From assembly GCA_037441965.1 (NCBI GenBank), contig JBBIRD010000001.1, positions 2,255 to 66,254 on the forward strand: a DNA stretch of 64,000 bases, in the 5' to 3' direction. The stretch comes from Candidatus Moraniibacteriota bacterium. GTDB taxonomy: Bacteria; Patescibacteriota; Minisyncoccia; Moranbacterales; UBA1568. Both the position numbers and the translations under genes were made by a program. A model generated the notes under the pieces. The model had not been told where the DNA came from and ran no database searches. It saw only the letters and a list, made by a program, of their open reading frames with translations. Numbering within the stretch: the first letter of the stretch is position 1; the number at the start of each line of letters is the position of its first letter. This document shows positions 1-64,000 of this stretch, in pieces.

Positions 1-1
1 G

Positions 2-757
2 ATCACCGATATCACTTTGAAGACTGATCAGAACATCACGACACTTGCAGGTCTTCAAGCCTCGATCGATACACAACTTACTGTGATTGGTACAGAGATG
101 TCTCTCTTGAAAGCAAAGAATGTAGATTATGATACTTATTTTGCAGATAATCTCGCTCATCTCACGACACTTGATACGACAACAGCAACACTGCGTAGCG
201 ATCTTACCCTCGAGACTTCCAAAGTAGCACTGCTGGAAACACAGGTACAGTCGCTTATGGATTTCTATGCAAGTTTTGATCTTGGGAAGAGTCTTATGAA
301 AGATGTTGCAGGTAATGTCGATTTGACGGTTGATAGTTTAGGGAATCCGGTAACGCTTGGCGGTAAACTCAAAGCGGTTATTCTTGAAACAGGAGAACTT
401 GCTATCACCGTAGTCGATCCACTCGCTCCGACGATCGGTACTGCTGAAATTTTGCCAGTAGCTGTCGATGCGAATGCTGATGGCAATGATGATTATTCAC
501 TCCTTCCGATGACGGACCCTATCGTCATCGCTCGTGATGGTACATCGGTTCAGGTGATGACCAAAGCGATGATTCCGATGGTCAATGGATCGCGTATTTT
601 TACAACATTTAAGAATAATCCAGGAGGATCGAGTTGGGTAGAAAAAACGAAAGATACTCACAACGACTTTGTCGGTTTCCAAATCAAACTTTCGGCGCCA
701 GTTTCTGTCCCGACCAAAGTCGATTGGATCCTTATCGAAGAAAAGAACGGGAAATAG
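2..757 (+). CDS. Hypothetical protein, 5' partial: coiled-coil N-terminal part, beta-rich C-terminal part
   Basis: The reading frame is open from the window edge, since codons 2-16 contain no stop; the track start at 17 is a TTG. There are no recognisable catalytic motifs. Confidence 0.5.
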   Translation: MTDITLKTDQNITTLAGLQASIDTQLTVIGTEMSLLKAKNVDYDTYFADNLAHLTTLDTTTATLRSDLTLETSKVALLETQVQSLMDFYASFDLGKSLMKDVAGNVDLTVDSLGNPVTLGGKLKAVILETGELAITVVDPLAPTIGTAEILPVAVDANADGNDDYSLLPMTDPIVIARDGTSVQVMTKAMIPMVNGSRIFTTFKNNPGGSSWVEKTKDTHNDFVGFQIKLSAPVSVPTKVDWILIEEKNGK

Positions 758-830
758 TCGTTTGTTTTTGATGAAGAAATATGTTTATATATATGGATAG
801 ATTGTCGTAAGAGGATTAACAGAATGTTGT

Positions 831-3800
831 ATGGTTCGTATCTCACCAAAAAATATTCTTTTGTATGTAGCACTCCTTGTAGTGCCTCTTTTTGTTTACA
901 TTTTTTGGCAAATGTCTTCTCCAGAAACGATCGTAAAGACCGTCAAAAAATATGAACAAGCTGGAGAGAAAGTAAGGCAAGATCTTATCAAGAGCCCGAC
1001 TCTTCCAATAGTAGAAAAAGAGAATACATATCAGGTAGTTGACTCTTCGATAGAAGATATCAGTATTCAATATGCAAAATATAGCGAAAGCATACCGCCC
1101 AAGGATGATGAGAATAATCAGCAGAATGAGCAAAAAGATCATCAAAATGGAGAAGAAAAGAAACCGCAAGATCTGTTCAAGAAACCCACTCTTTCTATCG
1201 ATTTTCCAAAAAATTATTCTCAACCAATCAATATAAAACTTGATGCAGAGAGAATGATAGATATTACAGATCTCTCTGGAACGAGTGATTATTCAGTATC
1301 GACTATTGCTCGAGAAATACCAGAGAAAAATGATCTCTCTACATCATCAATAAATAATCCTGACAGATCATTATTTCGTAAGAGTCTTGAACAGAAGTTA
1401 TTTGGTATTGATATACGGAAAATCTTTCAGAAAACGCCTTCAGAAGATACCATCCTTCACTATACGAGTCGTGACGGACGCAAGTCACTTCTGTACACAT
1501 TTATCAAAGACCCTTCTACTGGAGAGAAAACACTCAAACATTGGACTCTTTATGAATACGGTACCGGTACAGAACAAGAGCAATACCAATTTTCAAATGC
1601 CAAGGTTAAGATAAATGCTGAAGGTATCGCAGAGGTCTATTATTTTGGGACGCAAGAAATTCAGAATGAAAAAGTAAAATCAGAAGTGAGTCCTGATCTC
1701 TTGGCACGAGCACAGCGGGCAATGGAGAAAGAAACAGGTCAAGATATCCTTCTGAGTAGGAATAATCCAGATTTTACTCTTCCTGCACCGTATTATATCG
1801 ATAAAAACGGAGAACAGCACAATGCAGAATGGCAGTGGAATGCTGATAAACAGATACTCTCAGTGAAATTTGATCCAGAGAGAAATATGTATCCGATCGC
1901 TCTTGATCCGACACTTTCTTTTACTGCTCCGGGTCAATCAAATTCGATGAGTATGATAACAGGATCGAGTCCTTCGTCCTTTGCGATTGGTGATTTCAAT
2001 AATGATGGGAAAAATGATCTGGCTGTTGGAGCTGATACGGTAGTGATTTTTTACGGTGGCTTTACCTTTTCAAAAAGTGTTGATTCTGCAGATGTTGTTA
2101 TCAGTAGTACCTCTTATGATGGCGTGGGATTTGGAGCTGGACTAGTTGCAGGAGATTTTGATGGTGACAATAAAACTGATTTACTCGTTCTTGGAAGTTG
2201 GGGAACATGGTATGATCCTGACTACGCCGTATATATATTTTATAATAGCTCCATTCGTACAGGATCTTATAACAATGCCGATTTTCAGAATAGCTCTTTC
2301 AGGGGAAGGCTTTCTATTGGTTTAGGCGATTTGAATGATGATGGGAAAAAAGATCTTATAATAGGAGAACCTAATAATCGTTATAAAGCCGATTCGGTCT
2401 ATATCTATTATGCAGGTATTCCTCTGTCAAGTGGCCCGCAAGTGACTCTCACAGGCATCACTGATACGGATGGAGGAAATCTGAGAGGTGCTTTCGGAAG
2501 TTCTTTTGGTGTCGGTGATTTCAATGCGGATGGCAAGAACGACATTGCTGTGAGCGCTCCCGCTTTTGGATCGTATTATAATACTGGACAATATCCTGGT
2601 TGGTATAATACATACCAAGGGAGAATATATATTTTCTACGGTGGTTCTATCACTACAAAGAATGCTTTATCTGCTGATAGAGTGATCATTGGTGAAGCAG
2701 GTGGGCTAGGTAGAGAAATTTCAGGAGTGGTCGATCTCAATGGAGATGGATATGTAGATATTTTGACAATAGATACCGGTCCGCAAAAACTTTCAATGTT
2801 TTATAACAATGCGGGTACTATTTCTACTCCTCCTGATGTTTCGATTGCTTCTGCATTTGTTTATGGTGCCACTTGGAATGATTTTAATGGTGATGGGCGT
2901 GCTGATTTTGCGATAATAAATCGGTTTTATTCAAGTATAGATATTATTTATAATGATGGTGATTATCCGGCGGATATGGCTAATGCTGATGTGCGTATTG
3001 GTGGACAACCAGTATTTTATAATAAGGCACATATTGTGTCTTCAGGCGATTTGAATGGTGATGGACAAGCAGATATCGTGACAAATTCACAGGATGGATC
3101 AAATACATCTATCCTCTATTCTCAGAATGGACAAGTGAACACAAATCAGTATGCTCTTGGAGAAGCATCAGGAGATGCTTTCGGCACTGCTATGGTTGCA
3201 GGAGATTTCAATGCTGATGGCACGACGGATCTCGCAGTAGGTGCACCTGCTGGATCTGGACACTCTTCGAATACCGGACGAGTCTATCTTTTTTATAACC
3301 GAGGATCATATCCTCGTGATGCCAGTTCTGCTGATGTGATTATTGACGGAGGAGCGATAGATGATTTTTTTGGTTTTTCATTGATTGCTGGTGATTTCAA
3401 TGGCGACAAAAAAATTGATTTTGCGGTCGGGTCCCCAGGAAGTTCTTTGAATACTGGAAGTACATATGTTTTCTATGCAGATGGGACAAATGATTTTGGA
3501 ACAATATTTTGTACCTCGAGCTTTCCGACGCTTTGTAGCGCAAGCAATGCTGATGTTATCCTTACAGGTGGATTGCCTGGCATTGGGATTGGATCGTCGT
3601 TTGGAACAACACTCACAACGGGTGATTTCAATAGTGATGGAAAAATGGATCTGGCTATCGGTGCCACAGGATATAGTTCAAATACTGGGAGTGTATCTGT
3701 ATTCTATGCCCCATTTAGCGGAGTGAATGTTACTCTGACGGGAGAAAATGTTAATGATTTGTTTGGAAAAGCGCTGATAGCGGGCGATTTCAATCATGAC

Positions 3801-6800
3801 AATAGGACCGACCTTGCAGTCGGGGCTACGGGATATAGTTCTGCCACTGGTCGTGTCTATTTGTTTTACAATAGTGGGAGTACTCTCCCTACGACTGCCA
3901 GTCTTACGATTACCGGATCTCAGACAACTCAGTCTTTCGGATATGCTTTGGCAGTAGGAGATTTCAATGCTGACAATAGTACGGATCTCGTGGTAGGGAC
4001 TCATTCGGATTTTCTCTTTCCGAGAATGTGTACTGATGATCCTAGTGCTGACTTCGTTATTTATTATCCCTGTAATTATTATGATGCTGGGAGGGTTTAT
4101 ATTTTCTATGGTGATAGTACTATTCCTACGACCGCTAATACGGCAGATATTATCTTAGATGTTAATGACTTGTCCGCCACTGCACAACCACGATATTTTG
4201 GATCTTCATTGGCCACAGGAGATTTGAATGCTGATGGGAAAATAGATTTGGTTATTGGACAACCAAATTACGACGGCACAACTTATGTTGGTCTTGTTCG
4301 TATTCTCTATAATGATGGTGCTCTTGGGACTGATGTAACTATTAAAGGATGGAGCAATAATTCTTTTCTTGGTACCAGTCTTGTTACAGGAGATTTCAAT
4401 GCTAATGGTCGGACAAACTTGGTTGTGGGAGAAGGATTATCAGTTGGTGCAGGACGGATATCATTTTTCGAAACGCGTGATAATTTTGTATGGAATCCTC
4501 AAACATTGTCTCTCGCAGAAGGAGCGACAATGAAAGGTGATATGCTTGGTCAAGAGCAGAGAATCTCTGGTAGTGTAAATGCGGAGTTGTTTGGGAGTTC
4601 TCTTGCATCAGGGGATTTCAATAATGACGGGAAGAATGATCTCGCTGTCGGAGCGAGCGGATCATCTTCTCTCTATATATTTTATGCTGATGGCGAATAC
4701 CCTGTGAGAAGTTCAGATGCGAATGTTGTGATCAAAGGAATGTCAGTGACAGGATTAGGAACCACCCTTATCGCTGGAGACTTTAATGATGATGGAAAAA
4801 CTGACATTGCTACATCTAATCTCGAGTCTGTCTATATTTTCTATAATGATGGTTCATATCCTTTAGATGCTGTTACTGCGGATGTTGTTATTGCCGGAGA
4901 AACAGCCTATAGTTCAGGTTCTGCTTTTGGATCTTCGATGGTTTCGGAAGATATGAATGATGATGGGAAGAAAGATCTCGTTATCGGTTCATACGGATAT
5001 TCTACTTCTGCTTTTACAGCGACGAACACCGGTCGCGTGTATATCTATTATGCGAACGGAACACGAAATTTTGTCTGTACAACATCTCCTTGTACGGCTT
5101 CGGATGCTGATGTGATTATTAACGGATCAGAAGGATCCTATTTTGGTTATCAGATAGTGACAGGCGATTTTAATACCGATAATAAGACAGATTTGACGGT
5201 GAGTGCGCCTTTCCTTCAGACGAGTAATACAGGTAGAGTATACATATTTTATGTTGATGGGACTAATAATTTTGGAACAACGAGTTGTGTTGGAACGCCA
5301 GCACTCTGCAATGCTAGTGATGCTGATGTAACGATTATGAGTGAGGTGATTTCTTCTATGAATATCGATGGACTTGGTTACTCGATAGCTTCTGGTGATC
5401 TCAATAATGATGGGAAAATAGATTTGGCTATTGGAACGCAATCGTATTGTTATGACGATATTACTCAAGGTTGTTCTGGACGTATGTATTTAATATATAA
5501 TCAAGGTTCTGGGATATATCCTGCAAATGCAGGGGGTGCTGATGTGATCATAGCTGGTGGGCAAGATAGTTTTCTTGGTAGAAAGATTGCTATTGGTGAT
5601 GTTAATAGAGATAATCGTGAAGATCTTTTGGTATGGAGAGGAGATGTTACTAGTACTCACTATCTGGATGTATTTCTCAATGATGGATCAGGGTATCCGA
5701 CAAATCTCTCTGGAATAATAGAAAGTGATGTTAATTTTACTTATCCAGCAATGACAAATGATATGGACTCTTCTCAGGTTATTTTTGATGATTTGAATGC
5801 TGATGGATATCAAGATCTCGTCATCAGTGATATTGGTTTTAATGGAAAAGGAAAGATTTCTCTTTATACAACAAATGATACGAGTATCAGTGGTGAAGCA
5901 ACAGGAAATTATTTTGGTTCAGCTCTGGCAATAGGAGATTTTAATGCTGATGGGAAGAAAGATCTTGCTGTGGGTGCGCCCGGATATTCTTCAAATACCG
6001 GTCGTGTATATATTTTTTATAATGATAATCATCTTCCGTCATCTGCTTTTCTGGCTGATGCCATTATCACAGGCGAGACGACAGGTGATCAATTTGGGAA
6101 ATCGATTTCTCTTGTTGATTTCAATATTGATGGAGAACAGGATCTGGTTGTTGGTGCGAGTGGATATAGCACAAGTAAAGGAAGTGTATACTTTTTTGCT
6201 AATCTTGGAACAGGGGTTTATCCTGTGTCTGCAAGTGGTAGAGATACATTGATTGTTGGTGAGGCGGACAATAATTATTTTGGTGAAGTATTAGCATCAG
6301 ATGATATGGATCATGATGGATGGGCCGATATGGTTGTAGGTGCTCGAGGATATTTGTCAAATGCGGGTCGCGTTTATATGTTTTATTCGGATGGTGTATA
6401 TCCTGCAACATCCGATCTGGCAGATAGTATTATTACTGGTGAAACAGGCATCTTGTTCGGATCAGCTCTTGCTACAGGAGATTTTGATAGAGATGGCAAG
6501 AAAGATGTCGCAGTGAGTGCGCCTGGATATTCTTCAAATACCGGTCGTGTATATATTTTCTATTACAATGTAGGACTTGGCACATTTCCATCGACTGTTG
6601 CTACGGCCAATGCTACTATTACAGGATCTTTATATACACTTCCTGTGCCTTGCTATTTTTCTTGTACAGCTTTTGATCCATATTTTGGTTCAGCACTCGT
6701 TTCTAGTGATTTCAATAATGATGGCAAGACTGATTTAGCTGTTGGGTCTTACAATTATGGTTTTCAGAATTGGGATAGAGATCCTATGGATATCGATGCG

Positions 6801-7313
6801 AATCTCACTACATATCACTTTGGTCGTGTTGATATTTTTTATAATACTGCCACGGGTATATATCCTACGAGCGCGAGCAATGCTAATGTGACTATGGTAC
6901 CAGAATCAAATTCGTATCTTGGATCTTCTCTTTCTGTTGGTGATGTAAATGCTGATAAAAAGGCAGATCTGATAGCAGATGTTGCGAATGGTGTCTTTGT
7001 TTTTTATAATGATGGAGCGTACCCAGATAATGCCTATCCGGATATACGATCTGTTTTTGAACCAGATCTCAGGCCGTCGGTCAAAGTGAATACCCCTCAT
7101 ATTTCTGTCGTCGGCGACTTCAATGATGATGGAAAGGGTGATATAGTAACAGGTATCGGTGAATATTATTACTATGGGCCACTCTATTCTCAACTACTCA
7201 ATACGACTGGCTATGTGACGACAACGATTTCTGAAGTTCGTACTATTGATCGTTTCCTTCGTCTTCGCTTACGAGGCACTGCGAAATTTCAGGGACAAAA
7301 TAGTATACGATAA
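831..7313 (+). CDS. Giant (2160 aa) membrane-anchored surface protein with more than 25 FG-GAP/integrin-alpha-like repeats
   Basis: There is an N-terminal TM helix (LLYVALLVVPLFVYIFW). The motif GDFNxDGKxDLAVGAP...GRVYIFY recurs throughout, as do Cys-x(4-6)-Cys inserts (FCTSSFPTLCSASNADV, FVCTTSPCTASDADV, TSCVGTPALCNASDADV). Confidence 0.8.
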   Translation: MVRISPKNILLYVALLVVPLFVYIFWQMSSPETIVKTVKKYEQAGEKVRQDLIKSPTLPIVEKENTYQVVDSSIEDISIQYAKYSESIPPKDDENNQQNEQKDHQNGEEKKPQDLFKKPTLSIDFPKNYSQPINIKLDAERMIDITDLSGTSDYSVSTIAREIPEKNDLSTSSINNPDRSLFRKSLEQKLFGIDIRKIFQKTPSEDTILHYTSRDGRKSLLYTFIKDPSTGEKTLKHWTLYEYGTGTEQEQYQFSNAKVKINAEGIAEVYYFGTQEIQNEKVKSEVSPDLLARAQRAMEKETGQDILLSRNNPDFTLPAPYYIDKNGEQHNAEWQWNADKQILSVKFDPERNMYPIALDPTLSFTAPGQSNSMSMITGSSPSSFAIGDFNNDGKNDLAVGADTVVIFYGGFTFSKSVDSADVVISSTSYDGVGFGAGLVAGDFDGDNKTDLLVLGSWGTWYDPDYAVYIFYNSSIRTGSYNNADFQNSSFRGRLSIGLGDLNDDGKKDLIIGEPNNRYKADSVYIYYAGIPLSSGPQVTLTGITDTDGGNLRGAFGSSFGVGDFNADGKNDIAVSAPAFGSYYNTGQYPGWYNTYQGRIYIFYGGSITTKNALSADRVIIGEAGGLGREISGVVDLNGDGYVDILTIDTGPQKLSMFYNNAGTISTPPDVSIASAFVYGATWNDFNGDGRADFAIINRFYSSIDIIYNDGDYPADMANADVRIGGQPVFYNKAHIVSSGDLNGDGQADIVTNSQDGSNTSILYSQNGQVNTNQYALGEASGDAFGTAMVAGDFNADGTTDLAVGAPAGSGHSSNTGRVYLFYNRGSYPRDASSADVIIDGGAIDDFFGFSLIAGDFNGDKKIDFAVGSPGSSLNTGSTYVFYADGTNDFGTIFCTSSFPTLCSASNADVILTGGLPGIGIGSSFGTTLTTGDFNSDGKMDLAIGATGYSSNTGSVSVFYAPFSGVNVTLTGENVNDLFGKALIAGDFNHDNRTDLAVGATGYSSATGRVYLFYNSGSTLPTTASLTITGSQTTQSFGYALAVGDFNADNSTDLVVGTHSDFLFPRMCTDDPSADFVIYYPCNYYDAGRVYIFYGDSTIPTTANTADIILDVNDLSATAQPRYFGSSLATGDLNADGKIDLVIGQPNYDGTTYVGLVRILYNDGALGTDVTIKGWSNNSFLGTSLVTGDFNANGRTNLVVGEGLSVGAGRISFFETRDNFVWNPQTLSLAEGATMKGDMLGQEQRISGSVNAELFGSSLASGDFNNDGKNDLAVGASGSSSLYIFYADGEYPVRSSDANVVIKGMSVTGLGTTLIAGDFNDDGKTDIATSNLESVYIFYNDGSYPLDAVTADVVIAGETAYSSGSAFGSSMVSEDMNDDGKKDLVIGSYGYSTSAFTATNTGRVYIYYANGTRNFVCTTSPCTASDADVIINGSEGSYFGYQIVTGDFNTDNKTDLTVSAPFLQTSNTGRVYIFYVDGTNNFGTTSCVGTPALCNASDADVTIMSEVISSMNIDGLGYSIASGDLNNDGKIDLAIGTQSYCYDDITQGCSGRMYLIYNQGSGIYPANAGGADVIIAGGQDSFLGRKIAIGDVNRDNREDLLVWRGDVTSTHYLDVFLNDGSGYPTNLSGIIESDVNFTYPAMTNDMDSSQVIFDDLNADGYQDLVISDIGFNGKGKISLYTTNDTSISGEATGNYFGSALAIGDFNADGKKDLAVGAPGYSSNTGRVYIFYNDNHLPSSAFLADAIITGETTGDQFGKSISLVDFNIDGEQDLVVGASGYSTSKGSVYFFANLGTGVYPVSASGRDTLIVGEADNNYFGEVLASDDMDHDGWADMVVGARGYLSNAGRVYMFYSDGVYPATSDLADSIITGETGILFGSALATGDFDRDGKKDVAVSAPGYSSNTGRVYIFYYNVGLGTFPSTVATANATITGSLYTLPVPCYFSCTAFDPYFGSALVSSDFNNDGKTDLAVGSYNYGFQNWDRDPMDIDANLTTYHFGRVDIFYNTATGIYPTSASNANVTMVPESNSYLGSSLSVGDVNADKKADLIADVANGVFVFYNDGAYPDNAYPDIRSVFEPDLRPSVKVNTPHISVVGDFNDDGKGDIVTGIGEYYYYGPLYSQLLNTTGYVTTTISEVRTIDRFLRLRLRGTAKFQGQNSIR

Positions 7314-7403
7314 GAAAATTATCTCTATCTTTTGATAGAATAATTGCGATAGCAGAAGATATGCCAGTGAGAAAGAGAAATAACTTGAGGAAGCAATGAA
7401 ACT

Positions 7404-9293
7404 ATGGAGATGAAAAGATTTTTTCTCAAAAAAAGAATACTCTATATTTGTTTTCTTCTTCTTTCTATCTTTATTGGGAATAAATTTTTTGATTATCAGA
7501 AAACAGCACAGCATCTTCAAGGAATAGAGAAATTACTTGCGTTAACATCTGAAGATTTAAATGATATTAAATCTGATCCTCATAAAACAAAAGAGTCAGT
7601 AAGGGAAGCAATCGATGCATATTCTCAGCATATTTCAGACACCCTCTCGATTGCTCAAAAAATAACAAATATGGAGGCTTCTCAGGAAGCGTTCGTTGCT
7701 ATCTTTAGGAAGGTTGCTTCACAATTGGGAGATATCCGAATGATTCAGCAGAATACTGAATTAACATCATCACAATCTGGAATTATTGAAAGAATAAGAG
7801 ATGTAAATATGTATGTGCAGGAGCAATCAGTAGAGCGACTCACAACACTCGCTCAGAGTGATAACGCTATAGACCAATCGAAAGAAGGGAAGAAGATAGG
7901 TGCATTACCCTCTTGTTCTGATTGCAATGTTATTCTTATCTCCCTTACCACTCTTCGTCCTGATCGTATGGGTATTTATGGATATCAGAAACAAACTACT
8001 CCGCATATTGACGCATTCTTCAAGAACTCAATTATCTTCAGAAATACGGTTGCGCCTACTTCTTGGACTACCCCAAATGCTCTATCACTCTTTACTGCTG
8101 TTTTCCCATACCGACATAACATTATTTCAAGAGAAATTGATCCGATTTACAATCGAAAAATTCTGACATTGGCAGAGATGCTGAAAAAAAATAATTATAC
8201 TACAGGGGCATTTACAGGAGGAGGGGATTATAATAATAAATACAGTGGACTCAACCGTGGGTTTGATTTCTACCTTGATGAAGCAAATTATAAGACATTC
8301 AAAATAAAAGCAGATATTTCTATCGGGACAGGCCCTCTTTTTTATTCTCCACTTCGAGAGTTTCTTCCGCTAGGAACCGATTGGATGGAACAGAATTATA
8401 AAAAAAAGTTTTTTCTTTTCTTGCAGGGATATGATCCTCACTGTCCTTTGAGTCCACGCGAACCATTTGCTCAGCAATTTACTAAAAAGATGAAAAGTGA
8501 TGTAGATTTTTCTGTATGTCATACAACATACGATGATACGGAGCCATTATATGAAAATGGAAAGAAATATTGGGAAGTAATGACGACATCAGATGGAACA
8601 AGAAGCCCTTTCAAGATGCGACTTTCTCAGGAAGATGTTGATTATATGAATGCTCTGTATGATGCTCGTGTGGCAGAGATGGATTTTTATTTAAATAATT
8701 TCTTTGAAAAACTCAAGAGTCTTGGTCTAGAAGAAAAGACGGTGATCGTATTGATGGCAGATCATGGAGAGATGCTCGGAGAACACGGACGGTTTATGAG
8801 GGGTGGCACTATTAGAGGAAACTCATATAAGCAATCTCTTCATTTTCCTCTTCTTATCAAGCATCCAAAAATAACAGAACCTCTCATCGTGGAGGATATT
8901 GTGAATACAGTGGATATTATGCCGACACTTCTTTCTATGTTGGATATAACAGATCCTCAGGAAGATATACGACAAGGTCACTCGCTTCATATCTCAAACT
9001 TCCAGAGTGATCCGACCAATGAATATGGTTTTTCAGGAGCCAAATATGAAAGGAGTAATGTGATTGGATATTTTGATTTTCCTACTGCATCTGAATCTGT
9101 TCAGGACAAGAAATGGAAATTGATCAAAGAAACTATCTTCGATAATGATGGTTTTTCAGTAGAAAAAATCTCATATAAACTCTTTGATCTTGAGAATGAT
9201 CCTAACGAGAACATCAATCTTTATGACGCAGAAAGAGAAGAAGCAGAGAAGCTCAAAGTTGTATTAGAGAAGTGGCTTGATCAATATCGATGA
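7404..9293 (+). CDS. Membrane-anchored sulfatase/LtaS-like enzyme of the alkaline phosphatase superfamily
   Basis: It has an N-terminal TM helix and the metal-ligand motif DHGEMLGEHG. Where a sulfatase has CxPxR, this protein has TTPN, which implies a Thr nucleophile as in LtaS/EptA; that reading is an inference. Confidence 0.65.
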   Translation: MEMKRFFLKKRILYICFLLLSIFIGNKFFDYQKTAQHLQGIEKLLALTSEDLNDIKSDPHKTKESVREAIDAYSQHISDTLSIAQKITNMEASQEAFVAIFRKVASQLGDIRMIQQNTELTSSQSGIIERIRDVNMYVQEQSVERLTTLAQSDNAIDQSKEGKKIGALPSCSDCNVILISLTTLRPDRMGIYGYQKQTTPHIDAFFKNSIIFRNTVAPTSWTTPNALSLFTAVFPYRHNIISREIDPIYNRKILTLAEMLKKNNYTTGAFTGGGDYNNKYSGLNRGFDFYLDEANYKTFKIKADISIGTGPLFYSPLREFLPLGTDWMEQNYKKKFFLFLQGYDPHCPLSPREPFAQQFTKKMKSDVDFSVCHTTYDDTEPLYENGKKYWEVMTTSDGTRSPFKMRLSQEDVDYMNALYDARVAEMDFYLNNFFEKLKSLGLEEKTVIVLMADHGEMLGEHGRFMRGGTIRGNSYKQSLHFPLLIKHPKITEPLIVEDIVNTVDIMPTLLSMLDITDPQEDIRQGHSLHISNFQSDPTNEYGFSGAKYERSNVIGYFDFPTASESVQDKKWKLIKETIFDNDGFSVEKISYKLFDLENDPNENINLYDAEREEAEKLKVVLEKWLDQYR

Positions 9294-9305
9294 TATTTCT
9301 ATTGT

Positions 9306-9905
9306 ATGAAGTATAAAAGAATTTTTATTGTTATCATTATCAGTCTTTTTATTGGCATTGGTTCTAGTATTTTCTGGCAATTTTATTATGATCAGAAACA
9401 TTCATTGAAGAATCTAGGCTTTTCAATAGCTGGAAGAGAGAAGTTCTTTGTTGAAGAAAGATTCCCTCGTCATTTCTCTGATTATGAAGAAGAAGCTCTT
9501 TTTGCTAATGGAGAATCAGGTATCCTCCAACTTACATTGATTTCAAATCTCACAAGAGAGCGCGCACAAGAGTATGCTCGATCACAATTTTCCGTGTTTG
9601 AAAGTATGTTCGATAAAAGATTGCCACCATATCCAGAGCTTATTACCAATGCCACTGGTTGTGCTGATGAGTTTTTGCCACAGAAGAAGGAAACGCCCAT
9701 TGGAAACTATTATACGGCTTATGCAGGTAATCGATTTAATTTCGGTATCTGTGATCAGAGTATTGCCAAATATAAATCTGGTGTTGGTATTTTTTATTGC
9801 GAGAAACTTCGGCGAGAAGTGAAACTCTCTTATTTTATTGATAAATCTGAGAATTTTGATACAATAGATGCATTGATGAATTCATTCATCTGTCTTGATA
9901 AGTAA
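9306..9905 (+). CDS. Hypothetical membrane-anchored protein
   Basis: It has an N-terminal TM helix and sits 12 nt after the upstream gene and 13 nt before the next one. I recognise no motifs. Confidence 0.5.
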   Translation: MKYKRIFIVIIISLFIGIGSSIFWQFYYDQKHSLKNLGFSIAGREKFFVEERFPRHFSDYEEEALFANGESGILQLTLISNLTRERAQEYARSQFSVFESMFDKRLPPYPELITNATGCADEFLPQKKETPIGNYYTAYAGNRFNFGICDQSIAKYKSGVGIFYCEKLRREVKLSYFIDKSENFDTIDALMNSFICLDK

Positions 9906-9918
9906 TGTGTAAACGAAT

Positions 9919-11886
9919 ATGCAAAAAATTATTTTTTTTGTTGTTGTGATTATTTTTGGGGGAGTTTTCTTTTTTTCTTCTTTACAAAAGAAAGAAGTGA
10001 GTCAAGTGTATTGGTTTATTCCTGATGGTATGAGAGCTGATCCTGATGTTTTTAATATATATAAATGGGCAAAGGAAGGAAAACTTCCCAATATCAAAAA
10101 ATTAATGGATCAAGGCTCTTATGGATATTCTATCCCTGATTTTCCATCTCATACTCCAACAAACTGGGCATCATTGATGACTGGAACGCATCCTGTGACA
10201 CATGGTATCTCTGATGGCCCTATGCATGTCGAAGGTTATCCTCTCGAAAAACCCTCTGTTGCTGGTTTTGGTTCTCAGGCGAAAAAGACGGATCCTATCT
10301 GGAAGACACTAGAGTCAGCAGGGAAGAAAGTAGCACTTCTCTCTATTCCTGGATCAACACCGCCAGAATTAAAAAATGGTATTACAATTCGTGGTCGCTG
10401 GGCTCCTTGGGGTTTTGATACGCCTGCTATCAATTTTGAACCAAAAGAGAAACTAGAAGAACGCAAATCCACAGGAAGAGGATTTAAGCTTTTTTATCTT
10501 GGGCAACAATTAACGCAATTTATTGATAAAAATACTCCTTCCGAATGGAGTTTTTCACCAGAATCATTCAGTCCGAGTATAGAGATGAAAATAAATGTGT
10601 ATGGTATGACGCTTTTTGGTCTTGTGATAGATAAAACTGATGATAATGAAATAAACTATGACTCTGTTGTATTCTCTTTTGATAAGAAAACAGAGATAAC
10701 GACATTGAAACAAGGAGAGTGGAGTGATTGGACACCGGTAACGCTCACTTTCAAGGAATCAACAGTGGCCTCCGATATGAAAATTAAGGTTATCAAACTG
10801 TGGAATACGGGTAATTTCCGTGTTCGTGTTTTCTTCAATAACGCAAATGAGTTTCTTACAGAACCATCTTCTGTAGCGAGAGAGATGACAACAGCGATTG
10901 GGCCGATGGTTGATTTTGTAGACAACTGGCCTGCTCAACTGATTTATGAAGAAGAGGATAAAGATACGTTTCTTGAAGAAGCTAATATGTCATTAGATTG
11001 GCACAAGAAAGCAGCTGGATTTATGTTGGATACTTACAAGCCAGACTTTTTCATACAAGATACTTATACCCCAAATCAGATGCTTGAAAGCAGGTGGTGG
11101 CACGGGAAAATAGCTGGTGAGAAAATGGATTATAACACACAAGATTCTGCATCATCTGAGTGGAATGATATTTACTCGATGTATAAAAAGTTAGACGATG
11201 TTCTTGGAGAGGCGATGAAACATCTTGATAAGAATGCTCTTATTGTTCTTTCGTCTGATCATGGCATTATCCCTATTTATAAACAAATAAAAATTAATAA
11301 TCTTTTCGCTCAAAAGGGTTGGCTTAAATATACTATCAATCAGACAACAGGAGAACCAACGATTGACTGGGAGCATAGTAAGGTTGTTTATCTTAAGATG
11401 GCATATGTCTACATCAAACCAGAAGGACTAGGTGGTCCTTGGAAAAGGGGATCAGGACCAGAATATGAGAAATTGCGTCAGGAGGTGATAGATGCTCTAA
11501 AGGAGGTAAAAGATGATAATGGTGTGAGCCCGATTACAGAAGTAGTCCGATGGGAAGATGCTCCCTCTTTCCTTGAATTACCAACGGACAGAATCGGAGA
11601 TTTAGTGCTTGAGGCTACCCCAGGGTATCAACTATGGGAAGAAGTTGATGCTAATCAGCAGATATTCGGTAATCCGTTAACAACAGGATACAAACAAGCA
11701 GTAGATCCAAAAACGACAAAAGGATTGTGGACCCCGTTTATTATTGCCGGTCCTGGTGTAAAACAAGGATATCAGATGACTGATCCTATTAGTCATATCG
11801 ATCAACTTCCAACCATACTTGATCTTCTTCATATTAATATTCCTACTGATGTTGTAGGAAAAGTACTGAAAGAAATTCTTAAGTAG
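9919..11886 (+). CDS. Membrane-anchored nucleotide pyrophosphatase/phosphodiesterase (NPP)-like enzyme of the alkaline phosphatase superfamily
   Basis: It has an N-terminal TM helix and the NPP-type motifs YWFIPDGMRADPD, a SHTPTNWASLMTG Thr-nucleophile motif, and SSDHG. It also carries an extra C-terminal domain. Confidence 0.65.
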   Translation: MQKIIFFVVVIIFGGVFFFSSLQKKEVSQVYWFIPDGMRADPDVFNIYKWAKEGKLPNIKKLMDQGSYGYSIPDFPSHTPTNWASLMTGTHPVTHGISDGPMHVEGYPLEKPSVAGFGSQAKKTDPIWKTLESAGKKVALLSIPGSTPPELKNGITIRGRWAPWGFDTPAINFEPKEKLEERKSTGRGFKLFYLGQQLTQFIDKNTPSEWSFSPESFSPSIEMKINVYGMTLFGLVIDKTDDNEINYDSVVFSFDKKTEITTLKQGEWSDWTPVTLTFKESTVASDMKIKVIKLWNTGNFRVRVFFNNANEFLTEPSSVAREMTTAIGPMVDFVDNWPAQLIYEEEDKDTFLEEANMSLDWHKKAAGFMLDTYKPDFFIQDTYTPNQMLESRWWHGKIAGEKMDYNTQDSASSEWNDIYSMYKKLDDVLGEAMKHLDKNALIVLSSDHGIIPIYKQIKINNLFAQKGWLKYTINQTTGEPTIDWEHSKVVYLKMAYVYIKPEGLGGPWKRGSGPEYEKLRQEVIDALKEVKDDNGVSPITEVVRWEDAPSFLELPTDRIGDLVLEATPGYQLWEEVDANQQIFGNPLTTGYKQAVDPKTTKGLWTPFIIAGPGVKQGYQMTDPISHIDQLPTILDLLHINIPTDVVGKVLKEILK

Positions 11887-11951
11887 ATGCAGAGAAAAAG
11901 AAAGAGTCTTATCTTTTTTACCAGTGAAGGATTCTTAATGAAGAGAGATTA

Positions 11952-13040
11952 TTATCTCTCTTCATTGTATATTTTCTCGACGAAACTATTGTCTATATAT
12001 TGACGGAGATCAGCCTTCTTATCGATAGAGTGGTATTTGAACATAAGATCCTGCATTTCATTGAGAAGATCGATCGATACAGTTGGGTACAGGTCATAAT
12101 GCGGGGTATTCATACCATATTTTTCCCCTAGTTGAATATTGCTTCGAGTTTCTTTTATTGAGATTGCTGGGTTATTTTCTTTTGTTATATTCTGTTCGAA
12201 TCGGATTCTCTTCATATATGTTCGAACGATATGTTCAACTATTTCCGGATGATCTTTGATAAAATCTCGACGGAAAACAAGGAGGGCGTGTGAGAGTTCT
12301 GGATTAACCCAATCGAGTCTATGATAAATATACGCTTGTCCATTGTCCACCATATCGTAAAATTGTGTGAGATGGAAATATCCACCATCTGCTTCGCCAC
12401 TGATGATTTGATTTCTATATTCGTCATCATCTACTTGATCGTTGATGGTTACATCTTTCTCTTGAATGCCGATAGAGTTTAAAAATTCTCGTAAAAATAT
12501 CGCATCTCCTGGTCCTGATCTTCTCGTTACCAATGTTTTTCCTTTGATATCCTCAGGTTTTTTTATAGTGACACCGGTTCGAAATATAATCGCGTGACCT
12601 GGAAGATCTTTTGCATCATGTCCAAGTTCTGCGACTGCTACCATATCTATGCCTTGTATAATACCTTTAATGAAAGAACTTTCTCCTGGTGTCGATCCCT
12701 CCGCTTCCCCATCATTCATTTTCTTGAGCAATTCTTCACCTGTTGCTTTTGCAGCGTTTTCTTTATTTTCTATACTGTCATATTGTTTCGAAAGAATGTA
12801 GTAATTACTATTATCTCTTAGCGAGTGAGTAATAAACTGGACGGAAATGTTGTCAGTATCGAATTCATTCTCTGCGTATGCTCGATATAAGAGAGAAGTT
12901 CTTCCTCCAAGAAAATATGCAATTGAAATATCTTTGTGCACCTCTTGTTTTTTATCATTGTGGAAATACAAAGTTCCAACGATGATAACGGATCCGATGA
13001 GGAATATGAAGAATATTTTATGGTGCAGAAAATGAAGCAT
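11952..13040 (-). CDS. Membrane-anchored NMT1/SsuA-like periplasmic binding protein (ABC substrate-binding fold), orphan
   Basis: It has an N-terminal TM helix and a segment (IKGKTLVTRRSGPGDAIFLREFLNSIGI) resembling SsuA/TauA/NMT1 binding proteins. It also has a low-complexity E/K/G-rich insert, and no permease or ATPase gene lies nearby. Confidence 0.4.
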   Translation of the reverse strand: MLHFLHHKIFFIFLIGSVIIVGTLYFHNDKKQEVHKDISIAYFLGGRTSLLYRAYAENEFDTDNISVQFITHSLRDNSNYYILSKQYDSIENKENAAKATGEELLKKMNDGEAEGSTPGESSFIKGIIQGIDMVAVAELGHDAKDLPGHAIIFRTGVTIKKPEDIKGKTLVTRRSGPGDAIFLREFLNSIGIQEKDVTINDQVDDDEYRNQIISGEADGGYFHLTQFYDMVDNGQAYIYHRLDWVNPELSHALLVFRRDFIKDHPEIVEHIVRTYMKRIRFEQNITKENNPAISIKETRSNIQLGEKYGMNTPHYDLYPTVSIDLLNEMQDLMFKYHSIDKKADLRQYIDNSFVEKIYNEER

Positions 13041-13168
13041 AGTGTCGTTTCTATACAGTTGTGTTATGTCTCTTCACTTGTTTGTATTATACCACAGTTC
13101 CTCTGAGTAGAAGGATTTTCTTAAAAGTATGGTAGAGAGCATTTTTGAGTGATTTCTGTGGTATGGGG

Positions 13169-13197
13169 TTGACAAGGATAATGCTTTTCGATAGTAT
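13169..13197 (+). promoter_or_regulatory. Sigma70-type promoter (TTGACA-17-TAGTAT) upstream of rpsL
   Basis: The -35 TTGACA is at 13169-13174, followed by a 17-nt spacer and the -10 TAGTAT at 13192-13197, all read directly from the sequence. Confidence 0.55.
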
Positions 13198-13278
13198 AGA
13201 CAGTACGAAAAGCAACAGGCTTTTTTGTTTCTTTATGAGAAACATTTTTTCTTAAATAATCTTAATTTTTTTACTCCT

Positions 13279-13695
13279 GTGGCAACGATCAACCAGCTCA
13301 TCAAACACCCTCGCGCTTCTGCTGTGAAGAAGTCAAAATCACCAGCAATGACTTATTCTATCAATAGTATCAAGAATCGCAATACGCTTCACGATAGCCC
13401 TTTCAAACGAGGTGTGTGTATCAAGGTGTCTACAACTACTCCGAAGAAACCAAACTCTGCTCTCCGAAAAATCGCTCGTGTCCGTCTGACAAATGGTATG
13501 GAAGTTACTGCCTATATTCCTGGTGAAGGGCACAATCTTCAGGAGCACTCTATTGTTATGATTCGTGGCGGTCGCGTGAAAGACTTGCCAGGAGTCAGAT
13601 ATCACATTGTACGTGGTATTTTCGATTCTGCAGGTGTCGCACGCAAGCAGAGTCGTTCCAAATACGGTGCGAAGAAAGAAAAGAAGAAAGATTAA
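13279..13695 (+). CDS. rpsL: 30S ribosomal protein S12
   Basis: It contains [19 protein letters not shown] and [16 protein letters not shown]. The start is probably the GTG at 13279 (ATINQLIK...), not the track's ATG at 13225. Confidence 0.93.
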
Positions 13696-13723
13696 TTTTA
13701 TTTTGAAGTCTTAGAACGAAATT

Positions 13724-14191
13724 ATGCCAAGAAGAAAACGACAATTTACACGCGAATGGAAACCAGATACCTTGTATGGTAATTCTTTGGTAGGCCATTT
13801 CGTCGGTATGATAATGTGGAACGGAAAGAGAAGTGTCGCAGAGAGAGTTGTTTATGATTCTTTCGACATTATTCACGAACGCACGAGGAAAGGTGGTCTT
13901 AATACTTTTGAACAGGCTATCAAGAATGTTTCTCCACTCCTACAATTGAAATCTCGTCGTGTCGGTGGTGCAAATTATCAGGTGCCAGTACCAGTATCAG
14001 GAGATCGTCGACAAGTCCTCGCGATGCGTTGGATACGCGATGTCTGTCGTAAGCGCAAAGGAAAATGTATGGCAGAGAAATTAGCAGATGAACTCCTTGA
14101 TGCTTCGAACAAAGTCGGTTCTGCTATGAAGAAACGAGAAGAAACACATCGTATGGCCGAGGCCAACAAAGCTTTTGCTCACTTTGCCTAA
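13724..14191 (+). CDS. rpsG: 30S ribosomal protein S7
   Basis: The N-terminus MPRRKRQFTREWKPD... is characteristic of S7, and the gene follows rpsL in the conserved str-operon order. Confidence 0.93.
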   Translation: MPRRKRQFTREWKPDTLYGNSLVGHFVGMIMWNGKRSVAERVVYDSFDIIHERTRKGGLNTFEQAIKNVSPLLQLKSRRVGGANYQVPVPVSGDRRQVLAMRWIRDVCRKRKGKCMAEKLADELLDASNKVGSAMKKREETHRMAEANKAFAHFA

Positions 14192-14204
14192 AGAATATTT
14201 GAGA

Positions 14205-14269
14205 TTTACGATAATGGAAGAATGGGAACAAGGGAGTTTTCTTCTCACGGCATCGTAAATCTTTTTTTT
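14205..14269 (+). terminator. Hairpin plus T-run (candidate attenuator or partial terminator) between rpsG and fusA
   Basis: ATTTACGAT...ATCGTAAAT forms a 9-bp stem around an inner GAAGAA/TTCTTC helix, followed by CTTTTTTTT. Confidence 0.35.
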
Positions 14270-14293
14270 ACATAATATATAAATACTAATTTT

Positions 14294-16405
14294 TTGTTTA
14301 TGGCTCGCAAAACACCTATCGATCACTATCGTAACATCGGAATTATCGCTCATATCGACGCTGGAAAGACGACGACAACGGAGCGCATTTTGTTTTACAC
14401 GGGCATCACTCACAAGATAGGTGAAGTACACGAAGGTGCAGCGACTATGGACTGGATGGAGCAGGAACAAGAACGCGGTATCACTATCACATCTGCTGCA
14501 ACAACATGTTTTTGGAAGGGTCATCATATCAATATCATTGATACTCCTGGTCACGTAGACTTCACCGTAGAAGTAGAACGATCACTGCGTGTGCTCGATG
14601 GCGGAGTAGTAGTATTTGATGGCAAGGAAGGCGTTGAACCACAATCTGAAACCGTGTGGCGTCAAGCAGAAAAATACAATGTTCCTCGTATGTGTTTCAT
14701 TAACAAGATTGACAAAGAAGGAGCTGTTTTCGAAGAAGCTCTTGATTCTATTATCAATCGTTTGACTCCACACGCCGTAGCTATCCAGTATCCGATGGGA
14801 TTGCGAGGTGACTTTTATGGACTCATCGATCTGATGACGATGAAAGCGTATACTTTCGAGGGTGAAATGGGAGAGAAAGTAGTGGAAATAGCGGTGCCAG
14901 AAGAATATGCTGTAACTGCAAAAGAATGGCGTGAAAAAATGGTTGAAAAGATTTCTGAAACAGATGATGCTTTGACTGAAAAATACTTAAATGGCGAAGA
15001 GATCACCGTAGAAGAACTCAAATCTGCTCTTCGCAGAGCTACTATATCAGTGAAACTTCACCCAGTTCTCGTAGGGACAGCTCTTCGTAACAAAGGTGTG
15101 CAATTGATGCTTGATGCTGTGGTAGATTATTTACCATCACCAGTTGATATTCCTCCAGTTGCTTGTATTGATGCGAAAACTGACAAAGAAGTCGTTCGTG
15201 AAACGAGAGATGATGAAAAGTTTTCTGCTCTTGCTTTCAAGATCGCTACGGATCCTTTTGTTGGTCAATTAACTTTTTTCCGTGTGTATTCCGGTACTGT
15301 GAAAGCAGGTTCTTATGTACTCAATTCTACAAAAAATGAAAAAGAACGTATCGGACGCATTCTCCGTATGCATGCCAATCATCGTGAAGAAATCGATGAG
15401 TTGACTGCAGGTGATATAGGAGCGCTGGTCGGTATGAAAGTAACGACAACAGGTAATACATTGTGTGATCCTGATGCTCCGGTTATTCTTGAGTCGATCA
15501 CCTTTCCGGAACCAGTGATTGATATTTCTATCGAACCAAAGACGAAAGCTGATCAGGAAAAGATGGGTGTCGCTTTGAAAAAATTACTTGAAGAAGATCC
15601 GACATTCCGTGTTCATACTGATGAGGAAACAGGACAGACTATTATGTCTGGTATGGGAGAGCTTCACCTCGATATTCTTGTGGATCGTATGAAGCGTGAG
15701 TTCAAAGTTGAAGTCAATGTTGGTCGTCCTCAGGTAGCGTATCGCGAAACGATTCGTAACACGGCAGAAGCCGAAGGAAAATTTATCAGACAGTCAGGTG
15801 GTCGTGGACAGTATGGGCATTGTTTTCTTCGTGTCGAACCACAAGCTGAACCGGGTATGGGATACGAATTTGCCAATGAAGTGAAGGGTGGCGCTATTCC
15901 TCAAGAGTTTATCAAACCAATTGATAAAGGTATCCAAGAAGCAATGTTGACAGGTGTTCTTGCAGGGTATCCAATGGTTGATATTAAAGCCACTGTTTTC
16001 GATGGATCTTATCATGATGTCGACTCATCTGAGGCTGCATTCCGTATTGCTGGATCGATGGCTTTCAAAGATGGTTGTCGAAAAGCTCACCCTGTTCTTC
16101 TCGAACCGATTATGAAAGTAGTAGTGATTACTCCAGAACAATTTATGGGTGATATTGTAGGAGATATTTCTTCGAAACGCGGTGTGATCAAAGAAATGAA
16201 TGCTCGTGGTGAAGGAGCTTCGGCAGTCAAAGAATTGCATGCTGAGGTGCCACTTTCTTCGATGTTTGGATATGCAACGCAGATGCGTTCGATGTCACAA
16301 GGACGAGCGAATTACTCGATGGAATTTGGTCATTATGCTGAAGTTCCAAGCAATGTAGCAACAGAAATCATCGGTTCTCGCACTCCTTCTGGTGAAGCAA
16401 AATAG
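14294..16405 (+). CDS. fusA: Elongation factor G
   Basis: The G-domain sequence [23 protein letters not shown] is present, and the product is 703 aa in the expected str-operon position. Confidence 0.95.
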
Positions 16406-16432
16406 AGAAAAGAAAAAGAAAAGCATCAGCAC

Positions 16433-16461
16433 TTGACAGAGAGAATACAAGTTGCTATCAT
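16433..16461 (+). promoter_or_regulatory. Internal promoter (TTGACA-17-TATCAT) upstream of tuf
   Basis: The -35 is at 16433-16438 and the -10 at 16456-16461. Confidence 0.45.
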
Positions 16462-16610
16462 AGCGAGTGATGCTTTTGTCTAAGCTTCTTTCATTTTTTA
16501 TGAAAGAAAATTGGTAAAAAGAAGAGTAATAAATATAATTTGTAATCATTAGGAGAACGCATCGTTTGCCTTTTAGTAGAAAGGCTTATGCAACTCATAC
16601 GATAACATAT

Positions 16611-17801
16611 ATGGCAGAGCAATTTGATCGCAGTAAACCACACGTAAACGTCGGTACCATTGGTCACGTCGATCATGGAAAGACAACTTTGACCGCTGCT
16701 ATTTTGCATGTGCAAAGTTTGACTGGTTTAGCAAAAGAAAAAGGTATTGATGAAATTGATAAAGCTCCAGAAGAGCGTGAGCGTGGTATTACCATTGCTA
16801 CTGCTCATTGTGAATATGAGACTGCTTCTCGTCATTACGCACACGTAGACTGTCCTGGTCACGCTGATTATATCAAAAATATGATCACTGGTGCTGCACA
16901 GATGGACGGTGCTATTCTCGTTGTTTCCGCAACAGATGGTCCTATGCCACAAACTCGTGAACACATTCTCTTGGCTCGTCAGGTAGGTGTTCCTGCTATT
17001 GTTGTTTTCCTCAACAAAGTTGATATGGTAGATGATGAAGAACTCGTCGAACTTGTTGAAGCAGAAGTACGTGAACTCTTGTCGAAATATGAATTTGATG
17101 GGGATAAGGCGGTTGTTGTTCGTGGAAGTGCTCTCAAGGCTTTGAATGCAAAATCAGCTGATGATCCAGATGCAAAATGTATCGCTGATCTTATGAAAGC
17201 GATCGATGAAAATATTCCACAACCAGTTCGTGATTTGGACAAACCATTCCTTCTTCCAATCGAAGATATCTTCTCTATTGAAGGTCGTGGTACAGTAGTA
17301 ACCGGACGCATTGAGCGTGGTGTTATCAATCTTAACGATGAAGTAGAAATTGTCGGTATTCACGATACAACAAAAACAGTCGTAACTGGTATCGAAATGT
17401 TCAACAAATCTCTCAATCGTGGTGAATGTGGTGACAATGCAGGTTTACTGATTCGTGGTATCAAGAAAGAAGATGTTGAACGCGGTCAAGTACTTGCTAA
17501 AGTTGGTTCTATCACTCCTCATACCGAATTTGAAGGTGAAGTATATGTACTCTCCAAAGAAGAAGGTGGACGACATACTCCATTTTTCAAAGGGTACAAA
17601 CCACAGTTTTATATCCGCACAACAGATGTGACTGGTGAAGTAGAACTTCCAGAAGGAACAGAAATGGTAATGCCTGGCGATACAGTGAAATTGAAAATCA
17701 AACTTCTCGCTCCAGTAGCTATGGAAGATGGTATGCGATTCGCTATTCGTGAAGGTGGTCGTACTGTCGGTGCCGGTGTAGTAACGAAGATTATCAAATA
17801 G
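16611..17801 (+). CDS. tuf: Elongation factor Tu
   Basis: It contains the G-domain sequence [23 protein letters not shown]. The start is probably MAEQFDR at 16611, not the track's 16566. Confidence 0.95.
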
Positions 17802-17912
17802 ATTTTTAGTGAAGGAAGAGTCCTTCAGGGAATTGAGTGAAGAGTAATCGCAGTGATTACTCTCACGATTATTCTCTTCAGAGAGAATATGTACATACTT
17901 TAAAACGACGCA

Positions 17913-18239
17913 ATGAAAAAGACAGAAACAACGCAAGAGATGCGTGTGAGAATTAAAATCAAGGCTTACGATCACAAAGTGATTGACCAATCTGCGAGAA
18001 AGATTGTTGAAACAGCAGAACGCACCGGAGCGTTGATTACCGGTCCGGTACCGCTTCCAACAGAAATTCACAAAGTAACTGTCAATCGTTCGACATTCGT
18101 ACATAAGAACTCGAGAGATCAATACGAAATGCGTGTACACAAAAGACTGATTGATATATTGAACCCTACTGCTAAGACTATCGAAAACCTCACAAATCTT
18201 GATTTACCAGCAGGGGTGGACGTAGAGATAAAAATGTAG
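17913..18239 (+). CDS. rpsJ: 30S ribosomal protein S10
   Basis: [31 protein letters not shown] is characteristic of S10. Where the N-terminus begins is uncertain. Confidence 0.9.
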
Positions 18240-18406
18240 TAGTATAAAGAGTGCTCAGAAAAAAAGATAAAAAACTCGTTCAAGTCCTCTCTTCTTTGTA
18301 AGTAAGAGAAAGGATACTAAGCGAGCCATGTTTGTAAGAACTGGCTGTGTCTTAGAAGAAGGCCGGTTTTTTTGTTATCAAATACATTTGTTTAAGTAGT
18401 ACAGTT

Positions 18407-19015
18407 ATGAAATTCCTCATCGGAAAAAAACTCGGTATGACAACGCTTTTTGATGAAACAAAGGGTGCTTTGAATGTGACTTTGATTGCTTGCGAAGAAA
18501 ACACCGTGAAACTGAATCGTGTTTTTGAAAAAGATGGTTATCTTGCCGTACAATTGGAGACACAAAAGACAAATAAGAAAACTATTCGTAAGGAGTTTCG
18601 TGTTGATAAAGCGGTAACGATTGAATCAGAGCGTCCTAAAATGGCAGTTGAACTTGAAAAATATCCTGTTGATACCAAACTTGATGCTTCTCTCTTCGAA
18701 GTAGGAGATGTAGTAAATGTTGCAGGTGTGACGAAGGCTAAAGGATTTCAAGGACCAGTAAAAAGATACGGATTTGCAGGTGGACGCAAGACTCATGGTG
18801 GTAAACACGATTTACGCAAACCAGGATCTATCGGAGCAACATTCCCAGAACATGTGGTGAAGGGACGCCGTATGGCTGGACGAATGGGCGGTGTGAATAT
18901 GACTGCTTTGAATCTCCATATTGTTTATGTAAATAAAGAAGAAGGAGTTATCGGTGTGAAAGGTGCTGTTCCAGGAGTGAACGGACGCATTGTCAAAATA
19001 ACGAGTGTGAAATAA
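18407..19015 (+). CDS. rplC: 50S ribosomal protein L3
   Basis: The L3 N-terminus MKFLIGKKLGMTTLFDE is present, and the gene is in the expected S10-operon position. Confidence 0.9.
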   Translation: MKFLIGKKLGMTTLFDETKGALNVTLIACEENTVKLNRVFEKDGYLAVQLETQKTNKKTIRKEFRVDKAVTIESERPKMAVELEKYPVDTKLDASLFEVGDVVNVAGVTKAKGFQGPVKRYGFAGGRKTHGGKHDLRKPGSIGATFPEHVVKGRRMAGRMGGVNMTALNLHIVYVNKEEGVIGVKGAVPGVNGRIVKITSVK

Positions 19016-19023
19016 GCGAACTT

Positions 19024-19677
19024 ATGACAAAGATTACGGTAAAAAATATAGCAGGTAAAGATGTAAGAGAAATAGAACTTCCAGAGTTTATTTTCAATGT
19101 ACCTTCAAACGATACTCTTTTGCATCAGATTTATGTGGCTCAATCGGCCAACCTACGCAGTCCTATCGCTCACACAAAAGATCGTGGTGAACGAAGTGGT
19201 TCTGGTATCAAACCATGGCGTCAGAAAGGTACTGGTCGCGCTCGTGCTGGTTCTGCTCAGAGTCCTTTGTGGCGTAAAGGTGGCGTAACCTTTGGTCCAA
19301 CAAAAGATCGTAATTTTAGCAAAGATACCAATCAGAAAATGCGTCAAAAGGCAGTAATGATTGCTCTTTCCGAAAAGATTCGTTCTGAAAAAATGATTGT
19401 TGTTGATACTTTGAATTATTCTGAGAAGAAAACAAAATTATTTGCAGAGACTCTGAAAGCATTTGGTATTACAGGACGCAGTATGGTTCTTTCTTTGACA
19501 GGAGATGAGCGATTTATGGCTGTGATGAGTCGTAATATTCCAAAAATCGACAATATTCCAACAGAAATGCTGAGTGTTATGAGTCTTCTCGATCGAGAAT
19601 ATCTCTTGATGACAGAAGCTGGTGTAGAAAGTCTCAAACATCGTTTTGCTCAGTGGAATAAACAAGAGACCAAGTAA
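19024..19677 (+). CDS. rplD: 50S ribosomal protein L4
   Basis: The L4 segment SGIKPWRQKGTGRARAGS is present, and the gene is in the expected operon position. Confidence 0.9.
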   Translation: MTKITVKNIAGKDVREIELPEFIFNVPSNDTLLHQIYVAQSANLRSPIAHTKDRGERSGSGIKPWRQKGTGRARAGSAQSPLWRKGGVTFGPTKDRNFSKDTNQKMRQKAVMIALSEKIRSEKMIVVDTLNYSEKKTKLFAETLKAFGITGRSMVLSLTGDERFMAVMSRNIPKIDNIPTEMLSVMSLLDREYLLMTEAGVESLKHRFAQWNKQETK

Positions 19678-19686
19678 TATAATTGT

Positions 19687-20070
19687 ATGGCATTATTCAA
19701 AAGTAAAGCTACAACTGAAGAGAAAGGAGAAAAGAAAGAAAAAGAAGTTTCTTCAAAGAAGACAAAGAGTATGAAACAAAGCTCTTTTGCAGGACACATT
19801 CTTTCTCGACCACGAGTAACAGAAAAAGCATACGCTCTGAATGCTTTGAATCAATATGTTTTTGTTATTACGAAAGAAGCGACAAAGACTTCTGTAAAAC
19901 GAGCAGTGGAAGATGTGTATGGTGTAAGTGTTGAGAAAGTTCGTATTGTGAAGCTTCCTGCTCAGAAACGTGTATTTGGAAAAAATATAGGAACAAAATC
20001 TGCAATCAAGAAAGCTATCGTTAGCGTGAAAAAAGGACAGACAATAGAACTTTTTAAAGGTGGTATGTAA
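19687..20070 (+). CDS. rplW: 50S ribosomal protein L23, with a K/E-rich N-terminal extension
   Basis: An L23 core (ILSRPRVTEKAY...VFVITKEATK) follows an N-terminal extension of about 35 aa. Confidence 0.88.
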   Translation: MALFKSKATTEEKGEKKEKEVSSKKTKSMKQSSFAGHILSRPRVTEKAYALNALNQYVFVITKEATKTSVKRAVEDVYGVSVEKVRIVKLPAQKRVFGKNIGTKSAIKKAIVSVKKGQTIELFKGGM

Positions 20071-20094
20071 TCTCAACTTCGGTAGAAAAATATT

Positions 20095-20922
20095 ATGGCA
20101 ATTAAGATCTACAAAAAGAATAATGCAGGACGACGCAATATGTCAGTAGTCAAACCAGAAGGAGTGACTGACAGAGCGCCAGAGAAATCTTTGCTTGCGC
20201 CTCTTCCTCGCAAAGCAGGCCGATCAGGAGGAAAGATTTCTGTTCGCCACCAGGGTGGTGGAGTGAAGCGTATGTATCGCATCATTGATTTTCGTCAAGA
20301 CAAATATAATATTCCTGGTCGTATTGCAAGTATTGAAAAAGATCCGAATCGTTCCTGTCTTATTGCTCTTGTACATTATGCTGATGGAGAAAAAAGATAT
20401 ATATTGGCAACCAATGAAATGCGTCAGGGTCAAGAGATTCTTTCAGGAGAAGTCACTCCGATTGTGAATGGAAATCGTCTTCTTCTCAAAAATATCCCCA
20501 TTGGTACGGCTATTTGCAATATCGAAATGAAAATCGGAAAAGGTGGACAAATTGTACGCAGTGCAGGGACACAAGCGTCACTGATGGCACTTGACGGACC
20601 GATGGCGCAGATCAAACTCGCTTCAGGGGAAATCCGCTTGATAAGTAAAGATTGCTATGCTACTATCGGACAAGTGAGTAATTTTGAACACAGTGCTGAA
20701 AGAATTGGAAAAGCAGGACGCGCTCGACATATGAATCATCGTCCGGTGGTTCGTGGTACAGCTATGAACCCTGTTGATCACCCACATGGTGGTGGAGAAG
20801 GACGACAACCATTAGGTATGCATCCGAAGACTCCATGGGGTAAGCCAGCACTCGGAAAGAAAACAAGAAAACGAAAGAATATTACGAGTAAATATATTGT
20901 AAAGCGTCGTCAGAAGAAATAG
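20095..20922 (+). CDS. rplB: 50S ribosomal protein L2
   Basis: Segments characteristic of L2 are present: SVRHQGGGVKRMYRIIDF and HPHGGGEGR. Confidence 0.93.
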   Translation: MAIKIYKKNNAGRRNMSVVKPEGVTDRAPEKSLLAPLPRKAGRSGGKISVRHQGGGVKRMYRIIDFRQDKYNIPGRIASIEKDPNRSCLIALVHYADGEKRYILATNEMRQGQEILSGEVTPIVNGNRLLLKNIPIGTAICNIEMKIGKGGQIVRSAGTQASLMALDGPMAQIKLASGEIRLISKDCYATIGQVSNFEHSAERIGKAGRARHMNHRPVVRGTAMNPVDHPHGGGEGRQPLGMHPKTPWGKPALGKKTRKRKNITSKYIVKRRQKK

Positions 20923-20942
20923 TATTATAATAGAGAAAATCT

Positions 20943-21287
20943 ATGTCACGAAGTCTCAAAAAAGGTCCATATGTTGATCCACGCGTGCTGAAGAAGCTCG
21001 AAGGAAAAAAGCTCGGTGATCGTACCGTTATTAAAACATGGTCACGATCTTGTACAATTTCTCCTGAAATGACTGGTTTCACATTTGGAGTACACAATGG
21101 AAAAGATTTTATTCCTGTTTTCGTTACTGAAGAAATGGTAGGGCACAAACTTGGTGAGTTTTCTCCCACACGAACATTCCGTCGTCACGGAGGAAAGATG
21201 CAGAAAGATCTTGAAACTGCAGCCAAACAACGTGAACTCGATGCCGCTAAAGCCGCTAAAAATTCTGCTCCCGCAGGTAAGAAGTAA
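20943..21287 (+). CDS. rpsS: 30S ribosomal protein S19, with a short C-terminal extension
   Basis: The S19 N-terminus [12 protein letters not shown]...HNGK is present, followed by an A/K-rich tail. Confidence 0.9.
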
Positions 21288-21295
21288 ATAATGTT

Positions 21296-21835
21296 ATGAA
21301 GGTACAAGCTACACTCACAAATCTCAGAATAGCTCCACGTAAAGTGCGTCTCGTGACTCACTCACTTGTTGGTGTTGATGCTCGCGAAGCATTGCTTCAA
21401 CTCTCTAAACAAGTGAAGAAATCTTCGAAGCCACTATACGATCTCGTAAAGAGTGCAATGGCTAACGCAGTGAATAATAACGGACTTGATGAATCTAACC
21501 TGTATGTGCTCGAGGTACGCGTAGGTGATGGTCTTCGTCTTAAACGGTGGCTTCCTCGCGCTTTCGGAAGAGCGACACCATTACTCCATCGTGGATCTAA
21601 TGTGACAGTTATTCTTGAAGAAAAGATTGAAGGGAAAAATCGTGTTGCGAAGAAAGTGAAACCTGTTACTCCATCAATCAAAGAAGCGGAAGTGACAGAA
21701 ACGAAAGATGAAAAAAATATTGCAACAGGAATAAAGAATACTGGTAAAATCGAAGCATCGACAAAGTCAAATATCGGCAATAAAACAGCAAGTAGCAAGG
21801 TGATGAAAAAAGTGTTTCAGCGTAAATCAGTTTAA
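21296..21835 (+). CDS. rplV: 50S ribosomal protein L22, with a C-terminal extension of about 65 aa
   Basis: The L22 N-terminus MKVQATLTNLRIAPRKVRLV is present, followed by a K/T-rich tail. Confidence 0.9.
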   Translation: MKVQATLTNLRIAPRKVRLVTHSLVGVDAREALLQLSKQVKKSSKPLYDLVKSAMANAVNNNGLDESNLYVLEVRVGDGLRLKRWLPRAFGRATPLLHRGSNVTVILEEKIEGKNRVAKKVKPVTPSIKEAEVTETKDEKNIATGIKNTGKIEASTKSNIGNKTASSKVMKKVFQRKSV

Positions 21836-21865
21836 GTTAGTATCTAATTTGAGAGAAATAGAAAT

Positions 21866-22531
21866 ATGGGCAATAAAGTCAATCCAACTGGTATTCGTCT
21901 CGGCATTACAACAGACTGGCAATCACGCTGGTTTGGAAGTAAGAAGATGTATAGTATGCAACTTCGAAAAGATGTAGAAATCCGTTCTTTAATTATGAAG
22001 AAATGGAAAGCTGCTGCTATTGCTTCCGTACGGATTGATCGCTCAGCCAATGTAGTAAGATTGTATATCTCTACTGCTCGTCCAGGTGTGTTGATTGGTC
22101 GTGGCGGTACAGGCATAGAAGACCTTGCTCGTGTTATAAAGAAACAATTTTTCGCTGGAAAGAAAGTAGATCTGAAAGTAGAAGTAGAAGAAATCAAGAC
22201 TCCTGAAACAAATGCGATGCTTGTGGGTCAACAAGTAGCAGAGCAACTTGAAAAGCGTATGCCATTTCGTAGAATATTGAAGACAATGCTTGATCAAGTA
22301 GAGGCAAATAAAATTGTTGAAGGTGTGAAAATAGAATTGTGTGGTCGTCTTGGTGGTGCTGAAATGGCTCGTCGTGAATGGCTCTCGCGTGGTAAGATTC
22401 CTCTTCATACATTGCGTGCTGATATCGATTTTGCTCACGCTGAAGCTCATACGACATACGGAGTAATTGGTATCAAGACATGGATTTATAAAGGAGAGAA
22501 ATTTGCAGAAGTAAAAGAAGCAACCGAATAA
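21866..22531 (+). CDS. rpsC: 30S ribosomal protein S3
   Basis: [20 protein letters not shown] is the S3 N-terminal KH-domain sequence. Confidence 0.93.
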
Positions 22532-22544
22532 TAGAAAGACGCTT

Positions 22545-22955
22545 ATGTTAATGCCAAAAAAAGTAAAACATCGCAAGATTCACCGAGGAGGGTGGTCTGG
22601 AAGTCCTGCAACAAGCGGGGATAAGGTATCTTTCGGAAGCTTTGGACTCAAAGCTGTCGAAGAAGGACTTATTTCTGCTCGTCAGATTGAAGCAGCAAGA
22701 CGCGCTATGACTCATTCCATTCAACGTGGTGGTAAAATCTGGATCCGTATTTTTCCTGATAAACCAATGACGAAGAAAGGTGAACAAACTCCAATGGGTA
22801 AAGGAAAAGGAAGTGTTGATCATTTTGTTGCGAAGGTAAGATCAGGAAGAATGTTGTTTGAACTCGATGGTATTCCAAAGAAAGCAGCAGAAGAAGCTAT
22901 CAGACTCGCATCTCATAAACTCGCTATCAAGACACGATTTATCGAGCGACAATAA
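22545..22955 (+). CDS. rplP: 50S ribosomal protein L16
   Basis: [16 protein letters not shown] matches the L16 N-terminus, and the gene is in the expected operon position. Confidence 0.92.
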
Positions 22956-22985
22956 AAAGAAGTGAGAAAGTTATAAAGATTATAA

Positions 22986-23204
22986 ATGTTGAAAGAAGGT
23001 ATGAAAGCACAAGAATGGCGAGAAAAATCAGAAGGCGAGAGAGAGAAAGCTCTGCTCGAATTAAGAGACAAAGTACGCACACTTCGTTTTGATTTGGCAA
23101 CTCGCGAGACAAAAATTCATAGTGAGTATGGAAAAATAAAGAAAGATATTGCTCGTTTGATTACTCTCAAAAAAGAATCAGAATTGTCAATTAATGTAGA
23201 CTAA
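22986..23204 (+). CDS. rpmC: 50S ribosomal protein L29
   Basis: At 72 aa it has a coiled-coil L29-like sequence (ELRDKVRTLRFDLATRE) and sits between rplP and rpsQ. Confidence 0.85.
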   Translation: MLKEGMKAQEWREKSEGEREKALLELRDKVRTLRFDLATRETKIHSEYGKIKKDIARLITLKKESELSINVD

Positions 23205-23208
23205 GTAT

Positions 23209-23475
23209 ATGCAAAAAGGAATTGTCACAACAAGTGAAAAAAATACTCACGCACCAAGATTGTCTGGTACTGTTGTTAGTACAAAGATGGATAAAACATT
23301 GGTCGTAGCTGTTAATACACTCAAAACTCATCCGAAATATCTGAAACAATACCAATCAACAAAAAGGTATAAAGTGCATACAGAAGAAAAGAAATATGCT
23401 GTTGGTGATAAAGTTACATTTGAAGAATGTCGTCCGATGAGTAAAGAGAAACACCATACTATCGTTTCTGAATAA
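23209..23475 (+). CDS. rpsQ: 30S ribosomal protein S17
   Basis: LSGTVVSTKMDKTLVVAV...KYKVHTEE is characteristic of S17. Confidence 0.9.
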   Translation: MQKGIVTTSEKNTHAPRLSGTVVSTKMDKTLVVAVNTLKTHPKYLKQYQSTKRYKVHTEEKKYAVGDKVTFEECRPMSKEKHHTIVSE

Positions 23476-23496
23476 TCAAACAAAGAGGAGAATCTT

Positions 23497-23868
23497 ATGA
23501 TCCAAACTGAATCAAAATTGATGGTCGCTGATAATACCGGCGCAAAAATGATCAAGTGCTTCAAAGTGCTTGGAGGAACGCGTCGTCGCTACGCTGGGCT
23601 TGGTGATATTGTTATTGCATCAGTCAAATCTGCAGAGCCACGAGGTATAGTTAAGAAAGGTGAGATTGTAAAAGCTGTTATTGTTCGTCAGGTAAGATCA
23701 TATCGCCGTAAAGATAATTCTTACATTCGTTTCGATGAGAATGCTGCTGTGATCCTTGATGCAAATAAGATTGATCCGAAAGGGACTCGTATTTTTGGAC
23801 CGATTGCTCGCGAACTTCGCGAAAAAGGGTTTTCTAAGATTGTTTCACTCGCACCAGAAGTTTTATAA
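23497..23868 (+). CDS. rplN: 50S ribosomal protein L14
   Basis: [21 protein letters not shown] matches the L14 N-terminus. Confidence 0.93.
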
Positions 23869-23877
23869 AGTATACTT

Positions 23878-24183
23878 ATGAAGATTAAAAAAGGAGATCA
23901 AATCGAAGTTATCGCAGGAAAGGATCTTGGCAAACGCGGAGAAGTGCTTGCTGTGTTTCCGAAGTTAGATCGTGTTACTGTCAAAGGAGTGAATATTTTG
24001 AAGCGTCATATTAAAGCGAAGCGTGATGGGGAAAATGGTCAGCGAATCGAAAAGGAATCTCCAATACATATTTCAAATGTGATGCTCGTATGTCCTCACT
24101 CTGGAGAATTGACACGCATTGGATACAAGATCGAAGGTGGAGAAAAAATTCGAGTGAGTAAGAAGTCAGGGAAAGCTATTTAA
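23878..24183 (+). CDS. rplX: 50S ribosomal protein L24
   Basis: MKIKKGDQIEVIAGKDLGKRGEV is the L24 KOW-domain N-terminus. Confidence 0.9.
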   Translation: MKIKKGDQIEVIAGKDLGKRGEVLAVFPKLDRVTVKGVNILKRHIKAKRDGENGQRIEKESPIHISNVMLVCPHSGELTRIGYKIEGGEKIRVSKKSGKAI

Positions 24184-24212
24184 TTCAAACGATGTAGAGG
24201 AAGATATTTCGT

Positions 24213-24779
24213 ATGAAAATTTTACAGAAGAAACAATGGTATAAAGAGAAGATTGCTGATGCTCTGCAAAAAGAGCTTGGTATCACAAACAAAATGGCTG
24301 TTCCTCGAATTGGAAAAGTTGTTGTGAATGTTGGTACAGGTAAGATTCTGAAAGATTCGAAACGAGTTGAAGATGTTATTGCTTCTCTTGAAACGATTAC
24401 TGGACAGAAAGTCATCGCAACGAAGGCTCGTAAAGCAATCGCTGGTTTCAAGACTCGTGAAGGACTCGAAGTAGGTGCGAGAGTTACTCTTCACGGAGAT
24501 CGTATGTGGTCATTCCTTGATCGATTGATCAATGTTGCTCTCCCTCGTGTTCGTGATTTTCAAGGTATTCCACAAAGTGCTATTGATCAAAATGGAAATT
24601 GTAATATCGGTATTAAAGAACATCTCGTTTTTCCAGAAATTGTCGCAGAGAAAGTTCAAAATATTTTCAGTTTTGAAGTGAATATTGTAACGACAGCGAA
24701 AAATAAAAAAGAAGGAGAAGCATTGTTCCGTCTTCTCGGATTGCCGCTACAACGCACAGAGGTAATAAGAGAAAAGTAA
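24213..24779 (+). CDS. rplE: 50S ribosomal protein L5
   Basis: It contains the L5 sequence ATKARKAIAGFKTREGLEVGARVTLHGDRMW. Confidence 0.93.
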   Translation: MKILQKKQWYKEKIADALQKELGITNKMAVPRIGKVVVNVGTGKILKDSKRVEDVIASLETITGQKVIATKARKAIAGFKTREGLEVGARVTLHGDRMWSFLDRLINVALPRVRDFQGIPQSAIDQNGNCNIGIKEHLVFPEIVAEKVQNIFSFEVNIVTTAKNKKEGEALFRLLGLPLQRTEVIREK

Positions 24780-24794
24780 TCTATCGAAATCTAT

Positions 24795-24980
24795 ATGGCA
24801 AAAACATCTACTGCAGCTAGAGCACTCAAAACCCCGAAGTTTTCAACTCGTATTGTGAATCGATGTTGGAAATGTGGTCGTAAACGTGGGTATCTCAGAA
24901 AATATGACGTGTGTCGTATTTGTTTCCGTGAGCTCGCTAATAGCGGTCAGGTTCCTGGAGTAAAAAAGTCATCTTGGTAA
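24795..24980 (+). CDS. rpsZ: 30S ribosomal protein S14, type Z (zinc-binding)
   Basis: It is 61 aa with a CxxC...CxxC zinc ribbon ([20 protein letters not shown]). Confidence 0.9.
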
Positions 24981-24999
24981 ATTTAAGTTAGAAGACACT

Positions 25000-25407
25000 A
25001 TGTTAGATCCAATCGCAGACATGTTAACAAGAATCAGAAATGCTCAGCTCGCTGGCCATAGTTCTGTTTCTATGCACGCTTCAAAGATGAAATTTGTTCT
25101 TGCTTCTATTTTAGAGCACGAAGGATTTGTAGGGCGTGTTGAAAAAAAGACGGAAGAAAGTGGACATAACACACTTTGTATCACGCTTAAATATACACAA
25201 GTTTCTCCAACAAAGAAGGTTCCTGCTATTCAGGAATTGACCCGTGTGAGTAAGCAAGGTTGTCGTATTTATGTGAAGAAAAGTGAGATCAAAAAAGTAA
25301 AAAATGGATACGGTATCGCTATCGTGTCCACTTCACAAGGAGTGATGACAGGAACAGAAGCGTTTCGTCGTGGTCTTGGTGGAGAATATATTTGTAGAGT
25401 GTGGTAA
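25000..25407 (+). CDS. rpsH: 30S ribosomal protein S8
   Basis: MLDPIADMLTRIRNAQLAGH matches the S8 N-terminus. Confidence 0.93.
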   Translation: MLDPIADMLTRIRNAQLAGHSSVSMHASKMKFVLASILEHEGFVGRVEKKTEESGHNTLCITLKYTQVSPTKKVPAIQELTRVSKQGCRIYVKKSEIKKVKNGYGIAIVSTSQGVMTGTEAFRRGLGGEYICRVW

Positions 25408-25431
25408 TTGCTCGAGTTAAAGTTATTCATT

Positions 25432-25968
25432 ATGAGTAGAATTGGAAAAAAACCAGTAATCATCCCAAGTGGGGTAGAAGTAGCAGTGAATGCTAATAAG
25501 GTTTCTGTAAAGGGACCAAAGGGATCACTCGATTTTTCTCATTTGCGTGAAGCAAGAGTGGTTGTAAATGAAAATGAAGTGCTTGTTACAAAAGTAGGTG
25601 ATACGAAGATATCACGCGCTGTTTGGGGAACAACTGCAAAAATTATATCCAATATGATTCTGGGTGTAACGACTGGTTTTCAGAAACAACTTGAATTGAA
25701 TGGTGTTGGTTATCGTATGAATGTTGCTGGAAAGAAACTTACTCTTGCTCTTGGTTTTTCTCATCCGGTAGAGCGAATTGTTCCAGAGGGTTTGGAGGCA
25801 AAAATCGAGAACAATGTCCTTACTATTTCTGGTATCGATAAACAAAAAGTAGGTGAATTTACTGCGGTGATCAGAAAATTAAAACCAGTAGAACCATATA
25901 AAGGAAAAGGTTTCCGTTATGTTGGTGAAATCGTTCGTCGTAAAGAAGGTAAAAAGGCATCTGCCTAA
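25432..25968 (+). CDS. rplF: 50S ribosomal protein L6
   Basis: The L6 N-terminus MSRIGKKPVIIPSGVEV is present. The track start at 25408 would overlap rpsH, so the start is probably the MSRIGKK ATG at 25432. Confidence 0.9.
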   Translation: MSRIGKKPVIIPSGVEVAVNANKVSVKGPKGSLDFSHLREARVVVNENEVLVTKVGDTKISRAVWGTTAKIISNMILGVTTGFQKQLELNGVGYRMNVAGKKLTLALGFSHPVERIVPEGLEAKIENNVLTISGIDKQKVGEFTAVIRKLKPVEPYKGKGFRYVGEIVRRKEGKKASA

Positions 25969-25987
25969 TGAATTTGTGTAAATATTT

Positions 25988-26350
25988 TTGAGTATGCTCA
26001 AGCGAGAAATGAAAAAAGTGAAACGATTTGAACGAAAGCGTCGTGTTCGTGCAAAGATATCGGGTACAAGTGATTGTCCTCGTCTTTCAGTCTTCCGTAG
26101 TCTGAGAAACATTTCAGTACAAGCGATCGATGATGAAGCAGGGAAAACATTGGCGAGTGCGAGTCTTGTTTTGATCGATAAAAAAGCGAAGAATACTGTT
26201 GAAGGAGCAACACTCGTCGGAACAAAAATCGCTACCGATCTTCTCGCTTTGAAGATTACAAAAGCAGTGTTTGATCGTTCGGGATATCGTTATCATGGCA
26301 AAGTAAAAGCGCTGGCTGAAGCTGCTCGAACTGCCGGACTTATATTTTAG
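25988..26350 (+). CDS. rplR: 50S ribosomal protein L18
   Basis: RRVRAKISGTSDCPRLSVFRSLRNISVQAIDD is characteristic of L18. Confidence 0.9.
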   Translation: MSMLKREMKKVKRFERKRRVRAKISGTSDCPRLSVFRSLRNISVQAIDDEAGKTLASASLVLIDKKAKNTVEGATLVGTKIATDLLALKITKAVFDRSGYRYHGKVKALAEAARTAGLIF

Positions 26351-26371
26351 GCTATTAATAATCGAGAAACT

Positions 26372-26893
26372 ATGGTAAAGCAAGGAAAAAAAGCAGTAAG
26401 ACGAGAAAAGCCTGAGTTTGATCAGAAACTTTTGAACTTGGCTCGTGTTACTCGTGTGGTGAAAGGTGGACGCCGTTTCCGTTTTCGTGCCACACTTGTT
26501 ATTGGTAATCGTAAAGGAAAAGTAGGTGTTGGTGTTGCAAAGGGATCAGATGTGTCTGATGCTATACAAAAAGCTTTCAATGATGCAAAGAAAAATATGG
26601 TAACGATTGAGCTTGCTGGATCGACTATTTCTCATGATGTTTTTGCAAAGCTTGGTAGTGCTCGCGTACTTCTCAAACCAGCTTCCGAAGGACAGGGTAT
26701 TATTGCTGGAGGAGCAGTGCGTTCCGTTGTAAACCTGCTTGGTGTGAAAGATATTGTTTCCAAATCTTTAGGCGCTTCTAATCCTTTGAATGTTGCTCGT
26801 GTGACTGTCAAAGCACTTTCGATGCTCAAAGCACCACGCGTTCCAAAGGCAATAAAAGAAGAAGTAAAGGAAAATAAAAAAGAAGAAGCCTAA
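26372..26893 (+). CDS. rpsE: 30S ribosomal protein S5
   Basis: VTRVVKGGRRFRFRATLVIGNRKGKVGVGVAKG is characteristic of S5. Confidence 0.93.
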   Translation: MVKQGKKAVRREKPEFDQKLLNLARVTRVVKGGRRFRFRATLVIGNRKGKVGVGVAKGSDVSDAIQKAFNDAKKNMVTIELAGSTISHDVFAKLGSARVLLKPASEGQGIIAGGAVRSVVNLLGVKDIVSKSLGASNPLNVARVTVKALSMLKAPRVPKAIKEEVKENKKEEA

Positions 26894-26927
26894 GATTGTT
26901 TAAAGTCATCTCGTAAGCGATAAATAT

Positions 26928-27353
26928 ATGCAAATTCATCAACTCTCTGTTACCAAGAAAAAAGCTTGTAAACGCATTGGACGCGGAGGTAAACGCGGTA
27001 CAACAGCTGGTCGTGGAAGTAACGGCCAAAAATCTCGTACAGGAGCTTCTGTCGATCCTCTTTTTGAAGGTGGTCGATCAACATTTTTGGAACGATTGAA
27101 AAAAGTTCGCGGTTTCAAAGCAGTACATGCGAAGAAAATAACAGTAAAACTTTCTGATATAGAAAGAGTATATGCTTCTGGAGAAACAGTATCGATTGAT
27201 ACACTGATCGCTAAAAAACTTGCTCCAAAAAATGCACTCTCTCGAGGAGTAAAAATCGTTGCTACCGGAACTCTGACAAAAAAATTGACTTTAGATAAAG
27301 GTATTTTTGCCTCAGCAAAAGCAAAAAATGCTTTTGGAGAAATTGATAAATAA
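26928..27353 (+). CDS. rplO: 50S ribosomal protein L15
   Basis: It contains the L15 segment GRGGKRGTTAGRGSNGQKSRTG. It directly follows rpsE with no rpmD (L30) gene in between. Confidence 0.9.
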   Translation: MQIHQLSVTKKKACKRIGRGGKRGTTAGRGSNGQKSRTGASVDPLFEGGRSTFLERLKKVRGFKAVHAKKITVKLSDIERVYASGETVSIDTLIAKKLAPKNALSRGVKIVATGTLTKKLTLDKGIFASAKAKNAFGEIDK

Positions 27354-27446
27354 TACTTGTATATATTTTTTCTCTTTTCTTTATGAAGAGAGGGGAATAT
27401 ACTGAAAAGTAAGTGTTTGCATTAAAAAAGAAAACGATTTCCTTTC

Positions 27447-28718
27447 ATGCGTGAAACTTTCCTCAATATTTTTCGAATAAAAGAATTACGGAATAAGATA
27501 TTTTTTATTCTTGGTCTTCTTGTTATCTATCGGCTTTTTGCAAATATTCCTTTACCAGGAGTAGATGTTTTAGCTTTGAAAAAACTTTTTGAAGAGAATG
27601 CTTTTTTAGGATTACTCAATGTTTTTTCTGGAGGAGGATTGTCGAATATTTCGCTTGTTCTTCTTGGTGTTGCTCCGTATATTACGGCTTCGATTATTAT
27701 GCAACTTCTGACAACGATTGTTCCTAGTCTTGAAAGAATGTATAAAGAAGAAGGAGAAATAGGAAGACAAAAGTTTAATATGTGGACACGATGGATCACT
27801 CTTCCACTCGCAGCGCTTCAGTCTTTTAGTATGCTTTCCCTCCTTCGTTCTCAGAATATTTTGGGAGATATCACTCCTTTTGTAATGACGGTGATTATCA
27901 TCAGTGCTACTGCAGGAACTATCTTTCTTATGTGGCTCGGTGAACTTATTACCGAAAAAGGACTAGGTAATGGAGTATCGATGATTATTTTTGCAGGTAT
28001 CGTATCTGCTCTTCCAACAGGCATTTCTCGTTTCATAGCCACATGGGATCCTGCGCAAATTTTTACATATATTCTTTTTGCTTTGGTGGCAGCTGTTACC
28101 ATCGCAGGTGTGATTTTTGTGAATGAAGGTCAAAGAACGATACCAGTCGCATACGCCAAGCGTGTTCGTGGAGCACAGGTATATGGCGGATCATCAACTC
28201 ATCTCCCTCTTCGTGTTAATCAAGCAGGAGTGATTCCAATCATTTTTGCAGTATCACTCATTCTTATTCCAACGATGGTAGCAAATTTCCTCGCGCAGAG
28301 CAGTCATGAGAAAATTGCGAATATAGCTCTTTCTGTGAGTGCTTGGCTTCAGAATCAGTGGATTTATGGATCTTTGTATTTTTTCCTTATCGTTCTTTTT
28401 ACTTATTTCTATACAGCAGTTGTTTTCGATCCTGTAAAGATCGCTGAAAATTTGCAAAAACAAGGTGGATATATTCCGGGTATTCGTCCAGGAAATACGA
28501 CTGCAGAATATCTTTATCACATTATTAATAGGATTACTCTCGCTGGAGCATTTTTCTTGGGAGCGATTGCTGTATTACCTTTCATTGTACAAGGTATTAC
28601 AGGAATCAATTCCTTCTCTATTGGAGGTGTCAGTATTTTGATTGTTGTATCAGTGGTTTTGGAAACAGTGAAGCATATTCAAAGTCAACTTACGATGCGA
28701 AGTTACGAGTCTTTCTAA
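27447..28718 (+). CDS. secY: Preprotein translocase subunit SecY
   Basis: It contains the SecY TM2 region LGVAPYITASIIMQLL and has 10 predicted TM helices over 423 aa. Confidence 0.93.
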   Translation: MRETFLNIFRIKELRNKIFFILGLLVIYRLFANIPLPGVDVLALKKLFEENAFLGLLNVFSGGGLSNISLVLLGVAPYITASIIMQLLTTIVPSLERMYKEEGEIGRQKFNMWTRWITLPLAALQSFSMLSLLRSQNILGDITPFVMTVIIISATAGTIFLMWLGELITEKGLGNGVSMIIFAGIVSALPTGISRFIATWDPAQIFTYILFALVAAVTIAGVIFVNEGQRTIPVAYAKRVRGAQVYGGSSTHLPLRVNQAGVIPIIFAVSLILIPTMVANFLAQSSHEKIANIALSVSAWLQNQWIYGSLYFFLIVLFTYFYTAVVFDPVKIAENLQKQGGYIPGIRPGNTTAEYLYHIINRITLAGAFFLGAIAVLPFIVQGITGINSFSIGGVSILIVVSVVLETVKHIQSQLTMRSYESF

Positions 28719-28830
28719 TGTCTTAGAAATAAAACAATATAATTTTTTAATTTTTCTCTTACACGATTTTATTTTTTAGATAGAGAATAAAGAATATCTA
28801 AGGAATAGAAAATAGAGATCAAAAAATAAA

Positions 28831-29493
28831 ATGCCTCTTAAAGATACTTATATTCTTCTTGGCTCTGCTGGAAGTGGAAAAAGCACACAAGCCGAACTCC
28901 TGAAGAGTTCACTTCACCTTGCTCATATCGATATTGGATCAGAATTGCGTGCTGTAGCATCACAGGATACTCCTTTGGGACACGAAGTAAATGAGATTAT
29001 CAATGTTACGCATTCTTTTGTTCCTGATGAAGTGGTTTTTTCGGTATTGCTTGATGCAGTGCATTTCGTTCCTGAGACAGTTGGGCTTCTTATCGATGGT
29101 ATTCCGCGCAGAGAAAGTCAAATAGGAAAAGTACTTGAGGTATTGGATACAGCACATCGATCACTCAATAAAGTTATTTTCATTGATGTTCCTGAAGCAA
29201 TTTCTGTTGATCGTATTTCAAAAAGATATGCGTGTACAATATGTAGACGGAGCTATATTCTTGGTAAAAATTTGATCGACAGTGAAACGCCGTGCCGTTA
29301 TTGTAGTGGACATATCACGCAAAGGACAGATGACACAGAAGAAGGCGTGCGTACCCGTCATCGTATTTTTCAAGAAGAAACATTGCCTGTAATACATTAT
29401 TTTGAAAAAACAGGTCAACTTCTCAAAATTAACGGTGATCAAGAAACATACCGAGTGTTTCAGGACATTTTGAAATATGTTCGACCAGAATAA
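28831..29493 (+). CDS. adk: Adenylate kinase with a 4-Cys zinc LID
   Basis: It has a GSAGSGKSTQ P-loop, and the LID carries CTICRRSY...CRYCSG. Confidence 0.88.
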   Translation: MPLKDTYILLGSAGSGKSTQAELLKSSLHLAHIDIGSELRAVASQDTPLGHEVNEIINVTHSFVPDEVVFSVLLDAVHFVPETVGLLIDGIPRRESQIGKVLEVLDTAHRSLNKVIFIDVPEAISVDRISKRYACTICRRSYILGKNLIDSETPCRYCSGHITQRTDDTEEGVRTRHRIFQEETLPVIHYFEKTGQLLKINGDQETYRVFQDILKYVRPE

Positions 29494-29509
29494 ATAATGA
29501 AATAAGAGA

Positions 29510-30304
29510 ATGATTTTTATGAATAAAGAATGGATTAAAACAGCTGATGAAATTGATCGTCTTCGTCATTCTTCTGAACAATTGGCGCGTATTTTGGATA
29601 CTCTGATCAAAACACTTCGTCCAGGTATGAGTACAGGAGATATTGATGAAATGAGTGAAAAATTAATGCTTGAAATTGGAGCGATTCCGATATTCAAAGG
29701 ATATGGAGGTGAGTCGGGACACCCTTTTCCTGCGACTCTGTGTACTTCTTTGAATGAAGAAGTGGTACACGGCATTCCAAGTAAACAAAGGATTATCAAA
29801 GAGGGGGATTTAGTGAAACTTGATATTGGTATGCGTTATGAAGGTATGGTTTCTGATATGGCGCGTACGATAAAGATAGGCACAGTTTCTCCTCTAGCGG
29901 AGAAGTTGACACGGATTACTGAAGAATGTTTAGACAAAGGAATAAAAACACTTCGTCCAGGAGCTCATATTTTTGATTATGCGCGTGCCGTTCAAGAACA
30001 CGCTGAATCGAATGGTTTTTCTGTTGTACGCGATCTTGTTGGGCATGGAGTTGGTAGAGAACTTCACGAAGATCCTCAAGTTCCAAATTATATTGCAAGA
30101 GATATAAATAATTTTGTTCTTGTTGAAGGAATGACATTAGCACTCGAACCAATGGTGAATGCAGGCACACACGAAGTAGAAATTGCTGATGATGACTGGG
30201 CTTTCATTACTGCAGACGATGCTCTCTCGGCACATTTTGAAAATACTGTTGTTATTACAAAAAATGGTGCAGAGATTTTGACGAAACTTCCTCTTTCAAG
30301 ATAG
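29510..30304 (+). CDS. map: Methionine aminopeptidase, type I
   Basis: The M24 metal-ligand context is present (DLVKLDIGMRYEGMVSDMART, HGVGRELHEDP, ALEPM). The start may instead be at 29519. Confidence 0.88.
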   Translation: MIFMNKEWIKTADEIDRLRHSSEQLARILDTLIKTLRPGMSTGDIDEMSEKLMLEIGAIPIFKGYGGESGHPFPATLCTSLNEEVVHGIPSKQRIIKEGDLVKLDIGMRYEGMVSDMARTIKIGTVSPLAEKLTRITEECLDKGIKTLRPGAHIFDYARAVQEHAESNGFSVVRDLVGHGVGRELHEDPQVPNYIARDINNFVLVEGMTLALEPMVNAGTHEVEIADDDWAFITADDALSAHFENTVVITKNGAEILTKLPLSR

Positions 30305-30325
30305 AATCTTATTTTTATTTTTGAA

Positions 30326-30751
30326 ATGTTTATGCAGAATTATCTTGGATTAGATTTTGGTACAACAAATATTGGCATTGCTCTTGCTCATTTTGAAACA
30401 AAAGTTGCTCTTCCTTACTGTACTTTGAAAAATGATGAAACGATACTCAAGAAAATAGGTGAGATTATATCGAAGGAAGATATCGGCACGATAGTTATTG
30501 GTATTCCGACATATACAATAGCACCTGCGAAAGAATACGAAGCAAAGATTTTTGGAGATACTCTTTTACAACATTTTCCTGTTAAAATTGTGTATCAAGA
30601 TGAAATGTTTACCACTCAGATGGCGGAGAAAAATCTCATAAAACAGGGGATAAAGCATGTTTCTAAAAATAATGACGAAGAAGCATCGCGCATTATCTTA
30701 CAAGAATGGATAGATCATTTTTCGAAACATATTGAAGAAAAGAATATTTGA
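30326..30751 (+). CDS. ruvX: Putative pre-16S rRNA nuclease / Holliday-junction resolvase-like YqgF (RuvX)
   Basis: The LGLDFGTTNIGIALA N-terminal motif of the RNase H-like fold is present. The product is 141 aa. Confidence 0.7.
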   Translation: MFMQNYLGLDFGTTNIGIALAHFETKVALPYCTLKNDETILKKIGEIISKEDIGTIVIGIPTYTIAPAKEYEAKIFGDTLLQHFPVKIVYQDEMFTTQMAEKNLIKQGIKHVSKNNDEEASRIILQEWIDHFSKHIEEKNI

Positions 30752-30795
30752 GAGTATACTAAAGATGTCTTTTATTTATAAAAAACGCTATCTTT

Positions 30796-31194
30796 ATGGA
30801 AGAAGAAAATCAATTGTCAAGAAAGAAAGTGTGCATTGTAGATGATACAAATGAGATAAGAGAGATTTATGGTACTAAGTTTACTCGTGAAGGTTTTGTC
30901 GTAGTGATGGCCAAAGATGGCGAGGAGGCTCTCAGAGTGATCAAAGAAGAGCGTCCTGATGTTATTTTGCTTGATATACAAATGCCTGTTCTCGATGGGT
31001 TTGGTGTTTTGGAGGCTTTGAAAAACGATATTGATTTGAAAGACATCCCAGTCGTTATTTTGAGTAATGTTGATAAAGATGATGTATTTCAAAAAGTAAG
31101 TGATTTAGGGAGTGCAAAGTATTACCTTGTAAAATCTATCACTAATCCACAAAAAGTAGTTGATATTACTCTTGACGCTTTAGCAGGAAGATAA
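30796..31194 (+). CDS. Single-domain response regulator (CheY-like receiver), orphan
   Basis: It has KVCIVDD...DVILLDIQMP with the phospho-acceptor Asp. There is no output domain, and no histidine kinase gene is in the window. Confidence 0.7.
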   Translation: MEEENQLSRKKVCIVDDTNEIREIYGTKFTREGFVVVMAKDGEEALRVIKEERPDVILLDIQMPVLDGFGVLEALKNDIDLKDIPVVILSNVDKDDVFQKVSDLGSAKYYLVKSITNPQKVVDITLDALAGR

Positions 31195-31201
31195 GAAACA
31201 G

Positions 31202-31230
31202 AAACAGATCGGTATCGGTCTGTTTTTTTA
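31202..31230 (+). terminator. Rho-independent terminator after the receiver gene
   Basis: The AACAGATCG/CGGTCTGTT stem (9 bp with one G-U pair) encloses a GTAT loop and is followed by TTTTTTTT. Confidence 0.6.
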
Positions 31231-31311
31231 TTTCAGAAAGAAGATGTTCAGACCTTGAAGAAAAAGGGCATTTCAGGTAGAGTAAGAAAGTGATATGTAA
31301 TATACGTCTGT

Positions 31312-33762
31312 ATGAAAAAGAATATTCAATCAGTCTATTGTCCAAAGAAAATAGAGGAGAAATGGCAAAAAGAATGGAGGAAAAATGGTCATCCAAAGAC
31401 AAAAGGCAAGAATGGTACATATTATATTCTTGATATGTTTCCTTATCCATCAGGAGATGGCTTGCATGTTGGACACGTAGAAAATTTTACTGCAACAGAC
31501 ATCGTAGCTCGTTTCAAGAGAATGAATGGATACGATGTGCTTCATCCGATGGGTTGGGACGCGTTCGGATTACCAGCTGAGAATTTCGCTATCAAGACAG
31601 GTATTCATCCTCAGAAGAAAACACTGGAATGTATCAAGAACTTTAAGCGTCAGATGCAGTCTATTGGGCTATCGTATGATTGGGAACGAGAGATTAATAC
31701 TTCGAATCCAGAGTATTATAGATGGACACAGTGGATGTTCCTTTTTCTGTATAAGAACGGACTTGCTTATAAGAAAAAAGCAAAAGTGAATTGGTGTGAA
31801 GCCTGTCATACAGTACTGGCGAATGAACAAGTGATCGATGGTAAATGTGATCGTTCGGGTGATATTGTGGTGCAGAAAGATCTGGAACAATGGTTTTTCA
31901 AGATTACTGATTTTGTCGAAGATATGCGTTCCAAAAGTGGCAAAAAAGTTTCTGGTCTTCTTTCAGGATTACAAAAGATTGATTGGCCATCTTCAACTAT
32001 TTCAGCACAGGAACATTGGATCGGACGAAGTGAAGGAACGGAAGTGATATTTCCTCTTGCTCATACGGAAGAAGCGATAAAAGTTTTTACAACTCGAGTA
32101 GATACGATATTTGGATGTACCTATGTTGTGATCGCTCCTGAACACCCATTAGTAAAAACACTGGAATCTCAGATCGAAAACATTGAAGCGGTTCAGAAAT
32201 ATCTTGCCATAACAAAAAGAAAAACTGATCTTGAACGAACAGAATTAAACAAAGAGAAAACAGGAGTGCAATTGATTGGAGTAGAAGCGATCAATCCTTT
32301 TAATGGTAATAAAGTCCCGGTATATGTTGCTGATTATGTATTGGGAACATACGGTACTGGCGCAGTGATGGGGGTGCCTGCACACGATGAACGAGATTTT
32401 GCGTTCGCCAAAAAATATGCATTGCCTCTTATTGAGTCAATTATTCCATTGCAAGCGAAAAAAGAAGAATGCTTTACGGGTGACGGAGAACTTATTGATT
32501 CAGGAGTTTTTACAGGAATGACATCAAAAGAAGCGAGAGCGCAGATGTCAGTATGGTTGAAGAAAGAAAAAATGGGAGGCAAGCGCGTACAGTATCGCCT
32601 CCGTGATTGGCTCATTTCGAGACAAAGATATTGGGGAGCTCCTATTCCAATTATTTATTGCGATGATTGTGGTGAGGTTCCTGTTCCAGAAAAAGATTTG
32701 CCAGTGAAGCTTCCAAAAGATGTTGATTTTAGGCCAACTGGTGAATCTCCATTGGTTCGTTCTCGAGATTTTCATAAAGTGAAATGTCCAATCTGCCGAA
32801 AGAATGCCCGTCGTGAAGTTGATACAATGGATACTTTTGTTTGTTCCAGTTGGTATTATCTCCGTTTTACTGATCCAAACAATAAGAAGAAATTTGCGGA
32901 CGCAAAGAAACTCGCGAAGTACCTCCCAGTTGATTTCTATATGGGTGGCGCAGAGCATACAGTTCTCCATCTTTTGTATGCACGCTTTTTCACTAAAGCA
33001 CTTGCGAAATATGAATATACCAAATTTGATGAGCCTTTTCTCAAACTCCGTCATCAAGGTATGGTACTCGCTGAAGATGGTCGCAAGATGTCTAAATCAT
33101 TAGGAAATGTTATCAATCCCGATGCCGTTGTACAAGAACTTGGTGCAGACACTCTTCGTTTGTACGAAATGTTTATGGGCCCTCTTGAAGATATGAAAGG
33201 CTGGAATACTGGAAGCGTCATTGGTTTACGAAGATTTCTTGATAAAGTTTGGCGGTTACAGGAAAAGGTGGACATTCAGAATCAACAGAAAACATCTCAA
33301 AGAGTACTGTCTGGATTGCTCCATAAAACAATCAAGAAAGTTACTGAAGATATCGAAGAATTAAAATTCAATACAGCTATCAGTACTTTGATGATTCTTG
33401 TGAATGCTTTGGAAAAAGAAGAGACGTTGCCACGCAATGTTTATGAGGTACTACTTGCTATGCTTTCTCCTTTTGCTCCGCATATCACAGAAGAACTGTG
33501 GCATATAATGGGGAATAAGAAGTCTCTTTCTCTCGAAAAATGGCCAAAGTGGGATAAAAGAAAAATTATTGAAGAACAGTCGTCAATTGCTGTACAAGTA
33601 AATGGTAAGGTGCGATCAATACTGATTCTTGCGACAGGAAGTACTGAAAGAGAAGTGAAAGAAAAAGCGCTTGCAGATCCAAAAGTACAAGCGTATACAG
33701 AGGGCAAAGAAATTCGAAAAATAATTTATATCGCAGATAAAATATTGAGTATTGTTGTCTGA
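31312..33762 (+). CDS. leuS: Leucyl-tRNA synthetase
   Basis: It has the HVGH motif (PYPSGDGLHVGHVENF) and KMSKS. The product is 816 aa. Confidence 0.93.
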   Translation: MKKNIQSVYCPKKIEEKWQKEWRKNGHPKTKGKNGTYYILDMFPYPSGDGLHVGHVENFTATDIVARFKRMNGYDVLHPMGWDAFGLPAENFAIKTGIHPQKKTLECIKNFKRQMQSIGLSYDWEREINTSNPEYYRWTQWMFLFLYKNGLAYKKKAKVNWCEACHTVLANEQVIDGKCDRSGDIVVQKDLEQWFFKITDFVEDMRSKSGKKVSGLLSGLQKIDWPSSTISAQEHWIGRSEGTEVIFPLAHTEEAIKVFTTRVDTIFGCTYVVIAPEHPLVKTLESQIENIEAVQKYLAITKRKTDLERTELNKEKTGVQLIGVEAINPFNGNKVPVYVADYVLGTYGTGAVMGVPAHDERDFAFAKKYALPLIESIIPLQAKKEECFTGDGELIDSGVFTGMTSKEARAQMSVWLKKEKMGGKRVQYRLRDWLISRQRYWGAPIPIIYCDDCGEVPVPEKDLPVKLPKDVDFRPTGESPLVRSRDFHKVKCPICRKNARREVDTMDTFVCSSWYYLRFTDPNNKKKFADAKKLAKYLPVDFYMGGAEHTVLHLLYARFFTKALAKYEYTKFDEPFLKLRHQGMVLAEDGRKMSKSLGNVINPDAVVQELGADTLRLYEMFMGPLEDMKGWNTGSVIGLRRFLDKVWRLQEKVDIQNQQKTSQRVLSGLLHKTIKKVTEDIEELKFNTAISTLMILVNALEKEETLPRNVYEVLLAMLSPFAPHITEELWHIMGNKKSLSLEKWPKWDKRKIIEEQSSIAVQVNGKVRSILILATGSTEREVKEKALADPKVQAYTEGKEIRKIIYIADKILSIVV

Positions 33763-33776
33763 TAGAGAGATATTGT

Positions 33777-34463
33777 ATGCAATGTATTATTCTTGGAGCG
33801 GGAAGAGGAGTGCGAATGGGAAAATTGACGGAATGTACTCCAAAGCCGATGCTTCCTATACTAGGCAAACCTCTTTTGGAGTGGAAAATAGCTCTTCTTC
33901 CAGAAGAGATTGATGAAGTTATTATTACTATCGGACATCTTGGCGAACAAATCGAAACATATTTTGGATACGAGTGGCAAGGAAGAAAAATAAGTTATGT
34001 TCATCAAAAAAATCTTGATGGTACGGGTGGTTCGATACGTTCAGTGTATGAATCAAAACAGCTCATTTTCCCAATCCTCGTGATTATGGGTGATGATTTG
34101 TATTTGACGGAAGATTTAGAGCGTCTTATGAAACACTCTCTTGCTGTCCTTGGTTGTGAGGTTTCAAATTCGAGTCAGTTTGGAGTGCTCTGTACTGATG
34201 AAACGGGTGCACTGATGCGAATTATGGAGAAACCTCATCCAGCAGAATACAAACTGGTGAATACGGGTGCGTATATTTTAAACGAGCATTTTTTTGAGTA
34301 TCCGCTCGTGCCCATTTCCGAAAAAGAATATGGGCTTCCGCAGACACTCGTACAAATGAAAGAAAAATATAACATTGTAGTAGAAAAAACAAATGTTTGG
34401 TTTCCTATTGGTACACCAGAAGCACTTGAAACTGCCCAAACAAAAATAAAGAGGTTTTTGTAG
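33777..34463 (+). CDS. Sugar-phosphate nucleotidyltransferase (NTP-transferase family)
   Basis: The N-terminal segment GAGRGVRMGKLTECTPKPMLPILGKPLL resembles the GlmU/RmlA/ManC nucleotide-binding loop. Confidence 0.65.
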   Translation: MQCIILGAGRGVRMGKLTECTPKPMLPILGKPLLEWKIALLPEEIDEVIITIGHLGEQIETYFGYEWQGRKISYVHQKNLDGTGGSIRSVYESKQLIFPILVIMGDDLYLTEDLERLMKHSLAVLGCEVSNSSQFGVLCTDETGALMRIMEKPHPAEYKLVNTGAYILNEHFFEYPLVPISEKEYGLPQTLVQMKEKYNIVVEKTNVWFPIGTPEALETAQTKIKRFL

Positions 34464-34548
34464 ATATAATGTGTGAATGTTTTTTTCTCTGGTCACGCTG
34501 TGTGAATGATGATACAATGAGTACATTCTTTTTTTTAACACAACGAAA

Positions 34549-35220
34549 ATGCGTACGAGTATTACTGATTATCTTACTTTAGAGAAGCCACTTATTGTTT
34601 TTGATCTTGAAACTACCGGACTTGGTATTGGAGAAGATAAAATTATTGAATTGGCATACGAAAAGATTCTACCGAATGGAGAAATTATTCCTTATTGTCA
34701 GCGTATCAATCCTGGAAGACCGATTCCAAAAGTTTCAAGCAGTATCAATGGTATCTACGATGAAGATGTGGTGAATATGCCGAGTTTTGCAAAATTATCG
34801 TACGAGCTTTGGAGCTCTTTCGAAGGATCTGATTTGAGTGGATTTAACATTACTGGTTTCGATCTCCCATTTCTTCGTGGGGAGTTTGCTTCTGTTGGGA
34901 AAACATTTGATTTTTCTTCCAAAAAAATTCTTGATGTCAAAGTACTCTATCATAAAATGGAAGCTCGTGATATGTTTGCTCCAAGAAATCTATCAGCTGC
35001 GTATAAATTATATTGTAACAAGGATCATATCGATGCGCATTCAGGAGCAGGCGATGTCCGTGCCACCGTAGAAATTTTAGAAGAACAATTGAAGAGATAC
35101 CCGGAGTTTCGTAATTGGGATTATATTGCTGATTTGCACGGAAATAAGAAACTCCTTGAATCTGTTAAAATGGAACATTCTCCTGTTGTTACTGAAGCAT
35201 CTCTTGGAACACTATTTTAA
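34549..35220 (+). CDS. DnaQ-like 3'-5' exonuclease (DEDDh family)
   Basis: It has the Exo I motif FDLETTGL and a C-terminal H...D motif (HSGAGD). Confidence 0.65.
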   Translation: MRTSITDYLTLEKPLIVFDLETTGLGIGEDKIIELAYEKILPNGEIIPYCQRINPGRPIPKVSSSINGIYDEDVVNMPSFAKLSYELWSSFEGSDLSGFNITGFDLPFLRGEFASVGKTFDFSSKKILDVKVLYHKMEARDMFAPRNLSAAYKLYCNKDHIDAHSGAGDVRATVEILEEQLKRYPEFRNWDYIADLHGNKKLLESVKMEHSPVVTEASLGTLF

Positions 35221-35225
35221 ACACT

Positions 35226-35720
35226 ATGAATACTCTTATTCTTTTTGGCGCAGAATATCTTTACCTTGTTGTTGTGATTTTTTCGTCTTTGTATATATGG
35301 CGTCAATCACGAGAGATGCGGTGGAAAATACTTCTTTGTATGAGTATTGCTTTACCTCTTACTTATATTGTAGCGAAGATTTTTAGTCTTTTTTATTATA
35401 ATGCTCGACCTTTTGTTGTTGATCATTTCACTCCTCTATTAGCACACGCAAACGATAATGGATTTCCTTCGGACCACACTCTTTTAAGTAGTGCTATCGC
35501 AATAAATATCTTCTTTTTTCAACGAAGGCTCGGTATAGTACTTCTGATCATTTCTGTTATGGTAGGTACGGCGAGAGTTTTTGCGGGGATTCATCACAGT
35601 GTTGATATTGTAGGAAGCATTCTTATTTCTGGAGGAGTTGTTTCTCTTGTCTTTTTTTCTCTCTTTCCGAAAATATGGAGTATCTTCTCTCAAAAATATT
35701 TTTCATCTACTATCAAATAA
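35226..35720 (+). CDS. PAP2-family phosphatase (undecaprenyl-diphosphatase-like membrane protein)
   Basis: The three PAP2 motifs are present: KxxxxxxRP (KIFSLFYYNARP), PSDH, and SRxxxxxHxxxD (ARVFAGIHHSVD). It is a polytopic membrane protein. Confidence 0.7.
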   Translation: MNTLILFGAEYLYLVVVIFSSLYIWRQSREMRWKILLCMSIALPLTYIVAKIFSLFYYNARPFVVDHFTPLLAHANDNGFPSDHTLLSSAIAINIFFFQRRLGIVLLIISVMVGTARVFAGIHHSVDIVGSILISGGVVSLVFFSLFPKIWSIFSQKYFSSTIK

Positions 35721-35723
35721 TCT

Positions 35724-36572
35724 ATGGCACTCATATATGGAAAACCGATAGCAGATATGATTTCTGCAGATACAAAAAGAAAGATGGTCCTTTCTGGTAT
35801 AGTTCCTGGTTTAGCAGTGATTTTGGTGGGGGATGATGCATCATCACATCTGTATGTCAATCTCAAAGAAAAAGCAGCGCAGAATATCGGTGTTCATTTT
35901 GAGAAATATATTTTTTCAAAAGATGCCGATCAGAAAGTGATCGAAGAATGTATTGATACGCTTAATATACGAGAGGACATACACGGTATTATCGTGCAAC
36001 TCCCGCTTCCAGAAGGATTTGATACTGATGCAATTATTACTCGCATCGATCCGTCGAAAGATACAGATGGATTTCACAAAGAAACGGTAAAAAATTTCCT
36101 TTTAGGAGATAAAGAATCATGTCCTGTTTTTCCTTTAGCTATTCTTTCTCTTCTTCGGTCTGCAGGCGGATATCGTATGTTTGATAACGCAGTTGTTATT
36201 GTTAATTCTGTATTGATGGGAGAAGTGATGACACAAGCGCTTCTTCTTGAGGGATTACGAGCGGAATATATTTTGAGTAACGAATCAAAAGAGTCTATTA
36301 GAGAGAAAACAAAAGAAGCTCAGGTTATTGTTTCGGCTTCCGGGAAAGCAAATTTTATTACTGGTGATATGATTCAGGCGAATAGTATTATTATCGACGG
36401 AGGCATTAGTCATATTGAGAATAAGATTGTCGGTGATGTAGAGAGGTTTACAGTTGAGAATAAAGCACGATTCCTTTCACCTGTTCCAGGAGGAGTCGGA
36501 CCAGTTACTGTTGCAACACTTCTTGATCGTGTTACTGATATGGCTCTTCGCTCATTGACAAAGAATGATTGA
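35724..36572 (+). CDS. folD: Bifunctional methylenetetrahydrofolate dehydrogenase/cyclohydrolase
   Basis: It contains PGLAVILVGDDASSHLYVNLK and PVPGGVGPVTVATLL, both characteristic of FolD. Confidence 0.85.
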   Translation: MALIYGKPIADMISADTKRKMVLSGIVPGLAVILVGDDASSHLYVNLKEKAAQNIGVHFEKYIFSKDADQKVIEECIDTLNIREDIHGIIVQLPLPEGFDTDAIITRIDPSKDTDGFHKETVKNFLLGDKESCPVFPLAILSLLRSAGGYRMFDNAVVIVNSVLMGEVMTQALLLEGLRAEYILSNESKESIREKTKEAQVIVSASGKANFITGDMIQANSIIIDGGISHIENKIVGDVERFTVENKARFLSPVPGGVGPVTVATLLDRVTDMALRSLTKND

Positions 36573-36605
36573 TTCTTTATCATTCCTTCAAGAGAAAATA
36601 AAAAT

Positions 36606-36691
36606 GCCGAGGTGGTGGAATGGTAGACACACGGGACTCAAAATCCCGCGATAGCAATATCATGAGGGTTCAAGTCCCTCCCTCGGCACCA
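36606..36691 (+). tRNA. tRNA-Leu(CAA), CCA encoded
   Basis: The acceptor stem is GCCGAGG/CCTCGGC, the anticodon loop is CTCAAAA, there is a long variable arm, and the T-arm is GGTTCAAGTCC. Confidence 0.85.
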
Positions 36692-36961
36692 AGACAAAAC
36701 TTTTTGGCTTTTTGGGAACAGAACTTGGGTGGCACGGAGTGCTACTATGTTGTTTTTTCTCACAAATCCTCTTCGTTTAACAATCTCAAAAAAATCTTTG
36801 CTTTTAGATGTGTGTGCTCTTGATTCTTTCTAAAAATGAAAGGTTTTTTTCTTTGTGGTTTTGTCTTCCAAGTGTTCAAGTAGTGTGGCAGAACTTCAAT
36901 AGGAATAAGACAAAACGAAATTTGTTTTTCTGGAAAGAACTATAAAGTTACATTGTAAGTA

Positions 36962-36990
36962 TTGACAGAATAGATAATATGTGCTATTAT
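36962..36990 (+). promoter_or_regulatory. Promoter (TTGACA-17-TATTAT) for the small gene at 37105
   Basis: The -35 is at 36962-36967 and the -10 at 36985-36990. An AAGGAG Shine-Dalgarno sequence sits 7 nt before the ATG at 37105. Confidence 0.5.
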
Positions 36991-37104
36991 TGAACCTTAG
37001 TTTAAGGTGATGAAAATCCCTTAAATGAAAGAATGTTCTTTTTAAATTACCTCATACGTGAACGACTCATATCGAGTACGGCGTAGAGGTATAAGGAGAT
37101 TATA

Positions 37105-37305
37105 ATGCAACAAGTGATATTTCAATCGTTAGTCCTGTTCATCGTTTTGAACGGACTGGTGATCATAGTAGGCGGAACCTGCCTGGCGGGAAGGATGAAC
37201 CGCTGGTTAGGAACCGTTTTGCTTCGTGCGACGCGTGGTATCCTCAGCTGGTTTATCCGGCTGATAGCGGATATTCTGCGTGCGATCGCAGAAGGAATTC
37301 GATGA
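37105..37305 (+). CDS. Small (66 aa) membrane peptide, locally GC-rich (about 50% against about 36% background)
   Basis: It has a strong RBS, its own promoter and a downstream terminator. It has one TM helix and an amphipathic Arg-rich C-terminus. Confidence 0.5.
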   Translation: MQQVIFQSLVLFIVLNGLVIIVGGTCLAGRMNRWLGTVLLRATRGILSWFIRLIADILRAIAEGIR

Positions 37306-37317
37306 ATGCGTGAAAGC

Positions 37318-37362
37318 GAGTTGGGTCAGAGTACTCTTCTCGCTTTTTTCTTTGTGTATGTT
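37318..37362 (+). terminator. Terminator after the small gene
   Basis: An AAGCGAG...CTCGCTT stem containing an inner AGAGTACTCT palindrome is followed by TTTTTTCTTT. Confidence 0.5.
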
Positions 37363-37402
37363 TATTATAGTGCGGTAATTGCCCCTCTTATTATTTGAAT
37401 GA

Positions 37403-37431
37403 TTGATAGTTATTTGCTGATAGACTATAAT
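37403..37431 (+). promoter_or_regulatory. Promoter (TTGATA-17-TATAAT) upstream of parA
   Basis: The -35 is at 37403-37408 and the -10 at 37426-37431. Confidence 0.45.
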
Positions 37432-37476
37432 AGAAAAAGAGAGAAATAAGATTGTTTTATTTGCGGATTTTTTTAT

Positions 37477-38280
37477 ATGGCAAAAGTAATTGGATTTATC
37501 AATCAGAAGGGTGGGGTAGGAAAAACTACTTCGACAATTAATGTTGCAACATATTTAGCGGAAGCAGGGAAGAAGGTTCTTCTTGTTGATCTGGATCCTC
37601 AAGGGAATGCTTCTTCTGGTTTAGGGATCAACGCTAAGAGTCTTGAGAAAAATCTTTACCATGTGATGATTTTGGGTAATTTGCCTCAAGAAATTATTTT
37701 GCGTACGGAAGTAGAAGGTCTTCATATTATTCCTGCAGCACAAGATCTGGCTGGCGCAGAAGTTGAGATGGTGCATATTGAAGGGCGTGAGTTTCGTTTG
37801 TATCAGGCATTGCGTCATATTCAATCGTATTATGATTATATTTTGATCGATAGTCCGCCGTCGCTTGGTCTTCTTACTATCAATGGACTCGTAGCAAGCG
37901 ATGAAGTGGTGATACCAGTACAAACAGAATACTATGCTCTTGAAGGATTGTCGCAACTTTTAGGAACAATTGAACTTGTGCGTGAACATTTGCAACCAAA
38001 ATTAAGAATTATGGGAGCGCTTCTTACGATGTATGATAGACGCAATCGCCTTGCTCGTCAGGTGATTTCTGAAGTAAGAGCTCATTTTCCTGGACCAGTT
38101 TTTGAAACAGTTATACCGAGATCTGTCAGACTTGCAGAGGCGCCAAGTTTTGGAAAGTCAATACTTGACTTCGACGCTTTCTCTAAGGGCGCTCGTGCGT
38201 ACAAGAGTGTTGTTCGTGAGATATTAAGGCGTGATGCTGAGGAAGAAGAACAAAAAAAAATCAATGGAAGTAATGTATAA
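37477..38280 (+). CDS. parA: Chromosome partitioning ATPase ParA/Soj
   Basis: It has the deviant Walker A motif KGGVGKTT and LVDLDPQGNAS. Confidence 0.88.
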   Translation: MAKVIGFINQKGGVGKTTSTINVATYLAEAGKKVLLVDLDPQGNASSGLGINAKSLEKNLYHVMILGNLPQEIILRTEVEGLHIIPAAQDLAGAEVEMVHIEGREFRLYQALRHIQSYYDYILIDSPPSLGLLTINGLVASDEVVIPVQTEYYALEGLSQLLGTIELVREHLQPKLRIMGALLTMYDRRNRLARQVISEVRAHFPGPVFETVIPRSVRLAEAPSFGKSILDFDAFSKGARAYKSVVREILRRDAEEEEQKKINGSNV

Positions 38281-38343
38281 ATCTCAAGATGTGTTTCTCT
38301 ATCGTATATCTAAAAAAATATTTTACATTCATATAACAACATT

Positions 38344-39354
38344 ATGTCACAACAATATGGACTAGGGAGAGGATTAGCTTCTCTGATACCACCGAAAAAA
38401 GATACAGATACGCATAACACTCCTTCGCAGTCTTTTTCGGATACTCTTATTCATCCTTCGAATATGCCGTTTCCTCAGAAAGAAGAGAGAAAGTCCATAC
38501 AAGAGAATTATACTAAAGAAACAGATGGACAAAACATTCTTTCTTCATCTTCAAGTCATCTTGATACAGAGAATAAACAGCGTTCCGTGGTAGAAATTCC
38601 TCTTGGGAAAATTGTGCCAAATCCACATCAACCACGCCTTCAGTTTGATGATGCAAAATTGACAGAATTAGCAGAATCTATCAAAGAACACGGTATTCTT
38701 CAGCCACTGGTAGTTACAAAATCCGGTAATGATACGTATGAAATTATTGCTGGAGAGCGTCGTTTTCAAGCATCGAAGAAAGCTGGTCTTGATACTGTTC
38801 CTGTATTGGTGCGTGATGCGACGGAACAAGAGAAACTGGAATTGGCTATTATAGAGAATATTCAGCGTCATGATCTGAACCCTATCGAAGAAGCAAAAGC
38901 ATTTTTACGCTTACAAGAAGAGTTTGGTTTGGGACAAGAAACAGTAGCGAAGAAAATGGGCAAAAGCCGTAGTGTCGTTTCAAATACTCTGAGACTTCTC
39001 CATCTTCCTATCGAGATACAAAGAGCCATTTCCGAAGGGAAAATTAGTGAAGGACATGCAAAAGCATTACTTTCGATAGAGAATCCTGAGAAACAAAGAG
39101 CTGTATTTGAATTGATTTTGAAGGAAGGACTTACGGTACGTGAAACAGAAATCAAAGTGCGGAGTGTCGCTGTTGGATCACATATTCGAAGTTCTGTCGT
39201 GTTACATCCAGAGATTCTTTCTCGTACTGAACATCTGACGGAAATATTGGGTACAAAAGTGAAGATTGCTCCTTCTGGTAAGGGAGGAAAAATTATGATT
39301 GAATACTACTCTCCGGAAGATCTCGATGGTATTCTTCGTCGTTTGGAGGAATAA
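38344..39354 (+). CDS. parB: Chromosome partitioning protein ParB/Spo0J, with an N-terminal extension of about 90 aa
   Basis: The ParB box GERRFQASKKAG and an HTH are present, preceded by a low-complexity N-terminal region. Confidence 0.85.
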   Translation: MSQQYGLGRGLASLIPPKKDTDTHNTPSQSFSDTLIHPSNMPFPQKEERKSIQENYTKETDGQNILSSSSSHLDTENKQRSVVEIPLGKIVPNPHQPRLQFDDAKLTELAESIKEHGILQPLVVTKSGNDTYEIIAGERRFQASKKAGLDTVPVLVRDATEQEKLELAIIENIQRHDLNPIEEAKAFLRLQEEFGLGQETVAKKMGKSRSVVSNTLRLLHLPIEIQRAISEGKISEGHAKALLSIENPEKQRAVFELILKEGLTVRETEIKVRSVAVGSHIRSSVVLHPEILSRTEHLTEILGTKVKIAPSGKGGKIMIEYYSPEDLDGILRRLEE

Positions 39355-39478
39355 GAGAAAAAGAAAAAAGAGAAACCTTTTGTTCTGGGGATTTTTTTAT
39401 GCTCTTCTCCTTGCTCTCTTTGCAAATGTGTTCTAAAATACGATTAAATACTCTATTTTTTTAATCGCATTACATTGT

Positions 39479-42016
39479 ATGGAACCAGAAAAAACATCGC
39501 TGAGACATTTTGCAGAGACGAAAAATTATTCGATGATGAATAATCGCCCAACATTTGTAAATAACAAATCAGAAGAACCATCAGTTGATCGACAGAATAA
39601 ATATCCGAAGACTGCAGATATATTAGATGGTATTATATCCGTTGCACTGATTGGTTTATTTTTTGGTCTCCCGCTTTTTTTTACTGGACTGACGTTTCAA
39701 GGTATTGCTTTTGAAAAGCAGATGTATTTTTATTTTTGGTTGCTCCTTGGGTTAGTTGCATGGTCATCGAAAGGAGTGATATTAGGAGAATTGAAGATCA
39801 GACGAACTCCTATCGATATCCCCATTCTTGTTTTTTGGGTCTTTTATGGAGTCGCTTCTTTTTTTTCGATAGATCGTTGGCATAGCTTCTTTGGATTTTT
39901 TGGAGATCCATCGCACGGTTTTATCTCAATAACCGCACTCATTCTTACTTTCTATTTCATCTTAAGTCATTTCACAATGAAACGCTTTCAGATGATGTTC
40001 TGGTCACTCGTTGTTTCTGGTTTTCTTGTTCTTTTCTGGAGTCTTTTTGCTTTGATGCAAATTCATTTTTTGCCAGCATCTTTTGAAAAGTATGCTCCTG
40101 TTAGTCTTCTTGGCACTTTATCGAACTTAGGAGTATTTCTTTCTCTTCTTCTCCCTCTTTTCATAACAGCACTTTTTTCCTTGTGGCAAGATTTTTCATT
40201 GAGAAAAACATATAGAAAAGTAGGAACAATCGCACTTCTTCTTGCACTTCTTTTGACGCTCTTTTTGATCCTCGCGCTGAACGCGTTTGCTTCTTGGATC
40301 GTGCTTCTTGGTGGATTTGGCTTCTTTTTAGTGTATATTTTAGCACAAATTGTTCGTCCAAATGAAAAATTTGTTTTTGTTCCGATGGTTACTTTTGTAT
40401 TGTTACTTGGGTTTTTGATGATAGCAAATTATCAATTAGGTTTAATAAAAATTGCACTTCCTCTCGAAGCTACTCCAGGCACCACTCTTTCGTGGAAAAT
40501 TACCAAAGAAAGTTTGAAAGAAAATTTCTTTATGGGTGCGGGGACGGCAAATTATAGTTATGTATTTTCACTTTTTTATCCAAAAGAATATAATCTGACT
40601 CCTTTGTATACAGTGCGTTTTTATCAAGGCACCGGTCTCTTTTTTGAGGCATTGGCAACTATCGGCGTGATTGGTACTATACTTTTTCTTCTCCTCTGGT
40701 TTTCGTTTTTCTCAATCGGTGTGTATCTTCTTTCGTATGAGAAACAGAAGAATAAATTGTATTCATTGGGGTTATGGTCTATGGTAGCGATGCTTTTTCT
40801 TGCGAGCTTCACCCTTGCTATAAACGGAGCTCTTCTCATCTTAGGTGTTCTTATTGCCACATTGGCTTTTGGTGTGGTGTTCTGTGAAAGTCATTCTGAG
40901 GAAAAATACATTCAATTATCACTCAAGGCGAGTCCAAAATTTGCTCTGACACTCGCATTTACTTTTATGGTAGTATCCGCTGGGGTTGCGTATCTCTTTG
41001 TGTTTATAGGAAAGGTATTTGTAGCAGATATCTCTATGGCAGAAGCTGTTCGTATTTCTGCAGAAAAGCCGGATACAGAATCTTTGTCAAGATTTGCTCG
41101 AGCGATTAGTTTGTATCCAGAAGAAGGGCGTTATTATATGCGATTAGCTCAAGAGTATGTGACACTCGCTAATAAAGAGGCGAGTAAACCTGAAAATGAA
41201 CGAAATATGGATGTAATGAAGAACTATGCAGAACAAGCTATTTTCGTAGGGGAAACAGGAAGAAGAAAAATGCCGAATGATATAGCACAAATAGAATCTT
41301 TGGGAATGATTTATGAAAATCTTGGTTTGTATGATAGTACGGTGCTACTGAAAGCCATAGACATCTATAAGCGAGCGCAAGAACTTGAGCCACAAGGTCC
41401 TCTCTATACAGTAAAATTAGGTCAAATAAAGAAATTGTTAGCCGATGCAAAAGCCGAAGGTGCAGAGAAAGAGAGTTTATATAATGAATCAAAAGATTTG
41501 TTTCAACAAGCAATTGATCAGAAGGTAGATTTTGCTGTTGCATATTATGATCTCGCCATTATTCTTTCTCGACTGAAAGATATAGATGGTGCGATAACAA
41601 ATGCAGAACAAGCAGTAGCTTTTGAAAAAACAAACTTGAATTATGGGTACAATCTCGGTGTTTTGTATCAAATTCGTAATAAAGATGATGATAAGAAACG
41701 GGCAGAAAAAATGTTTAAAGATATTTTGTCTGTCAATGAGAAATTGATTGATGTTCGATTGAGCCTTGGTTTATTGTATGAAGATATGAACAAGAAAGAT
41801 TTTGCTATCACAGAATATAATAAGATTTTAGATTATTTACCAAAAGAAAAGAACGAAAAGATTACACAGACAAAAGATCAGATAGAACAGATGATTACGA
41901 ATGTGAGAAACGGAAAAGGGAATATAAATGCAAATGGCGAGAAAGCACCAGAAAGCGTATCAGAGAATATACCTTATACCTCTCCGATTGGCGCTCCAGC
42001 GCCTGTCGGACAATAG
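39479..42016 (+). CDS. Polytopic membrane protein (O-antigen-ligase/Wzy-like?) with C-terminal TPR repeats
   Basis: About 12 TM helices span the first 500 aa, followed by TPR-like repeats (AYYDLAIILSRL...). I cannot confirm the family assignment. Confidence 0.45.
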   Translation: MEPEKTSLRHFAETKNYSMMNNRPTFVNNKSEEPSVDRQNKYPKTADILDGIISVALIGLFFGLPLFFTGLTFQGIAFEKQMYFYFWLLLGLVAWSSKGVILGELKIRRTPIDIPILVFWVFYGVASFFSIDRWHSFFGFFGDPSHGFISITALILTFYFILSHFTMKRFQMMFWSLVVSGFLVLFWSLFALMQIHFLPASFEKYAPVSLLGTLSNLGVFLSLLLPLFITALFSLWQDFSLRKTYRKVGTIALLLALLLTLFLILALNAFASWIVLLGGFGFFLVYILAQIVRPNEKFVFVPMVTFVLLLGFLMIANYQLGLIKIALPLEATPGTTLSWKITKESLKENFFMGAGTANYSYVFSLFYPKEYNLTPLYTVRFYQGTGLFFEALATIGVIGTILFLLLWFSFFSIGVYLLSYEKQKNKLYSLGLWSMVAMLFLASFTLAINGALLILGVLIATLAFGVVFCESHSEEKYIQLSLKASPKFALTLAFTFMVVSAGVAYLFVFIGKVFVADISMAEAVRISAEKPDTESLSRFARAISLYPEEGRYYMRLAQEYVTLANKEASKPENERNMDVMKNYAEQAIFVGETGRRKMPNDIAQIESLGMIYENLGLYDSTVLLKAIDIYKRAQELEPQGPLYTVKLGQIKKLLADAKAEGAEKESLYNESKDLFQQAIDQKVDFAVAYYDLAIILSRLKDIDGAITNAEQAVAFEKTNLNYGYNLGVLYQIRNKDDDKKRAEKMFKDILSVNEKLIDVRLSLGLLYEDMNKKDFAITEYNKILDYLPKEKNEKITQTKDQIEQMITNVRNGKGNINANGEKAPESVSENIPYTSPIGAPAPVGQ

Positions 42017-42215
42017 AGAGTGTCATTCTCCAATAAGGATCATTTTTTTGTGATGATAATAGACTGCGGACACAGATTGATTCATACAATAAAAAACGAA
42101 GAAAAAGAAAGATTTTTTATATCTATTTTTCCTTTTAAATAAGCATAAAAAACAGATAAGAAGGATTTTTATAACAGGAAAAAAAATCATAGAAGAAGAG
42201 TCATTATATTGGGAC

Positions 42216-42244
42216 TTGACAGGTTCGAAACTACTCTGTAATAT
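42216..42244 (+). promoter_or_regulatory. Consensus rRNA promoter (TTGACA-17-TAATAT) about 380 nt upstream of the 23S rRNA
   Basis: The -35 TTGACA is at 42216-42221, followed by a 17-nt spacer and the -10 at 42239-42244. Confidence 0.6.
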
Positions 42245-42624
42245 AGAGAGTACGAATTGAGAAAGTGCTTTGCAGTACTTTTTTCTTTTCTCAAGAATAT
42301 TCTGTTGATTTTCCTGTCAAGTTATTTGTCAAACAGTTCTGAAGAAATATGTGTTTCTCTTTGTAATGAAGAGGTTCTACAAAGAGCAATATGTATTTCC
42401 GCAGAAGTGCCTTAACAACTTATGTCTTTTTCAAAAGAATCGAAGATTATATGGTAGCGGAAAGTGATCAGATTTTTTTGAGATAGTCTAAATAGAAAAG
42501 GTCAAGCAAATCATAACGAGAAAAAACAGTGCGTCGAATGAGCAAACATTCTTCACTGTTAACCGATTGTCCGTGAGCGTCTTTAGTTTCGATTAGAGCG
42601 TTTGCGGACAAGAGAAAAAAAGAA

Positions 42625-45550
<2,926 letters not shown>

Positions 45551-45675
45551 TCTTTTTTTCTAACCTTGTTTTCTTTTCGCAAGAAAAGAATCGAAGTTAC
45601 GGTTAGCAGTGAAGAGTGCTTGTTAAAAGGGGAATCTTATTCTATTATAGATAGACAAATTTGGAGGGGAATGTT

Positions 45676-45787
45676 TCCGGTGCTTCTAGCGTTGTGGACA
45701 CACCTGATCCCATACCGAACTCAGCAGTTAAGCACTTCAGCACCGATGGTAGCCTTTAGTGGCAAGAGTAGGACAGTGCCGGGAACA
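45676..45787 (+). rRNA. rrf: 5S ribosomal RNA
   Basis: CCTGATCCCATACCGAACTCAGCAGTTAAGC...GATGGTAGC is characteristic of 5S rRNA, and it lies about 125 nt after the 23S. Confidence 0.88.
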
Positions 45788-45825
45788 TTCTTCTTCAAAT
45801 TCAAATATTTTTTCATATACAGTCT

Positions 45826-45860
45826 GAACAAGACTGTATTTTTGTTGTTATGTTTTTCAA
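45826..45860 (+). terminator. Rho-independent terminator after the 5S rRNA
   Basis: The ACAGTCTGAACAAGACTGT hairpin is followed by ATTTTTGTTG. Confidence 0.55.
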
Positions 45861-45930
45861 ATAAAAGTATGCTATAATAAAAAAACAGATGAATAAGGAT
45901 ATTTATAGGGTGTGTTGATTTTTTTATATT

Positions 45931-46764
45931 ATGTTAAGAAAAACGAAACAATTTTTTATCAGTTTTATTATTTTTTTACTAGCCGTATTACTTGGCATTA
46001 TAGTGTATTATGGTTTTGTTAAGGAAAAAGAAACTTGTTTTGACAAGAAACAAAACCAGAATGAAAAAGGCATAGATTGTGGCGGTGTATGTTCTCTTGC
46101 TTGTCCAGAAATTGTGACTGGTGAAGATCTTCAGATAAAAGAATCGCGTTTTATTGTCAGTGGAAAAAATACATACGATATTCTTGCAAAAGTCTTTAAT
46201 CCAAATGGTGAGATAGGGGCAGTTTCTTTTTCATATACAGCTGTTCTTGAAGGCGCAGAGAAACAAGTGCTTGCATCTCGTGTCGGTATGGGTTATATTC
46301 TTCCATTTGAAAATAAATATATTCTTGAGTTTAATCTTGAATCAAATACTGTCCCTGCGAATGTTTCAATACATATCGATAATATAGAATGGGAGCGTTT
46401 CTCTCATTATCAAGAAAGACCAGCTGTAAATGTTTACCAAAAGAATTACAATATACTCCAATCGAGTGCTATTTTTAGTGAGGCAACTGGTCTTGTATCA
46501 AATGAAAGTCCATACGATTTTCGTTCTGTTATTGTTCAAGTTATTCTTCGTGATAAAGATGATATCCCTCTTGCTATAAACTCAACAGTGATGAACACTT
46601 TGCGTGCAAATGAAAATAGAGATTTTAGACTGACTTGGCCAACATTTTTCCCTGGCACAGTGGAAGACATCGAAACGGTTATTGATGCAGATGTGTATCA
46701 TTCGGATAATTTTATCAATCAGTATACCAACGAAAAAACAAAATTTTCCACACCTCTCAGGTAA
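45931..46764 (+). CDS. Hypothetical membrane-anchored protein
   Basis: It has an N-terminal TM helix and a Cys cluster (CFDKK...CGGVCSLAC). I recognise no catalytic motifs. Confidence 0.5.
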   Translation: MLRKTKQFFISFIIFLLAVLLGIIVYYGFVKEKETCFDKKQNQNEKGIDCGGVCSLACPEIVTGEDLQIKESRFIVSGKNTYDILAKVFNPNGEIGAVSFSYTAVLEGAEKQVLASRVGMGYILPFENKYILEFNLESNTVPANVSIHIDNIEWERFSHYQERPAVNVYQKNYNILQSSAIFSEATGLVSNESPYDFRSVIVQVILRDKDDIPLAINSTVMNTLRANENRDFRLTWPTFFPGTVEDIETVIDADVYHSDNFINQYTNEKTKFSTPLR

Positions 46765-46811
46765 ATAATTTTTTTTCTACGAATATTTTTTGTCTTTTTT
46801 AATGTTTTTTT

Positions 46812-47930
46812 GTGTTTCGAATATTTTTTAAAATAGATTTTATATTGATTTTGGCTATTGCCTTGCTTTTAGGAGTGAGTTTGTCGACACTCTATAGTCT
46901 CTCGAGTATTTCTGGTGTTGATTATTTTTTTAAGCAATGCATCTTTGTGATATTTGGTATCGTAGTGATGTTTTTTGTGGCAATACTGGATTATAGGCAT
47001 ATGAAGAAATATAGCACCCCACTTTATTTTTTGATGCTTTTTGTTCTATTTTCCGTACTTTTTTTAGGAAGAACTGTCAATGGAACAGCAGGATGGATAT
47101 CATTTGGTTTTTTTCAGGTTCAACCAGTAGAGATTTCTAAAGTAATACTCATTGTTTTTTTAGCAAGTTTTATCGCTCAAAAGAAATCAGAGTTAGGGGA
47201 ATGGGCAAGAATTATCGCTTCATTTATTTTGTCAATTATTCTCATATTTCTTGTATTGAAACAGCCAGATCTTGGATCAAGTCTTGTATTGGGTGCTATA
47301 TGGATGAGTATGATTCTTGCTTCAGGATTACATTTCAAGCATTTCTTTGTTCTCTTTCTGTTAGGAACGATGCTTATTCTTGGGAGTTGGTCTGTTTTGG
47401 CAGATTATCAGAAAGATCGTATTGATACATTTCTTCATCCAGAACTTGATCCTCGTGGGAGTGGCTACAATGTTCTTCAAGCCATTGTTGCTGTTGGATC
47501 AGGAGGGATAACAGGTAAAGGTATTGGAAATGGTTCACAATCTCAGTTAAATTTCTTGCCCGAGAAACACACGGACTTTATATTTGCTGTTATTTCTGAG
47601 GAATTAGGGCTTGTTGGTGGATTTTTTGTTGTTATGGTATACGGAGTAACTTTATATCGCATTAAACGTATTGGTGAATTGGCGAGTGATAACTTTGGTT
47701 ATCTTGTCTCGGTTGGAGTTTTTACCATGTTTTTTACTCAAATTGTTATCAATATCGGTATGAATATCGGACTGATGCCGGTAACAGGTATCCCAGCACC
47801 GTTTTTGAGTTATGGAGGCAGTTCATTAGTGGCTACTTTTTTTGCTATAGGACTACTTCTGAATGTATACCAGAAAAAACAAGATGAACACGATCTTCAT
47901 ATTTCTCTTGAAAGAAGTTTTCTTGAATAA
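46812..47930 (+). CDS. SEDS-family peptidoglycan glycosyltransferase (RodA/FtsW)
   Basis: It contains GSGYNVLQAIVAVGSGGITGKGIGNGSQSQLNFLPEKHTDFIFA, characteristic of FtsW/RodA. Confidence 0.85.
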   Translation: MFRIFFKIDFILILAIALLLGVSLSTLYSLSSISGVDYFFKQCIFVIFGIVVMFFVAILDYRHMKKYSTPLYFLMLFVLFSVLFLGRTVNGTAGWISFGFFQVQPVEISKVILIVFLASFIAQKKSELGEWARIIASFILSIILIFLVLKQPDLGSSLVLGAIWMSMILASGLHFKHFFVLFLLGTMLILGSWSVLADYQKDRIDTFLHPELDPRGSGYNVLQAIVAVGSGGITGKGIGNGSQSQLNFLPEKHTDFIFAVISEELGLVGGFFVVMVYGVTLYRIKRIGELASDNFGYLVSVGVFTMFFTQIVINIGMNIGLMPVTGIPAPFLSYGGSSLVATFFAIGLLLNVYQKKQDEHDLHISLERSFLE

Positions 47931-47990
47931 TTTTTTTATACTCAAATGTTTTCATAGAGCCTTTTTTCATTATTTTTTCATATTTTACAA

Positions 47991-48019
47991 ATTGACGAGA
48001 TGTCGTTTCTTTGCTACAC
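47991..48019 (+). promoter_or_regulatory. Promoter (TTGACG-17-TACACT) upstream of secG
   Basis: The -35 is at 47991-47996 and the -10 at 48014-48019. Confidence 0.4.
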
Positions 48020-48106
48020 TAGAAAAGCTTAACAGAGCATTATTTTTTCTCTTTTTGATATCGTTTCATAAGGAAAAATAATTTTTTATTTTTTGATCGA
48101 CATATT

Positions 48107-48331
48107 ATGAGGGTATTCCTTATTGCTCAGGCCATTGTTGCTCTTTTATTGATTGTTTCTATTCTTCTTCAAAATCGTGGCTCTGGTTTGGGAGGAACTT
48201 TTGGTGGTGATTTTGGTGGATATTACACAAAAAGAGGAATGGAGAAGTTTCTGTTGTATGCGACTATTTTTTTTGCGGTTATTTTCTTTGTGCTTTCCAT
48301 AGTCAATGTATGGAAGCCTCTTAACTCCTAA
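48107..48331 (+). CDS. secG: Preprotein translocase subunit SecG
   Basis: It is 74 aa with two TM helices and the Gly-rich loop NRGSGLGGTFGG. Confidence 0.8.
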   Translation: MRVFLIAQAIVALLLIVSILLQNRGSGLGGTFGGDFGGYYTKRGMEKFLLYATIFFAVIFFVLSIVNVWKPLNS

Positions 48332-48376
48332 TATACGCGTATTCGTATTCTAGAATCCATTGCTATCCTGAGAAAA

Positions 48377-50050
48377 ATGAATCCGATCCATATTTTTCAG
48401 GTTCTGAAAATAAGAGACAAAATTATTGTTTCCTTTTTTTTAGCTATTCTATTTATAGCAACAGTTTTTTGGATAGGTGCTTTTTATGTTGTTTCTACCG
48501 TCCCTGTTCCAAAATCTGGCGGTGAGTATACTGAAGGTATTGTTGGTCAGCCGAGATATATTAATCCTATTCTTTCTCAAACCAGTGAAGCAGATGCTGA
48601 TCTTGTTGAGCTTGTTTATAGCGGATTATTTGATTATGATAACGAAGGTCATTTAGTAAAACGTCTTGCAAGTGATTATTCTCTTTCTGAAGATCACAAA
48701 GTGTATACGGTCACTTTGAAACAGGGGGTGCTATTTCACGATGGAGAAGAACTCACTGCTGATGATGTTGTGTATACCATTCAGTCAATTCAGAACCCTG
48801 CTTACAAAAGTCCGTTACGAGCATCATGGCAATCTGTAACAGTAGAAGCAATAGATACATACACTGTTTCTTTTTCTTTACAAAAACCATATTTTGAATT
48901 CTTGGATAATTTGACGGTAGGTATTCTTCCGAAACATATTTGGCAAAATGTTGCTCCTGAAAACTTCTTTTTGGCTGATTATAACCTCTCGCCTATCGGT
49001 AGTGGACCATATAGTTTTTTTGATATGGACAAAGATTCGAGTGGAAACATTCTTTCTTATGAACTTCATCCTTGGAAAAATTATTTTGAAGGGTCAGCAT
49101 ATATATCAAAAATCATTTTCCGATTTTATGAAAATGAATCAAGTCTTGTTGATGCTTATAAAAGAAAAGAAGTTATTGCTATTCACTCGCTTACTCCGCA
49201 GAATGCAGAAAAATTGCAGGATCAGAAAAGTACGCGTGTCTATAGTCTTCACATCCCGCGTATTTTTGGAGTATTTTTTAATATAACAAAGAGTGTTCCG
49301 CTAGCACATAGTGAAGTCCGTCAAGCTCTACAATATGCAACAGAGAGAGAAGAACTGATTAACACCGTTCTTAATGGTAAAGGACAGCCGGTCTTTTTTG
49401 GGCTGACTTCATTTATGACGGGGTATAGAAATCCTGATGAAGCGACTATCTTTAATATTGAAAAGGCAAATGCTTTACTTGATGAAAATGGTTGGGTGCG
49501 CGGTGAAGATGGTATTCGATCAAAACAAGGAACAGTACTTGAGATAAGCCTTTCTGTTCCTTTTGAATGGATGGGTCTTTTGGAAACCGCAGAACTTTTG
49601 AAAGAACAATGGGAGAAGATAGGTGTGCGAGTGAATATACAAAAAGTATCCTCTGCTGATTTGCAACAGAGTGTGACACGCCCGCGTGAATATGAGGCTG
49701 TGTTGATTGGCGTGGCATCGATGATAAATGCTGATTTGTACTCTTTTTGGCATTCGAGTCAGAAGCGTGATCCAGGACTTAATCTTGCTCTTTTTGATAA
49801 TAAAGAAATGGATGATATGCTTGTATCTCTTCGAGAAGAGTTTGATACAGAGAAACAACAAGAAAAATATCAGTCTTTCCAAGAGATTTTACAGAAAGAA
49901 AATCCGGCACTTTTTCTCTATACAGCTGATTATTTGTATGTTGCTAACAATACTGTACAAGGAATACATATTCAAAATGTCAATAAAACAGCTTCTCATT
50001 TGAATATGATAAAAGAATGGTATATGAACACCAAGCGTGTCAAGAAATAG
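48377..50050 (+). CDS. Family-5 extracellular solute-binding protein (OppA/DppA/NikA-like), membrane-anchored, orphan
   Basis: An N-terminal TM helix precedes the SBP_bac_5-like segment YTEGIVGQPRYINPILSQTSEADADLVELVYSGLF. No permease or ATPase gene lies nearby. Confidence 0.65.
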   Translation: MNPIHIFQVLKIRDKIIVSFFLAILFIATVFWIGAFYVVSTVPVPKSGGEYTEGIVGQPRYINPILSQTSEADADLVELVYSGLFDYDNEGHLVKRLASDYSLSEDHKVYTVTLKQGVLFHDGEELTADDVVYTIQSIQNPAYKSPLRASWQSVTVEAIDTYTVSFSLQKPYFEFLDNLTVGILPKHIWQNVAPENFFLADYNLSPIGSGPYSFFDMDKDSSGNILSYELHPWKNYFEGSAYISKIIFRFYENESSLVDAYKRKEVIAIHSLTPQNAEKLQDQKSTRVYSLHIPRIFGVFFNITKSVPLAHSEVRQALQYATEREELINTVLNGKGQPVFFGLTSFMTGYRNPDEATIFNIEKANALLDENGWVRGEDGIRSKQGTVLEISLSVPFEWMGLLETAELLKEQWEKIGVRVNIQKVSSADLQQSVTRPREYEAVLIGVASMINADLYSFWHSSQKRDPGLNLALFDNKEMDDMLVSLREEFDTEKQQEKYQSFQEILQKENPALFLYTADYLYVANNTVQGIHIQNVNKTASHLNMIKEWYMNTKRVKK

Positions 50051-50135
50051 TTTTTGATGTATGATGAGAAAAGATGATTGTGCACAGAAGATGCACCTTT
50101 TATAAAAAATAATACATAATAAACACAATAAGAAT

Positions 50136-51173
50136 ATGCTTCATCCACTTGATACATTCAATTTTCGTCAGATGATTATTGACAGCCCTCTTCAGTTTCA
50201 AGCAGGATTCGACCTTGCAAAAGATGTCCATATTCCAGGGACATTTACATCGATTATGATCTCAGGAATGGGAGGATCAGCACTGCCTGCTGATATTTTT
50301 CGCACATACTTGAATGATGAATTTTTACGATCGAAAAAAGATCCAAGCCAAGAATCACCTCTTGCTGTGTATCAAAATCGTTCATATACTCTGCCGAAAG
50401 AAGCTTTTAAGAATTGTCTCAATTTTATTTGTTCATATTCAGGAAACACTGAAGAAACCATAGCTTCTTTTGAGGAAGCTCTTGCAAATCATCTGCCGTG
50501 TATTGGTCTTTCGAGTGGGGGAAAGATTGAAGAGATGTGTAAAGAAAATAATGTTCCGCATATCAAACTTCCAATTCCATTTTCTGGTTTTCAACCTCGT
50601 GTTGGTACAGGATATTTTTTTAGTGCTATGCTCCAAGTATTGATCAATCAGGGCTTAGTGCGTGATACTACCGAAGAAATCCTTTTGGAAGGAGAAGTAA
50701 TGAAAGAACAAATAGCTTCTATTGAAGAAAAAGGAAAACAGCTCTCTCTCAAAGTATCCGGGAAAACACCCGTGATTTATTCAGTGCCAAATTATCAGTC
50801 TGTGGCTATGATTTGGAAAATTAAATTTAATGAGAATGCTAAAACACCAGCCTTTTTTAACGTTTTTCCAGAAATGAATCACAATGAGATGGTAGGATGG
50901 ACATTACCACAAGGAAAATTTTTCGTTTTTATGCTGAAGGATACTCTTTCACATCCACGAATTTTGAAACGCTTTGAAATTACCGCTGATCTTCTTCGTG
51001 AGAAAGGTGTAGAAGTTTTACTTCTCGATATGATAGGAGAAAGCGTTTTTCAGAAAATATTTTTAAGTATTCTCCTTGCAGATTTTACATCTTATTATCT
51101 TGCTCTCGAATATGGACAAAATCCTACTCCGGTAGATATGGTAGAATCTCTGAAGAAACTTTTGGTTGCATAA
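50136..51173 (+). CDS. Bifunctional phosphoglucose/phosphomannose isomerase (SIS-domain PGI/PMI family)
   Basis: It has two SIS-like halves and the segment MISGMGGSALPADIF. Confidence 0.6.
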   Translation: MLHPLDTFNFRQMIIDSPLQFQAGFDLAKDVHIPGTFTSIMISGMGGSALPADIFRTYLNDEFLRSKKDPSQESPLAVYQNRSYTLPKEAFKNCLNFICSYSGNTEETIASFEEALANHLPCIGLSSGGKIEEMCKENNVPHIKLPIPFSGFQPRVGTGYFFSAMLQVLINQGLVRDTTEEILLEGEVMKEQIASIEEKGKQLSLKVSGKTPVIYSVPNYQSVAMIWKIKFNENAKTPAFFNVFPEMNHNEMVGWTLPQGKFFVFMLKDTLSHPRILKRFEITADLLREKGVEVLLLDMIGESVFQKIFLSILLADFTSYYLALEYGQNPTPVDMVESLKKLLVA

Positions 51174-51192
51174 TTTGAAAAAATGAAATGCT

Positions 51193-52224
51193 ATGTATAG
51201 TGTTATTCTGTGCGGCGGATCTGGGACACGTCTTTGGCCAATGAGTCGAAAAAATCTTCCAAAACAATTTTTGAAATTATACGAGGACAAATCTCTTTTA
51301 CAGGGAACATTTGACCGTATCCATAAATTACTTCCATCCGATCATATTTTTTTCATTACGAATAAAGATAGCGTAGTGTATGTTTTGAATCAGATTCGAA
51401 AAATAGATAGGAAATTTTCTGAGAAGAATATCATCGTCGAACCGTTTGCTCGTAATACGGCTCCTGCTATGGCGCTTGCGATGAAGTATTTGAAAGAAAA
51501 AATAAAGATTGATCCATTAGAAAAAGTATTGTTCCTTCCATCTGACCATTATATCGGCAATGAGAAAGTATATCTTGATGTGATGCGTGTGATTGCTGAA
51601 ACGAAAGAAGATGTTATTGGTACTATTGGAATTGTTCCCACGAAACCAGAAACAGGATATGGTTATATTCGTCGTGGAAAGAGATCAACACAACACATAT
51701 TTCCTGTTCTTGAATTCAAAGAGAAACCAGATTTGAAAACAGCAAAGAAATATCTCGCATCAGGGAAATATCTGTGGAACTCTGGGATGTATTTTTTTTC
51801 TATGAAAACATTTTTTTCGGAATTTGAGATATATGCTCCTGAGATAGCGCATTTTTTTGATCTTCCATACGCGAAAGTACTTCAGAAATACAAGTCGATC
51901 CCATCAGTATCTATCGATTATGCGCTTTCGGAAAAATCGAAAAAGGTAGGTATGATTGTAGGGGATTTTGGTTGGAGTGATATTGGATCATTTGATAGTT
52001 TGGCAGATATTTTTGGAAATAATTCTGCAGTGAGGCATATTGATATCGATTCAAAAAATGTTTTTACATATAGTACGAAGAATAGACTCATTACAACTAT
52101 TGGCGTGGAAGATTTGATTATCGTAGAAACAGAAGGGAGTATTCTCGTTTGTAAAAGAGGTCGTGCCGAAGATGTCAAGAAAATTGTGGAAAAACTCAAA
52201 GAAAGTGAGCCGGGAGAATTATAG
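51193..52224 (+). CDS. manC: Mannose-1-phosphate guanylyltransferase
   Basis: MYSVILCGGSGTRLWPMSRKNLPKQF is the ManC/CpsB-type nucleotidyltransferase N-terminus. Confidence 0.8.
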   Translation: MYSVILCGGSGTRLWPMSRKNLPKQFLKLYEDKSLLQGTFDRIHKLLPSDHIFFITNKDSVVYVLNQIRKIDRKFSEKNIIVEPFARNTAPAMALAMKYLKEKIKIDPLEKVLFLPSDHYIGNEKVYLDVMRVIAETKEDVIGTIGIVPTKPETGYGYIRRGKRSTQHIFPVLEFKEKPDLKTAKKYLASGKYLWNSGMYFFSMKTFFSEFEIYAPEIAHFFDLPYAKVLQKYKSIPSVSIDYALSEKSKKVGMIVGDFGWSDIGSFDSLADIFGNNSAVRHIDIDSKNVFTYSTKNRLITTIGVEDLIIVETEGSILVCKRGRAEDVKKIVEKLKESEPGEL

Positions 52225-52233
52225 AGTGTATGT

Positions 52234-52262
52234 TTGACAAGAAGAATAATGTATGCTACAAT
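52234..52262 (+). promoter_or_regulatory. Promoter (TTGACA-17-TACAAT) upstream of tRNA-Leu(CAG) and rnj
   Basis: The -35 is at 52234-52239 and the -10 at 52257-52262. It overlaps the manC stop region. Confidence 0.45.
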
Positions 52263-52389
52263 GAAGAACTGAGAAATCTGAACATATATCAGATTCTATT
52301 TTTCTTCTCTGCTGTATAGAGCGATAGTATAGATCATTTTTTGCTTTTATAAAAGCATTTTTTCTTCTTTCAAAAGAGATAAAGAAAAA

Positions 52390-52473
52390 GAAAGAAAATG
52401 CCTTGGTGGCGGAATTGGTAGACGCACTAGCTTCAGGTGCTAGCGCTCGCAAGAGCATGGGAGTTCGAGTCTC
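52390..52473 (+). tRNA. tRNA-Leu(CAG), CCA not encoded
   Basis: The acceptor stem is GCCTTGG/CCTAAGGC, the anticodon loop is TTCAGGT, there is a long variable arm, and the T-arm is GAGTTCGAGTCTC. Confidence 0.8.
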
Positions 52474-52638
52474 CCCTAAGGCACAACGTAAACATAATAC
52501 TCTTCTTTATGAAGAGGATTCATCTTTCGTCATTTAATTCATTTTTCTTCGTGATTAAAAATGCACAAGAAAAAATAATCAGTATTTCAAATATTTTTTT
52601 CATCGTACAACTTTTGAGATAAAAGTGAGAAAGATATT

Positions 52639-54603
52639 TTGAAAGGAATAAAAAATATGCAAACGAATTATTCGTTTCAAGGAAGGAAAGGCCAAAGTAA
52701 TTTTAGTAAACCTCTCTCGGCAGGGTCTTTTGAGGGTATTGTTGCGAACGCACAAGCACCCAAAGCAACACATAAGAATTATGTGCCAAAAAAAGATGTC
52801 AAGAAACAAAATAATCAGCCGAAGAAGTCTTCTGGTAAAAAAAATAACCAGAAAAATAATCGTCGTTTTCCGATGCCGATGAAGAGTCGTTTGGAATCGA
52901 CACATAACGGTATCAATGTTCCAGCTCTTGGTGAGAAGCGTCTCCGTATTATCCCTCTTGGCGGACAAGAAGAAGTCGGTCGCAATATGACTGTTTTTGA
53001 ATATGGGAATGATATTGTTCTGATCGATATGGGATTGCAATTTCCTGAGGAAGATATGCCAGGTATTGACTATATTATTCCGAATGTGAACTATCTGAAA
53101 GGAAAAGAGAAAAATATTCGTGGTGTTATTTTCACACACGGACACCTTGATCATATTGGAGCTGCCCCATTACTTCTAAAAAAATTAGGATATCCTCCAA
53201 TTATCTCTCGTGATCTGACACTGGCTCTTATTAAACATAAAGTGGAGGATCAAGAAAAAGGTGCAGGAAGTCGTCTCAAGATGGTCCGGATAAAAAATAT
53301 AACTGATCGTATTCGTGTTGGATCCTTTGAAGCTCGTTTCTTTGAAGTAGAACATTCTATTATGGATGCTATTGGTATTGTTCTCCTTTCACCTGTTGGA
53401 TCAGTGATTCATATGGGTGATTGGACAATTTCTCATAATCCAATCGAAGAAAAAGAAATTTCTTATAAACATCTGGCAAATCTACCAAGGCCGACAATAT
53501 TGATGCTTGAGAGTTTAGGAGCTTTGAAAAAAGGTCTTCCACCATCAGAGCAGGAAGTGCATCAGAATTTGAAAAATCTTATCAGAAGTGTTCCAGGAAG
53601 ACTGATTATTGGAACATTTGCTTCTCAGATTCGTCGCATAAGTTATCTTATTGAGTATGCGGAACAACTTGGAAAGAAAGTAGCGCTCGAAGGATATAGT
53701 ATGAAGATGAATATCGAAGTAGCCAAAGAACTTGGTTATATCAAAGTCAAGAAAGAAACACTGATCAGTGTAAACGATATTCATAAATACAAAGATGATC
53801 AAGTGGTCGTTATCTGTACTGGCGCACAAGGAGAATTGAATGCAGCACTCTCTCGTATTGTGACAGACAACCATCGATTTATTAAACTTCAGAAGAATGA
53901 TACTATTGTTTTTTCTTCTTCTGTAATCCCTGGAAATGAGCGCACGATTCAACGATTGAAAGATAATCTTTATCGAAAGTGTGACAATATTATCCATAGT
54001 GATATTATGGAAATCCATATCGGTGGACATTCGACTGCTCAGGGAATGGAAGAGATGCTCCGTCAGGTACAGCCGACATATTTTCTTCCTGTATATGCCA
54101 ATCATTATTTTCTGAAAGAAGCGGCAAAAATTGCTTATCGTATGGGTTTTCCAGAGAAAAATGTAGCAGTGCTTGATAATGGAAGTGTTTTTGAACTCGA
54201 TGATCAAGGAAGTTTTTCGGTACGAAAAGAGAAGGCTGATACGAGTTATGTTTTTATTGACGGACTCGGTATCGGTGATATCGGACATGTTGTATTGCGT
54301 GATCGTCAGGTATTGGCTCAAGATGGTATGATCGTCATCACTACCATTATCGATTCGAAAACAAAAAGTGTCGTTGGTAATATTCAGATTACTTCACGAG
54401 GGTTTATTCATGTGAAAGAAAACTTCGATCTCGTCAATGAAACAAAACGCAAAGTAGAAAAAGTTGTCAAAGACAATACTGCCAAAGATTCTTCGGTTGA
54501 TTTTGATCTCATACGCAATCAGATTCGTGAAGTTGTAGGGCAATTTCTTTTTACGAAGACTGAGCGTCGCCCGATGGTGTTGCCAGTGGTGATTGAAGTT
54601 TAA
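52639..54603 (+). CDS. rnj: Ribonuclease J (metallo-beta-lactamase/beta-CASP), with a basic N-terminal extension of about 85 aa
   Basis: The HTHGHLDHIGA motif and a beta-CASP region are present. The N-terminus is Lys/Asn/Gln-rich (KKDVKKQNNQPKKSSGKKNNQKNNRR). Confidence 0.85.
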   Translation: MKGIKNMQTNYSFQGRKGQSNFSKPLSAGSFEGIVANAQAPKATHKNYVPKKDVKKQNNQPKKSSGKKNNQKNNRRFPMPMKSRLESTHNGINVPALGEKRLRIIPLGGQEEVGRNMTVFEYGNDIVLIDMGLQFPEEDMPGIDYIIPNVNYLKGKEKNIRGVIFTHGHLDHIGAAPLLLKKLGYPPIISRDLTLALIKHKVEDQEKGAGSRLKMVRIKNITDRIRVGSFEARFFEVEHSIMDAIGIVLLSPVGSVIHMGDWTISHNPIEEKEISYKHLANLPRPTILMLESLGALKKGLPPSEQEVHQNLKNLIRSVPGRLIIGTFASQIRRISYLIEYAEQLGKKVALEGYSMKMNIEVAKELGYIKVKKETLISVNDIHKYKDDQVVVICTGAQGELNAALSRIVTDNHRFIKLQKNDTIVFSSSVIPGNERTIQRLKDNLYRKCDNIIHSDIMEIHIGGHSTAQGMEEMLRQVQPTYFLPVYANHYFLKEAAKIAYRMGFPEKNVAVLDNGSVFELDDQGSFSVRKEKADTSYVFIDGLGIGDIGHVVLRDRQVLAQDGMIVITTIIDSKTKSVVGNIQITSRGFIHVKENFDLVNETKRKVEKVVKDNTAKDSSVDFDLIRNQIREVVGQFLFTKTERRPMVLPVVIEV

Positions 54604-54663
54604 TCATAATAAGAAAAGAAGTTCTTAAGGACTTCTTTTCTTTATTTTCAAAGAACGCTTTCT

Positions 54664-55341
54664 TTGTGGTATAATAAAAACAGAAAGAAATATTTTATGT
54701 TTAAAAGAATTATTATTATTTTGAGTGTTGTTATCTTACTCCTTTTGGGGTTGTTTCTTTATCGTTATAATAAAAATACAAAAACTGATGTTCCAGAGCC
54801 TACTGTTACAGAAGCGAAACCAAAAGAATTAACAATGAAGAAAATAGAAACAAAACCAGCTCCAGAACAGGATACTGCTTCATTTTTTGGCACTGCAAAT
54901 TTTGAAAGTGAAAGTTTTCGAATTGGTGATATCGCTATCGGAGGAGAGTCGCAATTTCTTTTGAGTGAAGACACTCCTGATCCTCTCGTTATTACCAATA
55001 TCCGAGGAGAGACATTTACGGAGAAGAATAAACCGGAAGTGAAACTCATCATCACCTGGAAAACAAATAAACTTGCAAAATCGGATATCTCTTATGGGAA
55101 AGGGACAACACAAGCAAAGAAAACAGTGAACGAACCGGATTATACAACCAATCATAGTTTGATCCTTCCTGGATTAGAGCAATCGGCAACATATATCTAC
55201 ACAATCGTTTCAAGAGATCGATTTGGTAATGAAGTAACGAGTGATCAACATGCTATCTATACCGGAGCGAAAACAGTTTCGCTGTTTGATTTGATTGCAG
55301 GAGCGGTGGGTGATGTTTTCGGTTGGGCGGTGAAGAAGTAA
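54664..55341 (+). CDS. Membrane-anchored protein with a fibronectin-type-III-like domain
   Basis: An N-terminal TM helix precedes the segment ITWKTNKLAKSDISYG...LILPGLEQSATYIYTIVSRDRFGNEVTS, which resembles an FN3 or purple-acid-phosphatase N-terminal domain. Confidence 0.5.
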   Translation: MWYNKNRKKYFMFKRIIIILSVVILLLLGLFLYRYNKNTKTDVPEPTVTEAKPKELTMKKIETKPAPEQDTASFFGTANFESESFRIGDIAIGGESQFLLSEDTPDPLVITNIRGETFTEKNKPEVKLIITWKTNKLAKSDISYGKGTTQAKKTVNEPDYTTNHSLILPGLEQSATYIYTIVSRDRFGNEVTSDQHAIYTGAKTVSLFDLIAGAVGDVFGWAVKK

Positions 55342-55375
55342 ATATAAAGCAGTTTCGTTTTAAGATAAATCAGTA

Positions 55376-56380
55376 ATGGAAAATTGTATGAAACAACGAA
55401 TTTTTTCTGGAATAAAACCATCAGGCGATCTTCATCTCGGAAATTATCTGGGTGCTATTTCTCAGTGGGTTACTCTTCAGAATGAGTATGAATCATTGTT
55501 TTGCGTCGTTGATCTGCATGCTATCACAGTGAGTCAAGATCCGATTGAGCTTCGTCAAAAGACATTAGAAATCGCTAAGATTTATTTGGCTTCGGGTATT
55601 GATCCTACGAAATCAGTGATGTTTGTCCAATCGCATATACCAGAACATACAGAACTTGCTTGGATACTGAACACTATTACACGCTTTGGTGATTTGGAAA
55701 AGATGACACAATTCAAAGATAAATCAGCAAAAAGCGAAAAGGAAACTGTCGGCATCGGCCTTTTTGATTACCCTGTTCTGATGGCGAGTGATATTTTACT
55801 TTATGATACTCAGATTGTTCCTGTTGGTAAGGATCAACTTCAGCATATCGAACTTACACGAACATTAGCACGGCGTTTTAACGAGCGTTTTGGTGAAGTA
55901 TTTGTTATTCCAGAAGGAAGAGTATCGAAAGAGGGTGAGGTAATTATGGCACTCGATGATCCAACAAAGAAGATGTCTAAATCAGCTCGGAGCGAATATA
56001 ATTCTATTGCTTTAACTGACGATGCTGATGCAATACGACGGAAGATAAAAAAAGCAGTTACTGATAGTGGAAGTGAGATTGTTTATTCTGATGATAAACC
56101 AGCACTCAAGAATCTGATCAATATTTATTCTCTTCTTTCTCATACAACAACCGCAGATATTGAAAGAACTTATCAGGGAAAAGGATATGGCGATTTCAAA
56201 ACAGATTTAGCTGAAGTAATTGTGAATTTCTTGATACCATTTCAAGATCGTATGAAAAATATTTCTGATGATGAAATTATCTCTCTTTTGAAAACTGGCG
56301 CCGAAAAAGCCAAAGAAAGAGCGGAAGCAAAAATGAAACAAGTGAGAGAGAAAGTAGGATTTCTTCTTGCAAAAGAATAA
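55376..56380 (+). CDS. trpS: Tryptophanyl-tRNA synthetase
   Basis: It has the HIGH-region sequence IFSGIKPSGDLHLGNYLGA and KMSKS. Confidence 0.9.
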   Translation: MENCMKQRIFSGIKPSGDLHLGNYLGAISQWVTLQNEYESLFCVVDLHAITVSQDPIELRQKTLEIAKIYLASGIDPTKSVMFVQSHIPEHTELAWILNTITRFGDLEKMTQFKDKSAKSEKETVGIGLFDYPVLMASDILLYDTQIVPVGKDQLQHIELTRTLARRFNERFGEVFVIPEGRVSKEGEVIMALDDPTKKMSKSARSEYNSIALTDDADAIRRKIKKAVTDSGSEIVYSDDKPALKNLINIYSLLSHTTTADIERTYQGKGYGDFKTDLAEVIVNFLIPFQDRMKNISDDEIISLLKTGAEKAKERAEAKMKQVREKVGFLLAKE

Positions 56381-56388
56381 AAAAAATA

Positions 56389-56423
56389 CCCGTGATCAGT
56401 TTCTGATACGGGTGTTTTTTTAT
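56389..56423. terminator. Bidirectional rho-independent terminator after trpS
   Basis: The ACCCGTGATCAG/CTGATACGGGT stem is flanked by AAAAAAA upstream and TTTTTTT downstream. Confidence 0.65.
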
Positions 56424-56667
56424 TCGTGTTGTCTTTTCTCTGCTTCTTCGCGAAATGGTGCACAAATAGTACCGTCACATTCTGCATTACCATGGTGTAA
56501 TTTCCATGATCGTGCAGTGAGTGCCGTGCAATAACAGCGAAGCCGAAGAGGAGGTTTCTTCTCTGTTTGATTTTCTTGATATATCAAATGAGTAATAATG
56601 CTTGAGTTTTCAAGATATGTATTCATTATGCGTCCTTTCGAAAAAAATGTTAATGAACAAATGGGAT

Positions 56668-56696
56668 ATAAAAAAACCACCTTTGTAGGTGGTTTA
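56668..56696 (-). terminator. Minus-strand terminator downstream of the PMM/PGM gene
   Basis: On the plus strand, AAAAAAA is followed by an AACCACC/GGTGGTT stem, which gives a hairpin plus U-run on the minus strand. Confidence 0.5.
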
Positions 56697-56846
56697 GAAG
56701 AAAATAAATTGAAAAAGAGAATAGATGATAAGTTTTCTCTTTTTGAATATTTTCTTGCTCATATTTTGATACCTAGTATACTCTGAAAAAGATAGATATA
56801 CAATATCTTGTCAAGAGTTGCTATAGGAATAGGATACATAAGAGAT

Positions 56847-58181
56847 TTACTTGCGTATAAGAGAGAGGATCTCTTTTTGTTTTTCTTCCATCATTTCTAT
56901 AGTTTTTGCTTCAAGATTGAGACGAAGGAGCGGTTCGGTATTGGATGGACGAACATTGAACCACCAATCAGGATAATCTACTTTGAGTCCGTCGAGCGTG
57001 CTGATTTGTCCATCGCTGTATTTCTCCTGCAACGCTTTAAGGATGATGTCTTTATCTGTTACTTCACTATTGATTTCTGCCGAGTGTGCATAGCGTCTAA
57101 GATCAGAAACGAGTTCAGATATTTTCTTTCCTGTTTCCGCCATTAGATTGAGAAGAAGAAAGGCAACGAGAGTACTAGCCTCAGCGAAAGAGTTTTCTTC
57201 GAAGTAATAATGTCCGGAAAGTTCACCAGCAAAAATAGCTCCGTCTGCGCGCATTTGTCTTTTGATAAAAGCATGCCCAACACGACATTCTTTGGCGGTG
57301 CCACCATTTTCTTCGATGACTTCGCGTACAGATCGAGAAGAACGGAGATCATAGAGAATAGTTGCACCTGGTTTTTTCTGAAGAATAATCTTCGCAACAA
57401 GTCCTGTAATGAGATCCATCGGAATAACCGTCCCTGTTTCATCAGTGAATCCGACGCGGTCAGCATCACCATCATAAGCAATACCGAGATCAGCGCCTAC
57501 TTCTTTTACTGTGGCACAGAGTTCATTAAGCGTTTCTGTTTTGAGAGGATTGGCTTCATGACACTGAAAGGGGTGAGTAAGGTCATTGTAGAGATTGACG
57601 ATGGTAAGATTGTCAGGAAATTTCTCGTACATTGGAAGTTCGAAAACGCCCATAGAATTGGCGGTATCGATAGCAACAGTAAATTTTTTCTCACCGAATT
57701 CTGCGAAAGAAGAAAACTCTGCATAATATTCTGGACGGATATCATAAGTTGTCATCGTTCCGGATACATCAGACTTTTCCAATGTATTCTGAAGGGCAAT
57801 ATCACGAATTTCACGAAGACCAGAATCTTCTCCGACTGGTAGAGCGCCTCGAAGAGCGATTTTGAGTCCATTGTATTCGATAGGATTGTGTGATGCAGTG
57901 AGGGAAACTACCGCATCGACATCGAGATGACCAGCAGAAAAATAGACCATCGGCGTACTGATCACGCCAAGATCGACGACATCGCACCCGCTATCCATAA
58001 CGCCACGAGCGAAACTTTCAAAAAGCGCTGGACTTGATGGACGAATGTCACGACCAATACCTATCTTTTTTGATTTGAGATATGCGACAACAGCACAGCC
58101 GATAGTATACACATCTTCTTCATTGATATCGGTTGGATACACACCACGAATATCGTAGGCTTTAAAAATTTCTTTTTTCAT
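56847..58181 (-). CDS. Phosphomannomutase/phosphoglucomutase (alpha-D-phosphohexomutase)
   Basis: It has the active-site phosphoserine loop TASHNP and the metal-binding DGDADR motif. The product is 444 aa. Confidence 0.85.
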   Translation of the reverse strand: MKKEIFKAYDIRGVYPTDINEEDVYTIGCAVVAYLKSKKIGIGRDIRPSSPALFESFARGVMDSGCDVVDLGVISTPMVYFSAGHLDVDAVVSLTASHNPIEYNGLKIALRGALPVGEDSGLREIRDIALQNTLEKSDVSGTMTTYDIRPEYYAEFSSFAEFGEKKFTVAIDTANSMGVFELPMYEKFPDNLTIVNLYNDLTHPFQCHEANPLKTETLNELCATVKEVGADLGIAYDGDADRVGFTDETGTVIPMDLITGLVAKIILQKKPGATILYDLRSSRSVREVIEENGGTAKECRVGHAFIKRQMRADGAIFAGELSGHYYFEENSFAEASTLVAFLLLNLMAETGKKISELVSDLRRYAHSAEINSEVTDKDIILKALQEKYSDGQISTLDGLKVDYPDWWFNVRPSNTEPLLRLNLEAKTIEMMEEKQKEILSLIRK

Positions 58182-58304
58182 AGAGTTACAGAAAATAGAT
58201 AAGAATGATACATTTTATTATAGCATATTTTCCTTAAGAATACTCATTTTTTGACGCATTGCCTTTTTTCTGCGAATATAGAATATATTATTTATTTTTC
58301 TTTT

Positions 58305-59354
58305 ATGGCACTTAAAGTAGGTATTGTAGGACTTCCCAACGTCGGAAAATCGACGCTTTTCAAGGCACTTACGCGTAAGGTGGTTGATATCAATAATTAT
58401 CCTTTTTGCACTATTGAACCCAATGTTGGTATTGTTGAAGTACCGGATGAACGATTAGGAAAACTTGCAAAAATGTCAGGAACGAAAAAGATTATTCCTG
58501 CGGTGATAGAATTTGTTGATATTGCAGGACTCGTGAAAGGAGCAAGTGAAGGCGAGGGCCTCGGTAATAAGTTTTTGCAAAATATTCGTGAAGTTGATGC
58601 AATTGTCGAGGTAGTGAGAGTTTTTGAGAATCCTGATATTATTCATGTTCACAATGCAATCGATCCGACAAATGATATAGAAATTATCAATACTGAACTC
58701 ATTCTTGCTGATTTAGAAACAATTACGAAGCGCAAACTTAAAACAGGTAAGGATGCTAGAGCAGGGAAAAAGGAGGCGGTAACAGAGATGAACATTCTTG
58801 AGAAATTAGAGAAAGAGTTTGAAGCAGGACGATTGCCACATACTCTGCTCAAAACTTTCTCTGTAGAAGAAACAAAGATGGTAAAGAATTTACAGCTTCT
58901 CACAACAAAACCGTTTCTCTATGTATACAATGTCTCTGATATCGATCGTCCATTGAATGCAGATCTTGAGAGTCGTCCTTATGTGAAGCTTGATATCAAG
59001 ATAGAAGAAGAGCTCATCGAGATGTCGCCAGAGGAAATACAAGAAATGGGACTTGTTTCGCATATTGGTGATTTGGCACAATCAGCGTACTCACTCCTTG
59101 GGCTTATGACATATTTCACAACAGGTGTCGAAGAAACGCGTGCTTGGACAATACCTATCGGATCGACAGCTCCGCAAGCAGGCAGTGCTATTCATAATGA
59201 TTTTGAAGAGAAATTTATTCGTGCTGAAGTTATCCATTGGAGCAAACTTCTTGAAGCGGGTTCATGGAGTAATGCCCGTGATACTGGCATCCTCCGCCTC
59301 GAAGGAAAAAACTATATCGTCCAAGATGGCGATGTCATTGTTTTTAAGATATAA
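58305..59354 (+). CDS. ychF: Ribosome-binding ATPase YchF (Obg-family GTPase)
   Basis: It contains [19 protein letters not shown] and [12 protein letters not shown]. The start is probably at 58305, not the track's 58251. Confidence 0.88.
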
Positions 59355-59371
59355 GATAATGGTATATTTTT

Positions 59372-61945
59372 ATGAATGAAAAGAAAAGAATACTTTTGTG
59401 TTATTTTGGTGTATCACATTTTTCTTATACTCCTACAGATATAGGTTATATTGTAGCTATTTTAGAACAGAAATTTTCATCAACAGAGTATATTTTTGAT
59501 ATCGTTCAATTAGATTATGAATTATCTGTTGATAGAAAAGAGGGTTCGATTGTTAATCCTCATCTAAAATATATTGAAAGAAGTACGCGACTTATTGAAT
59601 ATTATCATCCATACGCAGTATTTTTCTTCTTAGAGAATGTCTTATGGAGTAAAGTGTTTGCACTAGGAAGAACAAAGAGTATTGCTAAGAATCTTCGTTC
59701 TAATAACCCAAAATTATTTATTGGTTTACAGAGTTTTAAGATTCAACAAATACAAATAGATCAAGTGTTAGATAACAATTTAGCGGATTGTATAATTATC
59801 GGTGACCCAGAAGAATTATTTCTAAAATTGAGCGAGATATTATTGAGAATGCCTGTCATTGGAGTGAGATATCAAAAACAATTTGGTGAAATGAACTATA
59901 AGAAGCAGTCTTTCCTTATGGCAAAAGAAAACGTAGAGACTATTTCAGTTGGTAGTCTTGATCGAATACCTTCTCCGTACCTAAATCATACTTTTGATAA
60001 TTTTCTCCAATCATCACAAATAATATCTAATGGACATTTTCGAGCATTCCTCGTTTCATCTCGAGGGTGTCGTTTTGGTTGTTATTATTGTTTTCGGAGT
60101 ACAAAATTTGAAAAGATACAATATTTTTCAGCAAAACGATTTTATGATGAATTAGAATATTTATTTAATACTTTCCGTATACATCATTTTTTTGTTTTAG
60201 ATGACGCTTTTATTTATTCTCGAAAACGCTTAGAGGAATTTGAACATGAGTTTCAAACTCGATTAAATAAGAATCCTGACTTACAAAAAGTAGATCTTTT
60301 CGTTATGGCAAGACCAGAAAGCATAAACGAGGAAATAGTAAAAATATTGAAAGCGATGAATGTAAAGTATATACAGATTGGATTACAGACAGTAAATCCG
60401 TCTTTGCAGGTTTTTATGAGAAGGAGACAAGATGTGGTTCATTTTGTGAAAATCAGAGAGTGGTTAAAAAAGTATAACATCCTTTTGCATCTAGATGTTG
60501 TGATTGGTTTACCGGGAGATTCTGTTGAATGGATGAAGGAAACAATGCGTTATGTATTACTTATGGATCCATTTTCTGTTCAGATTAAGCAGTTTTATCT
60601 CGGACCTAATACGCTTTTTTCAATTAGAACAAAAGAATACAATATTAAGATTGATGATACTGAATCAAGTTTTAATACACCATATGTGATCAGTGCAAAC
60701 AATATAGATGATCAGTATTTTACAGAGACAAATCATTTCATTATGAATCAAATCAAGGATAATCCACAGATTCGGTGGAAATATTTATCGAAGAAGCAAT
60801 CATTTATTAGTGGTTTATCTACAAAGATTTCTTCGGAGCATGAAACATCTCTTCATAATGAGCATAGAGGTTCAGACGATCGGATTCAGAAATACTTTAA
60901 TGTTTTATGGCATATAGGCAGCAGTAAAGGTAAGAATAGTGTATATGTGGTAACAGCAGTAGATGATCAGTACGCTTATATTGTTTCGCGTTCTGCAACA
61001 ATTTGTATGGCAATAGATCAATTATCAGGGTGTATAGTATGGAAATTTGAAGTTTTTTCCTTCCAAACGGATCATATATCTCCTTATCTTAAGGTGTCTG
61101 CAGGCAAAGTATATTTTCGAGCAGTCGATCGAAATCTGTATTGCTTAGATGCAAAAAATGGAAATCGCTTATGGGTTTTTCTTGAAGAAAATGTAGAAGA
61201 TGATACTTGTGTTATTGATCAATATGTCCATTGTATATCTATTGTTACATCAGGTGGTCTTTTTACACGAAGAAAAAAAATAGTAACTTTAGATATGAGA
61301 ACTGGTAAGAAGAGATGGGAACATTTTATTAGTATTGATCAATCAATAGCCTTGATACATGATGAAAAGAATCACTTTATGTATATTCGTGAGGGTGACA
61401 GGCAGGTTTCTTCGGTACAGATAGAGAATCATAAATTAAAGTGGACACATTGTTATTATCAGAATATAGACGGGCAGATAGTTATTGATCAATCAGGAAA
61501 GGATCTTTTCTTTTTATCTACTGATGGAAAGCATTATTCTATAAAAACAAAAGACGGATCCACGGAAATGCTTTTTCAATCGCGTGGATTTGATAAACAA
61601 TCTATTCTCTTTGTATATAATGAATATATTATTTTATATTCGTGTAATAAGGGAATACAATGCATTCATCTAAAGACAGGAATGATTCGGTGGATATACT
61701 CTTTGAACAGCGTTACTTCTGTAAATTATGTGGTACTAGATGCAAGTATGTTTATTTATAAAGAAGAGGATTTACTCATTGAGATTGATATAGTGACAGG
61801 AATGACAAAATCGTGTTTTTCCCTGACGGGTATTGGTCAAGATAGTATTCTTATATATAGCGAAAAAAAGAAACGCTTTTTCTTATCTATGAATTCTGGT
61901 GATTTATTTTGTTTTTCAAGACAGATGTTCTCACATTTACGATAG
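59372..61945 (+). CDS. Radical SAM enzyme with a B12-binding-like N-terminal domain, fused to a C-terminal PQQ/BamB-like beta-propeller of about 350 aa
   Basis: The CxxxCxxC motif SRGCRFGCYYCF is present, preceded by a Rossmann-like N-terminal domain. The C-terminus has 7-8 PQQ-type blades (LYCLDAKNGNRLWVF, IVTLDMRTGKKRWEHF, IHLKTGMIRWIY). Confidence 0.75.
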   Translation: MNEKKRILLCYFGVSHFSYTPTDIGYIVAILEQKFSSTEYIFDIVQLDYELSVDRKEGSIVNPHLKYIERSTRLIEYYHPYAVFFFLENVLWSKVFALGRTKSIAKNLRSNNPKLFIGLQSFKIQQIQIDQVLDNNLADCIIIGDPEELFLKLSEILLRMPVIGVRYQKQFGEMNYKKQSFLMAKENVETISVGSLDRIPSPYLNHTFDNFLQSSQIISNGHFRAFLVSSRGCRFGCYYCFRSTKFEKIQYFSAKRFYDELEYLFNTFRIHHFFVLDDAFIYSRKRLEEFEHEFQTRLNKNPDLQKVDLFVMARPESINEEIVKILKAMNVKYIQIGLQTVNPSLQVFMRRRQDVVHFVKIREWLKKYNILLHLDVVIGLPGDSVEWMKETMRYVLLMDPFSVQIKQFYLGPNTLFSIRTKEYNIKIDDTESSFNTPYVISANNIDDQYFTETNHFIMNQIKDNPQIRWKYLSKKQSFISGLSTKISSEHETSLHNEHRGSDDRIQKYFNVLWHIGSSKGKNSVYVVTAVDDQYAYIVSRSATICMAIDQLSGCIVWKFEVFSFQTDHISPYLKVSAGKVYFRAVDRNLYCLDAKNGNRLWVFLEENVEDDTCVIDQYVHCISIVTSGGLFTRRKKIVTLDMRTGKKRWEHFISIDQSIALIHDEKNHFMYIREGDRQVSSVQIENHKLKWTHCYYQNIDGQIVIDQSGKDLFFLSTDGKHYSIKTKDGSTEMLFQSRGFDKQSILFVYNEYIILYSCNKGIQCIHLKTGMIRWIYSLNSVTSVNYVVLDASMFIYKEEDLLIEIDIVTGMTKSCFSLTGIGQDSILIYSEKKKRFFLSMNSGDLFCFSRQMFSHLR

Positions 61946-62034
61946 TTATCACAGAGAGACATTGCTATATTTACTCATTTATGTTATTTTAAGAAAGGAG
62001 TTTTTTATATTTAATTTTTTTAACATATTTTTGT

Positions 62035-62247
62035 ATGTTGTACAAAATAAAGAAAAGAACATTGTTCGTCTCAGGGGTATTCCTTCTGAGTTTGCTGAGT
62101 TTTTTAAACATAAATAATAAAGAGCGTATCTCACGATCTACCGTAAACTTTATACCAGAAGCGAATGCTGATGTTCCATATTGTAGTCCTTGCGGATGTC
62201 CTTATACACCGCAAGAGTGTTCGGGAGATGCAGGAGATGGAATTTAG
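62035..62247 (+). CDS. Small (70 aa) Cys-rich peptide with an N-terminal signal/leader-like segment
   Basis: A positively charged and then hydrophobic N-terminus (KIKKRTLFVSGVFLLSLLSFL) precedes the C-terminal core CSPCGCPYTPQECSGDAGDGI. It lies 90 nt after the rSAM gene and 27 nt before the next gene. Confidence 0.45.
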   Translation: MLYKIKKRTLFVSGVFLLSLLSFLNINNKERISRSTVNFIPEANADVPYCSPCGCPYTPQECSGDAGDGI

Positions 62248-62274
62248 TTATAATTTTTTAGAATTTCCTTATAT

Positions 62275-63162
62275 ATGGATAAATATAAAATAAAATTTTT
62301 GCTCCTCTTTTTATTGATTCTTGTTCTAGTATGTTTTGCATATTTCTTCTTCAAGTTCAAGAAACCATCTGTACCTATTGATGAAACATATGTTCTTGGT
62401 AAACAAAACGAATTATATAGTTTTAATGATTCTTCACAATCCAAAGTAGAAGTAATAAAAGAATTAAAAGATGTTTCTTTGGATACAAAAATAAACACAA
62501 AAACAAGGCTATTAGCAGGAACAGTGGTCGTTGGATCTTTTTTTGATTTTGGTATGCAATTAGAAAAAGGATTTTCTCCAAATTCTTTTACCGAAAGAGA
62601 GATCTATGAATATTCTAAACAAATAAATTCTTTAGGTAATTCGAAAACAGATTTACTGACAGCATATATTGGTTTGACATTTTATCCTCAAGAGATGACT
62701 GCTGAATCAGTCTCTTCTCTTCTCCGTTCATATCAAGAATATGCAAAGAATCTATCCTCTACAGATACAGATTGTTCTGGGGAATCCAAGTTTGCTTCTG
62801 TGTTGTATTTGTCTCAGAAAAACAATCTCACCCCTGTTATTGATGAGTTTGGTAATTATTTTGATGCTTTTGAGCGAGCAGATAATTTATGTCGTACAAA
62901 TCGCAAGAAGAATGTTTTTAGGCAATTTATGTGGTTAGCTGCTTTGAGTGATATTGGTAAATCTTCTAGAGAAGAAGAAAAGGCTCAGGAAATTGTTCAA
63001 TTTCTGATCGATAAAGAAAATTTGGTCAGTAAAGCAACATTATCGCAATACCTTAAAAATAGTTACTTTGCTTCTAAGAAAGAGCCTGATACTGTTATCA
63101 TTGTTGATCGATTGATTGCAAAATATCCAGCATTTAAATCTTTCGTAGAGAGTTTACAATAA
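62275..63162 (+). CDS. Hypothetical membrane-anchored protein in the rSAM cluster
   Basis: It has an N-terminal TM helix and I recognise no motifs. Spacing is tight on both sides. Confidence 0.5.
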   Translation: MDKYKIKFLLLFLLILVLVCFAYFFFKFKKPSVPIDETYVLGKQNELYSFNDSSQSKVEVIKELKDVSLDTKINTKTRLLAGTVVVGSFFDFGMQLEKGFSPNSFTEREIYEYSKQINSLGNSKTDLLTAYIGLTFYPQEMTAESVSSLLRSYQEYAKNLSSTDTDCSGESKFASVLYLSQKNNLTPVIDEFGNYFDAFERADNLCRTNRKKNVFRQFMWLAALSDIGKSSREEEKAQEIVQFLIDKENLVSKATLSQYLKNSYFASKKEPDTVIIVDRLIAKYPAFKSFVESLQ

Positions 63163-63194
63163 TATCTCCTATTTTTCTATCTGTACCTTTGATT

Positions 63195-64000
63195 ATGCAA
63201 ATGAAAAATGCATCTTTGAATTTTTTAAAGACAGAAATTGAAAAGCAATGTTTTGAAACAATTAATGATAATGAAATACTACGTCAGTCATTTCCTCATA
63301 TGAAATGGTTGTTTGATTTCCGAATGATGATTTTGAAATCAAATTACCTTAATCTTATTAGCGAAATATTTTGGGAGAAATATCATAATCACAAGCCTTT
63401 TCAGATTGGTGGGTTAGAGATGGCTGCTATACCTCTTGTGTCAGCTATTTTGATGAAATTTCATGAACACGGAAGAGAGCTAAATGGTTTCATAATCAGG
63501 AAGTCAAGAAAAAAAACTGGTTTGTTGAAGATGATTGAAGGTGAAATTACTCACGAGCCAATTATTCTTATTGATGATTTAATCAATTCAGGTTCGAGCA
63601 TCTTGAGGCAAATTGATGTTTTAGATCAATTGAACAGGCGTGTAGATGAGATTTTTGTAATACTTCGATTTCGAGATAAAGAACACTATTCGTTTCTGCA
63701 GGAGAAGAATATAGTTCTTTATTCTCTTTTTGAGTTAGATGATTTTACAGATACTCTATTCATCTCTAATCTTAAAGAAAGTATAGAAAATAATCAGGGT
63801 ATTCAAAATCCATTCGAATCAAATCCTGTGTGGTATTTTCAAGGGAAATCACCAAATTATTTTTTTGTTTTTCCAAAATCTGCACCAATTGTTTGTGGTA
63901 ATAAAGTTTTTTTTGGTACTGATGACGGGACATTTTTTGCGTTAGGAACAGATAGGGGAGATATACAATGGACATATAAGATTTTATTTGGATCGCAAGG
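63195..64000 (+). CDS. Type I phosphoribosyltransferase (PyrE-like) fused to a PQQ-like beta-propeller, 3' partial
   Basis: It has the PRPP-binding motif PIILIDDLINSGSS and a C-terminal PQQ-type blade FFALGTDRGDIQWTYK. The frame is open to the window end. Confidence 0.6.
   Translation, partial: MQMKNASLNFLKTEIEKQCFETINDNEILRQSFPHMKWLFDFRMMILKSNYLNLISEIFWEKYHNHKPFQIGGLEMAAIPLVSAILMKFHEHGRELNGFIIRKSRKKTGLLKMIEGEITHEPIILIDDLINSGSSILRQIDVLDQLNRRVDEIFVILRFRDKEHYSFLQEKNIVLYSLFELDDFTDTLFISNLKESIENNQGIQNPFESNPVWYFQGKSPNYFFVFPKSAPIVCGNKVFFGTDDGTFFALGTDRGDIQWTYKILFGSQ

Follow-up and report, generated by a model that had tools for sequence, protein, structure and literature searches.

The window, i.e. 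the entire 64-kb stretch of DNA analyzed here, ends inside an open reading frame (ORF) that encodes a phosphoribosyltransferase (PRTase) domain joined to the first part of a β-propeller, from now on referred to as PRTase-propeller (Table 1). Translation yields 268 codons without a stop between the start codon and base 64000. Three further genes are located directly upstream on the same strand, encoding a B12-type radical SAM protein with a propeller of its own, a small precursor-like peptide and a membrane-anchored protein. The gaps between the four genes measure 27-89 nt, and a promoter and terminator scan of positions 59000-64000 returned nothing above shuffled expectation that would separate them. 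The ORF and all motifs of the original prediction were borne out, including the propeller segment quoted there, VFFGTDDGTFFALGTDRGDIQWTYK, which spans aa 238-262 (63906-63980).

Table 1 Features of the gene cluster at the window edge
Feature	Position	Strand	Evidence
B12-type radical SAM protein with paralogous propeller, 857 aa	59372..61945	+	Radical_SAM 8.4e-19, PQQ_2 1.6e-16
Precursor-like peptide, 70 aa	62035..62247	+	Family HMM E 4e-17
Membrane-anchored helical protein, 295 aa, c2 family	62275..63162	+	hhalign probability 96.4%, E 1.4e-9
PRTase-propeller ORF, N-terminal 268 aa	63195..64000	+	Translation; ATG at 63195, open at window edge
OPRTase-like type I phosphoribosyltransferase domain, aa 1-190	63195..63764	+	TIGR00336, PDB profile, Foldseek
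Flexible catalytic loop RKSRKKTGLLKMIEGEI, aa 102-118	63498..63548	+	Family alignments
PRPP-binding loop PIILIDDLINSGSS, aa 122-135	63558..63599	+	Family alignments
Start of eight-bladed BamB/PQQ-like propeller	63825..64000	+	Aligns to strands 206-259 of the P0045 AF2 model

The radical SAM-propeller protein matches an NCBIfam model for RiPP maturation radical SAM C-methyltransferases at 3.9e-12, below the cutoff. A homologue lies in the same cluster of the closest relative found (locus L061), and in one fusion protein (P0324) this radical SAM type is joined directly to the PRTase domain. Searching metagenome contigs with the radical SAM-propeller protein found no relative; entry P0139 of the protein collection is the window's own copy. 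At the sequence level, its propeller is a paralogue of the family propellers (phmmer 1e-33) that, by eye, is more divergent and carries neither the EADW..SSP nor the GLEFG motif. The N-terminus of the peptide is basic; the remainder includes a hydrophobic helix, the motif ANA-DVP and a tail rich in Cys, Gly and Asp (YCSPCGCPYTPQECSGDAGDGI). The membrane protein is 43% identical to the matching gene in L061, and its family is encoded within 5 kb of the PRTase-propeller gene in 22 of 49 related loci. An exact copy of the window's membrane protein was found only on a 2.6-kb Logan contig that stops within the PRTase gene, and scanning metagenome contigs for an exact 45-nt match returned nothing.

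The PRTase domain is structurally similar to orotate PRTases (OPRTases). The NCBIfam model for pyrE (TIGR00336) matches the window protein with E 5.5e-18 and phmmer searches against the PDB retrieve OPRTases at 6.5e-10 to 1.6e-7, while the family profile detects 2p1z at 7.8e-19, 5hkf at 8.1e-18 and 2wns at 4.5e-17. An AF2 model of aa 1-190 adopts the type I PRTase fold with a Foldseek target TM of 0.78-0.82 to OPRTases, the nearest structures being those of Mycobacterium tuberculosis and Corynebacterium diphtheriae (TM about 0.8). Domain scan and structure prediction both support the fold that had been proposed from the motifs, and they do so well above chance. In an alignment of 45 sequences, R102, K103, S104, R105, K106, K107, G109, E115 and G116 as well as D127 and D128 of the PRPP loop are invariant, and over 45-124 sequences, non-CPR members included, the RK-x-(R/K)-K loop, the DD pair and the E-G pair are invariant or nearly so. 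Based on E. coli PyrE and on OPRTase segments from the PDB, the flexible loop aligns to R99-K100-x-x-K103-x-x-G106 of E. coli PyrE. The equivalents of Arg99, Lys100 and Lys103 are kept, with R102, K103 and K106 being invariant in the CPR set; in the wider set, the third loop position is Arg/Lys or Lys, and P0321 has R-R at the first pair. With short actinobacterial PyrE (EC 2.4.2.10; 5HKF/5HKI/5HKL and 2P1Z, profile E 8e-19 to 8e-18), the family shares the type I PRTase fold, the loop R-K-x-x-K-x-x-G...E-G, the acidic pair of the PRPP loop and the N-terminal 'hood' segment.

The designation PyrE-like therefore holds for fold and motifs, however, it does not extend to PyrE identity. The TIGR00336 scores of the window protein (65.3 bits) and of the full-length homologue from L001 (72.8 bits) fall below the equivalog cutoff of 106.8. 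Asn takes the place of Thr128 in each of the 10 family members that were aligned (Asn131 of the window protein), the position of Arg156 is variable, and a conserved Phe/Tyr is inserted between the Asp155 and Arg156 equivalents. Thr128 and Arg156 are orotate-contacting positions in OPRTase-orotate structures. Unlike PyrE, the family carries a fused propeller of about 340 aa, and its gene context points to peptide maturation and not to pyrimidine synthesis. No pyr genes occur among the recurrent neighbors in the related loci examined, and a second PRTase was not found within the window. The window protein is probably not the housekeeping OPRTase.

Of the propeller, the window includes only the 'velcro' strand that closes it and the larger part of blade 1. 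This part alone scores weakly (PF13570, E 0.03) and aligns to full-length homologues with propellers at 1.5e-58 (Pfam PF13570). The AF2 model of such a homologue (P0045) contains eight four-strand blades (DSSP), and its pLDDT of 92 and pTM of 0.85 point to a fixed two-domain unit. Its propeller matches BamB, YxaL and Cake8 in Foldseek searches and resembles BamB and YxaL (PF13360, PF13570) in having eight blades, with E 1e-26 to 1e-28 and a target TM of 0.8-0.92. BamB is a protein-binding scaffold. In contrast to BamB, the family protein is fused to an enzyme domain and has neither a lipoprotein nor a secretion signal, and BamB models score below cutoff (141 bits vs 285). The model for PQQ-dependent dehydrogenases (TIGR03075) reaches only 86.5 bits against a family cutoff of 480. 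As the N-terminus (MQMKNASLNFLKTEIEK...) contains no hydrophobic signal or lipobox, the PRTase-propeller is predicted to be cytoplasmic. Conserved polar propeller motifs specific to the family are VPKSxP, EADWxGSSP and GLE(F/Y)G; VPKSxP and DWxGSSP are, by eye, also present in two non-CPR members. The same propeller type is combined with a catalytic domain in the adenylating enzyme ACSF4/AASDH (Pfam Beta-prop_ACSF4 match) and in AfsK-type kinases (NCBIfam AfsK match, 1.7e-24), however, these have a different catalytic domain, a different domain order and an unrelated context, so that the analogy is one of architecture only.

Homologues are 32-54% identical to the window protein, and in 46 of 58 related species loci an ORF of 530-600 aa is present without interruption. 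L061, the closest relative identified (54% identity), likewise has an unbroken frame to about 550 aa. Because these homologues are intact, the window gene is expected to continue past base 64000 to about 550 aa. When the PRTase domain alone was used in an exhaustive search, the best 150 matches were nearly all proteins of 530-580 aa with the PRTase at the N-terminus, and 100 clusters at 50% identity were recovered with E<=1e-30. This PRTase subfamily is almost always fused to a propeller, i.e. the fusion is the rule. The domain join recurs throughout a large family and does not represent a frameshift artefact, in agreement with the predicted continuation of the PRTase into a PQQ/BamB-type propeller without a stop. 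The fusion had also been called unusual: it is undescribed in the literature searched but, with 100 clusters at 50% identity, it is not rare. Where apparent stand-alone PRTases of about 200 aa could be checked, they proved to be fragments or split genes, one of them being a split gene with the propeller ORF located behind it. Further, apparent N-terminal extensions in L020, L027 and L042 are due to in-frame read-through upstream of the real start, and some assemblies contain broken gene copies (L047, L060 and L063).

Where they occur, genes of the peptide family usually lie 1-3 kb from the PRTase-propeller gene. The peptide family HMM yielded 40 matches in 34 sources, specifically, 33 of the 58 related loci and the window. 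Within 4 kb of the PRTase-propeller gene, Gly/Asp-rich ORFs show a 2.6-fold enrichment over the region 4-10 kb away (P 1.6e-5); since the strict composition-only detector misses the short tail of the window peptide, the HMM result is used for the window. In several loci the peptide is encoded twice, the leaders being conserved and the cores hypervariable. The cores contain much Gly and Asp and in some cases also Ser, Cys or His; the peptide tails are strongly acidic, and the PRTase loop, with RKSRKK, is unusually basic. Both a hydrophobic helix and an AxA-D-x-P motif are present in CPR leaders; the CPR peptides look membrane-inserted or secreted, and the AxA motif suggests signal-peptidase-like cleavage. 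C39-peptidase ABC transporters were not seen in the window or in CPR loci. Non-CPR loci show the same pattern with other leaders: in L065 and L069, double-glycine-type leaders precede (GD)n cores and adjoin C39-peptidase ABC exporters, L064 encodes a secreted protein with a (GDG)n end and L068 an HxsA-like (SHG)n peptide amid radical SAM genes. No Pfam or NCBIfam family was found for the peptides, for the c2, c7, c9, c12 and c16 neighbors or for the C-terminal half of the AMMECR1 proteins.

Tailoring enzymes are associated with the PRTase-propeller both as neighbors and as fusion partners. Besides radical SAM in P0324, the fused domains are Asp/Asn β-hydroxylase (P0322 and P0321), HlyC acyltransferase (P0328 and P0292), Stf0 sulfotransferase (P0262), formyltransferase (P0194) and AMMECR1 (L015). 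The fusion clusters P0263 and P0328 have several full-length members on multiple contigs. Among 49 related loci, YcaO is a neighbor in 22, AMMECR1 in 17 and SagB in 11; the YcaO proteins are of the TOMM type and the SagB dehydrogenase neighbor scores 108.5 bits, above the cutoff of 78.4. Taken over related loci and fusions, the tailoring enzymes comprise YcaO, SagB, Asp/Asn hydroxylases, ATP-grasp, JmjC, HlyC and sulfotransferase. YcaO, SagB and AMMECR1 were not found in the 64-kb window. Gene order varies between loci while the gene set persists, which argues for selection on linkage and against mere shared ancestry.

These loci display traits of RiPP-type clusters, namely small adjacent genes, in part present in several copies, whose products combine a conserved leader with a hypervariable core, and recognized tailoring enzymes, represented in the window by the B12-type radical SAM protein. 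Similar to TOMM or linear azole systems (microcin B17 type), Gly-rich cores containing Cys or Ser follow a conserved leader, and many related loci encode a SagD-family YcaO and a SagB dehydrogenase, with PmbA/TldD present in L066. However, many loci and the window lack YcaO and SagB, Asp predominates in the cores, the CPR leaders differ in their hydrophobic helix and AxA-D-x-P motif, and the PRTase-propeller has no counterpart in known TOMM clusters. In the literature searched, the only RiPP enzymes with a peptide-handling propeller are the prolyl-oligopeptidase macrocyclases GmPOPB and OphP; their propeller is seven-bladed, gates a serine protease, occurs without a PRTase and has no sequence relation to the family. 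The same literature yielded nothing relevant on PRTase-propeller fusions, on AMMECR1 together with YcaO, on phosphoribosyl RiPPs or on YcaO or OPRT in Patescibacteria.

The PRTase-propeller is a two-domain enzyme that is conserved across bacterial phyla and unstudied. It probably helps to mature the neighboring peptides and is not an enzyme of nucleotide synthesis; it is best read as the core enzyme of an undescribed RiPP-like peptide-maturation system. Specifically, we propose that it is a signature component of clusters making small exported Gly/Asp-rich peptides and acts as a PRPP-dependent enzyme distinct from housekeeping OPRTases; to this proposal as a whole we assign a probability of roughly 55%. 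The full protein of about 550 aa would be cytoplasmic, with an OPRTase-derived PRPP-binding domain packed against an eight-bladed BamB-like propeller. Its cluster partners in the window are the radical SAM-propeller protein, the 70-aa peptide and the c2 membrane protein. The propeller would dock the precursor peptide and/or partner tailoring enzymes. Judging from domain identity, the PRTase domain would add a 5-phosphoribosyl group from PRPP to a nucleophile on the peptide or to a peptide-derived heterocycle. Since nearly all motifs of OPRTases are preserved in the PRTase domain, the acceptor may also be orotate or some other free base. With CPR peptides apparently membrane-inserted or secreted and the enzyme cytoplasmic, modification would have to precede export and leader removal. 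The products, either small peptides or the C-terminal ends of larger secreted proteins, would combine a conserved leader with a variable core. The suggestion in the original prediction that a substrate may be held by the propeller and acted on by the PRTase fits the gene context and the domain fusions. Type I PRTases are not known to carry out PRPP-dependent peptide modifications.

A more far-reaching version of this proposal is possible though tentative, namely a new cross-phylum RiPP class in which the PRTase phosphoribosylates the Gly/Asp-rich precursor and the BamB-like propeller takes the place of the RiPP recognition element. The acceptor might then be an Asp carboxylate or an orotate-like ring formed from the conserved Asp that starts the core, the latter giving a peptidyl-nucleotide. 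Interchangeable enzymes could plug into this unit, including radical SAM, YcaO/SagB, Asp hydroxylase, acyl-, sulfo- and formyltransferases and AMMECR1.

The PRTase-propeller may alternatively serve as a non-catalytic scaffold or sensor whose PRTase only binds PRPP, a nucleotide or the acidic tail, the whole unit recruiting tailoring enzymes in the role of a RiPP recognition element. PRTase folds have been reused as regulators, e.g. in PyrR and PurR, and the likeness of the propeller to the scaffold protein BamB, the many different catalytic domains attached to the unit, as expected for a docking platform, and the pairing of a basic loop with acidic peptide tails are all consistent with such a function. 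However, proteins with an overall identity of 30-50%, distant non-CPR members included, all share the loop Arg/Lys residues, E115-G116 and the catalytic acidic pair, which is more typical of an active enzyme and makes a purely non-catalytic role unlikely. Less likely still is a housekeeping or salvage PRTase acting on orotate or another nucleobase, merely tethered to a partner or complex by its propeller. All best sequence and structure matches are indeed OPRTases, the loop, DD motif and SG..YY.D.R-like N-terminal segment are retained and some members are annotated as orotate phosphoribosyltransferase by JGI, but the sub-cutoff PyrE scores, the altered positions around Thr128 and Arg156 and the lack of recurrent pyr neighbors speak against it, as do fusions and neighbors that are peptide-tailoring enzymes and peptide exporters instead of nucleotide metabolism. 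In addition, most Patescibacteria are not known to synthesize pyrimidines de novo.

It is highly improbable that the protein functions in anti-phage defense as an effector related to ShosT or to type III-A retron PRTases. The PADLOC matches pointing in this direction (PRTase_III-A, E 1.8e-6 and 25.8 bits; ShosT, 7e-4) cover only the region around the PRPP loop and, like the Pfam PRTase-CE match (E 1e-3, below cutoff), fall far short of the matches to OPRTases; defense genes, reverse transcriptases included, do not recur alongside, and the window gene sits among housekeeping genes. Identity as a defense PRTase was dropped because the PADLOC matches are weak and partial. An equally small chance is given to PRTase and propeller being separate genes here, split by a stop or frameshift just past the window: the window does end inside the ORF and broken copies exist in three assemblies, however, the domain join (aa 190-268) is already in frame inside the window and the gene is intact in most related loci and in the nearest relative.

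If the peptide-maturation proposal is correct, it would add a PRPP-dependent PRTase as a new enzyme class and an eight-bladed propeller as a new recognition module to ribosomal peptide maturation, and it is directly testable. It also points to a large unannotated family of exported peptides rich in Gly and Asp. These are abundant in Patescibacteria, whose genomes are small and considered poor in secondary metabolism. Hundreds of database entries, at present listed as 'PQQ-binding-like beta-propeller repeat protein' or as 'BamB/orotate phosphoribosyltransferase', could receive more informative names, and a working context would be provided for recurrent neighbors, specifically the c2 and c7 membrane proteins, Hxs-type clusters and AMMECR1 fusions.

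HxsABCD and AmmeMemoRadiSam are uncharacterized radical SAM systems defined in NCBIfam/TIGRFAMs. The frequent AMMECR1 neighbors and the AMMECR1 fusion are reminiscent of AmmeMemoRadiSam, however, the AMMECR1 match reaches only 58 bits against the AmmeMemoSam_A cutoff of 99, no Memo protein was found and the radical SAM enzyme of the window is of the B12 type and not the AmmeMemoRadiSam enzyme. With respect to HxsABCD, L068 encodes HxsD and several radical SAM enzymes next to the PRTase-propeller, in addition to the (SHG)n repeat peptide.

The predicted in-frame fusion of a PRTase to a PQQ-type propeller is real and conserved. Translation of the window frame starts at an ATG at 63195 and continues without a stop to base 64000 (268 codons), the junction between the two domains already lying within the window, and the three segments quoted in the original prediction are located at aa 102-118, 122-135 and 238-262. 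A pattern scan over one genome per GTDB species yielded 58 loci with 32-52% identity to the window, mostly from Patescibacteria (CPR), for example Paceibacterota, Kaiserbacteria and Moraniibacteriota, together with a few MAGs carrying other or generic labels. An unbroken frame of 530-600 aa is found in 46 of these loci, the other 12 representing contig-end cuts, length-inflating upstream read-through or broken genes; L061, the nearest relative identified (53.6% identity), likewise has an unbroken gene of 552 aa. A profile search returned at least 120 full-length members (540-597 aa), known in databases under generic names only ('PQQ-binding-like beta-propeller repeat protein', 'BamB/orotate phosphoribosyltransferase'). 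With only the PRTase domain as query, an exhaustive HMMER search over 1.84 billion cluster representatives gave 100 matches at E<=1e-30, and the best 150 matches are almost all 530-580 aa proteins with an N-terminal PRTase. One 198-aa 'stand-alone' PRTase was rejected as a split gene followed by a propeller ORF. In the AF2 model of homologue P0045 (pLDDT 92.2, pTM 0.85), residues 1-190 form the PRTase domain, and a short linker leads to a propeller of eight four-stranded blades that the N-terminal strand closes; Foldseek groups this propeller with BamB, YxaL and designed propellers of eight blades.

The N-terminal domain is clearly a PRTase. Its top NCBIfam model is pyrE (TIGR00336, E 5.5e-18), the top phmmer matches among PDB sequences are exclusively orotate PRTases (OPRTases; 2p1z, 5hkf, 5hkl, 2wns), and the window fragment as modelled by AF2 (pLDDT 79) matches the OPRTases of M. 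tuberculosis and C. diphtheriae (target TM 0.78-0.82). With a 45-sequence family profile, the same PDB matches rise to 8e-19 through 4.5e-17 and cover the entire OPRTase domain. The PRPP machinery is intact: all 45 sequences of the family alignment share R102-K103-S104-R105-K106-K107-x-G109, E115-G116 and D127-D128, and the loop pattern, E-G and DD pair are also seen in an alignment of 124 sequences and among distantly related non-CPR members. The description 'PyrE-like' holds for fold and motifs but not for PyrE itself, as the window ORF scores 65 bits against a TIGR00336 cutoff of 106.8 bits; its Pfam Pribosyltran match is likewise below cutoff. Family members were further compared with PDB OPRTase segments and with E. 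coli PyrE, whose HMM match has the same coordinates as the profile's match to PDB 1oro. The Thr128 position is Asn in 10/10 aligned family members, the Asp155 equivalent is followed by an extra Phe/Tyr, and residues vary at the Arg156 position. Thr128 and Arg156 contact orotate in OPRTase-orotate complexes; the acceptor is therefore probably not orotate.

In the window, the PRTase-propeller gene is the fourth in a same-strand row with gaps of 27-89 nt, and a terminator scan found no convincing terminator between the four genes. Housekeeping genes lie further upstream (trpS, a phosphomutase and ychF; beyond them EF-G, EF-Tu, LeuRS and RNase J). Neighbors were clustered over the 58 loci and counted within 5 kb in those 49 loci that have 8 kb or more of flanking DNA. 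The most frequent are a small peptide (27/49, family HMM), the membrane-anchored helical protein c2 (22/49, no Pfam/NCBIfam family), YcaO (22/49; TOMM SagD family, 1.7e-41), a TPR protein (20/49, Pfam TPR), an AMMECR1-domain protein of ~630 aa (17/49; PF01871 2.4e-12, AmmeMemoSam_A-like below cutoff), a multi-pass membrane protein (13/49, no Pfam/NCBIfam family) and a SagB-family dehydrogenase (11/49; 108.5 bits, above the cutoff of 78.4). This gene set is retained across loci, with variable order and orientation. By profile comparison (hhalign probability 96.4%, E 1.4e-9) the window's 295-aa protein, which has no Pfam/NCBIfam family, falls into c2, and L061 carries the window's four genes in another order plus TPR and multi-pass membrane proteins.

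Coordinates of features in the window and in related loci
Feature	Location	Strand	Remark
FG-GAP-repeat protein	window 831-7313	+	2160 aa
Sulfatase/phosphodiesterase-family proteins	window 7404-9293; 9919-11886		
trpS	window 55376-56380		~3 kb upstream of cluster
Radical SAM-propeller fusion	window 59372-61945	+	B12-type; divergent propeller
Peptide ORF	window 62035-62247	+	70 aa
Membrane protein	window 62275-63162	+	295 aa
PRTase-propeller	window 63195-64000	+	open at edge
trpS directly 3' of PRTase-propeller	L005:9603-10256; L006:11698-12915		
AMMECR1 proteins, divergent, adjoining PRTase-propeller	L001:8020-9906; L060:6087-7949; L070:10011-11897	-	~620-690 aa
AMMECR1 protein fused in frame to PRTase-propeller	L015:9989-13234	+	1082 aa
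Small signal-peptide proteins	L061:9492-9845; L013:5936-6439	-	
Small signal-peptide protein	L070:3613-4101	+	
Stand-alone radical SAM, then PCMT-like methyltransferase	L063:10001-12130		
Radical SAM-PRTase protein P0324	L068:8001-10916		
HxsA-like repeat peptide	L068:5059-5364		
Dense cluster	L068:1-18916		1.5-Mb contig

CPR peptides start with a basic N-terminus and a hydrophobic helix; a spacer then leads to the motif (A/S)-x-A-(D/E)-(V/A/I/T)-P, and the tail behind it is hypervariable, with much Gly, Asp and Ser and often Cys. The family HMM places the window's 70-aa ORF here (E 4e-17), with a basic N-terminus, hydrophobic helix, ANA-DVP and a Cys-rich tail (YCSPCGCPYTPQECSGDAGDGI). No NCBIfam model matches the family, including this ORF. 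Peptide HMM matches occur in 33/58 loci, mainly 1-3 kb from the PRTase-propeller gene, with two copies in several loci. By a composition-only detector, such peptides are enriched 2.6-fold close to the gene (P 1.6e-5); the detector returned zero hits in the window because the Gly/Asp stretch of the window peptide is short.

In the longer proteins matched by the exhaustive search, the PRTase-propeller unit is fused to additional domains: a window-type radical SAM enzyme joined directly to the PRTase domain (P0324), a formyltransferase (P0194), a Stf0 sulfotransferase (P0262), an Asp/Asn beta-hydroxylase at either end (P0322, P0321), a HlyC-type acyltransferase (P0328, P0292) and an unassigned 690-aa extension (P0263). 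Assembly chimerism was rejected for P0263 and P0328, since each cluster has several full-length members on multiple contigs. The non-CPR fusion contigs have 54-64% G+C, except L068 (34%; window, 38%), and carry classical peptide-export and tailoring genes. Locus L065 combines a 142-aa ORF, in which DEVEPPAGDGDGDGGGG... comes after a double-glycine leader (LLKYVAGG), with genes for a CPBP protease, HlyD-type protein and C39-peptidase ABC exporter; beside the PRTase-propeller of L069 lie a 74-aa ORF (…EELDQVLGAS-GDSG…GDGDGDGDGGDGGGGDGGGDGG) and genes for a C39 ABC exporter, Asp hydroxylase, ATP-grasp enzyme and JmjC protein. A secreted 393-aa protein with a C-terminal (GDG)n…GDGF directly follows the hydroxylase-PRTase-propeller of L064, and L066 contains two Asp hydroxylases, PmbA/TldD, an acetyltransferase, hydrolases and a giant protein whose N-terminal segment is GD-rich. 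In L068, an (SHG)n HxsA-like repeat peptide is accompanied by HxsD and seven or more radical SAM genes. Across phyla, PRTase-propellers are linked to Gly/Asp-rich exported peptides, and enzymes that tailor peptides or proteins are repeatedly fused or adjacent to them.

We regard the PRTase-propeller cluster as a probable RiPP-like cluster whose signature enzyme is new. The propeller may dock the peptide or partner enzymes, and the PRTase domain could transfer phosphoribose to the peptide or a peptide-derived heterocycle, a step that would precede export. Such PRPP-dependent peptide phosphoribosylation would be new chemistry, a tentative proposal to which we assign a probability of about 0.3. 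A literature search found neither a description of the fusion nor any report that a PRTase or BamB-like propeller takes part in the maturation of peptides. It is unlikely that the protein is a non-catalytic adaptor, with its propeller and recurrent fusions on one side and its conserved PRPP-binding residues on the other. A housekeeping OPRTase with an added scaffold, to be weighed between the OPRTase fold and the altered orotate contacts, is more doubtful still. Very improbable are a defence PRTase, for which PADLOC matches were weak and partial, and an artefactual fusion, the frame being unbroken in most loci.

The AMMECR1-domain neighbors have a C-terminal half of ~330 aa without a family match; the PRTase-propeller context may offer a lead to the role of AMMECR1. 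Small signal-peptide proteins recur in the clusters, one group (c20) ending in ...GGxNxGVFKKV. Stand-alone homologues of the window's radical SAM enzyme (~485 aa) are common; in L063, one is followed by a PCMT-like (isoaspartyl) methyltransferase near a broken PRTase-propeller, a possible sign that tails rich in Asp-Gly undergo aspartimide or isoAsp chemistry. The L068 cluster includes two PRTase-containing proteins. The position of trpS in the window relative to L005 and L006, two related genomes, probably reflects residual synteny. Near the start of the window, two sulfatase/phosphodiesterase-family proteins follow a giant protein made up almost entirely of FG-GAP repeats (E 1e-173).
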